A stretch of DNA of 42,823 nucleotides, from IMG/VR virus record IMGVR_UViG_3300045043_000023, positions 1-42,823 of that record. One strand, written 5' to 3'. The DNA is from a virus. Positions 1 through 42,823 of the stretch are shown here, in pieces. The notes under the pieces were generated by a model that was given only the letters and a program-made list of their open reading frames with translations, ran no database searches and was not told the origin of the DNA. The translations under genes and the position numbers were made by a program. Within the stretch, counting starts at the first letter, position 1. Every line of letters starts with the position of its first letter.

Positions 1-24
1 CTTCTTTATCCATTTGTTTCGGTA
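1..24. repeat. Terminal direct overlap, identical to 42800..42823. Indicates a circular or terminally redundant genome.
   Basis: cttctttatccatttgtttcggta occurs at both window ends. An ORF reads in frame across the join. Confidence 0.9.
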
Positions 25-54
25 CGCCCTGTTTTGTTCGAGTGTTCTGCCCAT
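25..54 (-). CDS. 5' end (MGRTLEQNRA) of the junction-spanning endonuclease VII-like gene that continues at 42823..42452
   Basis: The ATG at 54..52 (minus) joins in frame with the open frame that starts exactly at 42823 once the 24-nt overlap is collapsed. An in-frame TAA lies 7 codons upstream. Confidence 0.7.
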
Positions 55-104
55 AGGACCATCGTAACGACATTATCACCGACCCGCCACCCAAATTCCG
101 GTTC

Positions 105-119
105 GGATCGGTGGCACTT
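105..119. repeat. Direct repeat GGATCGGTGGCACTT flanking the endonuclease VII cassette (partner at 42458..42473)
   Basis: 15/16 identity with GGATTCGGTGGCACTT at 42458..42473. The two copies bracket about 430 bp of lower-GC DNA containing one gene. Confidence 0.6.
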
Positions 120-133
120 AATCCGGAACAGCC

Positions 134-271
134 ATGGCAATCAGTGAACGACCGGGGCCGATCCCGAACATGACCGTGGACGACTTCCGACGCGGTTTCG
201 ATGCCACGCCGCGTGATGATGTGGACTGGTGGCTGCGCTCGAAACTGGAGCCTCGGGAGGCGGATATTTAG
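134..271 (+). CDS. Hypothetical small protein (45 aa)
   Basis: Hand-translated ORF MAISERPGPIPNMTVDDFRRGFDATPRDDVDWWLRSKLEPREADI, below the track cutoff. GC3 is about 70 percent and the stop lies 3 nt before the next ATG. Confidence 0.35.
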   Translation: MAISERPGPIPNMTVDDFRRGFDATPRDDVDWWLRSKLEPREADI

Positions 272-274
272 CGC

Positions 275-703
275 ATGAGCGACGCCCTTGCCATCATCCC
301 ACCCCTCGATCCGCAGAACGCGCTGATGCAGCCGGGCATGCTCGGTGCCTATCAGGCGCAGCAGCGCAATGCGTTGGCGCAGGCGTTGCGGCTGATCGGT
401 GCCCCAGGAGGTGATCCGGAAGGCGCTACATCGCTCGATGGTTGGTTCAACGACAACGCGCCGCTGCTGACAGCGAAGCAACTCGCGGACCTGATCGAGC
501 AGGAGCAGACGCACAGACGCATTCCGCAGTCTCCGTCCGACCCACGGGCGCTGCCGTTGTCACCCGCATCGCCAGCCGACGCGTTCGTTCACCGGCCGCT
601 GATGGGCGTCAGCCCATACGACCCGAATGAGATGAAGCCGGGCGGCGCAGGGCGGCTGATCAACGAACAGCTACTAGGCCCATTGCGTGATTACAGGACA
701 TGA
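275..703 (+). CDS. Hypothetical protein upstream of portal
   Basis: 142-aa ORF with GGGAGG 13 nt upstream. Its stop overlaps the portal start (ATGA). Confidence 0.6.
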   Translation: MSDALAIIPPLDPQNALMQPGMLGAYQAQQRNALAQALRLIGAPGGDPEGATSLDGWFNDNAPLLTAKQLADLIEQEQTHRRIPQSPSDPRALPLSPASPADAFVHRPLMGVSPYDPNEMKPGGAGRLINEQLLGPLRDYRT

Positions 704-2862
704 GTGATCTAGCCCTCTATCGCCCCGCCAATCCGCAGGACGACCCAGAACGCTACGGCCGCACCATCGAGGCCGAGGCTAAGTATCCGCGCGACCTCGA
801 TGAGCTGCACGACGAACTGGTCAGGTGGTTCGAAGAGTCGGAGATGGCGCGGCAGGACGAGATCACCCTGGCGCAGCGCGACCGTGATTATGTGGATGGC
901 GCCCAGTGGACCAAGGAGGAACTGGCCGAACTGAAGAAGCGCGGGCAGCCGGCGATCGTGATCAACAAGTGCATCGAGAAAATCCAGCTACTGTGCGGCA
1001 TCGAGCGCAAGGCGCGCACTGATCCCAAGGCGTATGCCAGAACGCCTCAAGAGGAAGACCTCGCCGACGCTGCCACGCAGGCTTTGAGGTTCATCGCCGA
1101 CGACAACAATTTCAGCATGATCCGCAGCAGCGTCTATGAGAACATGCTGGTGGAGGGAGCCGGCGGGGCTGAGGTCGGCCTGGAGGACGACGGCAACGGT
1201 GGCGCCAACGTCACCATCACGCACGTTCCGTGGGACCGTGTCTGGTATGACCCGCACAGCCGATCGTTCGACTTCTCCGATGCCCGCTACAAAGGCATCG
1301 TGATCTGGGTCGACCGCGACCAGTTGGAGGAGATGTATCCAGATGCGCTGGATGTCATCGAGGACAGCTTCAGCACCGTCGATTTCCACTACAACGACCG
1401 GCCGGAAACCGCATTCTGGACCGATAACAACCGCCGCCGTGTGCGCCTTGTTCAATGCCACTGGCTAGAGCGTGGCGTCTGGTATCAGGCGACCTACACC
1501 AAGCATGGCATGCTGGCCGCACCGCAGAAGTCCAAGATGAAGGATCGGCGCGGCAAGAGTGCGTGCGGGTTGCTGCTGCAGTCGTCCTACATCAACCGCG
1601 AGAACGGCCGCTACGGCATGATCCGTATGCTGATCTCGCTGCAGGATGAGATTAACAAGCGACGCAGCAAGGCTCTGCACTTGCTGTCGGTGCGCCAGGT
1701 GATCGCCGAGCAGGGCGCGGTGCAGGACGTGGACAAGGCAAGGCGCGAGGTTGCCAAGCCGGACGGTTACGTCGAGATCATGCCCGGCCTCAAATTCGAG
1801 ATTGAGAGCGGCGCAGAACTGGCGACTGGGCAGTTCCAGTTGCTGCAGCATGCGACCGCCGAGATGCAGCTTGCCGGGCCGAACGCAGCGATGGGCGGCA
1901 CCGATCCACGCGAGCTGTCCGGTCGCGCGATCCTGGCACAGCAGGCCGGCGGGCAGGCCGCCAACGAGCCACTCGCCGATGCGCTGCGCATGTGGAGCCG
2001 GCGCGTCTATGAAATGGCGTGGATGGCCGCGCGCGAGTTCTGGTCCGGCGGCAAGTGGGTCAGGGTCACGGATGAGTTGAATGATGTCAGATACGTCGGC
2101 ATCAACCAGCCGGTCCGCGTGATCGACATGCTGGCGAAGATGGACGACGAGAAGCGCGCCATGACGGCGCAGCGCATGCAGCTCGTGCCCGGCGATCCTC
2201 GGCTCTATCAGGTCATCGAGGTCGAGAACGACATCACGTCGCTGGATGTGGATATCTCGATTGCCGAGGGCATCGATGTTCCGTCAATCGCCAATGAGCA
2301 ATTCCAGACACTCGTGCAACTCGCAGGCATGCAGCCTGGATTGATCCCACCGGAGATACTGATAGCCGCCAGCGGATTGCGTGACAAAGAGATGTTGCTG
2401 GAGAGACTGAAGGAACATCAAAAGGCGATGGCTGAAAAGCAGCAGAAGGCCGAGCAGATCGCCACTGCCGACAAGGCCGCCGACATTCAGGGCAAGCAGG
2501 CCAAGGCACAGGCCGACATGGCACTCGCGCAGGAACGCAAGATCAACAGCGTGCGCGGTGTCCACGGCATGCACGCCGAATACAGTGCGCCGCCCTATGG
2601 CCAGCCCTACACGGCGGACAACGCCGCACAGCCACAGTCACCGCCGGTTGATCCGACGCAGATGACGCCGGAAATGGCGATGGCCCACCACATGACGGAA
2701 CTCGCCAAGATGCAGGCGGAAATCCGCAACAAGGATGCGTCCACGGCACTGACGGCAGCCAAGATACCGCAGACCCATCATCAGACGCTCAACACGCTGA
2801 TCCAGGCCGATCGCCTGGCGCGCACGCCAATCCCAAGGCCCGCAGCGCCTACCGCGCGCTAA
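700..2862 (+). CDS. Portal protein
   Basis: 720 aa, sited directly before the scaffold and capsid genes. N-terminal motif QRDRDYVDGAQWTKEELAELKKRGQPAIVINK is typical of podovirus/P22-type portals. Confidence 0.85.
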   Translation: MSDLALYRPANPQDDPERYGRTIEAEAKYPRDLDELHDELVRWFEESEMARQDEITLAQRDRDYVDGAQWTKEELAELKKRGQPAIVINKCIEKIQLLCGIERKARTDPKAYARTPQEEDLADAATQALRFIADDNNFSMIRSSVYENMLVEGAGGAEVGLEDDGNGGANVTITHVPWDRVWYDPHSRSFDFSDARYKGIVIWVDRDQLEEMYPDALDVIEDSFSTVDFHYNDRPETAFWTDNNRRRVRLVQCHWLERGVWYQATYTKHGMLAAPQKSKMKDRRGKSACGLLLQSSYINRENGRYGMIRMLISLQDEINKRRSKALHLLSVRQVIAEQGAVQDVDKARREVAKPDGYVEIMPGLKFEIESGAELATGQFQLLQHATAEMQLAGPNAAMGGTDPRELSGRAILAQQAGGQAANEPLADALRMWSRRVYEMAWMAAREFWSGGKWVRVTDELNDVRYVGINQPVRVIDMLAKMDDEKRAMTAQRMQLVPGDPRLYQVIEVENDITSLDVDISIAEGIDVPSIANEQFQTLVQLAGMQPGLIPPEILIAASGLRDKEMLLERLKEHQKAMAEKQQKAEQIATADKAADIQGKQAKAQADMALAQERKINSVRGVHGMHAEYSAPPYGQPYTADNAAQPQSPPVDPTQMTPEMAMAHHMTELAKMQAEIRNKDASTALTAAKIPQTHHQTLNTLIQADRLARTPIPRPAAPTAR

Positions 2863-2876
2863 CTCCCGAGGACATC

Positions 2877-3752
2877 ATGGCTACAGAACTAGAGAACTTC
2901 CTCGCCAGCGAGGCAGGCGACAACGCGCCTCCACCACCGCCTACGCCGCCCACAGAGGCAGCGCCAGCGGCTCCAGAGCCAAAGCCGGAACCCAAGGCAG
3001 AGCCGGCAGCTAAGGCCGCCCCAGAGCCGGCTGAGGACGACGCAGAGACGGCAGAGCGGCTCGACCACAACGGCCAGCCTTACGTCCCGCATCAGGCTCT
3101 GGAGCGTGAGCGCCAGCGTCGCCAGGACTGGAAGGAAAAAGCCAGCCGCGCCGAGGGTGAATTGGCGGCACTGCGCCGGCAACTGGAGGAGGCGCAGCGT
3201 GCTCCGCCGCCACCCCCGCCACAGCCGGTCTATCGCGCGCCACCGCCCGATCCCACCACCGACCCCGCCGGCTATCAGCAATACGCCCATCAGGTGGAGA
3301 TGGAGCGTCAGATCAACCAGAACCTGAATTATTCCGAGTGGATGCTGCGCGACAAACTTGGCGACGAGACGGTGAGTGCCCTGCAGGCTGAGTTCAAGCG
3401 CATGGCCGAGGCCGATCAGACGCTGTTTCAGAAGATGTACAGCCAGCCGCATCCGTATCGCTGGATGCAGCAGCAGGTCGAGAAGCACCGCGCCATGGCC
3501 GAGATCGGCGATAACCCGGCCGAATATAAGACACGCATCGAGGCCGAGGCACGCGCACGGTGGGAGCAGGAGCGCCAGTCGGCCCCGGCACCTGTATCAC
3601 CCGCAGCCGGCATGCAGCCAAGCCTCGCCACCGCACGCAGCGTCGCAGGGCGCACCACGCCAGGATGGACCGGTGAGCCGAGCCTCGACGACGTGGTTTC
3701 CAGTATTCAGAACCGTAAGCGCACTAACGGCACAGTCGGGCCGCGCTTCTAA
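2877..3752 (+). CDS. Scaffolding protein (putative)
   Basis: 291 aa with a Pro/Ala/Glu-rich N-terminus and a charged helical core. Lies between portal and major capsid. Confidence 0.6.
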   Translation: MATELENFLASEAGDNAPPPPPTPPTEAAPAAPEPKPEPKAEPAAKAAPEPAEDDAETAERLDHNGQPYVPHQALERERQRRQDWKEKASRAEGELAALRRQLEEAQRAPPPPPPQPVYRAPPPDPTTDPAGYQQYAHQVEMERQINQNLNYSEWMLRDKLGDETVSALQAEFKRMAEADQTLFQKMYSQPHPYRWMQQQVEKHRAMAEIGDNPAEYKTRIEAEARARWEQERQSAPAPVSPAAGMQPSLATARSVAGRTTPGWTGEPSLDDVVSSIQNRKRTNGTVGPRF

Positions 3753-4144
3753 GTCTGTGCAGGACAAGCCAGAACTCACCGTAGACCAATTGCGTCGTGT
3801 GCTCCTGCGAATGTGCAGGATCATGAACGGGCCATCTGCACAGTGTGCAGAGCCTTGTGCCCGATGCAGCACCGCGAGCGTTCTGTTCACAGTGATCGAC
3901 CCTCCGCGCTTCCTCCGCATTGCCGGTGTCGGCACGGTGGACTTCGGAGAGCCGGACGTGCCTACCCGCCGCCGGGGGCAATCGGGCGTTTCGTCCATCA
4001 CCAGGTCGTTGAAGTGGTGATCACCGTCTCCGGGTGAGCCTGACGGGTGCCGACCGTCGCCGGGTCGTTCGTCCGGGCGTTTCGACCACAAGGACATAGG
4101 GTCGTTGAAGCAGTCCGCATCGCTCAGTGCGGAAAACCCCAACA
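3753..4144 (+). promoter_or_regulatory. Long non-coding leader upstream of the major capsid gene, carrying repeats and palindromes
   Basis: No frame has coding-like composition. TGTGCAG(G/A) occurs at 3756, 3812 and 3844. Perfect palindromes lie at 3836..3850 and 4016..4025. CGGGCGTTTCG (3983, 4074) and GGTCGTTGAAG (4004, 4100) are each duplicated. Confidence 0.4.
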
Positions 4145-5257
4145 ATGGCTGACATGAATGTAACGGCCGCCAGGCCGGGACTAACTCCAATCCAATGGAG
4201 TTCCGACTTCTGGGTAGAATATCTCAGAGAAAACCAGTTCAGCCCATACTTCGGCACAAGTATGGACGCGATGATCCAGCTTCAAACGGATCTTACGCGT
4301 AAGCCCGGCGACAGCGTCGTCTTCCCCACCGTCCGCAACCTGGTGGGCGCAGGCGTAACCGGCAACACCGTGCTCGAAGGCAATGAGGAAATCCTCAACG
4401 CCCGAAGCCTGAAAGTGGCGGTGTCTGTCATCCGCCATGCCGTGGCGGTGAGCCAGTGGGACGAGCAGAAGTCGGTCATCGATCTGCTGCAGGCCGGGCG
4501 CCAGGTGCTGAAGAACTGGGCGGCCAATAAGCTCAGAGCGGACATCATCACCTCGCTCGGTGCCATCACGGCTGACGGCGATGTGCAGCTCACCTACGCG
4601 GCAGCATCCGCAGCACAGCGCAATACGTGGCTCACCAACAACGCCGACCGCGTGCTGTTCGGCAATTCCAAGGTGAACGCGGTGTCCAACGTCTATGCCA
4701 CCGCGCTGACCACGATCGACAACACCGCCGACAAGCTCACAGCCGCACAGCTCACCCTGGCCAAGCGGCTTGCGCGCACCGCCAATCCGAAGATCCGTCC
4801 GATCCGGGTGAGCGGCGATGAGGAGTGGTACGTGGTGTTCGTGCCAAGCCTGCCGTTCCGCGACCTTATGCAAGACCCGACGATCATCAATGCCCTGCAG
4901 TATGCGTGGGACCGTGGCCGCGACAATCCGCTGTTTACAGCAGGGGATATACTTTGGAATGGCATGATTATACGTGAAATCCCCGAACTGCCTGTCGTGC
5001 CAGACGTGGGTGCAGGCGCTACGGTGGATGCAGCGGCGTCCTACCTTTGTGGCGCGCAGGCTCTCGGCATTGCCTGGGCACAGCGGACGAAGGCCATAAC
5101 GAACGAGAGGGATTATGGCTATTTTAGTGGCGTTGGCGTAATGGAAATCAGGGGCGTGGCGAAGTTGCGTTTCGGCACCGACCCTACAGTCGATCAGACA
5201 AAACCTGTAGACAACGGCGTATTTACAATCTGGTCGGCCAGTGAACCAGATGCATAA
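4145..5257 (+). CDS. Major capsid protein, N4-gp56 family type
   Basis: The motif DLTRKPGDSVVFPTVRNLVGAGVTGNTVLEGNEEILNARSLKVAVSVIRHAV matches the family signature as I recall it. Follows the scaffold gene. The ATG at 4145 is preferred over the GTG at 4127. Confidence 0.85.
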   Translation: MADMNVTAARPGLTPIQWSSDFWVEYLRENQFSPYFGTSMDAMIQLQTDLTRKPGDSVVFPTVRNLVGAGVTGNTVLEGNEEILNARSLKVAVSVIRHAVAVSQWDEQKSVIDLLQAGRQVLKNWAANKLRADIITSLGAITADGDVQLTYAAASAAQRNTWLTNNADRVLFGNSKVNAVSNVYATALTTIDNTADKLTAAQLTLAKRLARTANPKIRPIRVSGDEEWYVVFVPSLPFRDLMQDPTIINALQYAWDRGRDNPLFTAGDILWNGMIIREIPELPVVPDVGAGATVDAAASYLCGAQALGIAWAQRTKAITNERDYGYFSGVGVMEIRGVAKLRFGTDPTVDQTKPVDNGVFTIWSASEPDA

Positions 5258-5297
5258 TCGCATTGACTACACAGCAGAGCCGGACGTATAAGGAGGC

Positions 5298-5332
5298 GAG
5301 GCCCGAAGGTGTTCGACGCACCAACGGGCCTC
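5298..5332 (+). terminator. Stem-loop downstream of the capsid gene (candidate attenuating terminator)
   Basis: GAGGCCCG (5298..5305) pairs with CGGGCCTC (5325..5332), with an inner GGTG/CACC stem. No U-tract follows. Confidence 0.35.
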
Positions 5333-5359
5333 TGACCACAACGATGAGGCAACACCGTC

Positions 5360-6190
5360 ATGGCTCTCCCAATCGTGCCCTACTCAGGGCCGGTCGTCAC
5401 GCGCGCCGAGGCTAAGGTTAACGGGCTGAAGCGCTACTTCATGGGGCCGGATAGGCCCTGTAAATACGGACACATCAGCGAACGAACCACGGTGGACGGC
5501 GGCTGCATCCTGTGTGCCAGGACGGCAGCCATGACCGATGAGCAGCTAGAAAACAAGCGTCGCTATGCGCTCAAGTATGACGAGGCACACCGCGCTGAGA
5601 AGAACGTCAAGACTGCGGAGCGCTATCAGCGTCTCAAGGTAGAACTAGGCGATGAGGGGATGCGGGATAGGTTCCGAGCATATTACTGGAACCATCGCGA
5701 CACCGCTCTGAAGCACAAGAATCTCTACAACCAGAGGCACGCAGAGAAGCTCAAGGCCCATCGGTTACAACCCGCTATCAAAGAGCGGATTGCAGAGACC
5801 GGTCGAGCATGGGCGATCGCCTATCCAGAACGAGCCGCGGCTAAGACGCAACGTTGGCGCGAACGCTATCCCGAGAAGGTCCAACAGTGGCGCAAGGAGA
5901 ACCCGGAGGCATCTCGGGCTATCAAGCAGCGTCGCAGAGCGCGTGAACGTGAGGCAGAAGGATCGTTCACCGCAGACGAGTTGAAGGCGTTATTCAAGAA
6001 ACAGGCAGGTAAGTGCGTTTACTGCACAGTGGCCCTCGGTAAGGGCTACCACGCAGACCATATCGTCCCACTGATGCGAGGTGGCTCTAACTGGATCAGC
6101 AACATCCAGTTGCTGTGCCGGTCATGCAACTCGAAGAAGTGGGCCATCGATCCCATCGTATTCGCCAAGCGTCGCGGCCGCCTCCTGTAA
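5360..6190 (+). CDS. HNH endonuclease (free-standing, inside the structural module)
   Basis: C-terminal HNH motif CVYCTVALGKGYHADHIVPLMRGGSNWISNIQLLCRSCNSKK. N-terminal GLKRYFMGPDRPCKYGHISERTTVDGGCILC and Arg-rich helical repeats are typical of phage HNH proteins. Locally lower GC. Confidence 0.85.
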   Translation: MALPIVPYSGPVVTRAEAKVNGLKRYFMGPDRPCKYGHISERTTVDGGCILCARTAAMTDEQLENKRRYALKYDEAHRAEKNVKTAERYQRLKVELGDEGMRDRFRAYYWNHRDTALKHKNLYNQRHAEKLKAHRLQPAIKERIAETGRAWAIAYPERAAAKTQRWRERYPEKVQQWRKENPEASRAIKQRRRAREREAEGSFTADELKALFKKQAGKCVYCTVALGKGYHADHIVPLMRGGSNWISNIQLLCRSCNSKKWAIDPIVFAKRRGRLL

Positions 6191-6240
6191 TTGGACAGGT
6201 GGGGGCCGGCGTGCCTCCACCTCCAACCGGGAGACTTCCC

Positions 6241-6771
6241 ATGGCTGACAAGAAGCGAGACGACGACGACCGGGGCATGCCGCATCCGGGCGCAGGACCG
6301 GCGGCACGCACGCCGCAGGAGGACCACACACCGCGCCAGGAAGAGCAGCACGAGCGCGAGGCACGGCAGGAGCAGCGTGGCCAGGGGCGGCGCCGGCAGG
6401 CGCTGTCGTCCGAGGACAAGGCGGCGCGGGACAAGCAGCAGGCCGAGCTACGGGCCGGCTGGGCGGCCGCCAGCATCGGCGCACAGGTCGTGCTGGACTT
6501 CAACGAGGACGGCTCCCTGGGCGCCCGTGGCGGCGCTGCTGGCACCATCGAGGGCAATACGATCGCCCGCGATACGTGGCTCGGTGAGATGGGCCTTGAC
6601 CCGGCCGACTGCAGCGGGCCGCCGCGTCCGCGCATGAACGACGAGATGGTGCAGCGTGAGGCGCCTCCGTTGCCAGATGCCCGCGCCACCAAGGTCAGCA
6701 GCCTAGCGGCCGGCATCAGTCAGGGCCTGGCGGGTGACGACAGTGCGCGCCAGCAGAGGGCACGGGCATGA
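6241..6771 (+). CDS. Hypothetical virion-module protein, paralogous to the next gene
   Basis: Start moved to the ATG at 6241 (GGGAGA 8 nt upstream), because 6115..6240 overlaps the HNH gene. IGAQVVLDFNEDGSLGARGGAAGTIEGNTIARDTWLGEMGLDPAD resembles a segment of 6768..7352. Confidence 0.6.
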   Translation: MADKKRDDDDRGMPHPGAGPAARTPQEDHTPRQEEQHEREARQEQRGQGRRRQALSSEDKAARDKQQAELRAGWAAASIGAQVVLDFNEDGSLGARGGAAGTIEGNTIARDTWLGEMGLDPADCSGPPRPRMNDEMVQREAPPLPDARATKVSSLAAGISQGLAGDDSARQQRARA

Positions 6772-7352
6772 ACGACGAGCGCGAGCACGAGCGACGCAAC
6801 GTGCGGCCCGCACCGCCAGTGCCGGCCCCGGTGATCCAGGGCGCGCAGCAGGCCGAGATTGAGCCACCGACGGAGGAGGGATTTGCGGGCACTATCGGTG
6901 CCCAGGTCGTGCTGCCGCCTGACAGCGCCGCCGCAGCGGGCGCCAAAGGGGTCTACCCGACCATCGTGGAGAACACGCTGCTGAGGAACGCGGGCTACGT
7001 CGAGATGGGACTGGACCCGCAAGACCCGAGCAACGAGGTGACCGACCCGGACGTGCCGCCTGGCACCGGCAATGGCGGTGGTGGCGAGACGCCGACTGCA
7101 CCGACCGTGGTTGATGTGCCGCTCGTCACGCAGTCGGGCAGCACGCTGAACTGCACCATGGGGAATTGGACGGGCGAGCCGACATCGTACGCCTACCAGT
7201 GGAAGCTCGACGGTGTGGACGCGGGCACGGGCACGGCTGACTACGCTGTGCAGGCCGGCGATGTCGGCAAGGCGGCTACCTGCACGGTGACGGCGACCAA
7301 TGCGGCTGGCTCTACCGCAGCGCCGGTATCCAACAGCGTGACTGTCGCGTGA
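6768..7352 (+). CDS. Ig-like domain protein (possible head decoration protein)
   Basis: The N-terminal half is paralogous to the previous gene. The C-terminus TLNCTMGNWTGEPTSYAYQWKLDG..ATCTVTATNAAGSTAAPVSNSVTV is a bacterial or phage Ig-like repeat signature. Confidence 0.55.
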   Translation: MNDEREHERRNVRPAPPVPAPVIQGAQQAEIEPPTEEGFAGTIGAQVVLPPDSAAAAGAKGVYPTIVENTLLRNAGYVEMGLDPQDPSNEVTDPDVPPGTGNGGGGETPTAPTVVDVPLVTQSGSTLNCTMGNWTGEPTSYAYQWKLDGVDAGTGTADYAVQAGDVGKAATCTVTATNAAGSTAAPVSNSVTVA

Positions 7353-7993
7353 CGCGATCCGTCGCAACCGTGGCACAGCAGGCGCTTAGGCGCCTGGGTG
7401 TCCGCGTGGTCCCGGTGGGCGACAGCCCGACGCTCACCGAGGTGCTGACGCCTGCCACGATCGCCACGCAGGCGCTGGTCGAGTTGGGTGTGATCGCCTC
7501 GGACGAGACGCCATTAGCATCCGATCAGGCGCTGATGCTCGACCGCGTCGCCTCGGTGCATGCGTCGCTCGACGCGCAGGGAACGGTGTTCTGGACGCAG
7601 GACGCCATCCCGCGCGCGTTCGCCGAGGAATACACCAAGCTCACGGCGGCATTCGGTTCGACGGCGTTCGGCAAGACGGCGGACCCGGCGGTGGTGAAGC
7701 TGCTGGAGGGCCGGGTGCGGGCTGGCGTCATGGTGCTGAGCGCTGACGACAACGCGCAGCAGGCGGTGCAGGCAATCCACGACGATCTCGTGAGCCGGGG
7801 CATCGCTCGATGGACATCCATGGACATACCGGAGCCGGTCGCCGATGCGTACGTGCTGATGGCGGCGCAGCGGCTGGCTCCGCTGTTCGGCGGGCAGAGC
7901 AACCCGCAGGAAGCGCGTCAGGCCGAGGTGTCCATCTTCCGGTTCATCGCTCTGCCGACATCCGGCGAAACCATGCGTGGGAGCTACTTCTGA
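7349..7993 (+). CDS. Head-to-tail adaptor, P22 gp4-like (putative)
   Basis: N-terminal VAQQALRRLGV resembles P22 gp4 LVRAALRKLGV. A second similar helical unit follows (DDLVSRGIARW..AYVLMAAQRLAPLFG). Lies after the capsid-associated genes. Confidence 0.5.
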   Translation: MTRSVATVAQQALRRLGVRVVPVGDSPTLTEVLTPATIATQALVELGVIASDETPLASDQALMLDRVASVHASLDAQGTVFWTQDAIPRAFAEEYTKLTAAFGSTAFGKTADPAVVKLLEGRVRAGVMVLSADDNAQQAVQAIHDDLVSRGIARWTSMDIPEPVADAYVLMAAQRLAPLFGGQSNPQEARQAEVSIFRFIALPTSGETMRGSYF

Positions 7994-7996
7994 GCC

Positions 7997-10114
7997 ATGT
8001 CCTACCGCATCCGCTACAGCGACTACAGCACGTCCGAGGGGCCGCCTGATCCGGCTGAGTGGGTCGGGCCACCTGGACCTGTCGGGCCACCTGGACCTGT
8101 CGGGCCTGTCGGACCTCCTGGACCGGATTTTCCAGAAGCGCCGACAGACGGCACGATCTACGGGCGCGGCGGAGCGACGCCGGCATGGATAGCGACACTG
8201 CCGCTGACCGGCGGCATCGTCACGGGGCCAACGACATTCAGCCGAACCGTTGGTCTGGGCCTTGGCTCTGGAGCAATATTGCACGCTGGCGATACACTGG
8301 CCGCCAACAACAACCCGATGCTGTTGAGCTACAAGGTAGGGTCGGCTTCTGGCGCCGTGGCTTCTATCGGGTTCAATTCATACGTCAACACGGCTGGCGT
8401 GGGTGGATCGCGTATCAATGCCGCCAAGAACGGCTGGGCCATCCAGCATGACGTGCGAACGGCAGCGGATACCTCGCTGCTATTCGGTGTTACGTCATCG
8501 GCCGGCGTCACCACCGTGCCAATCACCTTTACCGTCGATGGCGGCATTACCGTTGCCAACAATCAGGCGCTCGGTGCGGGCGCCAACTTTGTGACGCCGT
8601 TCAATTTCAGCACCAACCTGTCCGGCACCAAGTCGAGCGGAAATCTCGGCCTGATGCGCCTCAACGTCATAACCGACACGATGAGCGCCGCAGTCGGTGG
8701 CGGCATGGCCGAGTTCTCGCTGGAATATCACGGCGGCGGCGGCGCCTCGATCGGCAATCGTCTCGGGCTGAACATTGATTTCAACTATGCCGGCGGCACC
8801 GGCAACAAGGCGGCGGTCGCGGGCAATATGTTCGCCGGCCAGTGGACCTACGCGCGCGCCTCGGGGAATGTCGGCGGCACATCTGGATCGGGCAACAGCT
8901 GGGGTTCTCTGTGGGGCGGGATCAGCTCTGCAACGCTGCAATCCGGCGCGACATTCTGGGACGCCTGCATCGCGCACGAGTTCAACATGGGCATCAGTGC
9001 GGGCGCCAGCGCGGCGCGGCTGCAGGGTGTGAAGATCGCATTGCAGAACAACGATCAAGTTTTGCAAATGCAGACCGATTACATGCTCGGCATGGGGCAG
9101 GCGCGTAACACCAACCAACAGATGCCGACCGGCATCTCGTTCGGCAGCGACGACGGATATTGGCCGATCCGGTCGGACGGGCGGCTGATCAGCACGGTTG
9201 CATCAAACCCACTACTGGCCGGGCCACTGCCATATGCCTGCGCGTTCGGCATCGACTTCAGCGCCGTCACGTTCAGCACGGCATTCCTGAAATCGACCGG
9301 GTTTACGGTGGATGGTTCCGGCAATGTCGCGGCTGCCGGCGGCGCCTTCACCACACTGGCGGCCAGCGGTGCGGTGTCCGGTGCCGGGTTTACTGCGCTG
9401 CTGTCAGGCTACGCCACCACGGCCAGTGTCCCGGTTGCTTCATCCACTCTCCCGCTGATGAACGGTAGTGCCGATATTGGTGCCGGCACGACATGGGCAA
9501 AGGCTGATCACGTTCACCCGTCAGACACCAGCCGGTATGCGGCGAGCAATCCAAGCGGATATCAGACCGCAGCGCAGATCACGACCGCTTTGGCGCCCTA
9601 TGCGTTGACTGCAGCCCCGACGCTCACTGGCACGGTGCTGGTGCAGCAGACGACCGTGACAAGCGGCAATTCCGGGTTGACGTTCCAGATGGGCGACAGC
9701 GTCGCGGCAAACGCCAACTCGCTTTGCTATTCGTATCAGGTCGGCGCAAGCGGAGGCGCAATCGCCTATCTGGCGTTCAACCTCTACATCACTGGAGCCG
9801 GTGCGGTGGCTAGACCCAACACGGCCAAGGGGGCGTGGTTCTTTCAGCATGACACCAGGACGCTGGCCGATGCGCCGATGCTCATTCGCTATACCTCAGC
9901 AGCCGGAGTAAATACGAACTCGGTGCAGTTTGAAACAAATAACGGGATAACGGTCACCGGGCCGTCGCGATTCAACAGCACCATCGGTTTTAACAACACG
10001 GCTCCAGTGGCCAAGCCGACAGTGTCCGGTGCCAAAGGGTCGAATGCCGCGTTGGCCAGTCTGATGACGGCGCTGGCGGCCTATGGACTGGTCACCGACA
10101 GTACCTCGGCGTGA
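7997..10114 (+). CDS. Tail fibre protein 1 (collagen-like N-terminal repeat)
   Basis: Contains GPPGPVGPPGPVGPVGPPGP, then DGTIYGRGGATPAWIATLPLTGG and ADHVHPSD..NPSGYQTAAQITTALAPYA fibre motifs. An internal domain is duplicated (aa ~60-220 versus ~540-690). Confidence 0.8.
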   Translation: MSYRIRYSDYSTSEGPPDPAEWVGPPGPVGPPGPVGPVGPPGPDFPEAPTDGTIYGRGGATPAWIATLPLTGGIVTGPTTFSRTVGLGLGSGAILHAGDTLAANNNPMLLSYKVGSASGAVASIGFNSYVNTAGVGGSRINAAKNGWAIQHDVRTAADTSLLFGVTSSAGVTTVPITFTVDGGITVANNQALGAGANFVTPFNFSTNLSGTKSSGNLGLMRLNVITDTMSAAVGGGMAEFSLEYHGGGGASIGNRLGLNIDFNYAGGTGNKAAVAGNMFAGQWTYARASGNVGGTSGSGNSWGSLWGGISSATLQSGATFWDACIAHEFNMGISAGASAARLQGVKIALQNNDQVLQMQTDYMLGMGQARNTNQQMPTGISFGSDDGYWPIRSDGRLISTVASNPLLAGPLPYACAFGIDFSAVTFSTAFLKSTGFTVDGSGNVAAAGGAFTTLAASGAVSGAGFTALLSGYATTASVPVASSTLPLMNGSADIGAGTTWAKADHVHPSDTSRYAASNPSGYQTAAQITTALAPYALTAAPTLTGTVLVQQTTVTSGNSGLTFQMGDSVAANANSLCYSYQVGASGGAIAYLAFNLYITGAGAVARPNTAKGAWFFQHDTRTLADAPMLIRYTSAAGVNTNSVQFETNNGITVTGPSRFNSTIGFNNTAPVAKPTVSGAKGSNAALASLMTALAAYGLVTDSTSA
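8064..8099 (+). repeat. Perfect tandem 18-mer (TCGGGCCACCTGGACCTG x2) encoding the collagen-like triplets
   Basis: 8064..8081 equals 8082..8099, followed by a degenerate third unit. Confidence 0.9.
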
Positions 10115-10121
10115 GGCTCAC

Positions 10122-10316
10122 ATGATCGACGCGCAGACAGCCATCGCCGTCACCCTGACCGCCGAACGCTGGCAGCAGGTGCTGGGCATTCTTGGCGAGG
10201 CAGCGATCCCGCATCGCGTGTCGGATCCGCTGATCCGCGAGATACATCAGCAGTGCCTCGCTGCGGATCGGCCCAACGTGGCGCAACTGCGCGAGGTGGA
10301 TGATGTCGCCTCCTGA
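10122..10316 (+). CDS. Hypothetical small protein between the two fibre genes (possible fibre chaperone)
   Basis: ATG at 10122 with GAGG 5 nt upstream, 64 aa. The function is guessed from position only. Confidence 0.45.
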   Translation: MIDAQTAIAVTLTAERWQQVLGILGEAAIPHRVSDPLIREIHQQCLAADRPNVAQLREVDDVAS

Positions 10317-12369
10317 CGGTGTGATCCCTGGCGGCCCCAGCTTCGTTGGCACCCCTGCGGCGCCTGTGGAGCCTGTGGGCGCCCCAGCGAGCGCGGACGG
10401 GTTCCTGAGCCTCCCTGGCGGGCCGGGCTTTGCCGGGCAGCCACAGCCGCCGGACGTGCCGTGCGACCCGACAGGCGAGGACTGGCGCGGGCCTCCGGGG
10501 CCGATGGGTCCGGTCGGGCCTCCTGGAGTGGACGGCGAGGACGGTGCTGGTGGCGTGCCGTCCGACGCGGTGCCGCTGGTTGAGAGCGGCGCTGGCTCTG
10601 CTGGTGTCAGCACAGCACTTGCGCGCGGCGATCACGTCCATCCGGCGCTGGCTGGTGGTGGTGGCGGCATCCCCGAGCCTGGAACGGACGGTACGATCTA
10701 CGGGCGTGGTGGGGCAACGCCGGCATGGGTGGGTGTTCTGCCGCTGAACGGCGGAACGGTGGCGGGGGTCACGACCTTCAGCGCGGCGGGCAACGCGTTG
10801 AATGTGACTAATATCGTCACGGCTGCCACCCATCGCGTGTTTCGTAGTTCCACGATCACTGCGGCGCCCGACCGGGGTATATCCAGTTTCATCAGCTACA
10901 GCGGGACATATACCGGCGCCGCGCAAGTCCTATCTTCTAACAGTCTGGTGGTGAGCGGCGACAACGTGGATGGTGGAGCGGCGGGCGGTCTTTACAGCAC
11001 ATACATCGGACACCAATTCGGCGGTTCTAACGTAAAGGGGCACCGGACGGGCGCTTTCGTCTCGCTGCAACAGACGGCGAAGAGCGGGAACCTAGACAAG
11101 AACAAATACTTCACCGCGATCGGCGCCGATGCGTCGTCCAATGTTAATGATAACGGGACCGCCGGCTCATTCGTGGGCAATATGTTCGGTTTCAATTTCC
11201 TCGCTCGACTGCTTTCTGGGGCTACATTCTGGAACTCGGTTGTCGGTGGTGAGATCGATGTTGTCGCGGCGGCTGGCGTCAGTGTTGGTTACAAGGAGGG
11301 GTTCAAGGTCGTTCTTTGGGATAACGACGCTGCACAGGGAAGCGTCGCTGATTATGGAATCGGGCTGGCTGCGTCATCGGCAGCAACCCTTGGCTTCAGG
11401 ATAGGGCTCAATTTCTGCAGCCAGGATGGCTACTGGCCGATTGACATCGCTAATGGCACGTTGATCGGTGCTGGCACACCGTTCTCGGCAGCGATACCCA
11501 AGGCGGCGAAGCTGGGCGTGGACTTTTCCAGCATCGCGTTTCTTGATGCTGCGTTTAAGTCCACTGGCTTCCAGGTAGACGGCACCGGCAATGTCACCGC
11601 AGTTGGTGGTGCGTTCAGCTCGGCAGTGACTGCGCCCACGGCTGCGCCTGGCACGACCAGCACGCAGGTTGCGACGACGGCGTTTGTCGGCGCTGCTGTC
11701 GCTGCTGGCGGCGGAGGCGGCGGCATCGCTGAGGCGCCGAATGACTCGGTCTTCTACGCTCGCCGCAATCTGGGTTGGACGGCTGCGGTCGGCTCATTCA
11801 ACACCCGCACCGGCGCGGTCACGCTGACCTCGGGCGATGTGACGACGGCGCTGACGTTCACGCCCTACAACGCCACCAACCCCAGCGGCTACCAGACGGC
11901 GGCCAACGTCACCACCACGCTGGCGCCCTACGCCACTACAGTCTCCGTCACCTCCGCAGTCGCTGCTGGAGTTGGCACCGCATACACCATGGCTGGCTAC
12001 GTCGGTGGTGTGCTCACCGCGTCGCAAGTGCTGCTCGTCCACCAGGTCGGCCAGGCCGTCACCTTCCCGGCCAACTTTGGCACCACAACGTCAGGCGCAT
12101 CGTCGCGCTGCGGCTCACTGGCCAATGCCACGGCCAGCACGGTGCTGACGGTGGGTCAGTGCCCGGCTGCGTCTGATCCGACCGTAGGCGGCAATTACAC
12201 CACGATCGGCACGCTGACGTTCTCCGTTGGCGGACATGCAGGCGCCCTGGCGACGAGCGGCGGCACTACCAAGGCCATCGCAGCCGGCGACTTCATCCGC
12301 ATCACCGGCCCAGCCTCCGCTGACGCTACGCTGGCCAACGTGTTTCTCACGCTCATCGCGAACCGCTAG
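10300..12369 (+). CDS. Tail fibre protein 2 (collagen-like, paralog of fibre 1)
   Basis: Contains GPPGPMGPVGPPGVDGEDG, GDHVHPALAGG, DGTIYGRGGATPAWVGVLPLNGG and RTGAVTLTSGDVT..NPSGYQTAANVTTTLAPYA. The central domain aligns with fibre 1 (FW..DGYWPI..FKSTGF.VDG.GNV). Confidence 0.8.
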   Translation: MMSPPDGVIPGGPSFVGTPAAPVEPVGAPASADGFLSLPGGPGFAGQPQPPDVPCDPTGEDWRGPPGPMGPVGPPGVDGEDGAGGVPSDAVPLVESGAGSAGVSTALARGDHVHPALAGGGGGIPEPGTDGTIYGRGGATPAWVGVLPLNGGTVAGVTTFSAAGNALNVTNIVTAATHRVFRSSTITAAPDRGISSFISYSGTYTGAAQVLSSNSLVVSGDNVDGGAAGGLYSTYIGHQFGGSNVKGHRTGAFVSLQQTAKSGNLDKNKYFTAIGADASSNVNDNGTAGSFVGNMFGFNFLARLLSGATFWNSVVGGEIDVVAAAGVSVGYKEGFKVVLWDNDAAQGSVADYGIGLAASSAATLGFRIGLNFCSQDGYWPIDIANGTLIGAGTPFSAAIPKAAKLGVDFSSIAFLDAAFKSTGFQVDGTGNVTAVGGAFSSAVTAPTAAPGTTSTQVATTAFVGAAVAAGGGGGGIAEAPNDSVFYARRNLGWTAAVGSFNTRTGAVTLTSGDVTTALTFTPYNATNPSGYQTAANVTTTLAPYATTVSVTSAVAAGVGTAYTMAGYVGGVLTASQVLLVHQVGQAVTFPANFGTTTSGASSRCGSLANATASTVLTVGQCPAASDPTVGGNYTTIGTLTFSVGGHAGALATSGGTTKAIAAGDFIRITGPASADATLANVFLTLIANR

Positions 12370-13868
12370 TGGCAGGCCCATGGTACGTTCGTAGCGGTGC
12401 GGCTGGCACAGGCGACGGTCTGAGCTGGACCAACGCGCGCACCACACTGACGACGATGACCTCGGTTGTGGCCGGTGACACGATCTACGTTGCGCATGAC
12501 CATGCCGAGGCGCCTGGCGCCAACCTGACCGTCACCTTCCCAGGGACGCCCGCTAACCCCAACATCGTGCTGTGTGTTCTGAACACCGCCACGCATCCGG
12601 TCGCGTCCACCGACTGGCGCACGACAGGCTCCGTTGCGACCACCGGCATCTTCAGCATCACCACCGCCGGTAGCGCCTACATCTACGGGCTGACATTCAA
12701 CGCCGGGATCACCGCCGCAGGCATCTGCGGGCTTACCATCGGTCTCAACGGCAACTGCTTCCAGTACTACGACGCGTGCGTGCTGCGGCTGTCCAGCACG
12801 ACCAACTCGGCCTCGACGCGCATTACCATCGGCGCCACGGGTAACGGCACACCGAGCCGCATAGTGCTCAACAACACGCAGATGTCGTTCAACGGCATTG
12901 CCTACAATCTAGCGCTTTCCCAAGGCGAGATCGAATGGCGAAACACGGGCACGCCGTTTCCGGCCTCAGTTCCAACCACGCTGATCGCTGTCGTCTCACA
13001 GCCCATCCTCTTCACATTCGAAGGGATCGACTTTTCCTCGATGGTGGCCGGCAAGAGCTTCATAGGGACGATCAACTCGCAATACCGGCTGAACTTCTAC
13101 GGCTGCAAGTTCGGCGGCGGCACGATCTCCCCGGCAACCACATCGCCGGCCGCCGAGGTCTACGTTGTTGGTAGCGGACTGGCCGCCTCGACCACCACAT
13201 CGCTGGCGCAGAAATACGCGCTGGAAGGCACCGAGACGACGGACATCACGATCATCCGCACAGGCGGTGCCAGTGATGGCACGGTGTCAGTGTCACGGGC
13301 CTACACGCCAGCGGCCGGGGCACTGTCACTGCGGCCTTACGCCGGGTTGCCCATGGTAAAATGGAACGACACCACAGGCAGCAACGTCACCGTCACGCTG
13401 TATGGTATCTGGAATGCCGCTGCACTGCCGACCAACGCGCAGATATGGTTCGAGACAGCTTGGCACGGCGATGCCACGTCGCCGCTCATGGCGCTACAGC
13501 ACAACTCGCGTTCCAACCTATCGGCGGCTGCCACGAACTGGACGACAGACGGTTCGCCGTGGGATGCGACGGCACGCGCCAACACCACGCCATATGCACT
13601 GGGCGCTGCGATCAAGACATCCAACACGGGCCGAGTGTTTTTCTGCACCACGGCAGGGACCACGGCAGGCTCAGAGCCTGGAGGCTATGCCTCGGCAACC
13701 GATGGCAGCACGCCGGTCACAGACGGGACAGCGGCATTCCGCGCTGGCATGCGGTTCGCGATGACCTACACGCTATCGGCCCCGCAGCCGCAGCTTAAAG
13801 GCCCAGTCTACCTCACGCCGCGCATTGCCGGCACGACGGCCGCCATCTGGCTCGATCCGGAGTTCTGA
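12369..13868 (+). CDS. Tail-associated protein, possibly beta-helix fold
   Basis: The GTG start shares a base with the upstream TAG. N-terminal GTGDGLSWTNARTTLTTMTSVVAGDTIYVAHD resembles N-termini of pectin-lyase-fold proteins. Thr/Gly/Ala-rich. Confidence 0.45.
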   Translation: MAGPWYVRSGAAGTGDGLSWTNARTTLTTMTSVVAGDTIYVAHDHAEAPGANLTVTFPGTPANPNIVLCVLNTATHPVASTDWRTTGSVATTGIFSITTAGSAYIYGLTFNAGITAAGICGLTIGLNGNCFQYYDACVLRLSSTTNSASTRITIGATGNGTPSRIVLNNTQMSFNGIAYNLALSQGEIEWRNTGTPFPASVPTTLIAVVSQPILFTFEGIDFSSMVAGKSFIGTINSQYRLNFYGCKFGGGTISPATTSPAAEVYVVGSGLAASTTTSLAQKYALEGTETTDITIIRTGGASDGTVSVSRAYTPAAGALSLRPYAGLPMVKWNDTTGSNVTVTLYGIWNAAALPTNAQIWFETAWHGDATSPLMALQHNSRSNLSAAATNWTTDGSPWDATARANTTPYALGAAIKTSNTGRVFFCTTAGTTAGSEPGGYASATDGSTPVTDGTAAFRAGMRFAMTYTLSAPQPQLKGPVYLTPRIAGTTAAIWLDPEF

Positions 13869-14023
13869 TGGCACGCCAATACCCTATCCGTGGGCCGGCG
13901 CCGCTGATCGTCCAGGAGGATACCGCACGGCAATACCCGGTGCGCGACACGATCCTCAACGACACTACAGCGCCGCCCACACCGCCTGCCACTGCGACCG
14001 TCGTGGTGTTCGTCGCAACCTAG
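13868..14023 (+). CDS. Hypothetical small protein (51 aa)
   Basis: Hand-translated MARQYPIRGPAPLIVQEDTARQYPVRDTILNDTTAPPTPPATATVVVFVAT. The ATG overlaps the upstream TGA and the stop lies just before the next gene's RBS. Confidence 0.4.
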   Translation: MARQYPIRGPAPLIVQEDTARQYPVRDTILNDTTAPPTPPATATVVVFVAT

Positions 14024-14032
14024 GAGCAAGCC

Positions 14033-14551
14033 GTGGCCTCCATCGCAATGACGGTGCCGTATCTGCGCACCTCGATGCTGCACATACCGCGCCGCGACCT
14101 GGTGCTTGCGGTCGCCGACAGCCTCTATCTGCGCGTCACTATTGTCGATGCGGACAACCCGTGCGCGCAAGGCATCGAGTTGTCCGGGGGCATCGGTGGG
14201 CCGTCAGCGGTGTTCAGCGTCTGGGCCGACATCCAGGGCTGGCACGATGACTACGGCCTGCTGCTGCCACGCTGCGGGCAGTTGCTGCATAGCGTGGTGG
14301 GCACCCATCCGAGCGGCGTCGTCGGCGCGTTCGATTTCTTCCTGCCGTCCGGTTCCCTGGTGCCGTGGCCACGCCGCTGCGGTTGGGCCGTGCAGCTCAA
14401 CTACGACACCTACGGCGCCGAGGTGCTGACTACCGGCCGCATCGTCGTGCGGCAGATCGGCGCTCCGTTCCTGGCTGTGACGCCGCACCTGCAGACCGAC
14501 GACTACATTCCGATCCATACCGACGATCCTGAGGAGCACCTGTTCGCATGA
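14033..14551 (+). CDS. Hypothetical tail-module protein
   Basis: 172 aa with a GTG start and AGGAG 6 nt upstream. The stop overlaps the next start. Confidence 0.6.
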   Translation: MASIAMTVPYLRTSMLHIPRRDLVLAVADSLYLRVTIVDADNPCAQGIELSGGIGGPSAVFSVWADIQGWHDDYGLLLPRCGQLLHSVVGTHPSGVVGAFDFFLPSGSLVPWPRRCGWAVQLNYDTYGAEVLTTGRIVVRQIGAPFLAVTPHLQTDDYIPIHTDDPEEHLFA

Positions 14552-15987
14552 GCCATAGCGTTCGTCGGGTGGTGGCACGGAGCGGCACACCCATCGTCGA
14601 GACCGACAGCATCCGTATTGTCGAGATGCCGGATATCGGTGCCGTCACCGATGCATCTTCGGTTGTCGGCGAACGTGCCGGATCGGGTCGGTTCGGGGCC
14701 ACGGCGCTCAAGACCTATATCAACAGCTACACCGCACCAGGGACCGGCGGTATCACCCGATCGGTGATTACCAAGGCCGGTGAGTGGGTGTCGGTAATGG
14801 ACTATGGCGCGGTAGGCGACGGTGTGGCCGATGATACGGCGAAGATCCAGGCCGCCATTAACTACGTGCAGACCTTGCCCACAGGCGGCACGGTGCTGTT
14901 TCCGCCAGGGAATTATAAGACCAGTGCCACACTGACAATCTCAAAGGCCGGCGTGTCGCTGCTGGGGATGGGGCGGGCCGCCTCGGTTATCAAGCCGGTT
15001 GCCGGCTCGACCTTCGATTGGCTGCTGGTTCACTCCGACATCTCTCTGTCCTACATCTCGATTGCCAGCCTGGGCTTCGTTCCATTCGGCCAGCAGGCGA
15101 CAGGTCACGTCGGTATCTGCCAGACGGGACGCGCAGCGGTCTGCACCTATCAGGACATACAGCTCACCAATGCCTACCAGGGCTTTCGGGTGGAGGCTGG
15201 CATCGATGGTAGTGTGTGCCGGTGGGTGGACTTTTACATTGCCAACTGCACCGGCTCTGCCTTCTGGATCGGTGCCGACGGCTCTCCGGTTGTCAGCTTC
15301 ACCGCACGAGACGGCGACATCGCACAGTGTGGCGGCGGCTTCCTCTTGCAGAACTGCTCCGGGGTCTATCTGAGTGCCATCAACATCATCCTCTGCACGA
15401 TCGGCGTCCATATGGCGCCGGAAGATGGCGACATGGTCGCGTTCGTGTTCTGCGATATGGTCCTGGCGGATACCTCGACGCAGGACGGCTGGTATTTCCA
15501 CACCGTTGGCACTGGCATCATCGGCAACATCGTCTGCAATAACTGCTGGGCCGCAACGGCTGGGCTAAGTGGCGTGCATGTCGAGGTCGGCTGCAGGCTC
15601 GACGGGTTCACCTGGGCAGACGGGCACGTCCTGCAGAACTATGCGCACGGGTTCCAGTTCAACGGCGGCACCAATCTGTCAGTAAGCAACACTCAGGTGT
15701 ACAACAACAACATCGGCGACTATGCGGCACCACCCGGTGTCGGTGGCCACGGCATCGCGATCGGGCCTGGTGTCAGCGGGTTTCGTCTCATCGGCAATAC
15801 CTGCGGTCCCGGCGGCTGGCACCGGCTGATGCTCGGTCCTAATCGGCAGCATTATGGCATCTATGTTGCCACCGGGGCGAGCGACCACTACGTGGTGATG
15901 GGCAACGTCTGCTCTGGCAATGTCACTGGTGGCACGTTCGATGGCGGCACGGGGACAGCCAAGAGCGTCGTCAGCAACGTGGTGTAG
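14548..15987 (+). CDS. Tailspike / polysaccharide depolymerase (pectate-lyase-3 type beta-helix)
   Basis: VMDYGAVGDGVADDTAKIQAAINYVQTLPTGGTVLFPPGNYKTSATLTI is the classic N-terminal signature of Pectate_lyase_3 / GH28-like tailspikes. Confidence 0.8.
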   Translation: MSHSVRRVVARSGTPIVETDSIRIVEMPDIGAVTDASSVVGERAGSGRFGATALKTYINSYTAPGTGGITRSVITKAGEWVSVMDYGAVGDGVADDTAKIQAAINYVQTLPTGGTVLFPPGNYKTSATLTISKAGVSLLGMGRAASVIKPVAGSTFDWLLVHSDISLSYISIASLGFVPFGQQATGHVGICQTGRAAVCTYQDIQLTNAYQGFRVEAGIDGSVCRWVDFYIANCTGSAFWIGADGSPVVSFTARDGDIAQCGGGFLLQNCSGVYLSAINIILCTIGVHMAPEDGDMVAFVFCDMVLADTSTQDGWYFHTVGTGIIGNIVCNNCWAATAGLSGVHVEVGCRLDGFTWADGHVLQNYAHGFQFNGGTNLSVSNTQVYNNNIGDYAAPPGVGGHGIAIGPGVSGFRLIGNTCGPGGWHRLMLGPNRQHYGIYVATGASDHYVVMGNVCSGNVTGGTFDGGTGTAKSVVSNVV

Positions 15988-15992
15988 CGCCG

Positions 15993-17459
15993 ATGTCCGA
16001 CACGCTCGACGCACTGAAGACGGCGCTGGCTCCGAAGCAGGGGATGAAGCGCATCCCGTTTCCGCTGGAGAGCTACGAGCATCCGTCATTGCCGTTGGTG
16101 TCTAAGCGCCTCGTGAATTTGATGGCTGAGAAGCAGCCGGCCGATGCGCGGACGACCGCAGCGCTGGTCTCGACGCCGGGGCTGGTGGACTACCTGTCGG
16201 TGGGCACCGGGCCGATACGGGCGTTGAACGACGACCAGCCGGGCGTTGTGTATTTAGTGTCTGGCACGAAGTTTTACCGCATTTCGTTCCCGACCGGCGG
16301 AGCGCCTAGCGTCGAGATGCTGGCGGACGTTGGCACCGCAGACGCCGGCACATCGCCGTGGAACAGCTTTGTCACGATCGCCGCCGGGCCTACCGCAGCG
16401 GTCGTGTGCGTCGCGCCGCGTGCCTATACCTGCAAGCACTTACCCGGCGAGCCGTTGAACCAGATCACGGACCCCGACTTTCCTGGCGCCACGTCGGTGA
16501 CATACGTTGACGGGTATTTCGCGTTCTCGTCGCTCGGCGACACGGCGCAGTGGTTCGTCTCCCGTGTGCTCGATCCGCTTTCGTACGATGCGCTCGACTT
16601 CGCGTTCTCCGACGCGCTGCCGAACATCATCCGCCGGGTGATCACCCATCGCGGTCAGGTCTGGACCGTTGGCGAGGCCGGCTTTGAGGTCTGGTATGAC
16701 AGCGGCAATGCCGACTTTCCGTTTCGCCGGGCCAGTGGTGGCATCATCGATATCGGCACCGGCTCGCCGCAGGCAGTCTGTCGCGCCGAGGAGAGCGTGT
16801 GGTGGGTGGGCCTCGACGGGGTGGTCTATGGCTCGAACGGCTACAAGGCGACGCGGGTTTCGACGCACGCGATCGAGGCGATCATCGGTGACAACTCGGT
16901 CGCCCTGACCGCGCTCACGCATCCCTACCGGGGCCATTGGTTCTACTGCCTGACGACGCTGGATCAGCGGACGCTGGTTTACGACATAACGGGCGGCGTG
17001 TGGCACGAGCGATCGACCAGCACGGACGGCACGCTGCCGTGGCGGGCTGCTTCGGCGGCGGTGGAGAACAACTCGCTGCATCTGTACGGCGATCGGTCGT
17101 CGGGGCAGCTCTATACGCTCGGCATGCAGGCGACTGACGCGGGGGTTGCCGTGCTGCGTCAGGCGACATTGCCGCCGCTGTGGGCCGAGACGCGACGGGC
17201 GTTCTGTGCGCGGGTCGAGGTGGAGATGGAGGTCGGTGGTGCGTCCACGCCTGGCAACCTGCTGCTGGAGTGGTCGGACGATGGCAGCCGGACGTGGGCG
17301 GCGGGGCGGACTATGTCGTCCGGTGCGTCGGATGATCTGCGACACCGGGTTTACACCACGCGGCTGGGTTCGTTCAGGCAGCGCACGTTTCGGCTCAGTA
17401 GCCACGGGCTTACCAGGCTGTATGCCGTGGACGCAGACATCCAGCCAGGGGCGCACTGA
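15993..17459 (+). CDS. Tail hub protein, P22 gp10-like
   Basis: 488 aa. Several blocks align by eye with P22 gp10 as I recall it (WFVSRVLDP..; TLVYDITGGVWHE; LLLEWSDDGSRTW...RLGSFRQRTFRL). Confidence 0.7.
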   Translation: MSDTLDALKTALAPKQGMKRIPFPLESYEHPSLPLVSKRLVNLMAEKQPADARTTAALVSTPGLVDYLSVGTGPIRALNDDQPGVVYLVSGTKFYRISFPTGGAPSVEMLADVGTADAGTSPWNSFVTIAAGPTAAVVCVAPRAYTCKHLPGEPLNQITDPDFPGATSVTYVDGYFAFSSLGDTAQWFVSRVLDPLSYDALDFAFSDALPNIIRRVITHRGQVWTVGEAGFEVWYDSGNADFPFRRASGGIIDIGTGSPQAVCRAEESVWWVGLDGVVYGSNGYKATRVSTHAIEAIIGDNSVALTALTHPYRGHWFYCLTTLDQRTLVYDITGGVWHERSTSTDGTLPWRAASAAVENNSLHLYGDRSSGQLYTLGMQATDAGVAVLRQATLPPLWAETRRAFCARVEVEMEVGGASTPGNLLLEWSDDGSRTWAAGRTMSSGASDDLRHRVYTTRLGSFRQRTFRLSSHGLTRLYAVDADIQPGAH

Positions 17460-17977
17460 TGCCGGCTAACCCGCGCAGCCTGGAGCCGCCGTTCTACGAT
17501 CCGGTGTTGTCGGAGCATAAGGACGGGCAACAGTTCAGCCACGCCTGGACGGACTATCAGCAGCGGGTGGCCGACAAGCTGCAGGTGCTGGACCAGGGCG
17601 TGGTGGACGGCTCTGATGCGGAGTCCGGCGATGTGGGTGAATACCTCACCGCGAGCGGCAGTGTGGGCATGCCGGCCAATGCCGTGACGACGGTGGCAAC
17701 GCTGACGCTGACGCCAGGAGACTGGGATGTGAGCGGCGGCGTGACGTTTGCCATTACCGCAGCGGCATCGACGCGCTACGGCGTGGGCATCGACGGCGTG
17801 CTGACCAACGAGATGGTGGCGACGATCCCGACCGGCAGCGGCACCTGGCGGCTGGCTGCGGCTCCGGTGCGGCGCAATGTCAGTGTCGGCACGGTGGTGA
17901 CGCTCAGTGCCCTGGCCGGGTTCAGTTCGGGGTCGGTGGCGGCGAGCGGCGTGATATCGGCGCGTAGGATGCGGTGA
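17459..17977 (+). CDS. Hypothetical tail protein (sits where P22 has its needle/plug gene)
   Basis: 172 aa, start overlaps the upstream stop. No recognisable motif. Confidence 0.5.
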   Translation: MPANPRSLEPPFYDPVLSEHKDGQQFSHAWTDYQQRVADKLQVLDQGVVDGSDAESGDVGEYLTASGSVGMPANAVTTVATLTLTPGDWDVSGGVTFAITAAASTRYGVGIDGVLTNEMVATIPTGSGTWRLAAAPVRRNVSVGTVVTLSALAGFSSGSVAASGVISARRMR

Positions 17978-19017
17978 CGTTCATTATCTTCGCGCTGCCT
18001 CGGTCGCGCACCGCGTGGACTGCCAGGTTCCTGACATACGGCGACTGGCAATGTGGCCATGATGAGATCAAGCACTGCCGATCGCTAGACGATATCGCGT
18101 CGTGGATAGGCCAGCCCTGCACCGGGACGGTTGAGACGGCTGCCGCGCCCTTCTGGCGTATGCTGGGGCGGTTCGGCGATGTCAGGGTGGCGACAGTGCG
18201 ACGGCCTGTCGCGGACGTTGTGGCGAGCCTCCAGGCGGTCGCACCAGGGGCGTTCGATACCGACGTGACGACGGCGGCGATGATGCGGATCGACCGCAAG
18301 CTGGATCAGATCGAACGACGGCTGCCGGACGTGCTCTCGGTGCGGTTCGAGGATCTGGCGACCGAGGACGGATGCCGTCGCCTGTGGCAGCACTGCCTGC
18401 CGTATCCGTTCGATGCCCGCTGGCACGCGATGCTGGATGGCGTGAACATCCAGGACAATCTCGGCCTGACCATCCGCTACTACCATGCGCACGCACCGCA
18501 ACTGAAGAAACTAGCCGGGCTGGCCGCGCACCGGATACGCGCCGACATGCGGCCGACCGAGCGCGAGTTCGACGGCATGACGTTTCACGTGGAACCGTTC
18601 GCCGACTTCGTGCGCGATGCTGAGACGCTGATTACGGATCACGCTGCACTGGTCGGACGTAAGGCGGGGCTGGATTTCAATGTGCCGCTGTTCCAGGGGT
18701 TGGACGATATCGGCGCTCTGCAGGTTATGACGGCGCGGTCCAACGGACGTTGCTTCGGGTATCTGGTGTCGATTGTCGCGCCATCGCTTGACGGGCCGGA
18801 CATCAGGGAAGGGCACCACACGATGTTCTACACGGCACCCGAGGTGCGCGGGTTGGGCGTGCGACTGCTGATGCGCGCCAACGATGCGCTGCGTGAGCGT
18901 GGCGTGCAGCAGATCATCATGCGGGCTGGTGTGGTCGGTTCAGGGCCAACGCTGGGCGCCGTGTATCGTCGGCTCGGCGCGACCGAGTTCGGACAACTTT
19001 ATCGTCTGGAGGCTTAG
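17974..19017 (+). CDS. Sulfotransferase-like / GNAT acetyltransferase fusion protein
   Basis: N-terminus FALPRSRTAWTARFL matches the PAPS 5'-phosphosulfate loop (PRSGTT). VRRPVADVVAS matches the 3'-phosphate RxPxDxxxS motif. C-terminus EVRGLGVRLLMRANDALRERGVQQI is GNAT motif A. Confidence 0.6.
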   Translation: MTFIIFALPRSRTAWTARFLTYGDWQCGHDEIKHCRSLDDIASWIGQPCTGTVETAAAPFWRMLGRFGDVRVATVRRPVADVVASLQAVAPGAFDTDVTTAAMMRIDRKLDQIERRLPDVLSVRFEDLATEDGCRRLWQHCLPYPFDARWHAMLDGVNIQDNLGLTIRYYHAHAPQLKKLAGLAAHRIRADMRPTEREFDGMTFHVEPFADFVRDAETLITDHAALVGRKAGLDFNVPLFQGLDDIGALQVMTARSNGRCFGYLVSIVAPSLDGPDIREGHHTMFYTAPEVRGLGVRLLMRANDALRERGVQQIIMRAGVVGSGPTLGAVYRRLGATEFGQLYRLEA

Positions 19018-19701
19018 ATGGGCATCGGTGCGGCAGGGATTGCGGCAATCGGCGCTGGGGTGTCTGCGGCGTCCGGCATTGCCGGCGGCATCATGCAGTC
19101 GAACACGGCTGCGAAGGGCCAGGCGGCAGCGCGGGCGCAGTTCGAGCAGCAGCGCAATGACCTCGGGCCGTATCGTGAGGCAGGGCTAGGCTCGATCCAG
19201 GCGCAGCAGGACTTGCTCGGGTTGAACGGTCAGCCGGCAGCCGATGCGGCTATGCTGCAGTATCAGCAATCACCCGGCTATGCCTGGCAGATGGACGAGG
19301 GACTGCGGGCGGTTGACGCAGGAGCAGCGGCTAAGGGGATGTTGCGTTCAGGTGCTACGCTGAAGGCCGAGCAGACGTTCGGGCAGGGATTGGCCGATAC
19401 GGATTTCGGGCAGTACTACACCAGGCTTCACGGATTATCGACGCTCGGTGAGAGTGCTGCAGCGGGCGCTCCTGTGGCGCAGGCGGCCGGCGTCGAGACG
19501 GGCGGGGCCAATGCCCAGAACTCTATCTACGGCAACACCGCATCTGCGCTCGGTGGCACCGCCAACATGCTGCTCAACAATAAGGGTTTTCAGGACTGGC
19601 TAGGCGGTGGAGTTAGCCCATCGACTGTGTCGAACAATGCGCTCTATCAACAGGGTGCGTTCGCGGCGGCCGGGCCTGGTGCTTATGGGCCATTCCAATG
19701 A
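19018..19701 (+). CDS. Internal virion / ejection protein A (putative)
   Basis: Gly/Ala-rich hydrophobic N-terminus MGIGAAGIAAIGAGVSAASGIAGGI. First of three consecutive genes at the end of the virion operon. Confidence 0.55.
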   Translation: MGIGAAGIAAIGAGVSAASGIAGGIMQSNTAAKGQAAARAQFEQQRNDLGPYREAGLGSIQAQQDLLGLNGQPAADAAMLQYQQSPGYAWQMDEGLRAVDAGAAAKGMLRSGATLKAEQTFGQGLADTDFGQYYTRLHGLSTLGESAAAGAPVAQAAGVETGGANAQNSIYGNTASALGGTANMLLNNKGFQDWLGGGVSPSTVSNNALYQQGAFAAAGPGAYGPFQ

Positions 19702-21905
19702 GCGGAGCACAGACATCGAGCTTCTACCCGGTCAACCAACTGTTGCAGGACAACGCGCAGCAGATCCAGAACCAATACGCGCCGCAGCGGAACGAGCTGT
19801 TCGTGCAGCGGGCGCAGCAGGAGATCGGCGGGACCGAGATCGAGATGCTGGCGCGTGGTTCGCAGTCGCTGCTAGCTCTCGGCGACGAGGCCAAGATGGC
19901 GGAGCAGTATCCCAGCACGGTTGCGGAGCTGCAGCGGTATGGCTTCGCCAAGAACGCGCCCTCGGTGTTTCCTGGCCGGGCTGCGCTTGAGCGCATCGCG
20001 GCGATGGGCACGTCGAGCGAGAAGCAGTATGCGATGGGACAGAGCCAGAGGGCACTGGATGCCATCTATCCTACCGGCCAGGCCCCTGGTCCTGGTGCCT
20101 CAACGGCACCGACTGGTGCGGCTCCTGCCGTGGCGCCAGGCAGCGGCGCGACGTTCGCTGGTGGCATTGCCGGGTTCGAGGGCGGTGGCAACGCCATGCC
20201 TCCGGAGAACCCACGCTGGCCGGTAGCGCGCGGCGGTCCTGCTGGAGCGCACCAGTTCATCGCCTCGACGTGGAACGAATTTGCCAAGGCCAACCCCGAC
20301 CTGTTCAAGGGCATGTCGCCGGAGCAAATCTTGGCGGCACGCAGCAATCCGGAACTCTCTACCCAGGCAGCCAATTGGTATGCTGGCGAGAACGCCAAGG
20401 CGCTGACGGCGCGGAACATCGAGCCGACGCCGGCTAATCTCGGAATATCCCATGCGCTCGGTGCCGGAGGTGCCGCCAAGGTGCTGACCGCGCCGGACAA
20501 CACGCCGCTGTCGCAGGTGATCCCGGAGACGATCGCGCAGAACCCGCAGTATGGCCGGATGACGGTGGGCGACCTGAAGCGCCAGTATAGCCGCCTCGGC
20601 CCTGTAGGTGGCCCAGGGGCGCCTGGGGCGGGCGGTGGGGTGGCTGCGCGCACTGGCGGCGTCGATGTGGCGGGGCCAGGGGTGCCTCCAGGGGCCGTTG
20701 CGCCGGTTGCCGCGCCAGGGACAGCGGGCACGACGGCGGCGTCTCCAGCGGCTCCTGTAGCCGCGCCAGCAGCAACTCCCGCTGCGCCAACCCTGAACCT
20801 CGATGCTGATCAACTGAGGCCGCAGGACCGCGAGGACCTGGCGCGCTTCAAGGCGGCGCTGGTCGGCAATCCGAACGGCGCGACACTGCTGCAGGGTGAG
20901 ATCGACAGGCGACGCACAGCCAACGTGGCAGCCGAGGAGAAGCTGTACCAGCACGGACGCAATGCACAGGCTGACATGCTCCAGCGGCGTGCTGCGGAAT
21001 TAGCGGAGATACAGTCGCAACTGGCGCAGAGGAACGCATCAACGGCCGAGCAGAGGGCGGCGGCGGAGGCGACCGAGAAAGCGCGTGTTGCTGAACGTCA
21101 GGCCCGGTTGGACGCTGCTGGTGGCAATTCCGCCCGAGCGGTCGTGCTGGAGATCGGTCCGAAGATCATCGCCGGCACAGCGACGGACGCAGAGCGCCAG
21201 ACATACGAGCTGAACTACCAGGATTTGACCAAGGGCCAATTGGTGCCGGTGCCTGATCCATCCGGCGAGCCTGGCAAGACGATCTTCGTAACGGCGCCAG
21301 GCTCGATCCCGTCCTACCTGCCGCCGCCAGACTACCGGCCACCCAGCAAGAGCGGCTCGTCACTGCCTGCGCAGGGCGCGAACTCAGAAGGCGGTGGAGA
21401 TACGGCGGCGCCAGACCCGAATGCGTCAACGTGGACGCCGGGGCAGAAGCCTGCGCCACTGGTTAAGCCGCCGGCCCCTCTGACCGAAGGGCAGGGGAAG
21501 GCAGGGCGGTTTTCTGATCGGATGTTTGCGGCCGAGGACATCATGGCGCCGCTGCATAGCCAAGCACAGAACTGGGCAGAACGAGCCAAGCAGAACGTGG
21601 GAGACTATATAGGATACTCGATCAATTCTCCTGCTTACGAAAGCATGAGGCAGGCGCAAGACAGTTGGATTATGGCCAAGCTGCGCGATGAAAGCGGCGC
21701 GACGATTGGCACTGCTGAATTCGAACGGGACCGCAGGACGTTTTTCCCGCAGCCTGGCGAGGGTTCGGCCGTTGTCGAGCAGAAGCGCAAGGCGCGAGAG
21801 ATTGAAATGGCCGCCAGGGCGCGGGAAGCCGGGTCGCAATACAAGTTGCCACCACGCGCCGTGCCATCATCTGCTGGCGGCTGGACCGTTAAGAGGATCG
21901 ACTGA
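19698..21905 (+). CDS. Internal virion / ejection protein with a lytic transglycosylase-like domain
   Basis: GGIAGFEGGGN...GPAGAHQFIASTWNEFAKANPDLF...NPELSTQAANWYAGEN resembles an SLT-type muralytic domain. 735 aa with a long Ala/Pro-rich and coiled-coil remainder. Confidence 0.65.
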   Translation: MSGAQTSSFYPVNQLLQDNAQQIQNQYAPQRNELFVQRAQQEIGGTEIEMLARGSQSLLALGDEAKMAEQYPSTVAELQRYGFAKNAPSVFPGRAALERIAAMGTSSEKQYAMGQSQRALDAIYPTGQAPGPGASTAPTGAAPAVAPGSGATFAGGIAGFEGGGNAMPPENPRWPVARGGPAGAHQFIASTWNEFAKANPDLFKGMSPEQILAARSNPELSTQAANWYAGENAKALTARNIEPTPANLGISHALGAGGAAKVLTAPDNTPLSQVIPETIAQNPQYGRMTVGDLKRQYSRLGPVGGPGAPGAGGGVAARTGGVDVAGPGVPPGAVAPVAAPGTAGTTAASPAAPVAAPAATPAAPTLNLDADQLRPQDREDLARFKAALVGNPNGATLLQGEIDRRRTANVAAEEKLYQHGRNAQADMLQRRAAELAEIQSQLAQRNASTAEQRAAAEATEKARVAERQARLDAAGGNSARAVVLEIGPKIIAGTATDAERQTYELNYQDLTKGQLVPVPDPSGEPGKTIFVTAPGSIPSYLPPPDYRPPSKSGSSLPAQGANSEGGGDTAAPDPNASTWTPGQKPAPLVKPPAPLTEGQGKAGRFSDRMFAAEDIMAPLHSQAQNWAERAKQNVGDYIGYSINSPAYESMRQAQDSWIMAKLRDESGATIGTAEFERDRRTFFPQPGEGSAVVEQKRKAREIEMAARAREAGSQYKLPPRAVPSSAGGWTVKRID

Positions 21906-23737
21906 TGGCGCGCTTTGAGGTCACCGGCCCGGACGGCACGCGGTATCAGGTCGAGGGGCCGGACGGCACGACCGAACAGGACGCGATCGCACAGGCGCAG
22001 AAGCAGATCGCAGCGCAACCACCGCCATCCGGGCCTGATCTCGCCGCGACAGCGGATGTTCCCGGTCAGGCTCAAGGCACCCCAGCAGAGATTTCCGGCC
22101 GGGTTGCGCAAACCGGTTCGGCCTGGCAGCCGGCCATCAATACGGTTGGGCGGGTCGGGCAGGCAGCGGCAGAGGGGTGGCGCGGCGGGACGATGCAGAC
22201 GCCCGAGGCTCGCGCCGAGAATGAGAAAACGCTGCTCGGGCATTTCCTGATTAATCCGTTGGTTGAAGCCGGCAATCTGCCATTCCGTGCGATGGGTGCG
22301 GTTGGAGCGGGTGCCGGTCAAGCTGCCTATGAAGGCGGCGCCGCTATCGGAGGCCCCGCGCTGGGGCGTGACTTGTTTATGCTGAACCAGTTAGCGCCAG
22401 CACTCATGATGCCAGGCTCGATGCATCCAGGGCTGCCAGAGGCGCCCAAGCCTGGGCCACGTTTTATCGGAGAGTATCCGGGCGGCGGTGTCGCCCTACC
22501 TGGCACAACGTCGCTGGATCGCCTTACCGGCGCCGTCAGGCGCGTGGACGATGCGGCGCCGGCACGTTCAGTTCCCAGCGCCCCTGGTGTGGCGCCCGAG
22601 CGCGGGTCAGTTGGTGCTGCTGCATCGGTGAACCCGCCGCCTATGACACCAGCCGAGGCGCTGGCGTCTCGCTCGACGGGCGAGCAGCAGCGGCTGATGA
22701 CAACACCTCAACCTGGGGATGCTCGTGAGTATGTGCCTGGTGTGAAACCGACCAAGGCAGAGATAGAATTGGCGCCCAGTGTATCGCGTGAGTCCAAGGG
22801 ATTGCGGCAGGAGTTCCGTGAGGGATTCACTGATAAAGAGAAGGCTGACAACGAACTCTACCACGACTTTTACGATACCCGCGCCGGCACGCCGACGATT
22901 GTGGAGCGTATGGATCGCGAACGGGCGGCGCAGGCTGAGAAGGACTTGGCAGAGACGTGGCGCAACAAGCGCGATGCAGATGCTTCGCCGCTGTTGGATG
23001 TAGCGAATCAGATTAAAGCATCGCCGGATGGCCGGCGCCCCGTGGTCCGCAATGCCATCGATAGCGTCGTCAAAGAATTGTATGATGCCAACGGCAATCT
23101 GCTTACTGATCCCGAACAACTCTATGGCGTGCGCAAACACCTTGGTGATCTGCTGTCGAAGGAGGCCGCGCGCGATAATCCGATGGCGGTGCGTGCTACG
23201 GCCAACCTTAAGCAGTTGCAGCGCACGCTTGATGGGGTGATTGAGGAGGCCGCGCCAGGGTTCGGCCAATACCTGCGCAACTTTTCCGAGGCATCTAAGC
23301 CGATCGATGTGATGGAGCGATTGCAGAAGGCGAAGGCTGGTCTAACGAATGGCGCTGATCGTGTGATTACGTTCGGCAAGTTCGACCGGCTTATGAAGGA
23401 TCTAGTGGCGGAGCGTGCTGATCCGGATATGACGCTTCCAGCGAAGCATATTCCGGATGAGGTGATGGGTGAGTTGTTTGATATGCACCACAGTCTGGCA
23501 CGGTCCGCGTCTGATCAGGAGTTGGCCAAGACGCGCGGATCTGACACCAGCCAGATGCTAGGTGAATTGGGCAGGCAAGGGATCGCGCAGGGGATCGCAG
23601 CGATTGTGCCAATACCCGGCGCATCGCTGGCGGCGCCGTTTGTGACGAGACAGTTTGGCGGTATGCTCACTAAACGGCGGCTTGAAAAGCACCTTAACCC
23701 TGACGTGACGCCCTATAAGAACAGCTTGGGACCATAG
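21905..23737 (+). CDS. Internal virion / ejection protein (large)
   Basis: 610 aa, last gene of the operon. N-terminal MARFEVTGPDGTRYQVEGPDGTTEQDAIAQAQ resembles the starts of podovirus DNA-transfer proteins. Confidence 0.55.
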   Translation: MARFEVTGPDGTRYQVEGPDGTTEQDAIAQAQKQIAAQPPPSGPDLAATADVPGQAQGTPAEISGRVAQTGSAWQPAINTVGRVGQAAAEGWRGGTMQTPEARAENEKTLLGHFLINPLVEAGNLPFRAMGAVGAGAGQAAYEGGAAIGGPALGRDLFMLNQLAPALMMPGSMHPGLPEAPKPGPRFIGEYPGGGVALPGTTSLDRLTGAVRRVDDAAPARSVPSAPGVAPERGSVGAAASVNPPPMTPAEALASRSTGEQQRLMTTPQPGDAREYVPGVKPTKAEIELAPSVSRESKGLRQEFREGFTDKEKADNELYHDFYDTRAGTPTIVERMDRERAAQAEKDLAETWRNKRDADASPLLDVANQIKASPDGRRPVVRNAIDSVVKELYDANGNLLTDPEQLYGVRKHLGDLLSKEAARDNPMAVRATANLKQLQRTLDGVIEEAAPGFGQYLRNFSEASKPIDVMERLQKAKAGLTNGADRVITFGKFDRLMKDLVAERADPDMTLPAKHIPDEVMGELFDMHHSLARSASDQELAKTRGSDTSQMLGELGRQGIAQGIAAIVPIPGASLAAPFVTRQFGGMLTKRRLEKHLNPDVTPYKNSLGP

Positions 23738-23739
23738 CC

Positions 23740-23922
23740 TTAGCGGCGGCTGGCATAATCTTCCCATTCACGCTGGTGCGCTGACTTTCCATCGGCCGGC
23801 GCCTCTTTCGTCAGGCGTCGCTCCGCGCGATCGGCCAGCCATTCGTTGCAGCGGTTCCAGCACACGCAGGCGACCAGCACGCCGATACAGCCGGCAAACC
23901 CGGCGAGGAATGCGTGGATCAC
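23740..23922 (-). CDS. Small membrane protein
   Basis: 60 aa with one N-terminal TM segment (IHAFLAGFAGCIGVLVACVCW). Last gene of the leftward operon. Confidence 0.55.
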   Translation of the reverse strand: MIHAFLAGFAGCIGVLVACVCWNRCNEWLADRAERRLTKEAPADGKSAHQREWEDYASRR

Positions 23923-24158
23923 CGTCGATACTCCACGCCCATCTTGTCGGCGATGGCGAACAGCACCTCTGACATCTGATCGAGCCGGCTGGCCGTCAGC
24001 GCCTCGTGGGTTGCGATCCGCTCCGTGTGCATTTCCAGTAGTTGGCGGGTAATGCTCTGATTGATCTTCGCCTCATCACGAATGGTTCGCACGTCGGCCT
24101 GGAGCCGGCGCACCATCTCGCCTAGCAGTTCCAATCGGATTACAGGTGTATCAGCCAT
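23919..24158 (-). CDS. Hypothetical coiled-coil protein
   Basis: Start set at MADTPV (24158) with GGAGG 8 nt upstream. The 24206 start lacks an RBS. Confidence 0.6.
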   Translation of the reverse strand: MADTPVIRLELLGEMVRRLQADVRTIRDEAKINQSITRQLLEMHTERIATHEALTASRLDQMSEVLFAIADKMGVEYRR

Positions 24159-24238
24159 ATGGACCCCTCCTGCGGGATCGTCGGTCAGGGCGCCAGGGTC
24201 GTGCAACCGATCCTAGGCGCCCGTTCTATTTACACCGG

Positions 24239-25213
24239 TCAGTCTCCTGCGGCGAGCTTTTCCGCGCCGGTGATCTGCACCTCCTCCAGATCCTCCGAGG
24301 CGCTGGCACCGTCGTCCGGGAAGCGGGCGTAAGCGTTGGCTAGCAACTCGCTGATGCGGCGCTTGATTGCGTCCGGCGCCTCTGCCGTGGCTTTGCCTAC
24401 GGTGCGGTGGCCACCGATCTCGATCACCTCTTCCTGCGTCTGTGCGTTCGCCAGCAATGTGTCGAGGTTGCGCAGCCACTTCCCACCGTCCGGCTCATCG
24501 AGCGGGTCGGTAGCATGGGCCGCTGCTTTCTCGGCAATCCGGTCAGCGCGCTTCATGTCGCTGGCAGCGGCGCGCAGCGGTGGCGGCTCCGGATCGGCCT
24601 GCGCGTCCAGCGTGGTGCCGGTGAAATCGTCGTGCAGCGTCTTGCCTTGCATCTCCTCCATTGTGTAGCCGGAGGAGAACTCGGGAAACGCCATGCGCAA
24701 TGCCTGGGCTTCCGCGACCTTGGCGAGTTGGCCGTAAGGCCGCTTCTTCCACATCGTGTTCGGAGCTGACGTGTCACGCTTGGCGGTGGCGTAGTTCTCA
24801 ACCCATCGCTCGGTGGCAGTAAATTCGCGTGGGTGACCCTGGACGATCCGGCGCACGGTCATCCGGCACCATGCCGGGTAGGTTATCGCTGTGCCAGACA
24901 ATGTCTCCCGCACGTCAGGGCCGAACTCTGGCTCCGACTTGCCGCCATACTCACCGCTGCGTGCCGCTTTGATGCGGTAGTCTGCGATACCGGGCATCAG
25001 CACATCGCGCGTCTCGTACTGCCCGTTGGGCAGCTTTACCGACGTTGGCACGATGTAGACGGGGCGCAGCATCGGATCGAGGCCGTTGGCGCGACAGTAT
25101 GCCAGCACCAGTTCGATGCTTTCGCGTTTGGCGCCTGGATACAGGCTGTTTTCCAAGACGCGGATAACTTCGTCGGAAGAGACTGGCTCGGTGGCGACAA
25201 TGGCATTCATCAT
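24239..25213 (-). CDS. recT: RecT / Red-beta family single-strand annealing protein
   Basis: ESIELVLAYCRANGLDPMLRPVYIVP and MWKKRPYGQLAKVAEAQALRMAFPE are characteristic RecT/Bet blocks. Confidence 0.85.
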   Translation of the reverse strand: MMNAIVATEPVSSDEVIRVLENSLYPGAKRESIELVLAYCRANGLDPMLRPVYIVPTSVKLPNGQYETRDVLMPGIADYRIKAARSGEYGGKSEPEFGPDVRETLSGTAITYPAWCRMTVRRIVQGHPREFTATERWVENYATAKRDTSAPNTMWKKRPYGQLAKVAEAQALRMAFPEFSSGYTMEEMQGKTLHDDFTGTTLDAQADPEPPPLRAAASDMKRADRIAEKAAAHATDPLDEPDGGKWLRNLDTLLANAQTQEEVIEIGGHRTVGKATAEAPDAIKRRISELLANAYARFPDDGASASEDLEEVQITGAEKLAAGD

Positions 25214-25686
25214 GCGGTCCTTAGCGTAATTGTAAGATCGTCCTTGTCGGCGAGCGCGTAGCCGGGGACTTCCTCACCGCGTCGCAGGGTCTTGGCGATG
25301 AGCACCTTGTCCGGAGCACTGCGCACGAACGCCGCCGGCAGCGCCTCGTTGGTCGCCATTTCGGTCAGTTCCTGTCGCCGACTGATGGAGGCGGTGTAGA
25401 GCGGGCGTTCGCACTTCGGCATGTCCACGACCGTCAGCATGCGGCGCAGGATGCTGCGGCGGGCCTCGGCCCTGGCCTCCAGCCGCTTGATCCGTTCGCG
25501 TGCCATCTCGATCAGCCGGGTGGCGGCAACAGCCTCCTCGGCCAGGTCGTCCAGCACGGCGAAGAACCGCGTCTCGCCCTCCAGGCTGTCATGGCGCAGG
25601 CGTTCGTCTCCGTCGTCGGGCAGATCGGCGATCAGTCGCATTGCCTCGGACATCGCCTGCTCGATGCGTGCTGCGGACGGACTCAC
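25210..25686 (-). CDS. Siphovirus Gp157-like protein
   Basis: DSLEGE..coiled coil..RIKRLEARAEARRSILRRML...PDKVLIAKTLRRGEEVPGYAL matches the Gp157 family pattern. Adjacent to recT, as is usual. Confidence 0.7.
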   Translation of the reverse strand: MSPSAARIEQAMSEAMRLIADLPDDGDERLRHDSLEGETRFFAVLDDLAEEAVAATRLIEMARERIKRLEARAEARRSILRRMLTVVDMPKCERPLYTASISRRQELTEMATNEALPAAFVRSAPDKVLIAKTLRRGEEVPGYALADKDDLTITLRTA

Positions 25687-25925
25687 GCGACGGCGTCCGC
25701 GAATGCGTCGATCGCGTCGTTCGCCTCGCCGGCAGGCTCCACGGGCCTGGCCTGGCGTGGACGGCGGGCGCGGGGCTTGCCGCTCAATGCGCTGACGAAC
25801 TCCCGCGTGAGTTCCAACCGTGTCTGTAGGATCGCGATCTCGGTTTCCAGCGCACGTTCGTCGCCACGATAGCGTTCCAGTGCCTGCGTGGCGGCGGTGA
25901 GTATCGATGCGTTGTCGTTGTCCAT
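25683..25925 (-). CDS. Hypothetical protein
   Basis: 80 aa with overlapping start and stop in an operon chain. Confidence 0.6.
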   Translation of the reverse strand: MDNDNASILTAATQALERYRGDERALETEIAILQTRLELTREFVSALSGKPRARRPRQARPVEPAGEANDAIDAFADAVA

Positions 25926-26131
25926 TATGCGTCTTCCTTGTGGTGCTGTAGCTGTTGCTGGAATTGCTCGCGGAACCGGGCGGGCGGCACGCCGCTCTCG
26001 ACCAACATCAGCAGGTTCTCGCCCTCAAGCCGCCAGTGCGGAGCGCCGGTCACTGCGGCCCGTAGCGCCCGCAGGAGTTCTATCGCGCGCATCTCTGCGA
26101 CCATTGTCACAACGCGTGCGTCAACGAGCAT
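25925..26131 (-). CDS. Hypothetical protein
   Basis: 68 aa, operon chain. Confidence 0.55.
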   Translation of the reverse strand: MLVDARVVTMVAEMRAIELLRALRAAVTGAPHWRLEGENLLMLVESGVPPARFREQFQQQLQHHKEDA

Positions 26132-26279
26132 GGATGTGTCCTCCCTTCTCCATTTCGCGGAGCCATTCCTTGGTGGCCATCTCGACCACCTCGGCCAGTT
26201 CGCGGATGATGCTCTCGGGCACTGGCTGGAAATCGGCCAGGAGCCTTGCCGCGAGTTGCTGTGCCAGTGGATCGGCCAT
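26121..26279 (-). CDS. Hypothetical protein (52 aa)
   Basis: Start moved to MADPLAQQ (26279), whose ATG shares a base with the upstream TGA. The longer N-terminus is Arg/Gly-rich and looks off-frame. Confidence 0.5.
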   Translation of the reverse strand: MADPLAQQLAARLLADFQPVPESIIRELAEVVEMATKEWLREMEKGGHIHAR

Positions 26280-26437
26280 CAGGCGGCGTCCTCCAGCAGA
26301 TCGAAGCTGGCGTATGGCTGGCACTCGCGATCGCATGCCGGGCAGAACGCGGGGCCGCAGACCAGTGCCTCGTCGGCCCACTCGTTGGGGCAGCGCTGAC
26401 AGATGTAGTGGTTGCGGAATACCCGGTAGGTCAGCAG
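26279..26437 (-). CDS. Zinc-ribbon protein with no canonical start codon (start uncertain)
   Basis: YICQRCPNEWADEALVCGPAFCPACDRECQPY gives CxxC..CxxC. GC3 is high only from about 26437 downward. There is no ATG, GTG or TTG in frame, only CTG CTG at 26437..26432. Confidence 0.5.
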   Translation of the reverse strand: MLTYRVFRNHYICQRCPNEWADEALVCGPAFCPACDRECQPYASFDLLEDAA

Positions 26438-26607
26438 CCCTGGTCGTGCCGGTTCAGCAGGGCCGCAATCTGGGCGCGCATCTCCACCAGCACCGTCCGC
26501 GTGCCCCGGCCCAACCGTCCCCGCAACAGCCGCTGCACCGTATCGTAGATGACTGACAGAGCGGCCAGCGCCTCCGCCTGCGTGACGGGTGGTGGAGGCA
26601 GCGGCAT
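26431..26607 (-). CDS. Hypothetical helical protein (58 aa)
   Basis: MPLPPPPVTQAEALAALSVIYDTVQRLLRG... GC3 is about 90 percent in this frame, against low GC3 in the overlapping 210-aa ORF frame. Confidence 0.55.
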   Translation of the reverse strand: MPLPPPPVTQAEALAALSVIYDTVQRLLRGRLGRGTRTVLVEMRAQIAALLNRHDQGC

Positions 26608-26940
26608 CGTCCAGGTTCCCGGTAAATTTATCGGTTGGTGCAGTTTGGGCCAGTAACTCACTGACATAACTAGAGTGGCAGTCAGTATTCTGGATGGTCC
26701 CGCCGTCATCAGTTGCTGACAACGAAGTATCGCGCGAATTGCGAAACGACTCCGCTATTGCAGATTGTGGCATCGTGGCTACGCTTGCGTGACCACCCAC
26801 AGGGAGGGCCGTCGCGTGCCGAAACGTGCCGAAGCCCAGATCAGCCCGTGTGAGGCTGAGGCGTTCTTCCGGATTAAACTGAGTCGCCGAGGCTGGCGGG
26901 TGGCGTTGCATCGTGGTCTCGCACTGAATGGCGAGAAGAT

Positions 26941-26957
26941 GCTTACCACGGGTAAGC
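26941..26957 (-). terminator. Hairpin 39 nt downstream of the repressor gene (candidate terminator)
   Basis: GCTTACC-acg-GGTAAGC, followed on the minus strand by AUCUUCUC. U-tract is weak. Confidence 0.3.
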
Positions 26958-26995
26958 TAAGGGACGCAAGAACTGCTTACAAGGAAGCGTCCGGG

Positions 26996-27394
26996 TTACC
27001 TCGGTTGGGTTCTCCCGCGATGCCTGGTCGGGATTTCCGACTGCGGCGCATGGCAGGGCTGCTCGGGACTTCCTTCGATATTCGCCGCCATGCCCAGGAG
27101 TTCCAGCAGGTTCTCCTGCTGCCTCGGCGAGAGCAGGACAAACCGGCGCAGCATCGTAATCTGCCGCGTGTCTTTCACTAGAACGCCGTCCACTCCCGGC
27201 ATATCGCGTGTAAGTGCTGCCGGGTCGACCAGAGTCACCTCGGCGATCTTGAGAATGTTGGTGGTGCCAGGGTTCTTCCGGTGGCTTTCCCACTGCCCGA
27301 CGATGCCATGGCTGACGCCTACGGCTGCGGCCAACTCTCGCTGATTGAGACCAGCAGCCTGGCGAGCCTGACGAATCCTGTCGCCGATCTTCAT
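26996..27394 (-). CDS. XRE-family HTH repressor (CI-like, no S24 peptidase domain)
   Basis: MKIGDRIRQARQAAGLNQRELAAAVGVSHGIVGQWESHRKNP is a classic XRE HTH. Divergent from a Cro-like gene. Start set at 27394. Confidence 0.8.
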   Translation of the reverse strand: MKIGDRIRQARQAAGLNQRELAAAVGVSHGIVGQWESHRKNPGTTNILKIAEVTLVDPAALTRDMPGVDGVLVKDTRQITMLRRFVLLSPRQQENLLELLGMAANIEGSPEQPCHAPQSEIPTRHRGRTQPR

Positions 27395-27490
27395 AGCCGG
27401 CAGGGTGACACTAAGTCTGTCAGTCTGGGGGAAGCAATCTAGCGTCCCAAGGGGGGTTCCCCTTTCAGCTTCCCGACGGTAAGCTATGTC
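27395..27490. promoter_or_regulatory. Divergent promoter/operator region of the repressor-Cro switch
   Basis: 96-bp intergenic region containing TGACA-N7-TGTCA (27406..27422) and AAGGGG-ggtt-CCCCTT (27449..27464). Confidence 0.6.
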
Positions 27491-27691
27491 ATGCCCGACG
27501 GTATGGCCCTGCTCCGAGCGCAACGTGGCTTGTGTGCCAAGGTCGCTCACGGCCTCGGCCTCACGCGTGCGTCAGTCGTGAAATGGCGGCAGGTGCCGGC
27601 CGAACGGGTGGTCGAGATCGAACGGATATCCGGCATTCCACGAGAGAAGCTACGGCCTGACCTGTATCGCAAATGCCTGACCGCCGCCTGA
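27491..27691 (+). CDS. Cro / YdaS-like HTH regulator
   Basis: LCAKVAHGLGLTRASVVKWRQVPAERVVEIERISGIPREKLRPDLY fits the YdaS/Cro pattern. Divergent from the repressor. Confidence 0.7.
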   Translation: MPDGMALLRAQRGLCAKVAHGLGLTRASVVKWRQVPAERVVEIERISGIPREKLRPDLYRKCLTAA

Positions 27692-27739
27692 CACCGTAAC
27701 ACGTCAACAACGCGCCGGGGGGCGCGGAGGGGGGACATC

Positions 27740-27844
27740 ATGACCGGCTGGCTCGTCGCGGCACTGGGATACTGGTTCCTACTGTCTGTCTGCGTCGGCA
27801 CTGGCATCGGCACGCTGTTCGCCGCTCTGGATGAGGGCGCCTGA
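27740..27844 (+). CDS. Small membrane peptide (34 aa)
   Basis: Hand-translated MTGWLVAALGYWFLLSVCVGTGIGTLFAALDEGA. GGAGGGGGG lies upstream and the stop is 2 nt before the next ATG. Confidence 0.45.
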   Translation: MTGWLVAALGYWFLLSVCVGTGIGTLFAALDEGA

Positions 27845-27846
27845 CC

Positions 27847-28239
27847 ATGGCGTCACGGCAAAAGGCGTTGCCTCGCTTCAAGAGCTTCACCGACCTGGCG
27901 CGTGAATACATCCGCCTGATCGTGCTGGTGCGCCGGTACAACGGAACCAGCGCAGCCCACGTCATTGCCGATACAGCCGGCGAGTTGGGCCTGGGCAAGC
28001 GCCGCACCGCCGCGATCTATTACGGCTACGACGAGCGATACGCGACCGGCGTGGACGAGACCGAGTGGATGTCGGTGCGGGAGAAAGCCGCCGTCATCTT
28101 GCTGAAGGAGGCGGCATCGCTGCGACGCAGGGCCGCCTACCTGGAGGCCAAGGCGGAACAGATCCAAGCGGATACGCCGTCTCAATTCAACAATGGGGGG
28201 GCTGACGCATGGCTATCCGTTGCTGGTGGCTCCGAATGA
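27847..28239 (+). CDS. Hypothetical protein
   Basis: 130-aa ORF in the rightward early operon. Confidence 0.6.
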   Translation: MASRQKALPRFKSFTDLAREYIRLIVLVRRYNGTSAAHVIADTAGELGLGKRRTAAIYYGYDERYATGVDETEWMSVREKAAVILLKEAASLRRRAAYLEAKAEQIQADTPSQFNNGGADAWLSVAGGSE

Positions 28240-28306
28240 CGGCTTGCCTCAAGGAATGTGTTGCCCGGTGGCTGCTGGCGCGTGACAGGCGCTCTGGACA
28301 CAAGCG

Positions 28307-28804
28307 GTGAGCGGCAACCGCCCCCGGCAGAGCCACGAGTGGCTCGACGCATCCACGGTGCGCCTGCGTGTGCTGTGGGCCGAGGGCGTGGGCACCAAGG
28401 AGATCGGCGTCGAGTTGGGCGTCGGCAAGAACGCGGTGATCGGCAAGGCCCGCCGGCTCGGCCTGGCGCCGCGTCCTTCGCCGCTCGGGTTAGGGCGGGG
28501 CCAGCCGCTGCCGCCGCCACGTCCGCGTCCGGTGGCGCTGCCCAGCCTGTATCGCCAGTTGGAGCCGCAGCAGCGCTCGTCGCTCGCCGGGCGTCCACCG
28601 GCACCGCCAGCCACGCCACCAACCCCGCCAGAGCCACCGCCCGCGCCGCAGAGCAGCGGCGGGACGTGCATGTATCCGATATCAGATGGTAGGCCCTGGC
28701 GCTTCTGTGGCGCCCCCTGCGTGCCCAATCGTGTTTATTGTGCCGAACATGTCGCTCTTTGCTACCACCCGCCCGGCCGTCACCGGTTCGAGGCGGCGGC
28801 ATGA
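28307..28804 (+). CDS. gcrA: GcrA-like cell-cycle regulator
   Basis: N-terminus W.D..V.LR.LWAEG....EIG.ELGV.KNAVIGKA.RLGL, a Pro-rich linker, and C-terminus CMYPISDGRPWRFCGAPCVPNRVYCAEHVALCY match GcrA architecture. Confidence 0.8.
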   Translation: MSGNRPRQSHEWLDASTVRLRVLWAEGVGTKEIGVELGVGKNAVIGKARRLGLAPRPSPLGLGRGQPLPPPRPRPVALPSLYRQLEPQQRSSLAGRPPAPPATPPTPPEPPPAPQSSGGTCMYPISDGRPWRFCGAPCVPNRVYCAEHVALCYHPPGRHRFEAAA

Positions 28805-29070
28805 AGCTGCAGCACAGCCCCACCCCGCGCGTGGCCTCGGCGATCGCAGCAGTCGCTGCCGGTGAGACGCGCGCCGCCGTCGCTGCCCGGCTCGGTATGA
28901 GCGAGAACGCCGTCGCCCAGGCGCTCGATCGCTGGCGTTACTGGAAGCCGCCTGCGGTGGCGCCGACCGTGCAGCACCGCTGCCTGCAGTGCCGTGAGGT
29001 GTTCGAGGCCGAGCATCGTGGCAATTGGGTATGCTCCACCTGCAAATCCGCCGAGAGGTGGCGCGCATGA
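28801..29070 (+). CDS. HTH plus zinc-ribbon protein
   Basis: The ATG at 28801 overlaps the gcrA stop (ATGA). Contains AAGETRAAVAARLGMSENAVAQAL and CLQC..(17)..CSTC. Confidence 0.55.
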   Translation: MKLQHSPTPRVASAIAAVAAGETRAAVAARLGMSENAVAQALDRWRYWKPPAVAPTVQHRCLQCREVFEAEHRGNWVCSTCKSAERWRA

Positions 29071-29495
29071 ACGGCGATCTGCCAGCCGGCGTGCCGGGCG
29101 GTGCATGGACGTTGCGGGTGCCTGAGCCGGCGGCGCGGCAATACCCGGAGGCCGATCTGCAGCACGCCGTGATGCTGTTCCTCGCGGCCGCCTTGCCACG
29201 CGACGCTATCGCGCATCACTCACCCGGCGAGGGCAAACGCACCAAGTCGGCGCAGGCGGCGCTGTCGCGCTCCGGCTACTGCAAAGGCTGGCCGGACATC
29301 GAGATCGTCTGGCGTGGACGCGTGTACTTCATCGAACTGAAAGCGGCGCGCGGTGTGCTGAGTGCGGCGCAGCGGGAGACGCATCGGCGGCTGGTCTACA
29401 GCGGCGCCGAGGTCGTGGTGTGTCGCGGTGTCGAGGGCGTCGAGCGGGCGCTGCGCGATGCGGGCATGCCGCTGCGGGCGACGGTGATGGCCTAA
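29067..29495 (+). CDS. VRR-NUC domain nuclease
   Basis: ADLQHAVMLFL..., GWPDIEIVWRGRVYFIELKAARGVLSAAQRETHRRL fits the PD-(D/E)XK VRR-NUC pattern. The ATG overlaps the upstream stop. Confidence 0.75.
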   Translation: MNGDLPAGVPGGAWTLRVPEPAARQYPEADLQHAVMLFLAAALPRDAIAHHSPGEGKRTKSAQAALSRSGYCKGWPDIEIVWRGRVYFIELKAARGVLSAAQRETHRRLVYSGAEVVVCRGVEGVERALRDAGMPLRATVMA

Positions 29496-29512
29496 TGGAT
29501 CGGGAGGAATAG

Positions 29513-29812
29513 ATGCTGAATGACGAGCAGGCCGGCATCGTCAAGGGGCTGTTGGCGCGTGGGGAAAAGCAGCACGATATCGCGGCCTTCCTGGGCGTCA
29601 ACGGTGGTCGCATCGCGGAGATTGCCAAGGGCTACAAGTTCGCCGACGTGAAGCCGGCCGCCAAGCGTGATCTACCGACGCCTGCTGTCGTGATGCAGGG
29701 CTATTCTTCGTACGTTGCATTGCAGGCGCTGCGGATTATCGAACTTGCGGTGCATTCGGCGATCGCCCGTATTGCCGAGCATGTCGAGCCGCATTCGAAG
29801 AATCCGTCGTGA
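29513..29812 (+). CDS. Hypothetical HTH-like protein
   Basis: 99 aa with GGGAGG upstream. GEKQHDIAAFLGVNGGRIAEIAKG looks like an HTH. Confidence 0.55.
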   Translation: MLNDEQAGIVKGLLARGEKQHDIAAFLGVNGGRIAEIAKGYKFADVKPAAKRDLPTPAVVMQGYSSYVALQALRIIELAVHSAIARIAEHVEPHSKNPS

Positions 29813-30756
29813 GCGCAGCGCTGCATATGGTCAATGAATCGGTCTCCGAATGGGAGTCCGATGGGCTGGCGCTGGGCGAGCGTGAACGCTCTGCAGCATC
29901 GCTGATGTGGGACATCGGCGACTGGTGGAACCGTGGCCAGCGCTACGGCGAGCGGGCGCAGATCGTCAGCGCTGATGGATGGACAGGACCAGCGTATGGG
30001 ACGTGCCGTAATGCTGGGTCTGTGGCTACTAAGTTCGATGTGTCACTGCGTCGTGACAGTCTCAGCTTTGATCACCACAAGGTAGTTGCTGCGCTGCCTG
30101 ACGATGAGGCGCGCTCACTGCTCGATGTAGCCGCGACGCAGCACCTGTCAGTGGCTGAACTGCGAGCGCTGGTAAAGCGGGACAAGCGGGCTGCGAAGGA
30201 GGAGGAGCTAGGCGAGGCACAGGCCGAGGCGCTATCGACTGGTGGAGGCTTCGGGGTCATCTATGCCGATCCGCCGTGGCGCTTCGAGCCATACTCGCGC
30301 GACACCGGCATGGATCGTGCGGCCGACAACCACTATCCGACCATGACGCTGGACGATCTGCTCGTGCTGCCAGTGCCGGCTGCGAGCGACGCGGTGCTGT
30401 TTCTGTGGGCGACGGTGCCGATGCTGCCCGAGGCGCTCGATGTCATGGCGGCATGGGGGTTCGCGTACAAAAGCCACTACGTCTGGGTGAAGGACCGCAT
30501 CGGCACCGGCTACTGGACGCGCAACCAGCATGAGCTACTGCTGATTGGTACGCGCGGGGATATTCCGGCGCCGGCACCAGGCGAGCAATACGCATCGGTG
30601 GTTTCTGCTGCGGTGGGTGAGCACAGCGCCAAGCCGGCGATGTTCGCCGAGATGATCGAGGAGATGTTTCCGAATCTGCCGGCGGTCGAGTTGTTCGCGC
30701 GTGGGCCGCGCCTTGGTTGGACGGTGTGGGGCAACGAGGCGGAGGTCGCTGCGTGA
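29809..30756 (+). CDS. MT-A70 family N6-adenine DNA methyltransferase
   Basis: VIYADPPWRFE...DNHYPTM..D......P....DAVLFLWAT...L.EAL.VM.AWGF.YKS..VW.K...G.GYW.RNQHELLLIGTRG. The DPPW catalytic motif is present. Confidence 0.85.
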   Translation: MSAALHMVNESVSEWESDGLALGERERSAASLMWDIGDWWNRGQRYGERAQIVSADGWTGPAYGTCRNAGSVATKFDVSLRRDSLSFDHHKVVAALPDDEARSLLDVAATQHLSVAELRALVKRDKRAAKEEELGEAQAEALSTGGGFGVIYADPPWRFEPYSRDTGMDRAADNHYPTMTLDDLLVLPVPAASDAVLFLWATVPMLPEALDVMAAWGFAYKSHYVWVKDRIGTGYWTRNQHELLLIGTRGDIPAPAPGEQYASVVSAAVGEHSAKPAMFAEMIEEMFPNLPAVELFARGPRLGWTVWGNEAEVAA

Positions 30757-31571
30757 GCGATCTGTTCCCTGCCACGCTCGCGGAGATGGCGCGCGAGGCC
30801 GAGCGCGAGGTGGCACTGCGCCGGCGTGTCTATCCCCGCTGGGTCGCTGAAGGCCGTATGAAGGCGCACCACGCCGAGCGGCAGATCGCGCGCCATCTCC
30901 GCAGAACTGCAGCGCAGGGAGAGGGCGGAATGACGGTGGACGAGACTCGTTTCATGCCGCAAAATGCAGAACCCGCCGATGCGGAAACATCGACGGGTCC
31001 GAAGACGTGTGAACTGCCGCAGGCGCGGCTGAGAATGGAAAGCCGTTGCTGGTCCCATTTTCAGCATGCCTCTGGGCTTAACGCAAGAGGTATGCCTTCC
31101 ATGTCCCAAAACGATAACGCGACTGTCAGGCGCTCGCCGTCCGGTTGGCACGACTATGGCTCGGCCCATGATGCTGGCCATGACGAGATGCAACTGGACG
31201 TGTATCGCTTCTATGAGAAGCTGGTTGGCGAGCAAATAGGCGCTGGTAAATTACTCTATGTTGTGGCTGAGGCGCCAATTGTAGACGATAAGTCTGGTCG
31301 GCTTATAGCGTTTGCAGACATTGGATTGCGTGTAGAAGCCCCCGCTGGCCAACCTAGATGGCATATGCTGGAACTGAAGCCGCGCATCTATACGTGCGGC
31401 GGTCTGATTCGCCAGTGCAAGGCGCTGGTCCAGATCATTGAAAGGCTTTCAGATATTCATCACAGAGTTACAGCGGTTGTCTACGATGACGACCCAAAGC
31501 TGGCCATGTTGAAGGAGTTGTATTCGGACGTTTACCCCTTCAATCGCGCTAAGCGGCGGATCGTAGCATGA
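30753..31571 (+). CDS. Composite ORF: a small conserved-looking N-terminal module fused in frame to a lower-GC PD-(D/E)XK-like module
   Basis: The GTG overlaps the methylase stop. An internal ATG at 31101 has AGAGG 10 nt upstream and could start a separate 156-aa protein. FADIGL...HMLELKP gives D...ExK. Confidence 0.5.
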   Translation: MSDLFPATLAEMAREAEREVALRRRVYPRWVAEGRMKAHHAERQIARHLRRTAAQGEGGMTVDETRFMPQNAEPADAETSTGPKTCELPQARLRMESRCWSHFQHASGLNARGMPSMSQNDNATVRRSPSGWHDYGSAHDAGHDEMQLDVYRFYEKLVGEQIGAGKLLYVVAEAPIVDDKSGRLIAFADIGLRVEAPAGQPRWHMLELKPRIYTCGGLIRQCKALVQIIERLSDIHHRVTAVVYDDDPKLAMLKELYSDVYPFNRAKRRIVA

Positions 31572-32479
31572 GCGCTCCCGCATTTGCATGGGCCATGGAA
31601 CGTGGCGCCACGCTGTCGCTGTCGCCGTCCGAGCGGCTGGTGCTGCTTTACCTGAGTGACACGGCGAACGGGTCCAAGGTCTGCTGGCCTGGGCAGGAGA
31701 CGATCGTCCGGTTTACCGGGTTGGCGTTGCGGACGGTGCGGGCGGTGATTCCGGCGCTGGTGCGATATGGCCTGATCGAGGTCGAGAGCCGCCCCGGCGT
31801 CGTCACCCGCTACCACATCCTACGTTCCGATACCCCGGCAAACGGTCACGGGGGTAATGACGAGCACCCCGGCAATCCGTCACAGGGCACCCCGGCAGAT
31901 AGTGCCAGGGTCGCGCACCAAACCCCGGCAAATAGTATCCCACCCCCCGGCAATCCGTCACAGGGTGACCCCGGCAATATGTCACATGGTGACCAGGGTG
32001 ACCCCGGCAAATGCGACACCGGACCCCGGCAAATGGTGATGCCAACCCCGGCAAAATGTACCCCCGAACCTAAGAGAACCAAGAAAGAGAACCAAGAAAG
32101 GAAGGAAGAACCCCCCCCTATGTCCCCCCCCTCCGGGGTGGGAAAGCGTGGCCGACCCCTCCCCGCCGATTGGCAACCTCATGCCCGAAGTCTCGCCATG
32201 GGGTTCGACCTCGGGATGAGCCGCGAACAGATCGTCGCCGAGGCCGAGGCGATGCGCGACTGGGCGGCGCACAAGGGCGAGACCGGGCACGACTGGGACC
32301 GCCGGTTCAGCAACTGGCTCCGAGAGTCCCACCGACGCGGGTTGCGCACTCGTCCAACCGTCCAGCCGGCCAAGAGCGCCATCGACCAAATTCGCGAGGA
32401 CTGGGACCTACCGACGCTCCTCGGCCCGATCATGGACGACGACGAACCAGCCCAGCGCCACGTCAGGCTCGTGTCGTGA
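31568..32479 (+). CDS. Replication initiator (winged-helix, lambda O-like logic) carrying the origin iterons
   Basis: N-terminus LSPSERLVLLYLSDTANGSKVCWPGQETIVRFTGLALRTVRAVIPALVRYGLIE is a replication-protein type HTH. The middle of the gene is built from the iteron array. Confidence 0.7.
   Translation: MSAPAFAWAMERGATLSLSPSERLVLLYLSDTANGSKVCWPGQETIVRFTGLALRTVRAVIPALVRYGLIEVESRPGVVTRYHILRSDTPANGHGGNDEHPGNPSQGTPADSARVAHQTPANSIPPPGNPSQGDPGNMSHGDQGDPGKCDTGPRQMVMPTPAKCTPEPKRTKKENQERKEEPPPMSPPSGVGKRGRPLPADWQPHARSLAMGFDLGMSREQIVAEAEAMRDWAAHKGETGHDWDRRFSNWLRESHRRGLRTRPTVQPAKSAIDQIREDWDLPTLLGPIMDDDEPAQRHVRLVS
31833..32053 (+). repeat. Iteron array: nine direct copies of CCCCGGCA (candidate origin of replication)
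   Basis: Copies start at 31833, 31867, 31890, 31923, 31945, 31969, 32002, 32024 and 32046. Spacings are 34, 23, 33, 22, 24, 33, 22 and 22 bp, close to multiples of 11. Confidence 0.75.
32075..32100 (+). repeat. Tandem 13-mer AGAACCAAGAAAG x2 inside an A-rich purine tract (32071..32110) next to the iterons
   Basis: 32075..32087 equals 32088..32100. This is the most A-rich stretch in a GC-rich genome, so it is a candidate unwinding element. Confidence 0.55.
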
Positions 32480-33018
32480 GCAACCGGGACCATCTGCGAC
32501 TGGTCACCGGCTGGCTGTCCGACCTCGCCAACCTCACCGCCGGCACCGCCCCCCTGGCCGATGCCAAGACGAAGATCGCCGCCATCGCCAGCATGCTGGC
32601 CGAGGACTTTCCGGCCGGCGCGTTCACCCGTCAGTCGCTCAACGTCGTTGCCAGAGCGTGCAAGTTCTTCCCGAGCTACTCGGAGCTTTGCAGCACGCTT
32701 GGCCCTTGGTGGATCGAACACCGCCCACCACCGTCGCAACCGGCGATCAGCCAGGACGACCAGCGGGCGAAGGATGAGCGCGAGGAGCAGGAACGCAGCG
32801 ACAGTTGGCGCAACATCACCGACGAAGCGATCCGGGCAAAAATCCGCGCGCTGCACGGTCATCCCAAGCGGCAGGAACTCGGCCACTTCCTCGCCATCGC
32901 GCTGAAACGGAACATGCCGGCCAAGCTCGGCCTGCTGCCGCCCGAATGGCTCGATGCGCCGCCAGCGCAATCCGCCGAGGTGATCGAGCTGCGTAAGCCA
33001 CGGGAGCCTGTCGCATGA
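32476..33018 (+). CDS. Hypothetical replication-module protein
   Basis: The GTG overlaps the upstream TGA (GTGA). 180 aa, sited where lambdoid phages carry a helicase loader. No motif recognised. Confidence 0.55.
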   Translation: MSNRDHLRLVTGWLSDLANLTAGTAPLADAKTKIAAIASMLAEDFPAGAFTRQSLNVVARACKFFPSYSELCSTLGPWWIEHRPPPSQPAISQDDQRAKDEREEQERSDSWRNITDEAIRAKIRALHGHPKRQELGHFLAIALKRNMPAKLGLLPPEWLDAPPAQSAEVIELRKPREPVA

Positions 33019-33224
33019 GCGCCACCCGCATCGCCCGCGACCTCGCCGACATGTCCACCGACTGGGCCATCGTCGCCCACCAGCCGGCCCGCACCATGCG
33101 CTGGGCCTACACCGTCAGCCAGGCCGACCTCCGCACCGAGATCGCCCACCGCCTGCTCGAAACCGTCCAACGCCGCGACCCGGACGGCTACGTGCTGCTC
33201 GCCCGAGTGAGGCCACGGGCATGA
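33015..33224 (+). CDS. Hypothetical protein
   Basis: 69 aa with overlapping start and stop. Confidence 0.55.
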   Translation: MSATRIARDLADMSTDWAIVAHQPARTMRWAYTVSQADLRTEIAHRLLETVQRRDPDGYVLLARVRPRA

Positions 33225-33466
33225 CCGCCAGTTTCGACCACCTGGTCCGCCAATGCGATCCAGACTACCGCCGCGCCGAGGCCATCGCCCTCAACATCAC
33301 CGACGACCTCGACGAGCTGCACGACGACCACCAGATCGTCATCATCTCAGCCCTCGCTCACATCCTCATCGCATTCATGCGCCAATGCCCGGCGCAATAC
33401 CGCACCGCCCTCACCGACAGCCTGCTCGCCGATCTCCGCCAGCAAATCCTCGATCCCGATGCTTGA
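33221..33466 (+). CDS. Hypothetical protein
   Basis: 81 aa with overlapping start and stop. Confidence 0.55.
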   Translation: MTASFDHLVRQCDPDYRRAEAIALNITDDLDELHDDHQIVIISALAHILIAFMRQCPAQYRTALTDSLLADLRQQILDPDA

Positions 33467-34028
33467 CGGGCGTCGTCTCAGGGCGCTAGACGAGTCCCAG
33501 CCCGATGCCTTCGAGCACCTCGGGTGCGGTAGCCGTTGGGCCGTCTGCCAAACCCACCCGCAAGCCGAACGCTGGGCGTTCCTGAACCTGGAACGCCAGG
33601 GCTACACCGCGTTCCTCCCGATGCACCTGGTCCTACGACGCGATCCGGTGCTGCGTACGCTGACCCGCCGCGTCCTCGCCCCGCTCTACGTCGGCTACCT
33701 GTTCGTCCAGCCAGGCACCCACTGGGGACCAATCCAGCACAGTCGCGGCGTCTCCAAGCTGCTCATGAACGGGGAACGCCCCCAGTTGTGCTCTCCGGGC
33801 GCTGTAGAGGCGCTGGAGCGGTCAGAGGCATCCAGACGCTCACCACCAGCGGAAAGCGCCCTATACGCCCCAGGCGAGGCTGTGAGCCTCGCGACGGGTA
33901 GTCTTAGTGGCCACCATGGCGTCATCGTCCGCACCACCGCCTCACACGCCGTCGTGGCGCTGCTGCTCATGGGCCGACTGGTCGAGGCATCCGTCCGCCT
34001 CGATGCACTCGCCAGGCCCACCGCATGA
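33459..34028 (+). CDS. NusG/RfaH-family transcription antitermination factor (NGN + KOW)
   Basis: Aligns by eye with E. coli RfaH. WAVCQTHPQAERWAFLNLERQGYTAFLPM matches WYLLYCKRGQLQRAQEHLERQAVNCLAPM. APLYVGYLFVQ matches EPLFPNYLFVE. PGEAVSLATGSLSGHHGVIV matches PGDKVIITEGAFEGFQAIF. Confidence 0.8.
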   Translation: MLDGRRLRALDESQPDAFEHLGCGSRWAVCQTHPQAERWAFLNLERQGYTAFLPMHLVLRRDPVLRTLTRRVLAPLYVGYLFVQPGTHWGPIQHSRGVSKLLMNGERPQLCSPGAVEALERSEASRRSPPAESALYAPGEAVSLATGSLSGHHGVIVRTTASHAVVALLLMGRLVEASVRLDALARPTA

Positions 34029-34228
34029 AGCCGAGGCCCGACATCGTCGCCGCCATGGAACTGCTGCTAACGCCCCGACAGCGCGCGCGTATTCTGGAAC
34101 TGACATACGCCGGTCCCGACCGCGTCGCGGTGTTGCGTCAGGCGCTGAACCTCGGCCTCGATCAACTCGAACTAAAGTTCATGGATAGAGCCGAATTAGC
34201 CGCAGCTAACCCGAGGAGAGCGTCGTGA
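34025..34228 (+). CDS. Hypothetical protein
   Basis: 67 aa. The ATG overlaps the upstream stop. Confidence 0.55.
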   Translation: MKPRPDIVAAMELLLTPRQRARILELTYAGPDRVAVLRQALNLGLDQLELKFMDRAELAAANPRRAS

Positions 34229-34404
34229 ATTTGCTCTGGGTGCTCATCGTCGTGCTGCTCGTGCTGGTGCTGTTCGGCGGTGTCGCCGGCTATCGCGGCG
34301 GCTGGGGCGGACACCCATACGGCGGTTACTACAGCGGCGGCATCGGCATCGTCGGCGTCATCCTGGTGATCTTAGTGGTGCTTGTGCTCATGGGCAGACT
34401 GTGA
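34225..34404 (+). CDS. Small two-TM membrane protein (DUF3309-like; holin candidate)
   Basis: Hand-translated VNLLWVLIVVLLVLVLFGGVAGYRGGWGGHPYGGYYSGGIGIVGVILVILVVLVLMGRL (59 aa). The GTG overlaps the upstream TGA. Confidence 0.55.
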   Translation: MNLLWVLIVVLLVLVLFGGVAGYRGGWGGHPYGGYYSGGIGIVGVILVILVVLVLMGRL

Positions 34405-34407
34405 GCC

Positions 34408-34596
34408 GTGTCGCTCACCACACTCGGCGAGAAACTCATCGCAGCACTCCCGCCTGCGTTCATCGTGCTTATCTTGCTCAACTGCGGATTCATTACGTTC
34501 GCAGTCTACACCTTCAACGCTAACGTCGAGGCACGCAACGCCATGCTCAGTCGCATTATTGAGTCATGCCTCGTCAATCGGCAGTCCAAACCGTGA
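34408..34596 (+). CDS. Small membrane protein (one TM)
   Basis: 62 aa with a GTG start 4 nt after the previous stop. TM segment LIAALPPAFIVLILLNCGFITFAVYTF. Confidence 0.55.
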   Translation: MSLTTLGEKLIAALPPAFIVLILLNCGFITFAVYTFNANVEARNAMLSRIIESCLVNRQSKP

Positions 34597-34641
34597 CGCG
34601 TCTCAGTGTGTGGGATTGTCGTCTAAAATAGACAGAGTGAG

Positions 34642-34896
34642 ATGGCGCTAGGACGCAAAACTGGAGGCCGACAGCCCGGCTCGACCAACAAAGTCAGCGG
34701 CGACCTCAAGCACATGATCCTCGGTGCCTTGGCTGGTGCCGGTGGCGAAGCCTATCTGCAACGTCAAGCTGACGAAAATCCCGGCGCGTTCCTCACCCTC
34801 ATCGGCAAAGTGCTGCCCATGCAGGTCACTGGCGGCGAAGGTGGGCCAGTACGCATCGAGGTGGTAACAGGCGTGCCGCGACAGGATGACGACTGA
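34642..34896 (+). CDS. Terminase small subunit (putative)
   Basis: 84 aa with a basic N-terminus (GRKTGGRQPGSTNK). The stop overlaps the terminase large subunit start. Confidence 0.45.
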   Translation: MALGRKTGGRQPGSTNKVSGDLKHMILGALAGAGGEAYLQRQADENPGAFLTLIGKVLPMQVTGGEGGPVRIEVVTGVPRQDDD

Positions 34897-36209
34897 TGGC
34901 AAGGCGGCCTGTCGTTATCAGCTACACACCGCGCGATCAGTTCGTGCCATATCACAAACGCAAGCAGCGCTGGGCATGCATCGTCGCTCATCGTCGCGCC
35001 GGCAAAAGCGTGGCATGCGTGATGGACCTCATCGACGCAGCATTGCGCTGCAAGAAACCAAATGCACGCTTCGGTTATATCGCGCCGACATACACGCAGG
35101 CGAAGGACGTGGTCTGGTCGTACTTGAAGGAGTTCACACACGAAATACCCGGCGCTGAACTGCGCGAGTCTGATCTGTCCGTGATATTTCCAACCGGCGC
35201 ACGCGTCAGGCTCTATGGCAGCGACAATCAGGACCGGCTGCGCGGTATCTACTTTGACGGCGTGGTGATGGATGAGTTCGCCGACATGGCGCCAGGTGTG
35301 TGGTCGCATGTCGTGCGGCCAGCGCTCACCGATCGGCAGGGTTGGGCAACATTCATCGGCACACCGAAAGGCCGCAACGGGTTCTGGGATATCTACAGCA
35401 ACGCTTGCGACGATCCCGCATGGTTCACGCTCGCATTGCGTGCATCTCAGACCGGCCTGATCGCGGAGGAGGAGCTTGAGACAGCTCGCCGCGACATGAC
35501 GCCCGAAGCCTACGCCCAAGAGTTCGAGTGCAGCTTTGACGCCGCCATTCTTGGTGCTTACTTCGCCAAGGAGATCGAGGAGGCAGAGCGCACCGGGCGC
35601 ATCGGTCAGGTGCCATACGATCCAGTGCTGCCCGTCCATACCGCCTGGGATCTTGGCATCGGCGACAGCACCGCCGTCTGGTTCTTCCAGGTGTCGCTGT
35701 CCGAGGTGCGGGTGATCGATCACTACGAGGCATCAGGCCACGGTCTGCCGCACTACGCCGCCGTCCTCGCCGCCAAGCCCTACCGCTACGGCACCGACTA
35801 CCTGCCGCACGACGCAGAGGCGCGGCAGCTCGGCACCGGACGCTCGATCTGGGAGACGCTCAACGGCCTGACCGGACGTATCCCGCGCGTGCTGGCAGCG
35901 CAGAACGTGATGGACAGCATCAATGCCGCGCGCATCACACTCGCCAGCGCATGGTTCGATGCGGACAAATGCCACCACGGGCTGGAGGCGCTGCGGGCCT
36001 ACCGCACCGACTATGACGAGCGGCGCAAAGTCTTCAACGACAAACCCAGGCACGACTGGTCGAGCCACAGTGCCGATGCGTTCCGTTACCTGTCGCTAGC
36101 CTGGCGTGAGATGCAGCCGGCCAAGCCACCACCACCGCCAGTGGATACGTGGTCCAGAGCTTGGGAACGCGCATCACAGACGGATGTTGACGCCTGGAGA
36201 GTGGCGTGA
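34896..36209 (+). CDS. terL: Terminase large subunit
   Basis: Walker A AHRRAGKS, Walker B GVVMDEF, IGTPKG, and nuclease-domain motif VHTAWDLGIGDSTAVWFFQ. Confidence 0.9.
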   Translation: MARRPVVISYTPRDQFVPYHKRKQRWACIVAHRRAGKSVACVMDLIDAALRCKKPNARFGYIAPTYTQAKDVVWSYLKEFTHEIPGAELRESDLSVIFPTGARVRLYGSDNQDRLRGIYFDGVVMDEFADMAPGVWSHVVRPALTDRQGWATFIGTPKGRNGFWDIYSNACDDPAWFTLALRASQTGLIAEEELETARRDMTPEAYAQEFECSFDAAILGAYFAKEIEEAERTGRIGQVPYDPVLPVHTAWDLGIGDSTAVWFFQVSLSEVRVIDHYEASGHGLPHYAAVLAAKPYRYGTDYLPHDAEARQLGTGRSIWETLNGLTGRIPRVLAAQNVMDSINAARITLASAWFDADKCHHGLEALRAYRTDYDERRKVFNDKPRHDWSSHSADAFRYLSLAWREMQPAKPPPPPVDTWSRAWERASQTDVDAWRVA

Positions 36210-36478
36210 CCCCGGCCGAGGAATACGCCGCAGCACTCGCAGCATACACCGCAGCCAAGGAACGGCTGATCGAGGCCAAGCGGCACTACGACCACAAGAA
36301 CGCACCCGAGGTCGTGGCGGCGCGTAACGCCAAGGCAGCGGAATACCGGGCGAAAAAGCGCGCGGCGTGGAACGCACCAGAGGCCGTGGCCGAGCGCGAG
36401 CGTTACGCGCAGGAAAACCGCGAGCGGCTGGACCGGTGGCTGGAGGAACGCGAGGCCCGCTATCGGAGGACAGGATGA
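36206..36478 (+). CDS. Arg-rich helical-repeat protein related to the N-terminal extensions of the two HNH-type nucleases (no nuclease domain)
   Basis: AEYRAKKRAAWNAPEAVAERERYAQENRERLDRWLEEREARYR resembles RWRERYPEKVQQWRKENPE (5360 gene) and NRAYRNKWIKKNPEREALHKARW (junction gene). Confidence 0.5.
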   Translation: MTPAEEYAAALAAYTAAKERLIEAKRHYDHKNAPEVVAARNAKAAEYRAKKRAAWNAPEAVAERERYAQENRERLDRWLEEREARYRRTG

Positions 36479-36714
36479 ACGTCCAGCCCATGAGCGGCGC
36501 GCGGTTCGCCCGCTACGTCGGCACCGACCCAGAGCGCTGGGCCTCGCAGTTTCTGCTGGCATACGCGCAGGCTGACGCTGTCCGCACCGACGCGGACCGC
36601 CTGGCGTTCGTGACGGGCTGGTTCGCGGATGCCATGGCGGCTGCTGCTACCCGTGCCGACACAGATGCGCTGACGGCGGCTATCAAGCGGGAGATGGCAG
36701 GGGGCGAGCCGTGA
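36475..36714 (+). CDS. Hypothetical protein
   Basis: ATG at 36475 with GGAGGA upstream, overlapping the upstream stop. 79 aa. Confidence 0.55.
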   Translation: MNVQPMSGARFARYVGTDPERWASQFLLAYAQADAVRTDADRLAFVTGWFADAMAAAATRADTDALTAAIKREMAGGEP

Positions 36715-36959
36715 CCGAGAGCCTGGCCTGGACGTGCCGGTGCGGCGCCTGGTGCTGGAACCACTACGCCCACTGCGCCGCCTGCGGGAGCGAGAAGCCG
36801 GCGCCCCCGCCCCAGGAGCAGCCTAGCGACGTGGCGCGGACAGAGCCGCCGTGGCGGCTGCAGGAGCGGGAGCGCGATACGGCGTGGCTGGATGGGACCG
36901 AGTGGACACCGGAGCAACTGGACGCGCTGAAGCGCCGATCCGCCACCTACGCGCGATAA
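36711..36959 (+). CDS. Zinc-ribbon protein
   Basis: CRCGAWCWNHYAHCAACG. The GTG overlaps the upstream TGA. Last gene of the rightward operon. Confidence 0.55.
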   Translation: MTESLAWTCRCGAWCWNHYAHCAACGSEKPAPPPQEQPSDVARTEPPWRLQERERDTAWLDGTEWTPEQLDALKRRSATYAR

Positions 36960-36968
36960 GTGCGACTG

Positions 36969-36985
36969 CCAAAGGGGACCTTTGG
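36969..36985 (+). terminator. Hairpin just after the last gene of the terminase operon
   Basis: CCAAAGG-gga-CCTTTGG, 10 nt after the stop. No U-tract. Confidence 0.3.
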
Positions 36986-37121
36986 TATCGGGTGATCAAC
37001 CCCTTCTAGGCCGGTGATCAATTCCGTGCCCTGCTGGCCGATTTACAGCCACCCCACCCCGCCAGCATTCGCTATCTAGGGCCGGCAGTCGCGGCAGCAG
37101 GATAGCAGGATCGGCACCTAG

Positions 37122-37145
37122 GCGCGATAAGTGCGGTTATCGCGC
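37122..37145 (+). repeat. Perfect 9-bp inverted repeat GCGCGATAA-gtgcgg-TTATCGCGC, overlapping repeat R1
   Basis: Read directly from the sequence. GCGCGATAAGTGCG also occurs at 36951..36964. Confidence 0.8.
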
Positions 37146-37156
37146 GTAGTGGAATT
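37140..37156 (+). repeat. Direct repeat R1 (TCGCGCGTAGTGGAATT)
   Basis: Exact 17-mer shared with R2 and R3. R1 and R2 share 24 nt (GCGGTTATCGCGCGTAGTGGAATT). Confidence 0.9.
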
Positions 37157-37167
37157 GTGGAGGCCTG

Positions 37168-37359
37168 ATGCCTGACACCGATCTGCCGGCTGGCTTTGCC
37201 TACGCCACGAGCGAGGAACTGTTCGAGGCTCTGGGTAGTCCAGACCCAGGCATGGACGCGCGGGCCGTTGAGGCGGTTGTGCGTCGGGTTAGGATGCAGA
37301 AAGGGCTGTTTGATGTGGAAACCATCCCGAGTGCAGCCGTGAGCGGTTATCGCGCGTAG
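37168..37359 (+). CDS. Hypothetical small acidic protein bracketed by R1 and R2
   Basis: 63-aa ORF with GGAGG 4 nt upstream. Its stop codon TAG lies inside R2. Confidence 0.5.
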   Translation: MPDTDLPAGFAYATSEELFEALGSPDPGMDARAVEAVVRRVRMQKGLFDVETIPSAAVSGYRA

Positions 37360-37366
37360 TGGAATT
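37350..37366 (+). repeat. Direct repeat R2
   Basis: 210 bp from R1. R2 and R3 share 22 nt (TCGCGCGTAGTGGAATTTACCG). Confidence 0.9.
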
Positions 37367-37560
37367 TACCGGCAACTCGGCCTAGAATGCGCCCGCTAGA
37401 CGACTGCCGTCTGAACCGGCCCTAACCGTTTCGGATATCGGCCCCCTCGGACGTGCAGAGGTGAAATGCACGGGTCGCTTTAGGCGCGGCGGAGTAGCGC
37501 TCCTGCAAACAGGAAACGACGGGCGAGTCCTGAAGCACCAAATGCCCGACCAGTGCGTTG

Positions 37561-37577
37561 TCGCGCGTAGTGGAATT
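37561..37577 (+). repeat. Direct repeat R3
   Basis: 211 bp from R2. A degenerate copy, GGTTATCGGCGCGAAATGG, follows at about 37627..37645. Confidence 0.9.
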
Positions 37578-37689
37578 TACCGCAGATCGCACCGTCTGCC
37601 GCACCCTATGGCACAAGCCGAGCCTCGGTTATCGGCGCGAAATGGGCAGCAACGCAGCCAGCATCGCAGGCCAAACCAGTTGCTCCACC

Positions 37690-37983
37690 TCACGGCGCGT
37701 CTCCCTGTGTGTGCGGTTCGCGGGGCGTGGTCCAGTCGTGGCATCGAGCGCAGTAGCCATACTCAACGTCGTTCATGTTGTAGCTGACCGCGTTGCACCG
37801 GGGGCATGTGATCGAGGGCAGCAGCCATCCGCTCCCGTGACAAACCGGACAGTCATTGCCGAACGTGAAGCACGGCGCCGGTTCAGCGTAACCAGTCCCG
37901 CGACATTCGCGGCACCGCATCTTGCGGAATGGGTTCACCCGCTTCGTCTCCCTGTGTGCGGTGTATCTGAATTTATGCCGCAC
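37690..37983 (-). CDS. DnaJ-type CxxCxGxG zinc-finger protein
   Basis: CRECRGTG and CPVCHGSG, plus CPRC..CARC. 97 aa from the GTG at 37983; an alternative ATG lies at 37920. Confidence 0.6.
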   Translation of the reverse strand: MRHKFRYTAHRETKRVNPFRKMRCRECRGTGYAEPAPCFTFGNDCPVCHGSGWLLPSITCPRCNAVSYNMNDVEYGYCARCHDWTTPREPHTQGDAP

Positions 37984-38206
37984 TCGATTGCACCGCCGCT
38001 ATTCCAGATTCGGTCAACCTGACCCCTGGCACCGTGTCGCGGAGCAGATCGATCCAGCAGTCGGTCACGAGCGCCTGTCGCATGAGTTTCCGCAACACGG
38101 CCTCATGCGATGGGTCGCCGCCAGTAATGTAGACGCGCAGAGCGCCACGCGGATCGTCCCGCTGGTGCGACCAAATGCGCTGCATCATAGCCTGTGCCTT
38201 GGTCAT
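37973..38206 (-). CDS. Hypothetical protein
   Basis: 77 aa with strong AGAAGGAGG 7 nt upstream. ATGA overlap with the upstream gene. Confidence 0.65.
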   Translation of the reverse strand: MTKAQAMMQRIWSHQRDDPRGALRVYITGGDPSHEAVLRKLMRQALVTDCWIDLLRDTVPGVRLTESGIAAVQSSAA

Positions 38207-38397
38207 CGGTGGTCCTCCTTCTGTAGCTTGCGTTGCAGCGCCACCAGCTTCCGTGGCGGCGGGGCGTCGGGGCGCAGGGCCAGCACGAACCGCACCGCCT
38301 CGGCCGCCAGTGCAGCGCGCTCGGCCTGCCGCTCACGCCAGCGGTTCTGGCGCTCCAGGGTGGTCATCGGCCGGGTGCCGAGAAGGCGGGCTGGCAT
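38203..38397 (-). CDS. Hypothetical basic helical protein
   Basis: 64 aa. The ATG shares a base with the upstream stop. An alternative start lies at 38367. Confidence 0.5.
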   Translation of the reverse strand: MPARLLGTRPMTTLERQNRWRERQAERAALAAEAVRFVLALRPDAPPPRKLVALQRKLQKEDHR

Positions 38398-38546
38398 CAG
38401 CGCGACGCGAAGCCAATGAGCGCGGCGAGTGCCTTGTCTCTGCCTGTGGCGCTTATGCCGCGCCAGTTCAGACGAAGGTCGAGTGCTAGTTGCCGGTACG
38501 CATACTCGGCGCCGAATGTCATCAGGTTGGACAGGTAGTCGTTCAT
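38397..38546 (-). CDS. Hypothetical small protein (49 aa)
   Basis: MNDYLSNLMTFGAEYAYRQLALDLRLNWRG..., with AAGGAAcacaccgATG as RBS context. This is the 3' part of the spurious 168-aa track ORF. Confidence 0.5.
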   Translation of the reverse strand: MNDYLSNLMTFGAEYAYRQLALDLRLNWRGISATGRDKALAALIGFASR

Positions 38547-38581
38547 CGGTGTGTTCCTTGTGTGTGGGGTTAAGCGGCGGC

Positions 38582-38848
38582 TTATGCCGCCACCGCCATG
38601 CAGGTGAATGAGCCAGCGCCGTGGTTCTTGCCGCCGCAGGAGCACTCGCAGAGGAAGCCGGTGGCGTTCATGCAGCGAGCGTCGCACTTGTGCTGTGAAG
38701 GGTTCCGCTTCCGCTCGATCTTGCGCTCTACCGTCACCCGAAAGCCGGCGGCGTTCATGCCGGTGAAGTGTTTCGCGGTATTGTAGGTGCCATCGTGCCA
38801 GACGTTGGTGAGCTGCTCGGTGCCGGTGAAGTAGCGGAAGGTGGCCAT
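38582..38848 (-). CDS. Cys-rich small protein (88 aa)
   Basis: Start at MATFRYF, with GAGGAcacaccgATG context matching the next gene. The C-terminus carries HKCDARCMNATGFLCECSCGGKNHG. Confidence 0.6.
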   Translation of the reverse strand: MATFRYFTGTEQLTNVWHDGTYNTAKHFTGMNAAGFRVTVERKIERKRNPSQHKCDARCMNATGFLCECSCGGKNHGAGSFTCMAVAA

Positions 38849-39105
38849 CGGTGTGTCCTCGGTTTCGATGACCCCTTGTAGCGTTACGCGACGCATCGTG
38901 CAAGCGTTATTTAACGGATGAGCGGATTATTTGCGCGGTTGCATCGCCCGTTCCGAGAGCCTACCGCCGGTTAATCCAGGGTATCGGAACGGGTAAAATC
39001 CAGCACGCCGCGCGGTTATCTCTGCGGCACAGGCACAACGCCGCATTCGCTGCCAGCTATGCAGGCTGGCGCTGACAATTCCCCACCACCAGAGGACATC
39101 CCGCC

Positions 39106-39792
39106 ATGCGCGCTTTGCTGCTCGCGACCACGCTCGTCGCCCTCCCCGCGTTCGCGCACGCCGCCACCATCATCACCTACGGCCAGACCAGCGGCAGCAA
39201 CACCGTGACCGGCACCGCCAATGCTACGGGCACGCATTTCAGCGGCACCGACATCGCGGTGACCATCACTCAGATCGACGATGCCGGCACCGCCGTGCCG
39301 ACCACGGCATACCTGGATCTTGCGGCCGACAGCACCTCGGGCGCCACCGCACCGCCTGGCCTCGCCATCATCCAGCATTTCCGTGGTGCGTTCTCGATCA
39401 ATGCCGCAGCCGATAACAGCGGCACGAACTACCTGTCCGGCGCGTTCTTCGATGGCACGTTCGGGCTGCGCGGCGGCTCCGGCCTCGTGCTCACGTCGGA
39501 CGGTGTGTTCACCAGCGATGTCATCGACAACCTGGCGCCGCCGCGCAACTTCAGCATGACGTTCACCAATGTCACGCCACCGGTCAGCACCGTGGGCACG
39601 CAGGCGGCCAACAGCGCGGACTGTGCGCCGTTCTTCACCGTCGGCTGCAATGACACCGGCGCTACGTTCGGCAGCTTCACCGGCAGCGTCAGTGGCAACG
39701 CCAGTGCGGCCATCCCAGAGCCGGCCACGCTCGGTATTCTCGGCCTCGGCCTGCTCGGCATCGCCGCCGTGCGCCGCCGTCAGGGCGCGTAG
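39106..39792 (+). CDS. Secreted PEP-CTERM sorting-domain protein
   Basis: Signal peptide MRALLLATTLVALPAFAHA. C-terminus IPEPATLGILGLGLLGIAAVRRRQGA shows the PEP motif, a TM helix and an Arg cluster. Thr/Gly/Ser-rich body. Confidence 0.85.
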   Translation: MRALLLATTLVALPAFAHAATIITYGQTSGSNTVTGTANATGTHFSGTDIAVTITQIDDAGTAVPTTAYLDLAADSTSGATAPPGLAIIQHFRGAFSINAAADNSGTNYLSGAFFDGTFGLRGGSGLVLTSDGVFTSDVIDNLAPPRNFSMTFTNVTPPVSTVGTQAANSADCAPFFTVGCNDTGATFGSFTGSVSGNASAAIPEPATLGILGLGLLGIAAVRRRQGA

Positions 39793-41873
39793 TGAGCGAC
39801 AGGGCCAAACCGCCGCCATCCGATCCGCAGCTCGAACAGCGGGTCGAGGATCTTGAGCAGCGCGCCAATCAGACGGATGCGATGCTGCTTGAGCATGAGC
39901 AGGCTATCAGCGACCTGCACGCCCGCGTCACGGCGCTGGAGAACCACACCGATGCCCACGAAGACGCCATAACCGCGCTGGACGTTCGTGTGACGGCACT
40001 GGAGGACGCGGCCACCATCCCAACGCCAGAGCCGCCTGACGGCACCTGGGGAGGCGTAGCCCCACCGGTTATCGATAACACCCTGCCGACACCCGAGCCG
40101 CCTGAGCCGGCCCCAACCGATGGGATGGCCGTCGTCATCATCACCAGCCTCGGCGAGACAGCCTACGTGCAGTCCGACGCTGAGGACATGGGCGACTATG
40201 ACGACCCCGCTGGCGCGTTCCTGCAGCACTGCTGGCGTGCCCCGCGACAGGACGACGTTCTGCCTGGTCTCACGGTATGGTTCCGGACAGATGCGGACGG
40301 CGGCCATGATGAGGTGATTGTCGAACTTGGCGTGCCTCTGGTGGACACGTTGGTGCCGGCGAACATGGGCGCATACACAGCGGAAATCTGGGACACCAAC
40401 GAACTTCTGGCCACGATCGAGGTGCCGTCGCACCCTTGGTATGCGCGCTGGCGCTGGCAGTCCGCCCCGCGTCCGGTGCGCGTCACGCCGGCTGAGCTGA
40501 TCGCCAGCGGCCTCGTGCCGCATTACGACGGCGACCCGTTGGCCGACTACCTGACCGACCTGGCGCCGCAGGAATACACCGTGATGGGCTTCGCGGGCCT
40601 CGTGGATCAGATGGGCTGGACCGGCGACAGGCCCGACATTGGCCCCATGACCGGCTGGCAGGCGCAATGGCTGATCAAGGGCAACAACGCCAGCACCGTC
40701 ATCGCCCAGGGCGAGGCGTCTGGCACGATGTCGATGCACCTCCGCGATCCCGTCACCGGCTCACCGCTCGATCTCGTGGCATACGACAAGCTCAGCAATT
40801 ACCCCGGCGGCGGTGATCCGATCGTCCCGCTGGTTCCCGGCATCGTCTCCTATGACAGCGGCCACTCGCCGTCGCTCTCATACCTGCCGTGGCTGATGAC
40901 GGGTGACCCGTACTACCTCGAAGCGCTGCAGTTCCAGGCCAACCTGGAGATCATGGGTGAGCCATCCGCCTACCGCTACACCAAGGCGGGCCGCTACGGC
41001 GCATGGGCGCTGCGCAACAAGCTGTATGCCGCGTCTGCATCGCCGGTCGAGCCACCGCAATGGATCTTGCCCAGGGGCGTCTTCCACGACCACATGGAGG
41101 CGGTGCGCCAGTCCATGCTGGAGGATATGGCGAACGAGGATGACCCGATCCTGTCGGTGTTCCGCTGCCGCTCGTTCGGCGGATCACAGGGCAACGCCTG
41201 CCATCCCGCCGGCACCTACGCATCGCTCTGGCAGTGCGCGATGGAGAGCTTGATTTACGGACTGTGCGTGCAATTCGGATTCGATGAATGGCGCGAGCCG
41301 ACACGCTGGAAAGTGCATTCCGAGGTTAAACGGATCGAAGGCGTCGAATGGCCGCGCGCCACGCCAGTGCCCTATCAATGCGGCCTAGTCTATACGTGCT
41401 CGCTGATAGCGCCGATGTCGGCGACAGACACCACAATCATGGTGGATAGCTACGGCGGCGGGCCGTGGCCAGTGGCTCCGTTCAGTGCCCGCATCGACAA
41501 TGAGACGTTTACGGTGGTGGACAATTCCGACGCAGAGGCGTGGCAGGTCGAGCGCACCGCAGGCGTGGAACACCCCGCCGGGCGCGTGCTGACCGGGCCG
41601 ACGTATTTGTCGTGGACCGAGTGTGCCATGCGGATGACCGCGATGCACCCGGACGAGATACCGTTCGAGGCCGACGATCCCACGGGCATGAACGAGCTTT
41701 ACAACAGCTCCACCGGCAGCGTCGGCTATGCGCAGTATGCCCGTGCGGCGCTCGCGGTGGCGGTGCGCAACGGTGTGACCGAGGCGGTCCCGGCGTTTAG
41801 CTGGATCGATGACCAGTTCCGCCAGCACAACCGCTCGTCGTGGCACCCGGCGTGGGGCTGGTGCATCACCTAG
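39792..41873 (+). CDS. Coiled-coil fibre/needle-like protein with a large C-terminal domain (possible polysaccharide lyase or hydrolase)
   Basis: The GTG shares a base with the upstream TAG. N-terminus LEQRVEDLEQR...AITALDVRVTALE resembles P22 gp26 / fibre heptads (AITALNVRVTTAE). SYLPWLMTGDPYYLEALQFQ resembles the LTGD..Y motif of alpha/alpha-toroid lyases. Confidence 0.45.
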   Translation: MSDRAKPPPSDPQLEQRVEDLEQRANQTDAMLLEHEQAISDLHARVTALENHTDAHEDAITALDVRVTALEDAATIPTPEPPDGTWGGVAPPVIDNTLPTPEPPEPAPTDGMAVVIITSLGETAYVQSDAEDMGDYDDPAGAFLQHCWRAPRQDDVLPGLTVWFRTDADGGHDEVIVELGVPLVDTLVPANMGAYTAEIWDTNELLATIEVPSHPWYARWRWQSAPRPVRVTPAELIASGLVPHYDGDPLADYLTDLAPQEYTVMGFAGLVDQMGWTGDRPDIGPMTGWQAQWLIKGNNASTVIAQGEASGTMSMHLRDPVTGSPLDLVAYDKLSNYPGGGDPIVPLVPGIVSYDSGHSPSLSYLPWLMTGDPYYLEALQFQANLEIMGEPSAYRYTKAGRYGAWALRNKLYAASASPVEPPQWILPRGVFHDHMEAVRQSMLEDMANEDDPILSVFRCRSFGGSQGNACHPAGTYASLWQCAMESLIYGLCVQFGFDEWREPTRWKVHSEVKRIEGVEWPRATPVPYQCGLVYTCSLIAPMSATDTTIMVDSYGGGPWPVAPFSARIDNETFTVVDNSDAEAWQVERTAGVEHPAGRVLTGPTYLSWTECAMRMTAMHPDEIPFEADDPTGMNELYNSSTGSVGYAQYARAALAVAVRNGVTEAVPAFSWIDDQFRQHNRSSWHPAWGWCIT

Positions 41874-42024
41874 ACGCTAGGAGGGCGTGGGCGGCGGCGA
41901 GCGCATCACGCAGGCGCTCGATCTCCTTCACCATTGCTATCGTGAGTGATGGCCCAGGCTGTCCAGCCTTGATCCAATCGTCACGGAACGCCCTCAGGAA
42001 CGCCTCTAGTTCAGATTCGCTCAC
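41866..42024 (-). CDS. Hypothetical small protein (52 aa, GTG start)
   Basis: Hand-translated VSESELEAFLRAFRDDWIKAGQPGPSLTIAMVKEIERLRDALAAAHALLASR. It looks more protein-like than the plus-strand track ORF 41840..42028. Confidence 0.3.
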   Translation of the reverse strand: MSESELEAFLRAFRDDWIKAGQPGPSLTIAMVKEIERLRDALAAAHALLASR

Positions 42025-42180
42025 CTGATGGCGCCTGCCAGCCAGAACAGATAGCCGCCAAACCAGATCATGGGCACCGTTCTAGCACTGATGGCTGAGA
42101 TCCCGCGAGGGTGAGGCCGGACGGCGGCCACTCCGCAGGTGCCATGCTACCGGCGAACGGCCTGCGGAGCGGACTGCCGG

Positions 42181-42390
42181 CTATCCTAGCCTTCGCGGTT
42201 GCAACACGTTCTCTGCTGCTAACATCACATGCAGGTTGTCGCTGCCCTTCAGGCCGCAGCACACCATCCGTGCGCCCTCCTTGGCGCCATCTTCGGGCCA
42301 GCCAGCCAGCATCAGCCGACGCACCGCCTCCGGCATGTCGTCCGGACCCAAGAAACGGCGGTTCCAATCGTCGTCCATCGCATCCTCCAT
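42181..42390 (-). CDS. Hypothetical protein (69 aa)
   Basis: MEDAMDDDWNRRFLGPDDMPEAVRRLMLAGWPEDGAKEG... An alternative upstream start at 42471 would overlap the endonuclease gene. Confidence 0.45.
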   Translation of the reverse strand: MEDAMDDDWNRRFLGPDDMPEAVRRLMLAGWPEDGAKEGARMVCCGLKGSDNLHVMLAAENVLQPRRLG

Positions 42391-42451
42391 CCCGAGCCGG
42401 CGTCGGTTTCCTCCCGACGTGTAACCCGTGCGTGGCCACCGAGCACGTCGG

Positions 42452-42823
42452 CTAAAGGGATTCGGTGGCACTTTCTTTCAGCCGCGCCTGAAAAGGGCGT
42501 CTGATCTGGGGTTCGCCAATGTGGTTGCCGCCTCGTTCAATGTAGTCAGCCAAGGCACGCAGGATAGCAGGGGTGTCTCGTGTGAACCCGAGGGCGCTAT
42601 TGCATCTGTTGCAAAGCCATCCTCGGAAGTTTCCAGTTATGTGACAGTGATCGTAATATGTTTTGCACTCGATGTGGCAGATTTCACATAGAGCGGCAGG
42701 AGGAACTGCCTTGTTCCTGTTCGCTCGTCGTCGCAGGGCGATCTTGACCTTGTTCTTCTGAAACCACCGCGCTTTGTGGAGAGCCTCTCTCTCTGGGTTC
42801 TTCTTTATCCATTTGTTTCGGTA
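42452..42823 (-). CDS. Endonuclease VII-type (HNH superfamily) nuclease; its 5' end wraps to 54..25
   Basis: CEICHIECKTYYDHCHITGNFRGWLCNRCNSALG is the T4 endonuclease VII signature. The frame is open to the window edge and continues in frame to the ATG at 54, for 133 aa in total. GC is low. Confidence 0.8.
   Translation of the reverse strand, partial: YRNKWIKKNPEREALHKARWFQKNKVKIALRRRANRNKAVPPAALCEICHIECKTYYDHCHITGNFRGWLCNRCNSALGFTRDTPAILRALADYIERGGNHIGEPQIRRPFQARLKESATESL
42458..42473. repeat. Direct repeat GGATTCGGTGGCACTT (partner at 105..119)
   Basis: See 105..119. This copy overlaps the 3' end of the endonuclease gene. Confidence 0.6.
42800..42823. repeat. Terminal direct overlap (identical to 1..24)
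   Basis: Identical 24-mer. Confidence 0.9.

Follow-up and report, generated by a model that had tools for sequence, protein, structure and literature searches.

What is a gene for a predicted two-enzyme fusion doing between the tail genes and the DNA-ejection genes of a phage? The window, i.e., the whole stretch of 42,823 nucleotides analyzed here (IMG/VR virus record IMGVR_UViG_3300045043_000023), carries such a gene, referred to below as ST-GNAT. Its surroundings are as follows.

15993..17459, + strand: P22 gp10-like tail hub gene, upstream (phrog_578, 1.8e-77)
17459..17977, + strand: 172-aa ORF without a family, located where P22 has its needle gene
17974..19017, + strand: ST-GNAT gene, complete, 347 aa, GTG start, TAG stop (ORF list and sequence)
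19018..19701, + strand: P22 gp7-family (IVP-B) ejection protein gene, directly downstream (phrog_598, 1.4e-24)
19698..21905, + strand: 735-aa presumed ejection protein, gp20/gp15-like by position (size and synteny only)
21905..23737, + strand: 610-aa presumed ejection protein, gp16-like by position (size and synteny only; P22 gp16 has 609 aa)

The coupled gene and its neighbors

The ORF list and the sequence both support ST-GNAT as a real gene. The translational coupling on both sides that had been proposed for it is borne out: the upstream 172-aa ORF ends in a TGA (17975-17977) that overlaps the GTG of ST-GNAT (17974-17976), and the TAG of ST-GNAT (19015-19017) abuts the ATG of the next gene (19018). 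The original prediction also placed the gene in the late operon, directly upstream of three ejection proteins. The late operon stands, and the first of the three proteins is of the gp7 family by profile, whereas the other two are ejection proteins by size and position only. More generally, the gp10 and gp7 assignments are based on PHROG profiles, in that P22 gp10 and the hub protein of the window share a PHROG and P22 gp7 itself matches phrog_598 at 2e-95, while the gp20-like and gp16-like assignments are based on size and order only. In BLASTP, the hub, gp7-like, and 610-aa proteins had no significant similarity to P22 gp10, gp7, and gp16, respectively, and the 735-aa protein had no significant family match in Pfam or PHROG. 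The 172-aa ORF matched neither a Pfam family nor a PHROG. Its interpretation as a gp13-like domain was rejected based on the lack of a match to a PHROG and to the X-domain model, and no gp13-like ORF was found in the window.

The two domains and their conserved residues

Profile and structure searches of both halves, the check suggested together with the original prediction, retrieved the proposed fold for each half. The domains and motifs are located as follows.

17974..18558, + strand: N-terminal sulfotransferase-fold domain, aa 1-195 (AF2 model, Foldseek, Pfam in relatives, phrog_10855)
17992..18018, + strand: 5'-phosphosulfate-binding-type loop ALPRSRTAW, aa 7-15 (sequence)
18058..18063, + strand: candidate catalytic base pair H29-D30 (conservation; putative catalytic role)
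18196..18228, + strand: 3'-phosphate-binding-type motif VRRPVADVVAS, aa 75-85 (sequence)
18565..19014, + strand: C-terminal GNAT-fold domain, aa 198-347 (Foldseek, BFVD, phrog_1249, hhalign)
18847..18870, + strand: GNAT motif-A-like loop RGLGVRLL, aa 292-299 (sequence)

The N-terminal half is best matched by a sulfotransferase-like fold, as judged from its AF2 model (pLDDT 92.1). The top Foldseek matches of this model in the PDB are tyrosylprotein sulfotransferases, SULT7A1, and SgdX2 (E 1e-4 to 8e-4); the sulfotransferase entries matched are 8w5z, 5wrj, 5x2b, 8y9p, 3ap2, and 1cjm (E 1e-4 to 2e-3). The query TM scores of 0.44-0.56 against sulfotransferases represent a modest fold similarity, and P-loop kinases rank just behind in the same search (E 2e-3). 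At the level of profiles, phrog_10855 matches the N-terminal half at 1.9e-12. The window protein itself had no Pfam sulfotransferase match at E up to 1, and 16 of 40 relatives match Pfam Sulfotransfer_3/4. Among these, the full-length relative P0109 passes the curated cut-off of Sulfotransfer_3 (30.3 bits vs. a cut-off of 27), and five other full-length relatives pass that of Sulfotransfer_4 (25.5-28.2 bits vs. 22.8). The relatives that pass curated cut-offs are 51-58% identical to the window protein (52-58% for the two sulfotransferase families).

Both PAPS-binding signatures previously noted in this half are present, and their key residues are conserved in 92-99% of a set of 150 diverged relatives, each representing a cluster built at 50% identity. 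The canonical 5'-phosphosulfate-binding strand-loop-helix is of the P-K/R-S-G-T-T-W type. In the corresponding loop of the ST-GNAT family, P9 (93%), R10 (99%), S11 (94%), R12 (92%), T/S13 (98%), and W15 (98%) are conserved; position 12 is R in the window protein, and the canonical G is found in 6% of the representatives. In the second signature, R77 (99%) and S85 (95%) lie eight residues apart, and a profile alignment to the sulfotransferase SgdX2 (8y9p) spans this stretch. H29, D/E30, and E/D54 are each conserved in 98% of the same representatives. Thus, the domain has in common with PAPS sulfotransferases, of which TPST1/2, tick TPST, and SgdX2 are its best structural matches, the P-[RK]-S-x-T 5'-phosphosulfate loop and the R...S 3'-phosphate motif. 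It differs from them in being far more compact (195 aa), in having an R in place of the loop glycine, and in remaining below the Pfam cut-off, and is a candidate enzyme by sequence and model.

The C-terminal half contains the motif-A-like loop that had been recognized in it, and its GNAT fold was retrieved by structure search. The AlphaFold model of the full-length protein has a pLDDT of 86.8 and matched 451 PDB structures with E values of 1e-3 or below, of which the highest ranking are all GNATs. The GNAT part is matched by RimI, AAC(3), Naa60, and YncA with E values of ~1e-7 to 1e-6 and target TM scores of 0.6-0.74. Viral GNATs head the list in BFVD, with the N-acetyltransferase of VpV262 as the top match (E 1.1e-9), and phrog_1249, annotated as “acetyltransferase”, matches the C-terminal half at 1.8e-6. 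On Pfam Acetyltransf_1, the window protein scores 16.6 bits (E 0.01), which is below the cut-off of 20.7; two relatives score above it, P0117 with 20.8 bits and P0154 with 23.1 bits. For the window protein itself, the profile support is weak. Among the 150 representatives, G293 and G295 of the motif-A loop are conserved in 89% and 96%, respectively. In the loop R292-G-L-G295-V-R297, 79% of relatives have R or K instead of the last G/A of the R/Q-x-x-G-x-G/A pattern, and Y331, which corresponds to the general-acid tyrosine usual in GNATs, is Y in 55% and F in 28%. Altogether, the models and the profiles of the family confirm ST-GNAT as a gene for a sulfotransferase-like domain fused to a GNAT-like domain.

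The IVP-A slot and the ST-GNAT family

A dual sulfo- and acetyltransferase had been regarded as foreign to a standard virion module. For the GNAT half, this does not hold: a small GNAT-fold gene located between the gene for the tail hub or tail tube B and that for the first ejection protein, referred to as IVP-A, is a recurrent feature of podoviruses (PMC4819975; PMC6775973). T7 gp13, which matches acetyltransferases in HHpred, is the type example (PMC4819975), and homologues at the syntenic position in P22 and epsilon15 were identified by HMM comparison (PMC4819975; PMC6775973). The gene order in the window, i.e., phrog_578 hub, 172-aa ORF, ST-GNAT, and phrog_598 gp7-like gene, matches the IVP-A position. 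Only the sulfotransferase-like half is truly nonstandard; our literature search for sulfotransferases encoded among the internal-virion or ejection genes of phages found nothing relevant.

VpV262 ORFS and the GNAT of Pseudomonas phage PfAn1, annotated as “putative acetyltransferase”, share phrog_1249 with the C-terminal domain of the window protein (1.6e-20 and 2.6e-9, respectively), are homologous to this domain with hhalign probabilities of 97-99%, and are encoded directly upstream of IVP-B/gp7-like and larger internal virion proteins. By contrast to ST-GNAT, each consists of a single domain (154-160 aa). In PfAn1, the gene that precedes the GNAT gene (198 aa) was considered as a split-off sulfotransferase domain and rejected, as it is not sulfotransferase-like. 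For the window protein, the best PDB match by sequence, the de novo designed helical bundle 9u78, was discarded as a short, repeated 21-residue coincidence.

T7 gp13 and ST-GNAT are both encoded by small late genes with the gene for the tail tube or hub on one side and that for the first ejection protein on the other, and a gp13-like domain is fused to or adjoins the sulfotransferase-like domain in relatives of the window protein. However, the window protein is 2.5 times larger, with an added sulfotransferase-fold domain, and no similarity of its sequence to that of T7 gp13 (PF11090/phrog_308) was detected. Similarly, P22 gp14 (Pfam DUF2824, phrog_651) occupies the same slot in the order gp10, gp26, gp14, gp7, gp20, gp16, and the gp10-family and gp7-family genes of the window follow the P22 order, but gp14 has 151 aa compared to 347 aa and no sequence similarity to it was detected. 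The family profile also had no similarity to the single sequences of P22 gp14 and T7 gp13. In a profile-profile comparison, the gp13-like domain and the C-terminal GNAT domain aligned in the same topological register, but with a probability of only 19.7%. Because profile similarity to gp13 and gp14 is lacking, homology of the C-terminal GNAT domain to either protein is unproven, and the IVP-A assignment is, therefore, based on position, on the phrog_1249 relatives, and on the domain fusions in relatives.

The Bcep22-like phage JC1 provides a second case in which PAPS-related and GNAT genes occur in the same module. In JC1, the head-closure gene is followed, in a region of virion-protein genes, by the GNAT gene, with the gene for a PAPS-family enzyme, the PAPS reductase gp65, two genes away. 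The JC1 genes differ from ST-GNAT in being separate, and gp65, as a member of the CysH/PAPS-reductase family, is folded differently. The JC1 GNAT, gp63, weakly resembles the gp13-like class and does not resemble the GNAT class of the window.

The ST-GNAT family is large: at least 894 full-length homologues and 1302 cluster representatives were collected, and IMG/VR has at least 388 contigs with the fusion, whose protein clusters number more than 1300, mainly from Alphaproteobacteria-type phages. By contrast, none of 50,697 isolate phage genomes contains it. Searching these with the full protein (tblastn) returned the GNAT half alone, in PfAn1, and positions 12000-24000 of the window had no match in isolate phages by megablast; the phage is one without a close cultured relative. 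Because it is absent from all isolate genomes searched, the family has gone unstudied.

The ORF that follows ST-GNAT belongs to the same gp7-like family (phrog_598) in 48 of 71 related loci from IMG/VR, usually at a distance of -4 to +3 nt, whereas the upstream gene resembles that of the window in only 4-5 of the 71. A BPP-1-like prophage of Azospirillum and a phage of the SU10-adaptor type have ST-GNAT in the same slot. The family has a member in the prophage of Azospirillum rugosum IMMIB AFH-6 (loci L002 and L150). Moreover, 32 of the 150 representatives have an extra N-terminal domain that matches phrog_308, the T7 gp13 family, at up to 1.9e-21. Two loci with T7-like tails illustrate this connection, with the order tail tube B, gp13-like gene, ST-GNAT, and IVP (phrog_418) in one (L098) and the order tail tube B, a fusion of gp13-like and sulfotransferase-like domains, and IVP in the other (L139). 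A three-domain relative (P0136) had no match in IMG/VR when searched as a single sequence and required a scan based on an alignment. In siphoviruses, distant relatives of the sulfotransferase-like domain occur on their own in DNA-metabolism regions and, thus, the domain is not tied to ejection proteins in general. A scan of the downstream gp7-like proteins for candidate modification-site tyrosines and lysines identified Y88 (98%) and K116 (95%) as conserved; this conservation is uninformative because all the gp7-like proteins compared are linked to sulfotransferase genes.

Possible functions of ST-GNAT

We consider the chances to be even that ST-GNAT is an expanded, two-domain assembly helper of the IVP-A type for the DNA-ejection proteins that binds cofactors and acts during assembly. 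The fixed, coupled position upstream of the ejection cassette in several otherwise unrelated podovirus backbones supports this reading. ST-GNAT would occupy the slot of T7 gp13 and of the VpV262 and PfAn1 GNAT genes, and the protein would be made late, stay in the infected cell, and not be packaged. It would bind an acyl-CoA and a 3'-phospho-nucleotide donor, most likely PAPS, although both the donor and the acceptor are guesses. These cofactors may be used to covalently modify the ejection proteins encoded downstream, or to prime them in a cofactor-dependent manner, before they are loaded into the procapsid. The leading candidate among these clients would be the gp7-like outer-membrane protein, which is likely the first client of ST-GNAT.

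Two alternatives concern the chemistry of the protein. We assign little probability to the idea that the N-terminal domain is a P-loop-derived module, ATP/NTP-binding or similar to kinases, by which the GNAT domain is driven or controlled, comparable to TmcA, a tRNA cytidine acetyltransferase. TmcA (2zpa) is indeed the top Foldseek match of the full-length model (E 1.1e-7), nucleoside and shikimate kinases come close behind the sulfotransferases for the N-terminal domain, and annotators of phage databases label relatives as “nucleotide triphosphate hydrolase”. However, the TmcA alignment has an rmsd of ~19 Å and TM scores of 0.18-0.31, the loop lacks a Walker-A GxxxxGK[ST] and instead has the sulfotransferase pattern P-R-S-R-T-x-W, and relatives pass the Pfam cut-offs of Sulfotransfer_3/4 rather than those of kinase families. 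Alternatively, ST-GNAT could have the same IVP-A helper role in the absence of chemistry, with the enzyme folds holding or delivering the ejection proteins in the manner of a chaperone or scaffold and with the conserved loop residues binding a ligand or client without catalyzing a transfer. This scenario, which we regard as unlikely, agrees with the labels “probable scaffold protein” for T7 gp13 in Pfam (PF11090) and “virion stability factor” for P22 gp14 in the P22 GenBank record, with the lack of reports on modification of ejection proteins in the literature examined, and with the poor conservation of the GNAT tyrosine Y331 and of the last glycine of motif A. It is more difficult to reconcile with the retention of the PAPS 5'- and 3'-phosphate positions at 50%-identity clustering and with that of H29, D/E30, E/D54, and the GNAT G-x-G loop, a pattern that resembles an active site rather than a scaffold. 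Catalysis may not be involved in the role of IVP-A proteins. The variable Y331, the R/K in place of the last motif-A G/A, and the modest fold similarity of the N-terminal domain were counted against an enzymatic helper.

Two other alternatives, both raised in the original prediction, concern the place of action. Enzymes delivered by injection are known from other phages, e.g., T4 Alt and the N4 virion RNA polymerase, and ST-GNAT is cotranscribed and coupled with genes of injected proteins; the protein could, then, be packaged together with the ejection proteins, injected, and modify a host target at the start of infection. Indirect evidence makes this quite unlikely. T7 gp13, the only IVP-A protein for which this is known, is cited as needed for morphogenesis and not retained in virions (PMC4819975), and the acetyltransferase-family genes that phiRIO-1-like phages carry in this slot are classed as nonstructural (PMC4819975). 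In JC1, the GNAT at the equivalent position, gp63, was not detected in CsCl-purified virions, in which the flanking gp61 and gp64 were detected. Moreover, the models of ST-GNAT are compact and globular compared to the largely helical internal virion proteins (PMC4819975). The remaining proposal is that ST-GNAT, as a moron or auxiliary enzyme, targets a small molecule or a glycan of the host envelope, e.g., by sulfating or acetylating LPS, EPS, or a nucleotide sugar, thereby altering the receptor or the substrate of the depolymerases. Surface glycans with sulfate and acetyl groups occur in alphaproteobacterial hosts, most characterized bacterial sulfotransferases act on glycans or metabolites, and a gene for a pectate-lyase-like tailspike lies near ST-GNAT in the window. 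Nevertheless, we consider an effect on host polysaccharides very unlikely. No promoter-like or terminator-like sites flank the gene (the region has about as many as expected by chance), it does not differ from its neighbors in G+C content, and neither a signal peptide nor a membrane segment is evident in the sequence. In addition, tailspike genes vary among related loci, whereas the position of ST-GNAT is tied to the ejection cassette, and the fusion to a gp13-like morphogenesis domain in relatives also weakens this proposal.

Returning to the helper reading, a helper gene in front of the ejection genes, such as T7 gene 13 and P22 gene 14, is reportedly needed for morphogenesis (PMC4819975; PMC6775973). 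T7 lacking gene 13 yields particles that are not infective. In the ST-GNAT family, this slot holds two recognizable enzyme folds with intact cofactor-binding residues, and relatives carry a gp13-like fusion. The presence of two enzyme folds in the helper slot leads to the testable hypothesis that the helper chemically modifies the ejection proteins. If the function were purely chaperone-like, the finding would amount to a domain-architecture variant of a known gene. A bolder and more doubtful extension is that IVP-A proteins are modifying enzymes in general and that ST-GNAT would sulfate and acylate ejection proteins, e.g., the gp7-like pore former, before packaging; by analogy, such a modification would resemble the activation of pore-forming toxins by dedicated acyltransferases. 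If true, this would be the first protein sulfation in phage assembly and would explain the role of T7 gp13 and P22 gp14.

The ST-GNAT gene and its place in the late operon

ST-GNAT (17974-19017, + strand) is an ORF of 347 aa with a GTG start. The three peptide motifs on which the original prediction was built, read in the sequence as ALPRSRTAW (aa 7-15), VRRPVADVVAS (aa 75-85) and RGLGVRLL (aa 292-299), are all found in the protein. Translational coupling on both sides is likewise confirmed: the GTG (17974-17976) shares bases with the TGA (17975-17977) of a 172-aa ORF upstream, and the TAG (19015-19017) directly abuts the ATG of the next gene (19018). The G+C content of ST-GNAT is the same as that of the neighboring genes, and its flanks contain no promoter-like or terminator-like site, the site counts of the region being at chance level. 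The window has a P22-type late operon.

Genes of the window around ST-GNAT
700-2862, portal (phrog_156)
4127-5257, major head protein (phrog_334)
5360-6190, HNH/endonuclease VII-like gene (phrog_1035, 1.4e-20), an insertion that separates the major head protein gene from the virion genes downstream
14548-15987, pectate-lyase-like tailspike (PF12708)
15993-17459, gp10-like hub (phrog_578, 1.8e-77; P22 gp10 in the same PHROG)
17459-17977, 172-aa ORF without Pfam or PHROG match, between hub and ST-GNAT at the position of P22 tail-needle gene 26
17974-19017, +, ST-GNAT
19018-19701, gp7-family ejection protein (phrog_598, 1.4e-24; P22 gp7 in the same PHROG)
19698-21905, 735-aa ORF, placed by size and position only
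21905-23737, 610-aa ORF, placed by size and position only

Because this order parallels that of P22 (10, 26, 14, 7, 20, 16), ST-GNAT holds the gene 14 slot. The proposed location upstream of three ejection proteins is supported by phrog_598 for the gp7-family gene, and by size and position only for the 735-aa and 610-aa ORFs. With the window read as a circle, the large terminase gene (Terminase_6N, 34896-36209) lies ~7 kb from the portal gene, separated from it by a 693-aa ORF (39792-41873) and several unassigned ORFs, a spacing unusual for a P22-type head module. Genes for a RecT recombinase, an MT-A70-family DNA methyltransferase and a NusG-like protein lie in the early/middle region (24239-25213 on the - strand, 29809-30756 and 33459-34028).

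Two enzyme folds in one protein family

Taken alone, the window protein is weakly recognizable by profile. Its sole Pfam match is Acetyltransf_1 (E 0.01; 16.6 bits, below the cut-off of 20.7), with no sulfotransferase match; NCBIfam gave nothing useful; and a PDB sequence search returned marginal GNAT matches only, apart from a designed helical repeat, which is spurious. In PHROGs, aa 2-167 match phrog_10855 ("hydrolase"; 1.9e-12) and aa 249-345 match phrog_1249 ("acetyltransferase"; 1.8e-6). At the level of the whole family, profile evidence is good. At least 894 homologues were found at E up to 0.001 (8000 candidates scored), with >90% of the query covered by 116 of the 120 best, and an exhaustive search of a 50%-identity library yielded 1302 matching cluster representatives (156 with E up to 1e-30). 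Among 40 aligned members, Pfam detected Sulfotransfer_3 in 16, Sulfotransfer_4 in 16 and Acetyltransf_1 in 14. Curated cut-offs are cleared by relative P0109 for Sulfotransfer_3 (30.3 bits vs 27), by P0038, P0077, P0108, P0116 and P0055 for Sulfotransfer_4 (25.5-28.2 bits vs 22.8), and by P0117 and P0154 for Acetyltransf_1. Database labels of relatives read plainly "GNAT family N-acetyltransferase" or "sulfotransferase".

For the full protein, AlphaFold2 gave a model (pLDDT 86.8, pTM 0.58) consistent with two well-folded domains of uncertain relative orientation. Its PDB matches are dominated by the GNAT half (RimI, AAC(3), Naa60 and YncA; E about 1e-7 to 1e-6, target TM 0.6-0.74); the top-ranked match, TmcA, is a loose P-loop-plus-GNAT overlay (rmsd about 19 A). 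When aa 1-196 were modeled separately (pLDDT 92.1, pTM 0.83), the best matches were tick TPST (1.1e-4), human TPST1/TPST2, SULT7A1, bacterial SgdX2 and SULT1A3, with P-loop kinases following from about 2e-3. Because the N-terminal loop reads P-R-S-R-T-x-W, with no Walker-A GK[ST], this half is better described as having a sulfotransferase-type fold. The modeled likeness does not go beyond the fold (TM 0.44-0.56) and identifies no acceptor; that protein tyrosine sulfotransferases rank first is a suggestive hint on the acceptor, not evidence. As the original prediction anticipated, family-level profile searches and structure searches lead from the N-terminal half to sulfotransferases and from the C-terminal half to GNATs.

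In the 150 representatives obtained by clustering at 50% identity, the positions of the sulfotransferase donor-binding motifs are nearly invariant: P9 (93%), R10 (99%), S11 (94%), R12 (92%; the canonical G in 6%), T/S13 (98%), W15 (98%), R77 (99%) and S85 (95%). H29, D/E30 and E/D54 of the ST domain are each conserved at 98%. Conserved GNAT-domain residues are G293 (89%), G295 (96%), H223 (98%), Y263 (99%), R333 (95%) and G335 (98%); the canonical GNAT tyrosine, Y331, is Y in 55% and F in 28%, and the last G/A position of motif A, R297, is R or K.

The IVP-A slot and its recurrent fusions

Between tail tube B and IVP-B, podoviruses consistently have a small gene that is non-structural (Hardies et al., PMC4819975). 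For T7 (gp13, "IVP-A") and most phiRIO-1-like phages, HHpred matches the gene in that slot to acetyltransferases, and homologues stand at the syntenic position in P22 and epsilon15 (PMC4819975). Among viral structures, the VpV262 N-acetyltransferase ranks first as a match to the window protein (E 1.1e-9); its gene, ORFS, is directly followed by ORFT and a 1536-aa internal virion protein. In PfAn1, the only isolate phage matched by sequence, a 154-aa GNAT directly precedes a phrog_598 ejection protein. Because the C-terminal domain shares phrog_1249 with both proteins, and the family GNAT profile aligns with both in hhalign (probabilities 97-99%), the C-terminal half represents one of the GNAT classes that fill the IVP-A slot. 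Similarity of this half to T7 gp13 (phrog_308, PF11090) or to P22 gp14 (phrog_651, DUF2824) was undetected. Escherichia phage K1E encodes a K1E/SP6-like "acetyltransferase", gp27 (L010:4761-5222), which strongly matches the window GNAT profile (hhalign probability 98%) but lies outside the IVP-A slot, two genes ahead of the portal; therefore, the phrog_1249-type GNAT is not confined to one position.

Domain architectures among the 150 representatives (X, extra N-terminal domain of ~150 aa)
ST-GNAT, 95 (plus 2 split matches)
X-ST-GNAT, 21
X-ST, 11
ST only, 18 (many look like fragments)
GNAT only, 2

In four examples, X matches phrog_308, the T7 gp13 family (1.9e-21, 7.7e-13, 5.9e-11 and 1e-4), and its profile aligns with T7 gp13 itself (hhalign probability 78%, E 1.7e-5). 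A gp13-like domain is fused to ST or lies directly upstream of it in relatives P0136, P0154, P0191 and P0244 and in loci L098 (6902-8386) and L139 (6986-8086), as gp13-ST-GNAT, as gp13-ST, or as gp13 with ST-GNAT behind it in a gene of its own. Both loci, from IMG/VR, have T7-like tails. L098 runs from tail tubes A (phrog_394) and B (phrog_376) through a separate 144-aa gp13-like gene (phrog_308, 1.8e-11) and a 346-aa ST-GNAT to an internal virion protein (phrog_418) and a 737-aa ORF; L139 has tail tube B, a 366-aa gp13-like/ST fusion, an internal virion protein (phrog_418) and an 848-aa protein with a muralytic domain. Every fusion found joins the ST-like domain to at least one IVP-A-type GNAT-fold domain (gp13-like or phrog_1249 class), and the ST-containing unit lies between tail and ejection genes in P22-like and T7-like tail backgrounds alike. 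Such fusions link the ST domain to gp13 function.

At least 388 IMG/VR contigs encode a relative. Among the best 80 loci, a downstream ORF is present in 71 and belongs to the gp7-like family of the window in 48 of these, where its distance to the stop is usually -4 to +3 nt; several of the other loci end at a contig edge. The upstream gene resembles that of the window in only 4-5 loci; counted for the 172-aa ORF, the figure is 4 of 76 related loci. Since the downstream neighbor is kept and the upstream one varies, ST-GNAT travels with the ejection cassette and not with the tail genes. Relatives are also present in a BPP-1-like Azospirillum rugosum prophage, with a 699-aa protein on one side and proteins of 280 and 890 aa on the other, and in an SU10-adaptor-type phage, ahead of ORFs of 308, 704, 206 and 2224 aa. 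Among genomes representing 185,579 species, only 8 carry ST-GNAT, mostly Alphaproteobacteria (Azospirillum, Acetobacteraceae, Sphingomonas, Rhodopila, Beijerinckiaceae) and two Gammaproteobacteria MAGs. None of the isolate phage genomes searched has the fusion; the siphoviruses PaMx28 and Sano have distant (24-29% identity) stand-alone ST-like relatives in DNA-metabolism regions, and therefore the ST-like domain is a mobile module recruited into the IVP-A slot. These genes (Xylella phage Sano, L092:3977-4564; Pseudomonas phage PaMx28, L091:3992-4534) are annotated "hydrolase" or "hypothetical", and that of Sano has "cysteine dioxygenase" and MazG-like genes nearby.

A putative late helper of the ejection proteins

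The analysis shows two enzyme folds, conservation of the donor-site and CoA-loop residues, a coupled gene position that is fixed before the ejection proteins, and gp13-like fusions in relatives. We suggest that ST-GNAT would be a non-virion late helper acting on the ejection proteins, with PAPS (or a related 3'-phospho-nucleotide) and acyl-CoA as its donors. Alternatively, the two domains may only bind, without catalysis; the degenerate GNAT tyrosine and motif-A end, together with the "scaffold" label on gp13, call for caution here, but the near-invariance of the polar residues argues for chemistry. [quoted passage not shown]

Bcep22-like podoviruses encode a GNAT behind head closure, with a CysH-type "PAPS reductase" two genes from that GNAT (JC1, L157:2425-4590; OM283127 40424-42589), and neither product was detected in the JC1 virion proteome. 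In JC1, PAPS-family and GNAT genes are thus paired a second time, independently, among virion genes; this case may or may not be akin to ST-GNAT. Separately, gp7-like proteins following ST-GNAT (41 unique homologues plus window 19018-19701) share a nearly invariant S-P-G-Y (Y88, 98%) and K116 (95%); in this set, which has no control group, Y88 and K116 are possible candidate modification sites.

The claim that the protein is not a standard virion-module component is not supported for the GNAT half and the position, which are already known as a described class (IVP-A), and stands for the sulfotransferase-fold addition: the literature covers the class though not the ST-GNAT family itself, and our search found no account of this addition or its recurrent fusion with two IVP-A classes. 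Altogether, the finding overturns nothing; it offers a concrete biochemical hypothesis for the long-unexplained IVP-A/gp13 function, together with a large collection of naturally occurring domain fusions for testing that hypothesis.

Follow-up and report, generated by a model that had tools for sequence, protein, structure and literature searches.

Direct repeats downstream of a phage terminase operon and their relation to a recombinase-type site of Acetobacteraceae plasmids

In the 42,823-nt viral sequence analysed here (the window), the tract that follows the terminase operon carries three exact copies of a 17-nt sequence, TCGCGCGTAGTGGAATT, and the question raised by this locus is what these copies are. 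A sequence-only reading had offered four roles: a recognition (pac-like) array for the terminase, a phased protein-binding array, reloading sites for the phage RfaH-like factor and boundaries of recombined gene cassettes. Only the last of these is supported, by mosaic junctions located at the site described below. We consider it probable, though well short of certain, that the repeats represent cassette junctions at a recombinase-type site, serving as splice points of small cassettes in a variable region. The phage genome is podovirus-like, encodes a P22-type portal and carries a CI-type repressor.

The repeats and the site to which they belong

The sequence statements that had been made about the repeats were all borne out on recheck. 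The exact copies of TCGCGCGTAGTGGAATT lie at 37140, 37350 and 37561 (R1, R2 and R3), all on the plus strand and spaced 210 and 211 bp apart. No further match was found in the window even with up to three mismatches (chance expectation 0.09), and at least three copies were reached in 0 of 100 shuffles. R1 and R2 have 24 nt in common (GCGGTTATCGCGCGTAGTGGAATT), and R2 and R3 have 22 nt (TCGCGCGTAGTGGAATTTACCG). The array is not an assembly artefact, because an independent contig from another sample (L238), 99.98% identical over 4743 nt, carries the same three copies. The inverted repeat reported at R1 was confirmed, with its inner 9 bp perfect, and is longer than had been given: its 13-nt arms (37118-37130 and 37137-37149) are complementary at 12 of 13 positions and enclose a 6-nt loop. 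The sequence GCGCGATAAGTGCG, described as duplicated, is indeed present at both 36951 and 37122 and belongs to a 24-nt repeat of 92% identity. Positions 36947-36959 form an exact copy of the 13-mer in reverse orientation, which brings the total for the region to five copies (three forward, two reverse; the search gave six matches against 1.1 expected).

Judged by their sequence, R1-R3 are right-half copies of a conserved 32-bp inverted-repeat site and not an independent motif. The palindromic site reads CTACGCGCGATAA-N6-TTATCGCGCGTAG; its 13-bp arms enclose a 6-bp spacer whose sequence is free, and a 7-nt flank, TGGAATT, follows. Each repeat corresponds to the right arm with about 4 nt of the spacer and the flank. 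In the window, R1 alone is complete; R2 and R3 consist of the right side only, and the copy at 36947 of the left side only. The complete architecture was present in 46 of 85 unique contexts elsewhere; the spacer was 6 nt long in 53 of 71 contexts (range 3-9 nt), with many different sequences. When the scan was anchored on the palindrome, TTATCGCGC-N7-AATT was still present downstream. With two inverted arms in the range of ~11-14 bp and an unconstrained central spacer in the range of 6-8 bp, the complete site at 37118-37149 matches simple tyrosine-recombinase core sites in its geometry. As RNA, it is predicted to fold at -28.5 kcal/mol (z ~ -3.0) in one direction and -19 kcal/mol (z ~ -2.5) in the other. 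The corresponding z-scores are +1.0 for R2 and -0.6 for R3, and R1 alone folds.

The junction region comprises the following features:

36711..36959, plus strand: ORF82, a small Cys-rich, zinc-ribbon-like protein; last conserved terminase-side gene; GC3 0.89
36947..36964, plus strand: junction 1, left-arm-only copy (CTACGCGCGATAA) with the 5-nt spacer GTGCG
36965..37117, no strand: segment A, an inserted non-coding piece with a 9-bp stem hairpin (CCAAAGGGG/CCTTTGG region)
37118..37156, plus strand: complete site, from the inverted-repeat search and RNA fold; left arm CTAgGCGCGATAA at 37118-37130, spacer GTGCGG at 37131-37136, right arm TTATCGCGCGTAG (R1) at 37137-37149, flank TGGAATT at 37150-37156
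37168..37359, plus strand: ORF63, cassette gene, an ORFan with GGAGG 5 nt before the ATG and its TAG within the R2 arm
37343..37366, plus strand: R2, spacer remnant GCGG, right arm and TGGAATT; no left arm, no hairpin
37367..37552, no strand: segment C, an inserted non-coding piece
37553..37577, plus strand: R3, spacer remnant GTGCG, right-arm variant TTGTCGCGCGTAG and TGGAATT; no left arm
37577..37693, minus strand: segment D, with a possible 38-aa Cys-rich ORF and a weak fourth copy at 37627
37690..38896, minus strand: convergent block of five small accessory genes, from gene calls on L238

The array is thus placed at the meeting point of the minus-strand block, whose first gene encodes a DnaJ-type CXXC zinc-finger protein, and the terminase-side operon. 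The final codons of ORF82 (Y-A-R-stop) are encoded within the left-arm copy, and homologues of this gene with 76-95% nucleotide identity were found in L072, L004/L059, L035, L100, L044 and L003. As had been described, the stop codon of ORF63 is located within R2 and the R2-R3 interval has no credible ORF. ORF63 has GC1/2/3 values of 0.70/0.50/0.64, and the sole database match in a homologue search was the same phage. The possible 38-aa ORF of segment D would start at a GTG overlapping the stop codon (TGA) of the upstream zinc-finger gene and end at a TAA that is the TTA directly after the R3 flank. The degenerate fourth copy claimed near 37627, which falls within this possible minus-strand ORF, held up in part: GGTTATCGgCGCG matches with a 1-nt insertion, while the remainder agrees at only 4 of 10 positions. 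A 14-nt stretch with a Shine-Dalgarno-like sequence is duplicated at 37698 and 37945, and no tRNA or tmRNA was found in the window.

A tyrosine recombinase gene downstream of related sites

The same site stands 60-150 bp upstream of a widespread gene predicted to encode an Xer-like tyrosine recombinase, on Acetobacteraceae plasmids and other mobile elements, and it appears to co-vary with that gene. Among loci retrieved by the site, L012, L061 and L088 have an integrase with PF00589 and PF02899 domains ~70 nt downstream, and in L092/L055, L045 and L200 such a gene lies nearby. Conversely, for loci retrieved by the integrase (n = 10), a related inverted repeat was detected 62-155 nt upstream of the gene in eight; a ninth has the right arm only, and L232 is without a site. 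The arms change with integrase divergence, the A. vaccinii version reading CTAGGAGCGATAA-N6-TTCTCGCTCCTAG-TGAAATT and the Gluconobacter version TAACACGTGGTAA-N7-TTACCGCGTGTTA. Generic inverted-repeat density proved too permissive a control in GC-rich DNA (1.26 per kb), and the argument for the recombinase link is therefore based on related sequence and position. The L232/L233 pair was dropped: homology begins at -40 from the integrase ATG, outside the spacer, and the pair is therefore silent on the crossover point.

On plasmids the integrase forms a module with a hypothetical protein and an ScpA-like protein. The family has more than 2300 homologues at E <= 1e-20 and is present on 193 PLSDB plasmids; a BLAST search of PLSDB with a 59-nt host-type site gave no match. 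Regardless of how the phage copies are read, a candidate 13-6-13 site is thus defined for an uncharacterised plasmid module. Cre/loxP of P1, ResD/rfsF of F and XerS/difSL likewise have inverted 11-14-bp arms and a 6-8-bp spacer just upstream of the recombinase gene, usually one per replicon and beside replication or partition genes. In contrast, solo and half copies of the site described here are scattered in phages and chromosomes, where they bound small cassettes.

Mosaic junctions in phages and hosts

The site was found in many related uncultured phages, where the sequence-only reading had proposed looking for the 17-mer, usually as one copy. At most of the loci compared (11 viral, 9 Acidiphilium and 82 metagenome), the 17-mer is embedded in this palindrome, and the DNA beyond the site differs among them. 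Among phage relatives the copy number ranges from 0 to 3, and in some other relatives the site adjoins unrelated genes. The spacings of copies in relatives (379, 445, 465 and 810 bp) speak against the proposed array phased on one face of the helix; the 210 and 211 bp of the window therefore reflect the size of the inserted pieces, and their match to 20 helical turns is coincidental. Synteny among Acidiphilium genomes breaks at the site, with the same upstream gene followed by different downstream DNA depending on the genome, and the reverse was also seen. Phage-type sites have GYGCGG spacers as opposed to CNNNTA in Acidiphilium, and phage-host exchange at the sampled sites is therefore unsupported. 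Near and distant BLAST searches of cultured phages with the region and with a 50-nt consensus site gave no match; among cultured phages, the TerL of Rhodoferax phage P26218 comes closest, with only 48% identity.

The relatives retain an ancestral layout, ORF82 followed by a complete site and segment D, relative to which the window has three extra inserted segments. The same ORF82 end followed by a complete site is found in L072 (95%), and a complete site followed by segment D in L184 (97-99%, with segment D itself 99% identical); in L046 and L047, as in L184, the DNA found downstream of R3 follows a complete site. No homologue of segments A, B or C was detected among the fetched loci, other than a resemblance of the first ~25 nt of segment C to the post-site sequence of L004/L059; segment C has no Rfam match. 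The order in the window is L-GTGCG / A / L'-GTGCGG-R1 / ORF63...GAGCGG-R2 / C...GTGCG-R3 / D, such that all four junctions keep the spacer bases GTGCG or GCGG. These bases are also kept in 7 of ~12 right-only copies in relatives, the retained stretch amounting to 4-6 nt of spacer. In L002, L003, L035 and L044, a single plus-strand ORF begins directly after one site and ends in the next right arm (L003, L035), just before it (L044) or ~80 nt before it (L002). In L092, a toxin-antitoxin-like pair, recognised by eye from the translations, is flanked on one side by a complete site and on the other by a degenerate right arm beside the integrase.

These comparisons show a family of sites, an association of this family with the recombinase gene, and mosaic junctions. 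In the phage lineage, one complete site usually stands between ORF82 and the convergent accessory-gene block; if the repeats are indeed cassette junctions, segments A and C and, between them, the ORF63 cassette would have been joined in at that site. Each join would leave an additional half-site that retains spacer bases, and we infer that the joins may be made by a recombinase acting in trans on circles with half-sites. No recombinase gene was found among the ~60 ORFs of the window scanned against Pfam, so that the enzyme would have to derive from a host plasmid or island; this same result weighs against the reading. Also against it, canonical Cre/Xer-type enzymes recombine half-sites, such as R2 and R3, inefficiently; the phage-type and Acidiphilium spacers differ; the inverted repeat upstream of the integrase gene could be its operator; the RecT of the phage could yield the same topology via 24-45 nt of homology; and one integrase-anchored locus (L232) lacks the site.

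A more elaborate version, about which we are doubtful, is a phage-borne gene-capture platform in which a lox-like site would be used in trans by a host-plasmid tyrosine recombinase, with half-site circles inserted serially in the manner of an integron and the newest beside the complete site. By analogy with IMEX elements that use Xer, the same site might also let an integrase-less phage recombine with, or integrate into, Acetobacteraceae plasmids. Mosaic boundaries in phages are usually ascribed to illegitimate or short-homology recombination, and the boundary sequence here matches exactly the site found with a very common family of plasmid recombinases. If the enzyme acts on the phage copies, this would provide a site-specific route for small genes among phages, plasmids and chromosomes in Acetobacteraceae, as well as an example of a phage dependent on a recombinase encoded elsewhere.

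Other explanations and known systems

The main alternative is suggested by the PeSL cassettes of T4-like phages, in which short conserved repeats flank ORFans in hypervariable regions at indel or replacement boundaries, and for which circle excision and re-insertion at another repeat has been proposed (PMC2839356, PMC4122927). The PeSL itself is a sigma-70-type promoter plus a terminator, exchanged by homologous recombination (PMC2839356, PMC4122927). Applied to our locus, the palindrome would be a regulatory hairpin, such as a bidirectional terminator at converging operons, conserved for that function; the array would have arisen by RecT short-homology recombination between co-infecting phages, with R2 and R3 as inert scars. 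PeSL repeats do the same job (PMC2839356, PMC4122927), and the repeats here also flank ORFans and coincide with indel boundaries between related phages. The phage encodes RecT (24239-25213), the complete site folds well both ways where convergent genes meet, and flanking ORFs have their stop codons within the site. We nevertheless find this explanation unlikely. The stem lacks a trailing U-tract, and the palindrome is missed by the terminator scan of 36000-40000, which gave two terminator-like matches unrelated to the repeats. Instead of co-varying, the stem keeps one invariant sequence, with outer arm positions unpaired. The right-only copies, although exact over 17-24 nt, cannot form the fold, such that only R1 has the stem-loop that each PeSL copy would carry. 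No promoter was detected in the repeat. Several loci have a gene with its own Shine-Dalgarno sequence and ATG 11-20 nt past the site (11 nt after the repeat in several), which a strong terminator would silence. Finally, the repeat is identical to the site beside a tyrosine-recombinase gene and changes with such genes. The phages themselves also differ in type, ours being podovirus-like with a P22-type portal.

Control of transcription across the junction by an array of operators, bound by the integrase itself or another dimeric regulator, would account for conservation specifically as a palindrome with a fixed 6-bp gap and for the promoter-proximal position at the integrase gene. It is quite improbable given 13-bp half-sites with 19 bp centre to centre, atypical for helix-turn-helix operators, unconserved copy spacing, copies at gene 3´ ends with no sigma-70-like promoter or other promoter-like site in 36000-40000, and a closest relative that manages without the site. 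That relative, L103 (TerL 96% identical at the amino acid and 94% at the nucleotide level), has zero copies, the whole 36650-39700 region being replaced, which argues against the recognition (pac) array for TerS proposed earlier. The array does lie ~0.9 kb downstream of TerL and recalls cosB and pac boxes elsewhere. Close relatives do not, however, conserve the element along with their packaging genes: copy number (0-3) and position vary, and the site is beside unrelated genes in some. It is also found in bacterial chromosomes and plasmids; we therefore give a packaging role very little credence. Least credible of all are loading sites for the NusG/RfaH-like factor (33459-34028). The phage has this antiterminator gene and the repeat contains GTAG as in ops, but the repeat reads GCGCGTAGTGGA and not GGCGGTAGnnTG, matching only 6 of 10 specified ops positions, and it lies at an operon 3´ end rather than in a leader, where ops stands on the non-template strand. 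It also occurs in genomes and plasmids outside the phage lineage, L103 keeps the factor without the repeat, and other ops-like matches in the window are no more frequent than chance predicts.

Cassette junctions, the reading we favor, have parallels in other systems. In the pdif/XerC-XerD modules of Acinetobacter plasmids, small modules including toxin-antitoxin pairs lie between short sites on which the host enzyme acts in trans (PMC5790767, PMC7399989). Arms with a 6-bp spacer similarly bound small gene modules here; unlike pdif, which resembles dif and uses the chromosomal XerC/XerD, the present site has GC-rich 13-bp arms, a plasmid-borne integrase and a phage genome as its setting. Integron cassettes consist of one ORF and a recombination-site end that often holds the stop codon, enter at one site and have co-oriented sites. 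The phage locus differs in having no IntI-type integrase, attI/Pc, R''-L''...L'-R' boxes or GTTRRRY core (GTTATCG misfits this consensus), and a plain 13-6-13 palindrome of 32 bp rather than the 60-130 bp of attC. In the sfx sites of the Rci shufflon, the spacer and one arm are conserved, the other arm is variable and the site still works, which is reminiscent of R2 and R3 as spacer remnant plus right arm. Rci, however, only inverts between inverted sites within one gene, whereas the copies here are direct repeats between different genes.

Several other readings were set aside. A structure-only RNA element was sought by scanning on the outer flanks (ACCTAC...GTAGTGGAATT) for different inner stems; there were only chance matches besides L001 and L003 and therefore no evidence for such an element, and a permissive Rfam scan of 36000-39000 gave only noise. 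The repeat is not a conserved C-terminus (minus-strand ...KFHYAR*, plus-strand ...GYRA*), as the stop is missing in some copies, frames differ and conservation is at the nucleotide level; GC3 coding-strand calls around 84 instances were too noisy for use. By eye, the N15/KO2 telomere-resolvase target (TACGCGCGTA) was out of register, and no sigma-54 or ECF promoters, DnaA boxes or Tn3-type terminal repeats were in register. A literature search for the 9-mers returned primers only.

REP/REPIN elements, which are mobilised by RAYT, are a further comparison: a genome with such elements has tens to hundreds of palindromes headed by GTAG, as well as a RAYT gene. The arms here end CTAC...GTAG, and all three MAG matches were at contig ends, but only 1-5 exact copies were found per genome and no RAYT was present in the fetched loci.

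A repeat array between convergent operons

The three direct repeats described in the sequence-only reading were recovered in full: TCGCGCGTAGTGGAATT is present exactly at 37140, 37350 and 37561 on the + strand (R1, R2 and R3), with spacings of 210 and 211 bp, 24 nt common to R1 and R2, and 22 nt common to R2 and R3. No further match with up to 3 mismatches was detected in the window; the chance expectation is 0.09, and three copies were seen in 0 of 100 shuffles. An inverted repeat is indeed fused to R1, though the 9-bp length first ascribed to it was too short, the arms being 13 nt (37118-37130 and 37137-37149, 12 of 13 positions paired) around a 6-nt loop. The 13-mer recurs as an exact copy in reverse orientation at 36947-36959, and TTATCGCGCGTAG has five copies in the region (3 forward, 2 reverse) versus 1.1 expected at that stringency. 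Folding gave z = -3.0 for R1, +1.0 for R2 and -0.6 for R3; only R1 can fold. Because a separately assembled contig from a different sample (L238, 99.98% identity over 4.7 kb) has an identical array, the array is not an assembly artefact. Upstream of R1, segment A (36965..37117) contains a tight hairpin at 36975-36993 (CCAAAGGGG/CCTTTGG region), and folding of the 86 nt from 36935 to 37020 gave z = -3.0.

The window, with 64% GC, is a circular genome (about 42.8 kb) in which positions 1-24 are repeated at 42800-42823 (a 24-nt end overlap), so that the circle measures about 42,799 bp. The phage looks like a podovirus. No DNA-level match to the window was found among cultured phages, and the closest cultured-phage terminase large subunit (TerL) is 48% identical. 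RecT, a CI-type repressor, an MT-A70 methylase and a VRR-NUC nuclease are also encoded, and the scan of about 60 window ORFs revealed no integrase or other recombinase. Downstream of TerL are three small ORFs followed by ORF82 (36711-36959), and the array lies where this + strand TerL-ORF82 operon meets a convergent minus-strand block, with a new + strand operon beginning at 39106.

Features of the window
700-2862, portal, P22-type
4127-5257, major capsid gene
5360-6190, + strand, HNH endonuclease gene (276 aa) directly after the major capsid gene
33459-34028, NusG/RfaH-like factor
34896-36209, TerL
37577-37693, minus strand, 38-aa ORF with 7 Cys; GTG start after the second copy of a 14-nt repeat, TAA stop formed by the TTA right after R3
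37690-38896, minus strand, five small genes of the convergent block
39106-39792, + strand, 228-aa ORF with a C-terminal PEP-CTERM sorting motif, first in an operon reaching a 693-aa tail-needle-like gene

The 14-nt repeat is exact at 37698-37711 and 37945-37958 (minus strand CACACAGGGAGACG, with a Shine-Dalgarno-like AGGGAGA); one copy precedes the start of a zinc-finger gene and the other precedes a GTG overlapping the TGA of that gene. The HNH gene may have entered the structural operon as a free-standing homing endonuclease. The PEP-CTERM motif is a host-type signal, unusual in a phage protein, and a 267-aa minus-strand ORF overlapping 39106-39792 is probably not a real frame (GC3 0.58).

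The palindromic site and its neighboring integrase

Matches to the 17-mer were found in 11 IMG/VR contigs, 82 metagenome contigs and 9 contigs from three genomes of Acidiphilium, the sole genus with a match among 185,579 species representatives. Most are located within (C)CTAYGCGCGATAA-N6-TTATCGCGCGTAG-TGGAATT, and the outlying DNA differs. This complete site is present in 46 of the 85 unique contexts, while roughly 16 are plain chance matches, about as expected for an exact 17-mer in collections of such size. Conservation is near 2 bits per position over about 40 nt, beyond which it disappears; 53 of 71 contexts have a 6-nt spacer, and the spacer sequence is free. A scan anchored on the inner 9-bp arms alone again recovered TTATCGCGC-N7-AATT downstream, indicating that the asymmetric flank genuinely belongs to the element. 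When the outer flanks alone served as the anchor, no version with another inner stem was detected, and changes at the outer arm positions are not compensated. Together with the recovered flank, these observations indicate that the element is conserved as a sequence and not as a hairpin alone. In the Acidiphilium MAG KM4311-10, all three site matches (L015, L017, L020) are at most 65 nt from a contig end, which suggests that the element or adjoining DNA is repeated often enough to break assembly.

When the ORFs around host-type sites were clustered, three loci (L012, L061, L088) proved to share a gene located about 70 nt downstream of the right arm and encoding a 344-aa product with Phage_integrase and SAM-like N-terminal domains. 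Homologues are also found near the site in L092/L055, L045 and the viral contig L200/L226; in the last, the integrase is 35% identical and the site has diverged with the same 9-bp cores kept. The family comprises 2302 proteins at E <= 1e-20 and is present on 193 PLSDB plasmids, mainly from Acetobacteraceae (Roseomonas, Acetobacter, Komagataeibacter, Gluconobacter), usually as one copy each adjoining RepA, ParA or resolvase genes. The integrase opens a recurrent three-gene module on Acetobacteraceae plasmids and metagenome contigs (L228-L237), followed by a hypothetical protein of ~230 aa and a ScpA-like protein ("segregation/condensation protein A").

The opposite direction, from integrase to site, was examined for ten integrase-anchored loci. 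Five (L228, L230, L231, L233, L234) have a GCGCGATAA-N6-TTATCGCGC-type site 62-121 nt upstream of the integrase, with the flank GTAGTGGAATTT also present in L231. One (L229) has kept the right arm alone, and another (L232) has lost the upstream region to a Tn7-like insertion. In the three whose integrases are more distant (51-64% identity), the same place holds an inverted repeat that matches in geometry but differs in its arms: CTAGGAGCGATAA-N6-TTCTCGCTCCTAG-TGAAATT in A. vaccinii, TTTCGATAA-N6-TTATCACGA in Roseomonas and TAACACGTGGTAA-N7-TTACCGCGTGTTA in Gluconobacter. Judged from these sequences, a 13-6-13 repeat that stays beside the gene for an Xer-like two-domain recombinase, and changes with it, looks like the cognate core site. 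The repeat upstream of the integrase gene may instead be an operator only, but a recombination site is a better fit to the solo copies that are dispersed among phages and chromosomes where synteny breaks. A terminator at the point of operon convergence is a possible side role of the complete site, though this cannot explain the invariant sequence, the unfoldable R2 and R3 or the integrase link, and a U-tract is absent.

Junctions, cassettes and origin of the array

In L072, an ORF82 homologue (95% nt identity) stands directly before a complete site, and in L184, L046 and L047 a complete site is followed by segment D (37577..37693; 96-99% identity) and then the zinc-finger gene. By sequence comparison, these appear to be the two halves of a simpler ancestral layout. 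In the window, the ORF82-terminal left arm (36947) and the R3 preceding segment D are 600 bp apart, the intervening stretch holding segment A, a second complete site (L'-GTGCGG-R1, where L' is the left arm at 37118-37130), ORF63 (segment B, 37168..37359), R2 and segment C (37367..37552). Homologues of A, B and C were absent from every fetched locus compared. All window junctions retain spacer bases (GATAA-GTGCG|a..., GTGCGG at R1, ...gaGCGG-R2, ...aGTGCG-R3), so that the same 5 nt, GTGCG, stand at both ends of the 600-bp insert. GCGG or GTGCG is also kept in 7 of roughly 12 genuine right-only copies from other phages. The arrays of relatives have the cassette form seen in the window, with one + strand ORF beginning just after the site.

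Cassettes in related arrays
L002, site spacing 810 bp, + strand ORF of 229 aa ending about 80 nt before the next right arm
L003, site spacing 379 bp, + strand ORF of 120 aa ending inside the next right arm
L035, site spacing 465 bp, + strand ORF of 145 aa ending inside the next right arm
L044, site spacing 445 bp, + strand ORF of 127 aa ending just before the next right arm

A gene pair in L092 (619-1061, minus strand) likewise looks like a captured cassette, with a complete site on one side and, on the other, a degenerate right arm that lies just upstream of the integrase; by eye, its translations resemble a DUF4258/DUF2283-type toxin-antitoxin pair.

Boundaries of recombined gene cassettes are the sole interpretation from the sequence-only reading to survive. 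L103 speaks against a pac-like packaging array, since its TerL is 96% identical (94% nt) yet it has no copy of the repeat, some 1.5 kb of other DNA standing in place of the whole 36650-39700 region. Elsewhere among the relatives, the site adjoins different genes. The suggested phasing over 20 helical turns fails on the relatives' spacings, which span 379-810 bp, and 210/211 bp is therefore just the cassette length. Reloading of the RfaH-like factor fares no better, as the repeat matches 6 of 10 specified ops positions, is at the wrong operon end and also occurs in bacterial chromosomes and plasmids. Ops-like matches occur in the window about as often as expected by chance; one perfect consensus match (GGCGGTAGTCTG), of a near-chance kind, is found on the minus strand at 33261-33272, just upstream of the NusG-like gene and within an ORF of the + strand.

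Recombinase sites are known to bound modules in integrons and, as pdif modules, on plasmids (PMC5790767, PMC7399989), and the promoter-early stem-loops (PeSLs) of T4-like phages, as here, bound cassettes in hypervariable regions (PMC2839356, PMC4122927). New are the site itself, its connection to an integrase module that is very common on Acetobacteraceae plasmids and uncharacterised, and its occurrence as both complete and half-site copies in a phage without a recombinase.

In the simplest account, the complete site would recombine successively with circles bearing a one-arm site, each event yielding a hybrid half-site on one side and a complete site opposite. If cassettes kept entering at the complete site, the newest would stand next to L', which agrees with the order L'-R1-B-R2-C-R3-D. 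The main rival, relaxed homologous exchange by RecT across the 24-45-nt repeats, would give the same topology. RecT is encoded by the phage itself, the repeats are long enough for exchange of the type proposed for PeSLs (PMC2839356, PMC4122927), and the phage-type spacers (GYGCGG) are unlike the host-type spacers (CNNNTA); that the phage has no recombinase also keeps this explanation alive. We nevertheless consider the RecT route less likely, since the clustering of breakpoints in the spacer and the identity of the repeat to a recombinase-associated site both lean toward site-specific recombination.

Follow-up and report, generated by a model that had tools for sequence, protein, structure and literature searches.

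The DNA analysed here (the window) is the complete 42,823 bp genome of a phage from IMG/VR, with a 24-bp end overlap and a GC content of 63%. A DNA search found no match between this sequence and named phages, and tblastn against named phages returned just weak motif-level matches to one of the small proteins described below (g1), plus the zinc ribbon of another (g5). The main landmarks of the genome are as follows.

700-2862, plus strand: portal
4127-5257, plus strand: major capsid
up to approximately 23.7 kb, plus strand: tail genes
26996-27550, minus strand: CI-like repressor of the RecT block
28307-28804, plus strand: GcrA-like gene
29-33 kb, plus strand: replication genes
33459-34028, plus strand: RfaH-like antiterminator
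34642-34896, plus strand: terS
34896-36209, plus strand: terL

The GcrA-like gene and the bacterial matches of the g1 family point to an alphaproteobacterial host. Between terL and portal lies an island of approximately 6 kb, in which an operon of five small phage genes occupies positions 37690-38848 of the minus strand. The flanking genes, 37168-37359 and 39106-39792, are both on the plus strand, and the operon is thus antiparallel to its surroundings, as an earlier note on this DNA had observed. No Rfam family matched across 36.9-39.3 kb. The genes of the operon, and a doubtful sixth frame behind it, are listed in the order of transcription.

38582-38848, minus strand: g1, 88 aa, leader gene of the array, with a small N-terminal beta domain and the motif HxCDxRC..A.G..CECxCGGKNHG
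38397-38546, minus strand: g2, 49 aa, predicted helical, an orphan (GC3 0.74 against GC2 0.48)
38203-38397, minus strand: g3, 64 aa, basic, Arg/Ala-rich and helical, the second recurrent gene of the array (GC3 0.85)
37973-38206, minus strand: g4, 77 aa, a minimal winged helix-turn-helix by predicted structure, near-orphan
37690-37938, minus strand: g5, 82 aa from the GTG at 37938, with an N-terminal paired CxxCxGxG zinc knuckle and a C-terminal CPRC..CARCH zinc ribbon
37577-37693, minus strand: doubtful g6, 38 aa with 7 Cys, overlapping the g5 stop through GTGA

The earlier note had described five open reading frames of 88, 49, 64, 77 and 97 aa with overlapping stops and starts. All five frames are present; the last, however, is probably 82 aa long, and the overlaps hold for g2/g3 (TGATG) and g3/g4 (ATGA), whereas g1 and g2 are 35 nt apart and g4 and g5 overlap only if g5 starts at the GTG at 37983. 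The other details that it had read from the letters stand: the ribosome-site context GGA(A)CAC(C)ACCGATG is common to g1, g2 and g4, the motif CDARC..CECSCGGKNHG is present in g1, and g5 carries CRECRGTG and CPVCHGSG followed by CPRC and CARC.

Genuine genes of a genome with 63% GC show a GC content at third codon positions (GC3) well over that at second positions (GC2). The GC3 values of g1 to g5 are 0.87, 0.74, 0.85, 0.72 and 0.75, with GC2 values between 0.48 and 0.59, so that GC3 exceeds GC2 in each of the five, as it does for portal, capsid and terL; the codon-position composition supports all five as coding. Comparison with homologues adds to this for two of the genes. The dN/dS ratio of g1 against four relatives is 0.19-0.36, indicative of purifying selection, and the coding status of g1 is firmly supported in this way; that of g3 is supported weakly, since its dN/dS of 0.5-0.84 makes it a weakly constrained gene. 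Copies of g3 in four related loci (L040-L043) are 72-86% identical and keep the frame in all four. The basis for g2 and g4 as genes is composition together with one or two relatives: no relative of g2 was found in IMG/VR and no family match in Pfam, PHROGs, NCBIfam or PADLOC, while g4 has one relative at 82% among 5.8 billion proteins and one at 33% in metagenomes. The frame g6 is doubtful because it is without coding bias (GC3 0.67, below GC2 0.69); it has no family match in PADLOC or NCBIfam and is possibly a remnant behind an intact junction.

These figures bear on the reading that g2, g3 and g6 are not genes and that translation is confined to g1 and perhaps g5. The near-orphan status of g2 and g4, the upper dN/dS value of g3 and the composition of g6 would all be expected under it, but it has to contend with the codon-position bias of g1 to g5 in the frames given, with a ribosome site or a coupled start at every gene, with the g3 frame kept in four relatives and with the confident predicted fold of g4; we consider it very unlikely.

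The leader gene g1 belongs to a family that comprises 1,637 clusters at E <=1e-3 in a profile search of 1.84 billion representatives, and among the best 150 of these clusters nearly all members are stand-alone proteins of 72-150 aa. Thirteen columns are invariant in the family (H53, C55, C59, A62, C67, E68, C69, C71, G73, K74, N75, H76 and G77), and the ligand-type residues among them follow the pattern H-C-C-C-C-C-H. The motif is also found with other N- or C-terminal extensions, and in rare fusions it is joined to a CxxCxGxG pair and DUF6011 in a 404-aa protein or to a phage pyrophosphatase. Members occur in prophages of Alpha- and Betaproteobacteria and on 15 plasmids; in two plasmids examined the homologue lies between repA and parA, and in pQZPH41-KPC it is the first of several small unnamed genes in a row, an orphan cytosine methyltransferase among them. 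No Pfam model matches g1, and a literature search on its motif returned no papers. The C-terminal half of the protein (residues 30-78) matches phrog_6842 (E 7.1e-8), a family whose function is not described, so that membership explains nothing. AlphaFold models a confident small beta domain over residues 1-46 and a Cys-rich tail of low confidence. For neither half did structure comparison (Foldseek with PDB and BFVD; VIA-align with 48,161 chains) give a significant neighbour; the best match, to SH3/Tudor/KOW-like barrels with a Z-score of 2.6, was not above noise. We infer that g1 is a metal-binding mini-protein of a large uncharacterised family on mobile elements, and the invariant ligand pattern points to binding of a cellular partner or cofactor that is itself conserved. 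The notion that g1 represents an unusual metal-binding class was set aside as speculation.

The protein encoded by g5 most likely starts at the GTG at 37938, giving 82 aa, and not at the GTG at 37983, which would give 97 aa, because a GGGAGA ribosome site lies 8 nt before the former codon and an 82-aa database protein (P0067) is identical to g5 from that codon. Four other proteins with unrelated tails (P0068-P0071) have its knuckle in invariant form (C-E-C-R-G-T-G ... C-P-V-C-x-G-x-G-W-L), and two of them (P0068 and P0069) carry a precomputed match to the Anti-TRAP family PF15777; the ribbon of g5 is identical at 24 of 30 positions to the C-terminus of gp82 of Microbacterium phage Megan. Sequence comparison thus shows g5 to be chimeric, a DnaJ/Anti-TRAP-like knuckle being joined to a zinc ribbon that an actinophage also has. 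The N-terminal 35 aa fit the paired-CxxC pattern of Anti-TRAP and the second zinc-ribbon module follows; the structure model has a mean pLDDT of 54. Scores against the candidate families all fall under the respective cut-offs: 25.8 bits (E 1.3e-5) against PF00684 (DnaJ_CXXCXGXG; gathering cut-off 32.7), 21.7 bits against PF15777 (cut-off 32) and 20.4 bits against NF058604 (Anti-TRAP/RtpA; NCBIfam cut-off 65). A weak resemblance to the UvrA zinc module, of about the same strength as that to DnaJ and Anti-TRAP, was also seen.

The cysteine-rich domain of DnaJ has four CxxCxGxG repeats that form two zinc centres within a J-domain protein, while Anti-TRAP (RtpA) of Bacillus is a free-standing mini-protein of approximately 50-60 aa with paired CxxCxGxG motifs and one zinc site that can act purely by binding another protein. 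The paired motifs of g5 are of this zinc-knuckle type; g5 differs from both in its unrelated C-terminal zinc ribbon and in scoring below both cut-offs. An assignment of g5 as a DnaJ cysteine-rich domain was rejected, given two motifs where DnaJ has four, no J domain and a score below the Pfam cut-off, and the earlier proposal of a DnaJ-finger protein that interferes with a host chaperone finds no support in these comparisons. We consider it most likely that g5 is a two-module zinc protein acting by binding another macromolecule.

The Atlas model of g4 has a pTM of 0.74 and aligns over residues 1-77 with the winged helices of PadR, MarR, HxlR and HTH_45 (TM 0.73-0.82). From this predicted structure g4 probably binds DNA. 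The same perhaps holds for g3, and the two may regulate the operon. Scans of all products against Pfam, PHROGs, NCBIfam and PADLOC gave only sub-threshold zinc-finger matches for g5 and the PHROG of undescribed function for g1. The products of g1 to g5 thus match no known defence, anti-defence, takeover or enzyme family in these four libraries, none of which is an anti-defence profile library, and the earlier statement that the products lack an enzymatic domain agrees with this outcome. Profile and single-sequence searches of g1, g3 and g5 against solved structures returned nothing meaningful.

Two features lie upstream of g1.

38875-38903, minus strand: candidate sigma-70-type promoter of the operon, with -35 TTGCAC (38903-38898), a 17-nt spacer and -10 TACAAG (38880-38875)
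38947-38993, no strand assigned: 16-nt inverted repeat, 88% complementary, with a loop of 15 nt, in the intergenic region between the diverging genes, upstream of the promoter

The promoter of the window matches the consensus at 3/6 and 4/6 positions. A consensus promoter scan did not flag this copy, and it is thus a weak promoter identified by its position, through an alignment of the regions upstream of g1 from ten relatives. In four of these (L003, L005, L006 and L011) TTGACA with a 17-nt spacer stands at the same place, approximately 30 nt before the ATG, and a fifth (L012) has TTGACG at the -35 position; the -10 element is TATATG in L005, L006 and L011, where TTGACA-17-TATATG has its -35 at consensus. 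The sequence AATAACGCTTGC is found at the same position in the window, L004 and L010. These alignments indicate a candidate sigma-70-type promoter belonging to the operon itself, at a position conserved across relatives. Its spacer shows weak dyad symmetry in the window, and the spacers of the relatives carry small palindromes that differ from one relative to the next, as variable repressors would produce, although this is only suggestive.

Gene content was compared with 37 g1 relatives in viral contigs. Nearly all of these 37 related viral loci carry g1 and four carry g3, while g2, g4 and g5 are in none of them, the five fully read relatives included. Searching the 37 loci with the island proteins by tblastn gave matches to g3 in two more loci and no match to g2, g4 or g5; dedicated scans of IMG/VR gave four relatives for g3 and none for g2 or g4. 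The five fully read related genomes, which had themselves been located by means of g1, have structural genes that are 50-80% identical to those of the window and carry g1, and lack g2, g4 and g5. The genes downstream of g1 in relatives are instead other small genes, namely Xre-like, Arc/CopG-like ribbon-helix-helix, zinc-ribbon and unknown ones, and the arrays vary in size, with nine genes in L042 and three each in L041 and G002 (g1, a ribbon-helix-helix gene and one more). A candidate partner of g1 in relatives, the minus-strand frame at 34648-34902, was discarded, as it is antisense to terS (34642-34896). This comparison of synteny upholds the description in the earlier note of small non-enzymatic genes in a variable accessory block between terminase and portal, as the content of the block differs among related phages.

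The breakpoints in gene content are marked by short repeated elements.

38547-38581, minus strand: junction 1, consisting of the g1 stop, a spacer, the ribosome site GGAA and the g2 start
37945-37958, minus strand: first copy of the junction repeat CACACAGGGAGACG, with the g5 ribosome site
37698-37711, minus strand: second copy of the junction repeat, part of an approximately 45-nt stop/ribosome-site/GTG element
37557-37582, plus strand: repeat half-site closing the array on its 3' side; the window has three copies, of which this is the third

Junction 1 is of the sequence type GGAACACACCGATG, which joins g1 to g2 in the window and g1 or its replacement to other genes elsewhere; in L040 it follows a first gene other than g1, and in L042 it leads to a second gene other than g2. 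Two exact copies of the 14-mer CACACAGGGAGACG are present in the window, and both belong to this operon, one before g5 and one before the doubtful g6 (0.45 matches expected from shuffles at <=2 mismatches). Together with its flanks it makes up the approximately 45-nt element, which includes one gene's stop codon, GGGAGA and the GTG with which the next gene begins. The genes behind this element differ between the window and L040-L043; the shared element accounts for the common C-terminal tail HTQGDAP on otherwise unrelated proteins. The array ends in the window at the 16-mer half-site TCGCGCGTAGTGGAAT (37561-37576), which is also found in the four closest relatives; there it follows the last cassette on the 3' side by no more than approximately 130 nt (L040-L042) or lies downstream of the copy of g3 (L043). 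Breakpoints in gene content among the window and L040-L043 coincide with the junction repeats, the same junction being followed by different genes. Because junctions and half-site are shared before and after different genes, cassettes appear to have been exchanged within a fixed frame. A terminator scan found no terminator-like sites, and at the 3' end of the array no stem-loop stands out, its predicted folding being no stronger than that of shuffled sequence.

The exchange extends to the leader position. In L040, g1 is swapped for an unrelated 63-aa frame that stands behind the same leader and promoter and before the same junction. This matters for the reading that makes g1 a core regulator in the programme of the phage itself, such as of an early-to-late switch, with the downstream genes as passengers. 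The purifying selection on g1 is compatible with such a role, as is its presence in all five complete relatives, though those were found through g1; in G001 to G004 the array is moreover found between the RfaH-like gene and the late genes, at most approximately 0.7 kb from the former and not on the same strand as it. This reading is weakened by the replacement in L040, where promoter and junctions are kept, and by the variable position of the array, which follows terL in the window, L041 and L042 and lies upstream of terS in G003; the occurrence of the family on plasmids and beside parA/rep genes, in contexts without late genes, also counts against it, and we judge it quite improbable. The earlier note had named, as an outcome that would go against its accessory interpretation, homologues that are conserved core genes with housekeeping roles: g1 is as recurrent as that among the g1-selected relatives, but no housekeeping role of it is known, and L040 has another gene in its place.

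The operon could also be a secondary immunity or antirepressor module, in which small regulators control a small antirepressor that inactivates a CI-like repressor and so sets induction or superinfection behaviour. The immI region of P22 (mnt, arc, ant) groups small regulators under a promoter of its own amid late genes, and the present operon resembles it as an own-promoter unit lying antiparallel among late genes and in the ribbon-helix-helix genes of the equivalent arrays in relatives, where Arc/CopG-like and Xre-like genes directly follow g1. The phage carries a CI-like helix-turn-helix repressor (26996-27550; 184 aa) in which no S24 peptidase domain is recognisable, and one related genome is a provirus. 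The window nevertheless holds no antirepressor homologue (Ant and other antirepressor families; Pfam, PHROGs) and no ribbon-helix-helix gene, and its content is far more variable than that of immI. The alphaproteobacterial LexA box GTTC-N7-GTTC occurs nowhere in the window, for which reason a LexA-controlled antirepressor was rejected, and the g1 motif is invariant over 1,637 clusters and also found on plasmids, in contrast to fast-evolving phage repressors. With the missing LexA box and the plasmid members weakening it, an antirepressor module is in our view an unlikely explanation.

Taken together, these observations lead us to propose that the locus is an accessory operon in which cassettes for small binding proteins, under a promoter of their own, are exchanged within a fixed frame, and that its products would act on host or competitor functions; we hold this with about even confidence. 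Host RNA polymerase would be expected to recognise the sigma-70-type promoter and transcribe a short array of translationally coupled genes for small binding proteins. As the array is antiparallel to the flanking genes, terminase and portal included, it would be expressed apart from the late genes, early in infection or from the prophage. The fixed frame would consist of the promoter and leader, the repeated inter-cistronic junctions (stop, ribosome site and start) and the terminal repeat half-site, with recombination at common junctions swapping genes between phages and the putative metal-binding mini-protein g1 as the usual leader gene. The products would then serve takeover, anti-defence or exclusion. 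An anti-defence or host-takeover role of the operon, as the earlier note had suggested, is plausible and would fit the architecture and the spread of the g1 family across mobile elements.

The own promoter, the orientation against the late genes and the presence of the g1 family in prophages and plasmids would suit a lysogenic-conversion or exclusion moron, whose products would shield the lysogen from other phages. The proteins, however, are far smaller than typical defence proteins, PADLOC gave no credible match, and no membrane or enzymatic features were found in the products; there is, we think, little likelihood that the operon is of this kind.

Among described systems, the exchange of cassettes in the proposed accessory operon has its closest parallel in the PeSL cassettes of the hyperplastic regions of T4-type phages, in which an early promoter is combined with terminator stem-loops and recombination between these elements shuffles non-essential small genes (PMC2839356). 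In both cases small genes in a plastic region would be shuffled at short repeated regulatory sequences, but here the repeated sequences are the stop/ribosome-site/start junctions between cistrons of a single operon, together with a separate terminal half-site. A unit of the PeSL type, with promoter and terminator, was accordingly rejected for the junction repeats, which carry a ribosome site and a start only and are accompanied by no terminator-like sites.

The loci of the acr-aca type, by comparison, combine a strong promoter with a short series of small genes that turn over fast and encode no enzymatic domains, and have a small DNA-binding protein in the operon. The present arrays are similar in that one recurrent anchor gene marks otherwise variable loci and a small predicted DNA-binding protein lies in the operon. 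Of possible operator signs, the promoter spacer shows only weak dyad symmetry in the window and palindromes in relatives. They differ in that the anchor is g1, predicted to bind metal and usually first, whereas the acr-aca anchor is a helix-turn-helix gene at the end; in that the winged-helix gene g4 is itself an orphan and not conserved; and in that no product matches a known inhibitor.

As a phage feature the locus is of an ordinary kind. Small accessory genes have yielded most of the counter-defence and takeover functions found in phages, and are hard to detect by homology; the leader gene, promoter position, junctions and terminal half-site described here provide anchors for collecting cassettes from metagenomes. 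The g1 family, very large and invariant and putatively metal-binding, would be a rewarding subject for one biochemical study. A further reading, less likely than not, is that this family constitutes an unrecognised metal-cluster class, [H/C]xCx3Cx7CxCxCGGKNHG, of approximately 1,600 clusters with no Pfam model, which leads exchangeable arrays on phages, prophages and plasmids of many phyla and acts on a conserved host function at the entry of the element. If this were true, the arrays would represent a general junction-mediated toolbox of counter-defence and takeover genes, which could be mined through g1, the junctions and the half-site.

The small-gene array of the window is a minus-strand operon. 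In the viral locus L040, a close relative, the array promoter, the leader and the first junction are all retained, and g1, the 88-aa Cys-rich leader gene of the array, is swapped for an unrelated 63-aa ORF as first gene. The 3' boundary of the array is a repeat half-site, conserved in the four closest relatives (L040-L043). Upstream, beyond the array promoter, lies an inverted repeat, a possible operator or barrier element. The positions are as follows.

L040, 983-1249 and flanks, plus strand: region with the 63-aa ORF in place of g1
Window 37557-37582: repeat half-site (L040, 2295-2310; L041, 592-607; L042, 1855-1870; L043, 865-880)
Window 38947-38993: inverted repeat of 16 nt with a 15-nt loop, between the array promoter and the divergent PEP-CTERM gene

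Three further features lie elsewhere in the window.

Window 34642-34896, plus strand: ORF of 84 aa that bears a GGRQPGSTNK-type motif at its N-terminus and is coupled to terL by an ATGA overlap
Window 26996-27550, minus strand: CI-like HTH repressor without a detectable S24 peptidase domain
Window 28307-28804, plus strand: GcrA-like cell-cycle regulator gene

The 84-aa ORF looks like a small terminase; an antisense ORF of the same length (34648-34902) was rejected as an artefact, and is the source of misleading tblastn matches in relatives. No integrase was met among the proteins scanned, but one related genome, G005, is classified as a provirus.

Fusions of the g1 domain are rare. The 404-aa protein P0149 combines it in a single chain with a DnaJ/Anti-TRAP-like CxxCxGxG pair and DUF6011, and in the 267-aa protein P0188 it follows a phage-type inorganic pyrophosphatase (PF18823). 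A g1 homologue is also carried by plasmid pQZPH41-KPC.

L079, 5462-10736: region of pQZPH41-KPC (replicon cluster 1289) that holds the g1 homologue

Here the homologue is flanked by repA and parA, and it precedes numerous small genes without names, together with an orphan DNA cytosine methyltransferase.

The C-terminal zinc ribbon of g5, the fifth gene of the array, is shared with Microbacterium phage Megan.

L039, 2321-2593: Megan gp82, with a C-terminal zinc ribbon

The ribbon (ITCPRC..SYN.NDV..GYC.RCHDWTTP) is nearly identical between this actinobacterial phage and the proteobacterial phage of the window. It is a module common to phages of different host phyla.

Follow-up and report, generated by a model that had tools for sequence, protein, structure and literature searches.

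Among environmental bacteria that form flocs or biofilms, PEP-CTERM proteins and exosortases are widespread, although how they function is poorly understood. We know of no described phage example of a surface protein sorted by an exosortase. In P22-like phages the neighbours of the tailspike gene include gtrABC and oac, which bring about O-antigen conversion, and the lambda morons lom and bor are late-region genes for envelope proteins that follow the ordinary outer-membrane and lipoprotein pathways. Bacterial clusters for exopolysaccharide (EPS) production encode glycanases and lyases of their own, such as AlgL, PslG, BcsZ and PelA, while the phage depolymerases characterised so far are mostly beta-helix proteins. 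PepA-type PEP-CTERM proteins raise bound EPS and lower soluble EPS (PMC9850573), and they are described as tethering EPS to the cell (PMC9850573; PMC12188702, the latter citing Haft 2006). In phage T5, the gene for the lipoprotein Llp adjoins that for the receptor-binding protein pb5, and Llp blocks the receptor on infected cells (PMC9586334). The prophage PhiSPbeta bears SasX, a surface protein whose C-terminal signal is processed by a sorting enzyme of the host (PMC7047976). The locus described here has points of likeness to each of these systems and differs from all of them.

The window, that is the whole 42.8 kb stretch of DNA that was analysed, is the complete genome of a P22-like podovirus. 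An exact 24-bp repeat is common to both of its ends, and the genome is therefore circular. It encodes portal, coat, Hc3 and ejection proteins, RecT/Gam, replication protein O, antiterminator Q and TerL. A variable accessory island with TerL (34896-36209) on one side and portal (700-2862) on the other contains a gene for a 228-aa PEP-CTERM protein, joined end to end with one for a 693-aa protein (Table 1). The island also holds homing-endonuclease-like genes, which are a sign of a recombination-prone region. A preliminary description made from this sequence had placed the pair outside the virion operon, behind an intergenic gap of about 200 bp and divergent from small genes; this is correct, the small genes lying on the minus strand. 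Scans of simple consensus types only revealed no sigma-70 or sigma-54 consensus upstream of the pair and no terminator directly after 41873. The pair resembles lom and bor as a late-region envelope-protein locus that is present or absent among related phages, but differs in that these simple scans identified no promoter or terminator of its own. The polymorphism expected of a moron is found at this very site between closely related phages: the window has the PEP-CTERM gene with the enzyme gene, one relative (L007) has a different cargo domain with the enzyme, and others (L087, L142 and the P0067 contig) keep a PEP-CTERM gene but no enzyme gene.

Table 1. Coordinates of the gene pair and of the features within it (positions in the window).
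Feature	Position	Strand	Basis or remark
Upstream gap of the pair	38897..39105	.	209 bp; GAGGA ribosome-binding site 9 nt 5' of ATG
ORF, 228-aa PEP-CTERM protein	39106..39792	+	
Sec-type signal peptide, residues 1-19, MRALLLATTLVALPAFAHA	39106..39162	+	Read from sequence; A-H-A motif
Thr/Ala/Gly/Ser-rich cargo domain, 'win-type' PEP-CTERM family, residues 20-202	39163..39711	+	Family comparison
PEP-CTERM sorting tail IPEPATLGILGLGLLGIAAVRRRQGA and TAG stop	39712..39792	+	PF07589 and TIGR02595 above cut-offs
TAGTG stop/start overlap joining both genes	39790..39794	+	Sequence; equivalents in L007, L023, L167
ORF, 693-aa protein	39792..41873	+	
Long helix / coiled coil, residues 12-73	39825..40010	+	AlphaFold2, pLDDT 82-94
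Disordered Pro-rich linker, residues 76-108, IPTPEPPDG...PTPEPPEPAP	40017..40115	+	pLDDT < 50
Beta-sandwich domain with conserved RWRWQS motif, residues 112-223	40125..40460	+	Model and alignment
Large helical domain, residues 233-693, and stop	40488..41873	+	Domain-only model, pLDDT 93.6, pTM 0.93
LMTGDPYYLE motif, residues 368-377	40893..40922	+	D372, Y374 and E377 invariant
Small beta-barrel insert of the helical domain, residues 533-604	41388..41603	+	Model; Foldseek

The 228-aa protein is built like the cargo of exosortases (EpsH/XrtA), PepA included, with a signal peptide, a Thr/Ser/Gly/Ala-rich domain and a C-terminal tail of PEP motif, helix and basic residues. The signal peptide proposed earlier, MRALLLATTLVALPAFAHA cut before ATIITY, can be read from the sequence as a hydrophobic core between a basic n-region and an A-H-A cleavage motif, and this pattern is conserved across 26 members of the PEP-CTERM family. 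In the tail, IPEPATLGILGLGLLGIAAVRRRQGA, the PEP motif is followed by a hydrophobic helix of 16 residues (mean Kyte-Doolittle 2.2), after which comes an RRR cluster. Its assignment as a PEP-CTERM signal was upheld by two profile models, scoring 32.1 bits with PF07589 (gathering score 20.7) and 23.8 bits with TIGR02595 (curated cut-off 16). We also considered the flocculation protein PepA itself and rejected it: the match to the NF033554 equivalog model reaches 39.2 bits against a cut-off of 80 and covers residues 101-226 only. By sequence the 228-aa protein may be a distant PepA relative at most. Unlike described exosortase cargo, moreover, it is encoded by a tailed phage whose genome encodes no exosortase. 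The parallel with SasX is that of a phage-carried surface protein that would need a sorting enzyme of the host; SasX, however, uses an LPXTG signal, sortase A and Gram-positive cell-wall anchoring, as opposed to the PEP-CTERM signals and exosortases of Gram-negative EPS producers.

Members of this PEP-CTERM family are encoded on at least 88 viral contigs and at one bacterial exosortase locus, so that the family shares with known exosortase cargo the presence of bacterial homologs in exosortase/EPS loci. The bacterial homolog (P0115, 40% identical) is encoded about 8 kb from a PF09721 Exosortase_EpsH gene, in the company of genes for GT4 enzymes, an amidotransferase and FemAB-like proteins. Among phage relatives the gene occupies several slots, namely the portal/scaffold interval, a position after Q and the end of the late operon. 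PEP-CTERM cargo was absent from 50,697 deposited phage genomes, and the literature searched gave no description of it as a tailed-phage function, in agreement with the earlier remark that such a function had not been described.

In the full-length AlphaFold2 model of the 693-aa protein (pLDDT 90.9), a coiled coil and a Pro-rich linker lead to a beta-sandwich and then to a large helical domain into which a beta-barrel is inserted. The N-terminus had been taken for a trimeric coiled coil of tail-needle or fibre type. The long helix is indeed predicted with confidence, and nine members of the enzyme family match the coiled-coil family DUF7310, but the similarity to a tail needle is at the level of coiled coils only. 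When P22 gp26 was tried as a candidate, residues 18-72 alone matched its coiled-coil core (PDB E = 0.045-0.14; PHROG 1219 E = 0.004), and gene order gave no needle either: the slot after Hc3 (15993-17459) is taken by another gene (17459-17977), and the gene for the 693-aa protein is 22 kb away. The same coiled-coil N-terminus is found in both P22-like and SU10-like phages, which argues against a docking function specific to one virion lineage.

The large helical domain is probably catalytic. LMTGDPYYLE is the best-conserved stretch of the family, with D372, Y374 and E377 invariant across 62 sequences, and H358, R401 and W405 nearby are likewise invariant. The preliminary description had compared this motif with those of alpha/alpha-toroid polysaccharide lyases. 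The motif and its conservation stand; a toroid fold is weakly supported by the model, whose best long Foldseek alignments are all to (alpha/alpha)6 enzymes (8h1l, 3wiw, 5noa, 1wzz, 5h42) at weak scores (E 0.03-0.9, TM 0.15-0.35), whereas no Pfam or NCBIfam model of a glycoside hydrolase or lyase matched the 693-aa protein or 62 family members, and a PDB sequence search with the family profile gave no match. The beta-barrel insert has Foldseek matches of about 87 residues (probability 0.99-1.00) to domains from three phage proteins, namely a capsid protein (9in6), a baseplate protein (8rk3) and a depolymerase (9k4a), together with a weak SH3_10 match. In its predicted helical-barrel-like domain the protein would differ from the beta-helix depolymerases of other phages. 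The family, which EPS gene clusters and phages share, comprises about 3,180 clusters at E <= 1e-10, is without a Pfam model, and is a candidate for a new polysaccharide-degrading fold. What points to an activity on polysaccharide is genomic context only.

The chromosomal members L093 and L112 carry twin-arginine (Tat) signals and have their genes within EPS clusters that also encode Wzx, Wzy, glycosyltransferases and UDP-glucose dehydrogenase; in being exported and embedded in Wzx/Wzy-type clusters they resemble AlgL, PslG, BcsZ and PelA. At L093 the genes run from Wzx through the PEP-CTERM gene and the Tat-signal enzyme to GT4, so that the two genes are ordered and oriented as they are in the window. 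Together with the nearby exosortase EpsH of the bacterial cargo relative, these clusters give contextual support to the link to surface polysaccharide suggested earlier. Phage members have short N-terminal modules and Pro-rich linkers in place of the Tat signal, the linkers falling where that of the 693-aa protein does, and the 693-aa protein itself has no export signal. With their fibre-like N-terminal modules and late-operon-end genes, the phage members recall phage depolymerases, although neither these nor the EPS-cluster enzymes have a detectable sequence relationship or a significant fold relationship to the family. In many P22-like relatives (L029, L034, L041, L044, L051 and others) the enzyme gene follows those for the ejection proteins and closes the late operon, in the slot that the tailspike region has in P22; in the window, unlike these relatives, it is in the accessory island. 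At L109 it follows a gene for a 993-aa protein, and in the myovirus locus L001 it comes behind small ORFs where the tail module ends.

Two rival explanations are addressed by these contexts. The first is that a fragment of a bacterial EPS locus was misjoined to a phage contig, or that the pair is cellular contamination, as might be supposed from the chromosomal relatives of both genes in EPS loci. Such an artefact is extremely unlikely: the contig closes on itself and has the full phage gene set, the GC3 coding bias of the pair is that of the rest of the genome, contigs of independent origin, from other samples, have the same junctions (L007, L008, L167, P0001, P0063), and the enzyme is without the Tat signal of the chromosomal forms. 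The second rival would make the 693-aa protein a cell-wall hydrolase that acts in lysis via a holin, with the PEP-CTERM protein as an envelope-acting lysis accessory. No recognisable endolysin was found in the genome, the stretch between Q and TerS/TerL encodes nothing but small membrane proteins, and the place of the L001 homolog would also suit a lysis enzyme. We nevertheless think a lysis role very improbable given that the bacterial homologs have Tat signals and EPS biosynthesis clusters rather than cell-wall contexts around them, that the protein bears no similarity to lysozyme, amidase or transglycosylase families, and that a hydrolase-like protein is already encoded at 17974-19017. The absence of the enzyme gene from the same site in close relatives would, in addition, be unexpected for an essential lysis gene.

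The two genes of the pair are joined by a stop/start overlap. The junction reads GCG TAG TGA GCG, and one G is common to the TAG stop and the GTG start, exactly as first described. Homologs conserve the N-terminal motif DPQLEQRV, and this GTG, at 39792, is the sole in-frame start that precedes it. L007 (GTGA), L023 (TAGTG) and L167 (TGATG) have corresponding overlaps, so that an overlap is conserved in four lineages, and it is kept even where the cargo domain has been swapped; DNA identity between the window and L007 begins at 39705, in the region of the PEP-CTERM tail. Of seven partner proteins tested from other loci, six pass TIGR02595 or, in the case of the chromosomal L093 protein, PF07589. 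Where a single contig has both genes, these are usually neighbours or close to each other. With each arrangement entered once, and against a null of uniform placement that ignores hot spots for accessory genes, Fisher's test gave p = 1.6e-4 (p = 0.019 without the window's own group). Of the 12 enzyme loci with a PEP-CTERM ORF, 9 have it within 1.7 kb of the enzyme gene, and the enzyme gene lies within 3.5 kb at 11 of 80 PEP-CTERM loci.

The pairing is nonetheless a loose one, and its looseness is an argument for a different explanation: that two unrelated morons share an insertion hot spot and that their adjacency reflects a tolerated site. The PEP-CTERM gene would then encode a surface factor of benefit to the host, such as an adhesion, flocculation or matrix protein comparable to lambda Lom/Bor or prophage-borne SasX, and its neighbour an independent depolymerase or fibre. 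Each gene usually occurs without the other, the partner being absent within 10 kb at 68 of 80 and 69 of 80 loci that carry one of them, and the homing-endonuclease-like genes of the island, the other late-region slots of the PEP-CTERM gene and the close relatives that keep it without the enzyme all fit this explanation. So does the shuffling of partners, since the PEP-CTERM proteins of L051 and L153 are 98% identical and their enzymes only 49%, which excludes co-divergence. It accounts less well for the proximity of the genes when both are present, for overlaps that outlast a swap of the cargo domain and for the same gene order in a bacterial EPS locus. It must also contend with a second pairing, for in at least 10 loci members of the same PEP-CTERM family are encoded 0.35-1.8 kb downstream of a right-handed beta-helix protein, a second depolymerase-type fold that is unrelated to the first (PF13229/PF05048 in homologs of that protein). 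On balance we consider the hot-spot explanation possible but somewhat doubtful. The idea of a two-gene module put forward in the preliminary description accordingly holds in part: the pair is an accessory unit with an overlap in four lineages, but it is not obligate, its partners are shuffled and it is not co-inherited.

Our best explanation, in which we place about as much confidence as doubt, is that the pair is an accessory, moron-like module directed at the EPS layer of the host and put together from genes that once belonged to an EPS locus of the exosortase type in a host. The 693-aa protein would be a signal-less, coiled-coil (probably trimeric) version of the Tat-exported enzyme of bacterial EPS clusters. 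Its most likely task would be to depolymerise EPS, whether carried on the virion as a side fibre or set free at lysis, and by cutting the slime layer it would allow virions to reach or leave cells. The 228-aa protein, which shares its transcript with the enzyme, would leave the cytoplasm by Sec and be held in the inner membrane by its C-terminal helix until the host exosortase cleaved the PEP motif, whereupon it would be deposited in the EPS of the infected (or lysogenic) cell. Expression in a lysogen is uncertain because no integrase was found in the genome. Having no export signal, the 693-aa protein cannot reach the EPS of a living cell, so that its co-translation with an exported protein lacks an obvious rationale.

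For the phage, the most likely benefit of such a module would be to remodel or mask the EPS receptor layer that the depolymerase recognises, and hence to reduce superinfection and the wasteful adsorption of progeny. The superinfection exclusion suggested at the outset gained no backing from PADLOC-DB, whose defence and exclusion models matched neither protein nor five neighbours, and it stays an inference. As with T5 Llp and pb5 (and Cor lipoproteins beside tail-tip genes), a gene for a putative exported protein adjoins one for a depolymerase-like, fibre-like protein, but Llp, a lipoprotein, targets a receptor that is itself a protein (FhuA), whereas here the pathway would be that of the exosortase and the presumed receptor a polysaccharide layer. 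A similar analogy can be drawn with gtrABC and oac, since in a P22-like genome a gene for a putative polysaccharide-cleaving spike or fibre would again adjoin a gene altering the same surface polysaccharide. Those genes, however, encode glycosyl- and acetyltransferases that act on O-antigen and not secreted structural proteins, and the pair in the window lies between TerL and portal.

A variant of the masking proposal would turn the module towards dispersal of the matrix. In that variant the phage substrate floods the exosortase, or acts as a non-functional tether, and so disturbs the processing of the native PEP-CTERM proteins by which EPS is kept on the cell, while enzyme released at lysis degrades the polymer and progeny escape from the floc or biofilm. 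Co-translation of the two genes, the failure to find an integrase and the late-gene surroundings of the PEP-CTERM gene in many relatives, a hint of late expression at a high level, are compatible with it, as is the control that PEP-CTERM proteins exert over the balance of bound and soluble EPS (PMC9850573). Interference with the exosortase is, however, hypothetical, and the conservation of the cargo domain with presumably functional chromosomal homologs speaks for a normal rather than a poisoning role, which makes dispersal by this route improbable.

Returning to a module for the EPS layer, its recurrent pairing in many uncultured phages suggests that phages both cut and remodel the slime layer of their hosts. 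A broader and more tentative possibility is that tailed phages of EPS-producing Alphaproteobacteria routinely hijack the exosortase, with this PEP-CTERM family and depolymerases of at least two unrelated folds forming a two-part system: the depolymerases would cut the EPS receptor layer from outside, and the PEP-CTERM proteins, delivered into the slime layer, would re-tether, mask or destabilise it from inside. If so, phages would here be seen for the first time to use exosortase-dependent sorting, and a new class of exclusion or dispersal function, acting at the level of polysaccharide, would be recognised. The enzyme family may find use in biofilm dispersal or glycan analysis. Phage PEP-CTERM genes beside depolymerase-type genes offer a compact and testable handle on how PEP-CTERM proteins act in the slime layer. 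Should the link between the two genes hold, the pair would be a polysaccharide-layer counterpart both of the receptor-masking proteins encoded beside receptor-binding genes and of the prophage-borne sortase substrates of Gram-positive bacteria, and phages would be seen to manipulate the matrix of soil and sludge communities.

The tail of the 228-aa protein scores above cut-off against both PF07589 (32.1 bits; gathering score 20.7) and TIGR02595 (23.8 bits; cut-off 16), and the PEP-CTERM signal proposed in the preliminary description is therefore real. The protein begins with MRALLLATTLVALPAFAHA, followed by ATIITY, and ends in IPEPATLGILGLGLLGIAAVRRRQGA; its cargo domain is sub-threshold against the flocculation protein PepA (39 bits, 80 needed). 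The gene arrangement described earlier also holds: both ORFs lie on the plus strand, and one G is common to the TAG stop of the first and the GTG start of the second (...GCG TAG TGA GCG..., hence TAGTG). No in-frame start other than this GTG at 39792 keeps DPQLEQRV, an N-terminal motif that homologs conserve. The pair sits, as had been noted, behind its own intergenic region, a 209-bp gap, and is divergent from minus-strand small genes. One gene of that divergent operon (37690-37983, minus strand) encodes a 97-aa protein with DnaJ-type CxxCxGxG zinc-finger repeats, which scores under cut-off against PF00684 (25.8 bits). A scan prompted by the RpoN dependence of pepA found no sigma-54 promoter 5′ of the cargo gene, with genome-wide counts at chance level; a sigma-70 promoter and terminator scan gave nothing useful, and the PADLOC defence models returned no match to the pair.

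The window (63.9% G+C) carries an exact 24-bp direct repeat at its ends (1-24 and 42800-42823), which indicates that the phage genome is complete and circularly closed, at about 42.8 kb. Gene identities come from PHROG matches (see table), and the phage is a P22-like podovirus with lambdoid regulation in which the pair is located between TerL and the portal gene. Identity to its capsid protein does not exceed 42% in any of 50,697 deposited phages, against which the pair and 25 kb of the window gave no match at the DNA level, and the window contains no tRNA genes that could serve as host clues. Neither an integrase nor a recognisable endolysin was found among the window ORFs scanned, and nothing lies in the Q-to-TerL stretch (34025-34896) but a 67-aa ORF and the genes for two small membrane proteins and for an 84-aa protein that resembles TerS. 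That the 693-aa protein is itself the lysis enzyme strikes us as very improbable. Within the ejection-protein operon, a 347-aa protein (17974-19017) resembles a hydrolase in its N-terminal half (phrog_10855) and an acetyltransferase in its C-terminal half (phrog_1249), and may be an enzyme carried in the virion that modifies the envelope. A minus-strand ORF of about 130 aa spans the circular junction (approximately 42440-42823 plus the first ~50 bases past the repeat); it contains CxxC...DHCHxTGxxRGxLCxxCN, a motif typical of endonuclease VII/HNH homing nucleases, and matches PADLOC REase_II (E = 4e-7). It is thus a second homing-endonuclease-like gene besides the HNH gene, and lies next to the accessory island. 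This phage group seems rich in self-splicing or homing elements: contig P0067, from a related phage, encodes a 732-aa TerL containing an intein-splicing domain, and L021 (6219-8768) has an 849-aa version of the ~495-aa gene that adjoins the 693-aa protein's relatives (L and P numbers are handles for loci and contigs with relatives of either gene).

Features of the window, of the 693-aa protein and of a second partner protein
Feature	Position	Strand	Basis or remark
Portal	700-2862		PHROG
Major head protein	4127-5257		PHROG
HNH endonuclease	5360-6190		PHROG
Protein with tailspike-type N-terminus	14548-15987		PHROG
Head-closure Hc3	15993-17459		PHROG
Ejection protein	19018-19701		PHROG
RecT and Gam	24239-25686	minus	PHROG
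CI-type repressor	26996-27550	minus	PHROG
Methyltransferase; replication O-like protein	listed between CI-type repressor and Q-like antiterminator		PHROG
Q-like antiterminator	33459-34028		PHROG
Small membrane protein	34225-34404		weak DUF3309 match, just sub-threshold
Small membrane protein	34408-34596		
TerL	34896-36209		PHROG
228-aa PEP-CTERM ORF	39106-39792	plus	ATG start
693-aa ORF	39792-41873	plus	GTG start
Long helix	residues 12-73		AlphaFold2
Disordered Pro-rich linker	residues 76-108		AlphaFold2
Beta-sandwich	residues 112-223		AlphaFold2
Large helical domain	residues 233-693		AlphaFold2
Small beta-barrel inserted in helical domain	residues 533-604		AlphaFold2
Second partner protein	L155 7852-8931		signal-less, 360 aa, Pro-rich C-terminus

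The AlphaFold2 model of the 693-aa protein, built from a 62-sequence alignment, has a mean pLDDT of 90.9, and the domain-only model scores higher still (pLDDT 93.6, pTM 0.93). Multi-domain geometry confounded the full-length fold search, which was rerun with the C-terminal domain alone. No PDB entry matched this helical domain significantly; its long alignments were consistently to (alpha/alpha)6 carbohydrate enzymes (AGE-type epimerases, GH88, the polysaccharide lyase 5noa, GH8 and GH94), all non-significant at E = 0.03-0.9 and TM 0.15-0.35. Neither the protein nor the family profile, used to search PDB sequences, returned more than coiled-coil noise, and a Pfam scan of the protein and 62 relatives returned coiled-coil families only. 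The alpha/alpha-toroid lyase suggested earlier is therefore a plausible candidate for the helical domain, weakly indicated by these long alignments but matched neither significantly in the PDB nor by an enzyme Pfam model. The LMTGDPYYLE motif on which that suggestion drew is the most conserved stretch of the family, with D372, Y374 and E377 invariant, as are H358, R401 and W405. The inserted barrel gave high-probability matches to small domains in three phage proteins, namely a capsid protein, a baseplate protein and a depolymerase. An exhaustive profile search recovered 3,180 clusters at E <= 1e-10, which, with Pfam matches to coiled coils only, makes this a large family without a Pfam model; its source annotation offers nothing beyond 'hypothetical protein'. 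Identification of the protein as a tail needle was rejected on gene position and weak scores, since the matches are at coiled-coil level only and the needle slot after Hc3 is filled by 17459-17977. Neither of the two proteins is among the usual annotated components of phages. Protein-level searches of deposited phage genomes found no homolog of the 228-aa protein and one weak partial match to the enzyme, gp39 of EBPR siphovirus 1. In this activated-sludge phage (L196, JF412302.1), gp39 (30% identity over 17% of the query) lies directly upstream of gp40 ('glycosyl hydrolase'), both in the region 7675-12105 and between the terminase and head genes.

Bacterial loci of the enzyme family are mainly alphaproteobacterial (16/21), and include Rhodospirillaceae, Acetobacteraceae, Rhizomicrobium and Roseiterribacter. 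The two chromosomal members that we examined closely both start with twin-arginine signals (L093, SRRKLLRQGLAAGAL; L112, RRSLLLSGLALGAA) and both lie inside exopolysaccharide (EPS) clusters. Neighbours of P0051/L112 comprise an epimerase, UDP-glucose dehydrogenase, sulfotransferases, a Wzx flippase, a Wzy polymerase, a deacetylase and glycosyltransferases. The order at L093 is FemAB-like acetyltransferase, GT4, Wzx, PEP-CTERM protein (PF07589, 22.8 bits), Tat-signal enzyme, GT4 and GT4, such that a PEP-CTERM gene precedes the enzyme gene in the order and orientation of the phage pair. Elsewhere in alphaproteobacterial MAGs (L101 being binned as Flavobacteriaceae), tandem arrays of three or four PEP-CTERM genes each (L099 2789-6031, L100 2060-4914, L101 613-4709) lie 4-8 kb from chromosomal enzyme copies. 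Phage members have, in place of the export signal, a short N-terminal module (a coiled coil, YPHIIVFETAETQRLFVPAE or ITNEITLTVTG) followed by a Pro-rich linker. The enzyme gene ends the late operon in many P22-like relatives, 3′ of the ejection proteins and 5′ of RecT/Gam; in one further phage it directly precedes TerL and follows a gene for a 993-aa protein; in a myovirus it follows the baseplate genes; and in SU10-like podoviruses it stands alone, adjoining the unannotated ~495-aa gene, which is probably TerL. This is the pattern to be expected if a host periplasmic EPS glycanase or lyase had been recruited as a phage depolymerase. The coiled-coil N-terminus shared by P22-like and SU10-like phages speaks against a lineage-specific docking domain. 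The enzyme domain also forms the C-terminus of proteins of 1,100-2,200 aa (P0339, P0346, P0338, P0443), whose N-terminal parts are not decisive for virion attachment, fibronectin type III repeats being present in P0339 only.

The 228-aa protein has more than 120 relatives, and a scan of viral contigs with the family alignment found at least 88. One relative, 40% identical over 90% of the length, is encoded near Exosortase_EpsH (PF09721), another PEP-CTERM gene, GT4 enzymes, FemAB-like genes and an amidotransferase of the asparagine-synthase type, in what is a typical bacterial exosortase EPS locus; others are found in IS-rich islands or ParA/VapE-type elements. In P22-like relatives the PEP-CTERM gene occupies several slots (portal-scaffold, after Q, TerL-portal or the late-operon end) and is always co-oriented with the late genes; in this it behaves as a moron does. 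According to the literature, PEP-CTERM proteins associate with EPS, and PepA increases bound EPS and decreases soluble EPS (PMC9850573; PMC12188702). The most relevant papers on PEP-CTERM proteins and phage describe no such cargo gene in a tailed phage; for mobile elements of Dehalococcoides, a preprint mentions one conserved gene with a PEP-CTERM domain.

Several results are evidence against an obligate module. A PEP-CTERM ORF lies within 10 kb in 12/80 viral loci with the enzyme, and the enzyme within 3.5 kb in 11/80 loci of the PEP-CTERM family; at the corresponding site, close relatives (the P0067 contig, L087 and L142) have the PEP-CTERM gene but not that of the enzyme; and the partners do not covary. 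Co-divergence of the two genes as a cassette was accordingly rejected (Spearman 0.12, p = 0.54); two of the eight enzyme extractions were out of frame and were disregarded in reading the table of identities. Where a contig has both genes, they are mostly neighbours: the PEP-CTERM ORF is directly upstream of the enzyme in the window, L007, L023, L030, L039 and L167, 0.2-0.7 kb downstream in L051, L073 and L153, within 0.3-1.7 kb in L186, L084, L036 and L041, and far away only in L017, L021 and L059. Fisher tests of this adjacency against uniform placement gave p = 1.6e-11 for 15 dereplicated loci; the value was 1.6e-4 when each arrangement was counted once, and 0.019 when the window's own group was left out. 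This null is a naive one, given that accessory genes cluster. Four lineages retain the stop/start overlap, even with a different cargo domain. An assembly artefact is hardly credible. DNA identity between the window and L007 (87%) starts within the tail-coding segment (39705; L007 4541) and spans the enzyme gene, and the cargo domains 5′ of 39705 are unrelated; tail and enzyme thus form a conserved block in front of which cargo domains are exchanged, which suggests swapping by recombination at the conserved tail sequence. In at least ten P22-like relatives (L155, also L143, L154, L156, L158, L170-L173 and L194) the gene 0.35-1.8 kb upstream of the member of this PEP-CTERM family encodes a different protein, homologs of which carry PF13229 (right-handed beta-helix)/PF05048. 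The right-handed beta-helix is the classic depolymerase fold, and this protein, by its homologs, is a second depolymerase-type partner, unrelated to the enzyme. It is possible, if doubtful, that the genes are independent morons sharing an insertion hot spot; a hot spot alone hardly explains the pairing of PEP-CTERM proteins with two unrelated polysaccharide-enzyme folds.

Judged from sequence and gene context, the most likely reading of the pair is an accessory EPS module. The 693-aa protein would be a depolymerase, probably trimeric, which has no export signal and so would act either as part of the virion or once the cell has lysed. The 228-aa protein, translated from the same message, would be exported by Sec, processed by a host exosortase and delivered to the EPS layer of the infected cell. 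Because its host relatives tether EPS, the most economical benefit would be that the polysaccharide layer targeted by the phage itself is remodelled or masked, which could reduce superinfection and the loss of progeny on infected cells or debris. A role in matrix dispersal or in jamming the exosortase appears distinctly unlikely. The analysis establishes the sorting signal, the domain architecture, the genomic contexts and the repeated adjacency of the genes. The functional claim rests on context, from which we infer the activity and substrate of the enzyme, the exosortase dependence, the timing and the masking effect. O-antigen conversion genes neighbour P22-type tailspikes, and offer a parallel to the pair. 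Another is the T5 gene for Llp, which blocks FhuA and lies 'adjacent and downstream to pb5' (PMC9586334), much as the putatively exported 228-aa protein is encoded beside a putative depolymerase; SasX, which PhiSPbeta carries and a sorting enzyme of the host processes, is a further parallel (PMC7047976). By analogy, the concept fits known kinds of gene, namely envelope-protein morons, genes for receptor masking that lie next to those for receptor binding, and sortase substrates carried by prophages. The finding is real and broader than could be seen from the window alone, in that one PEP-CTERM family, spread over at least 88 viral contigs, is repeatedly found near depolymerase-type genes.
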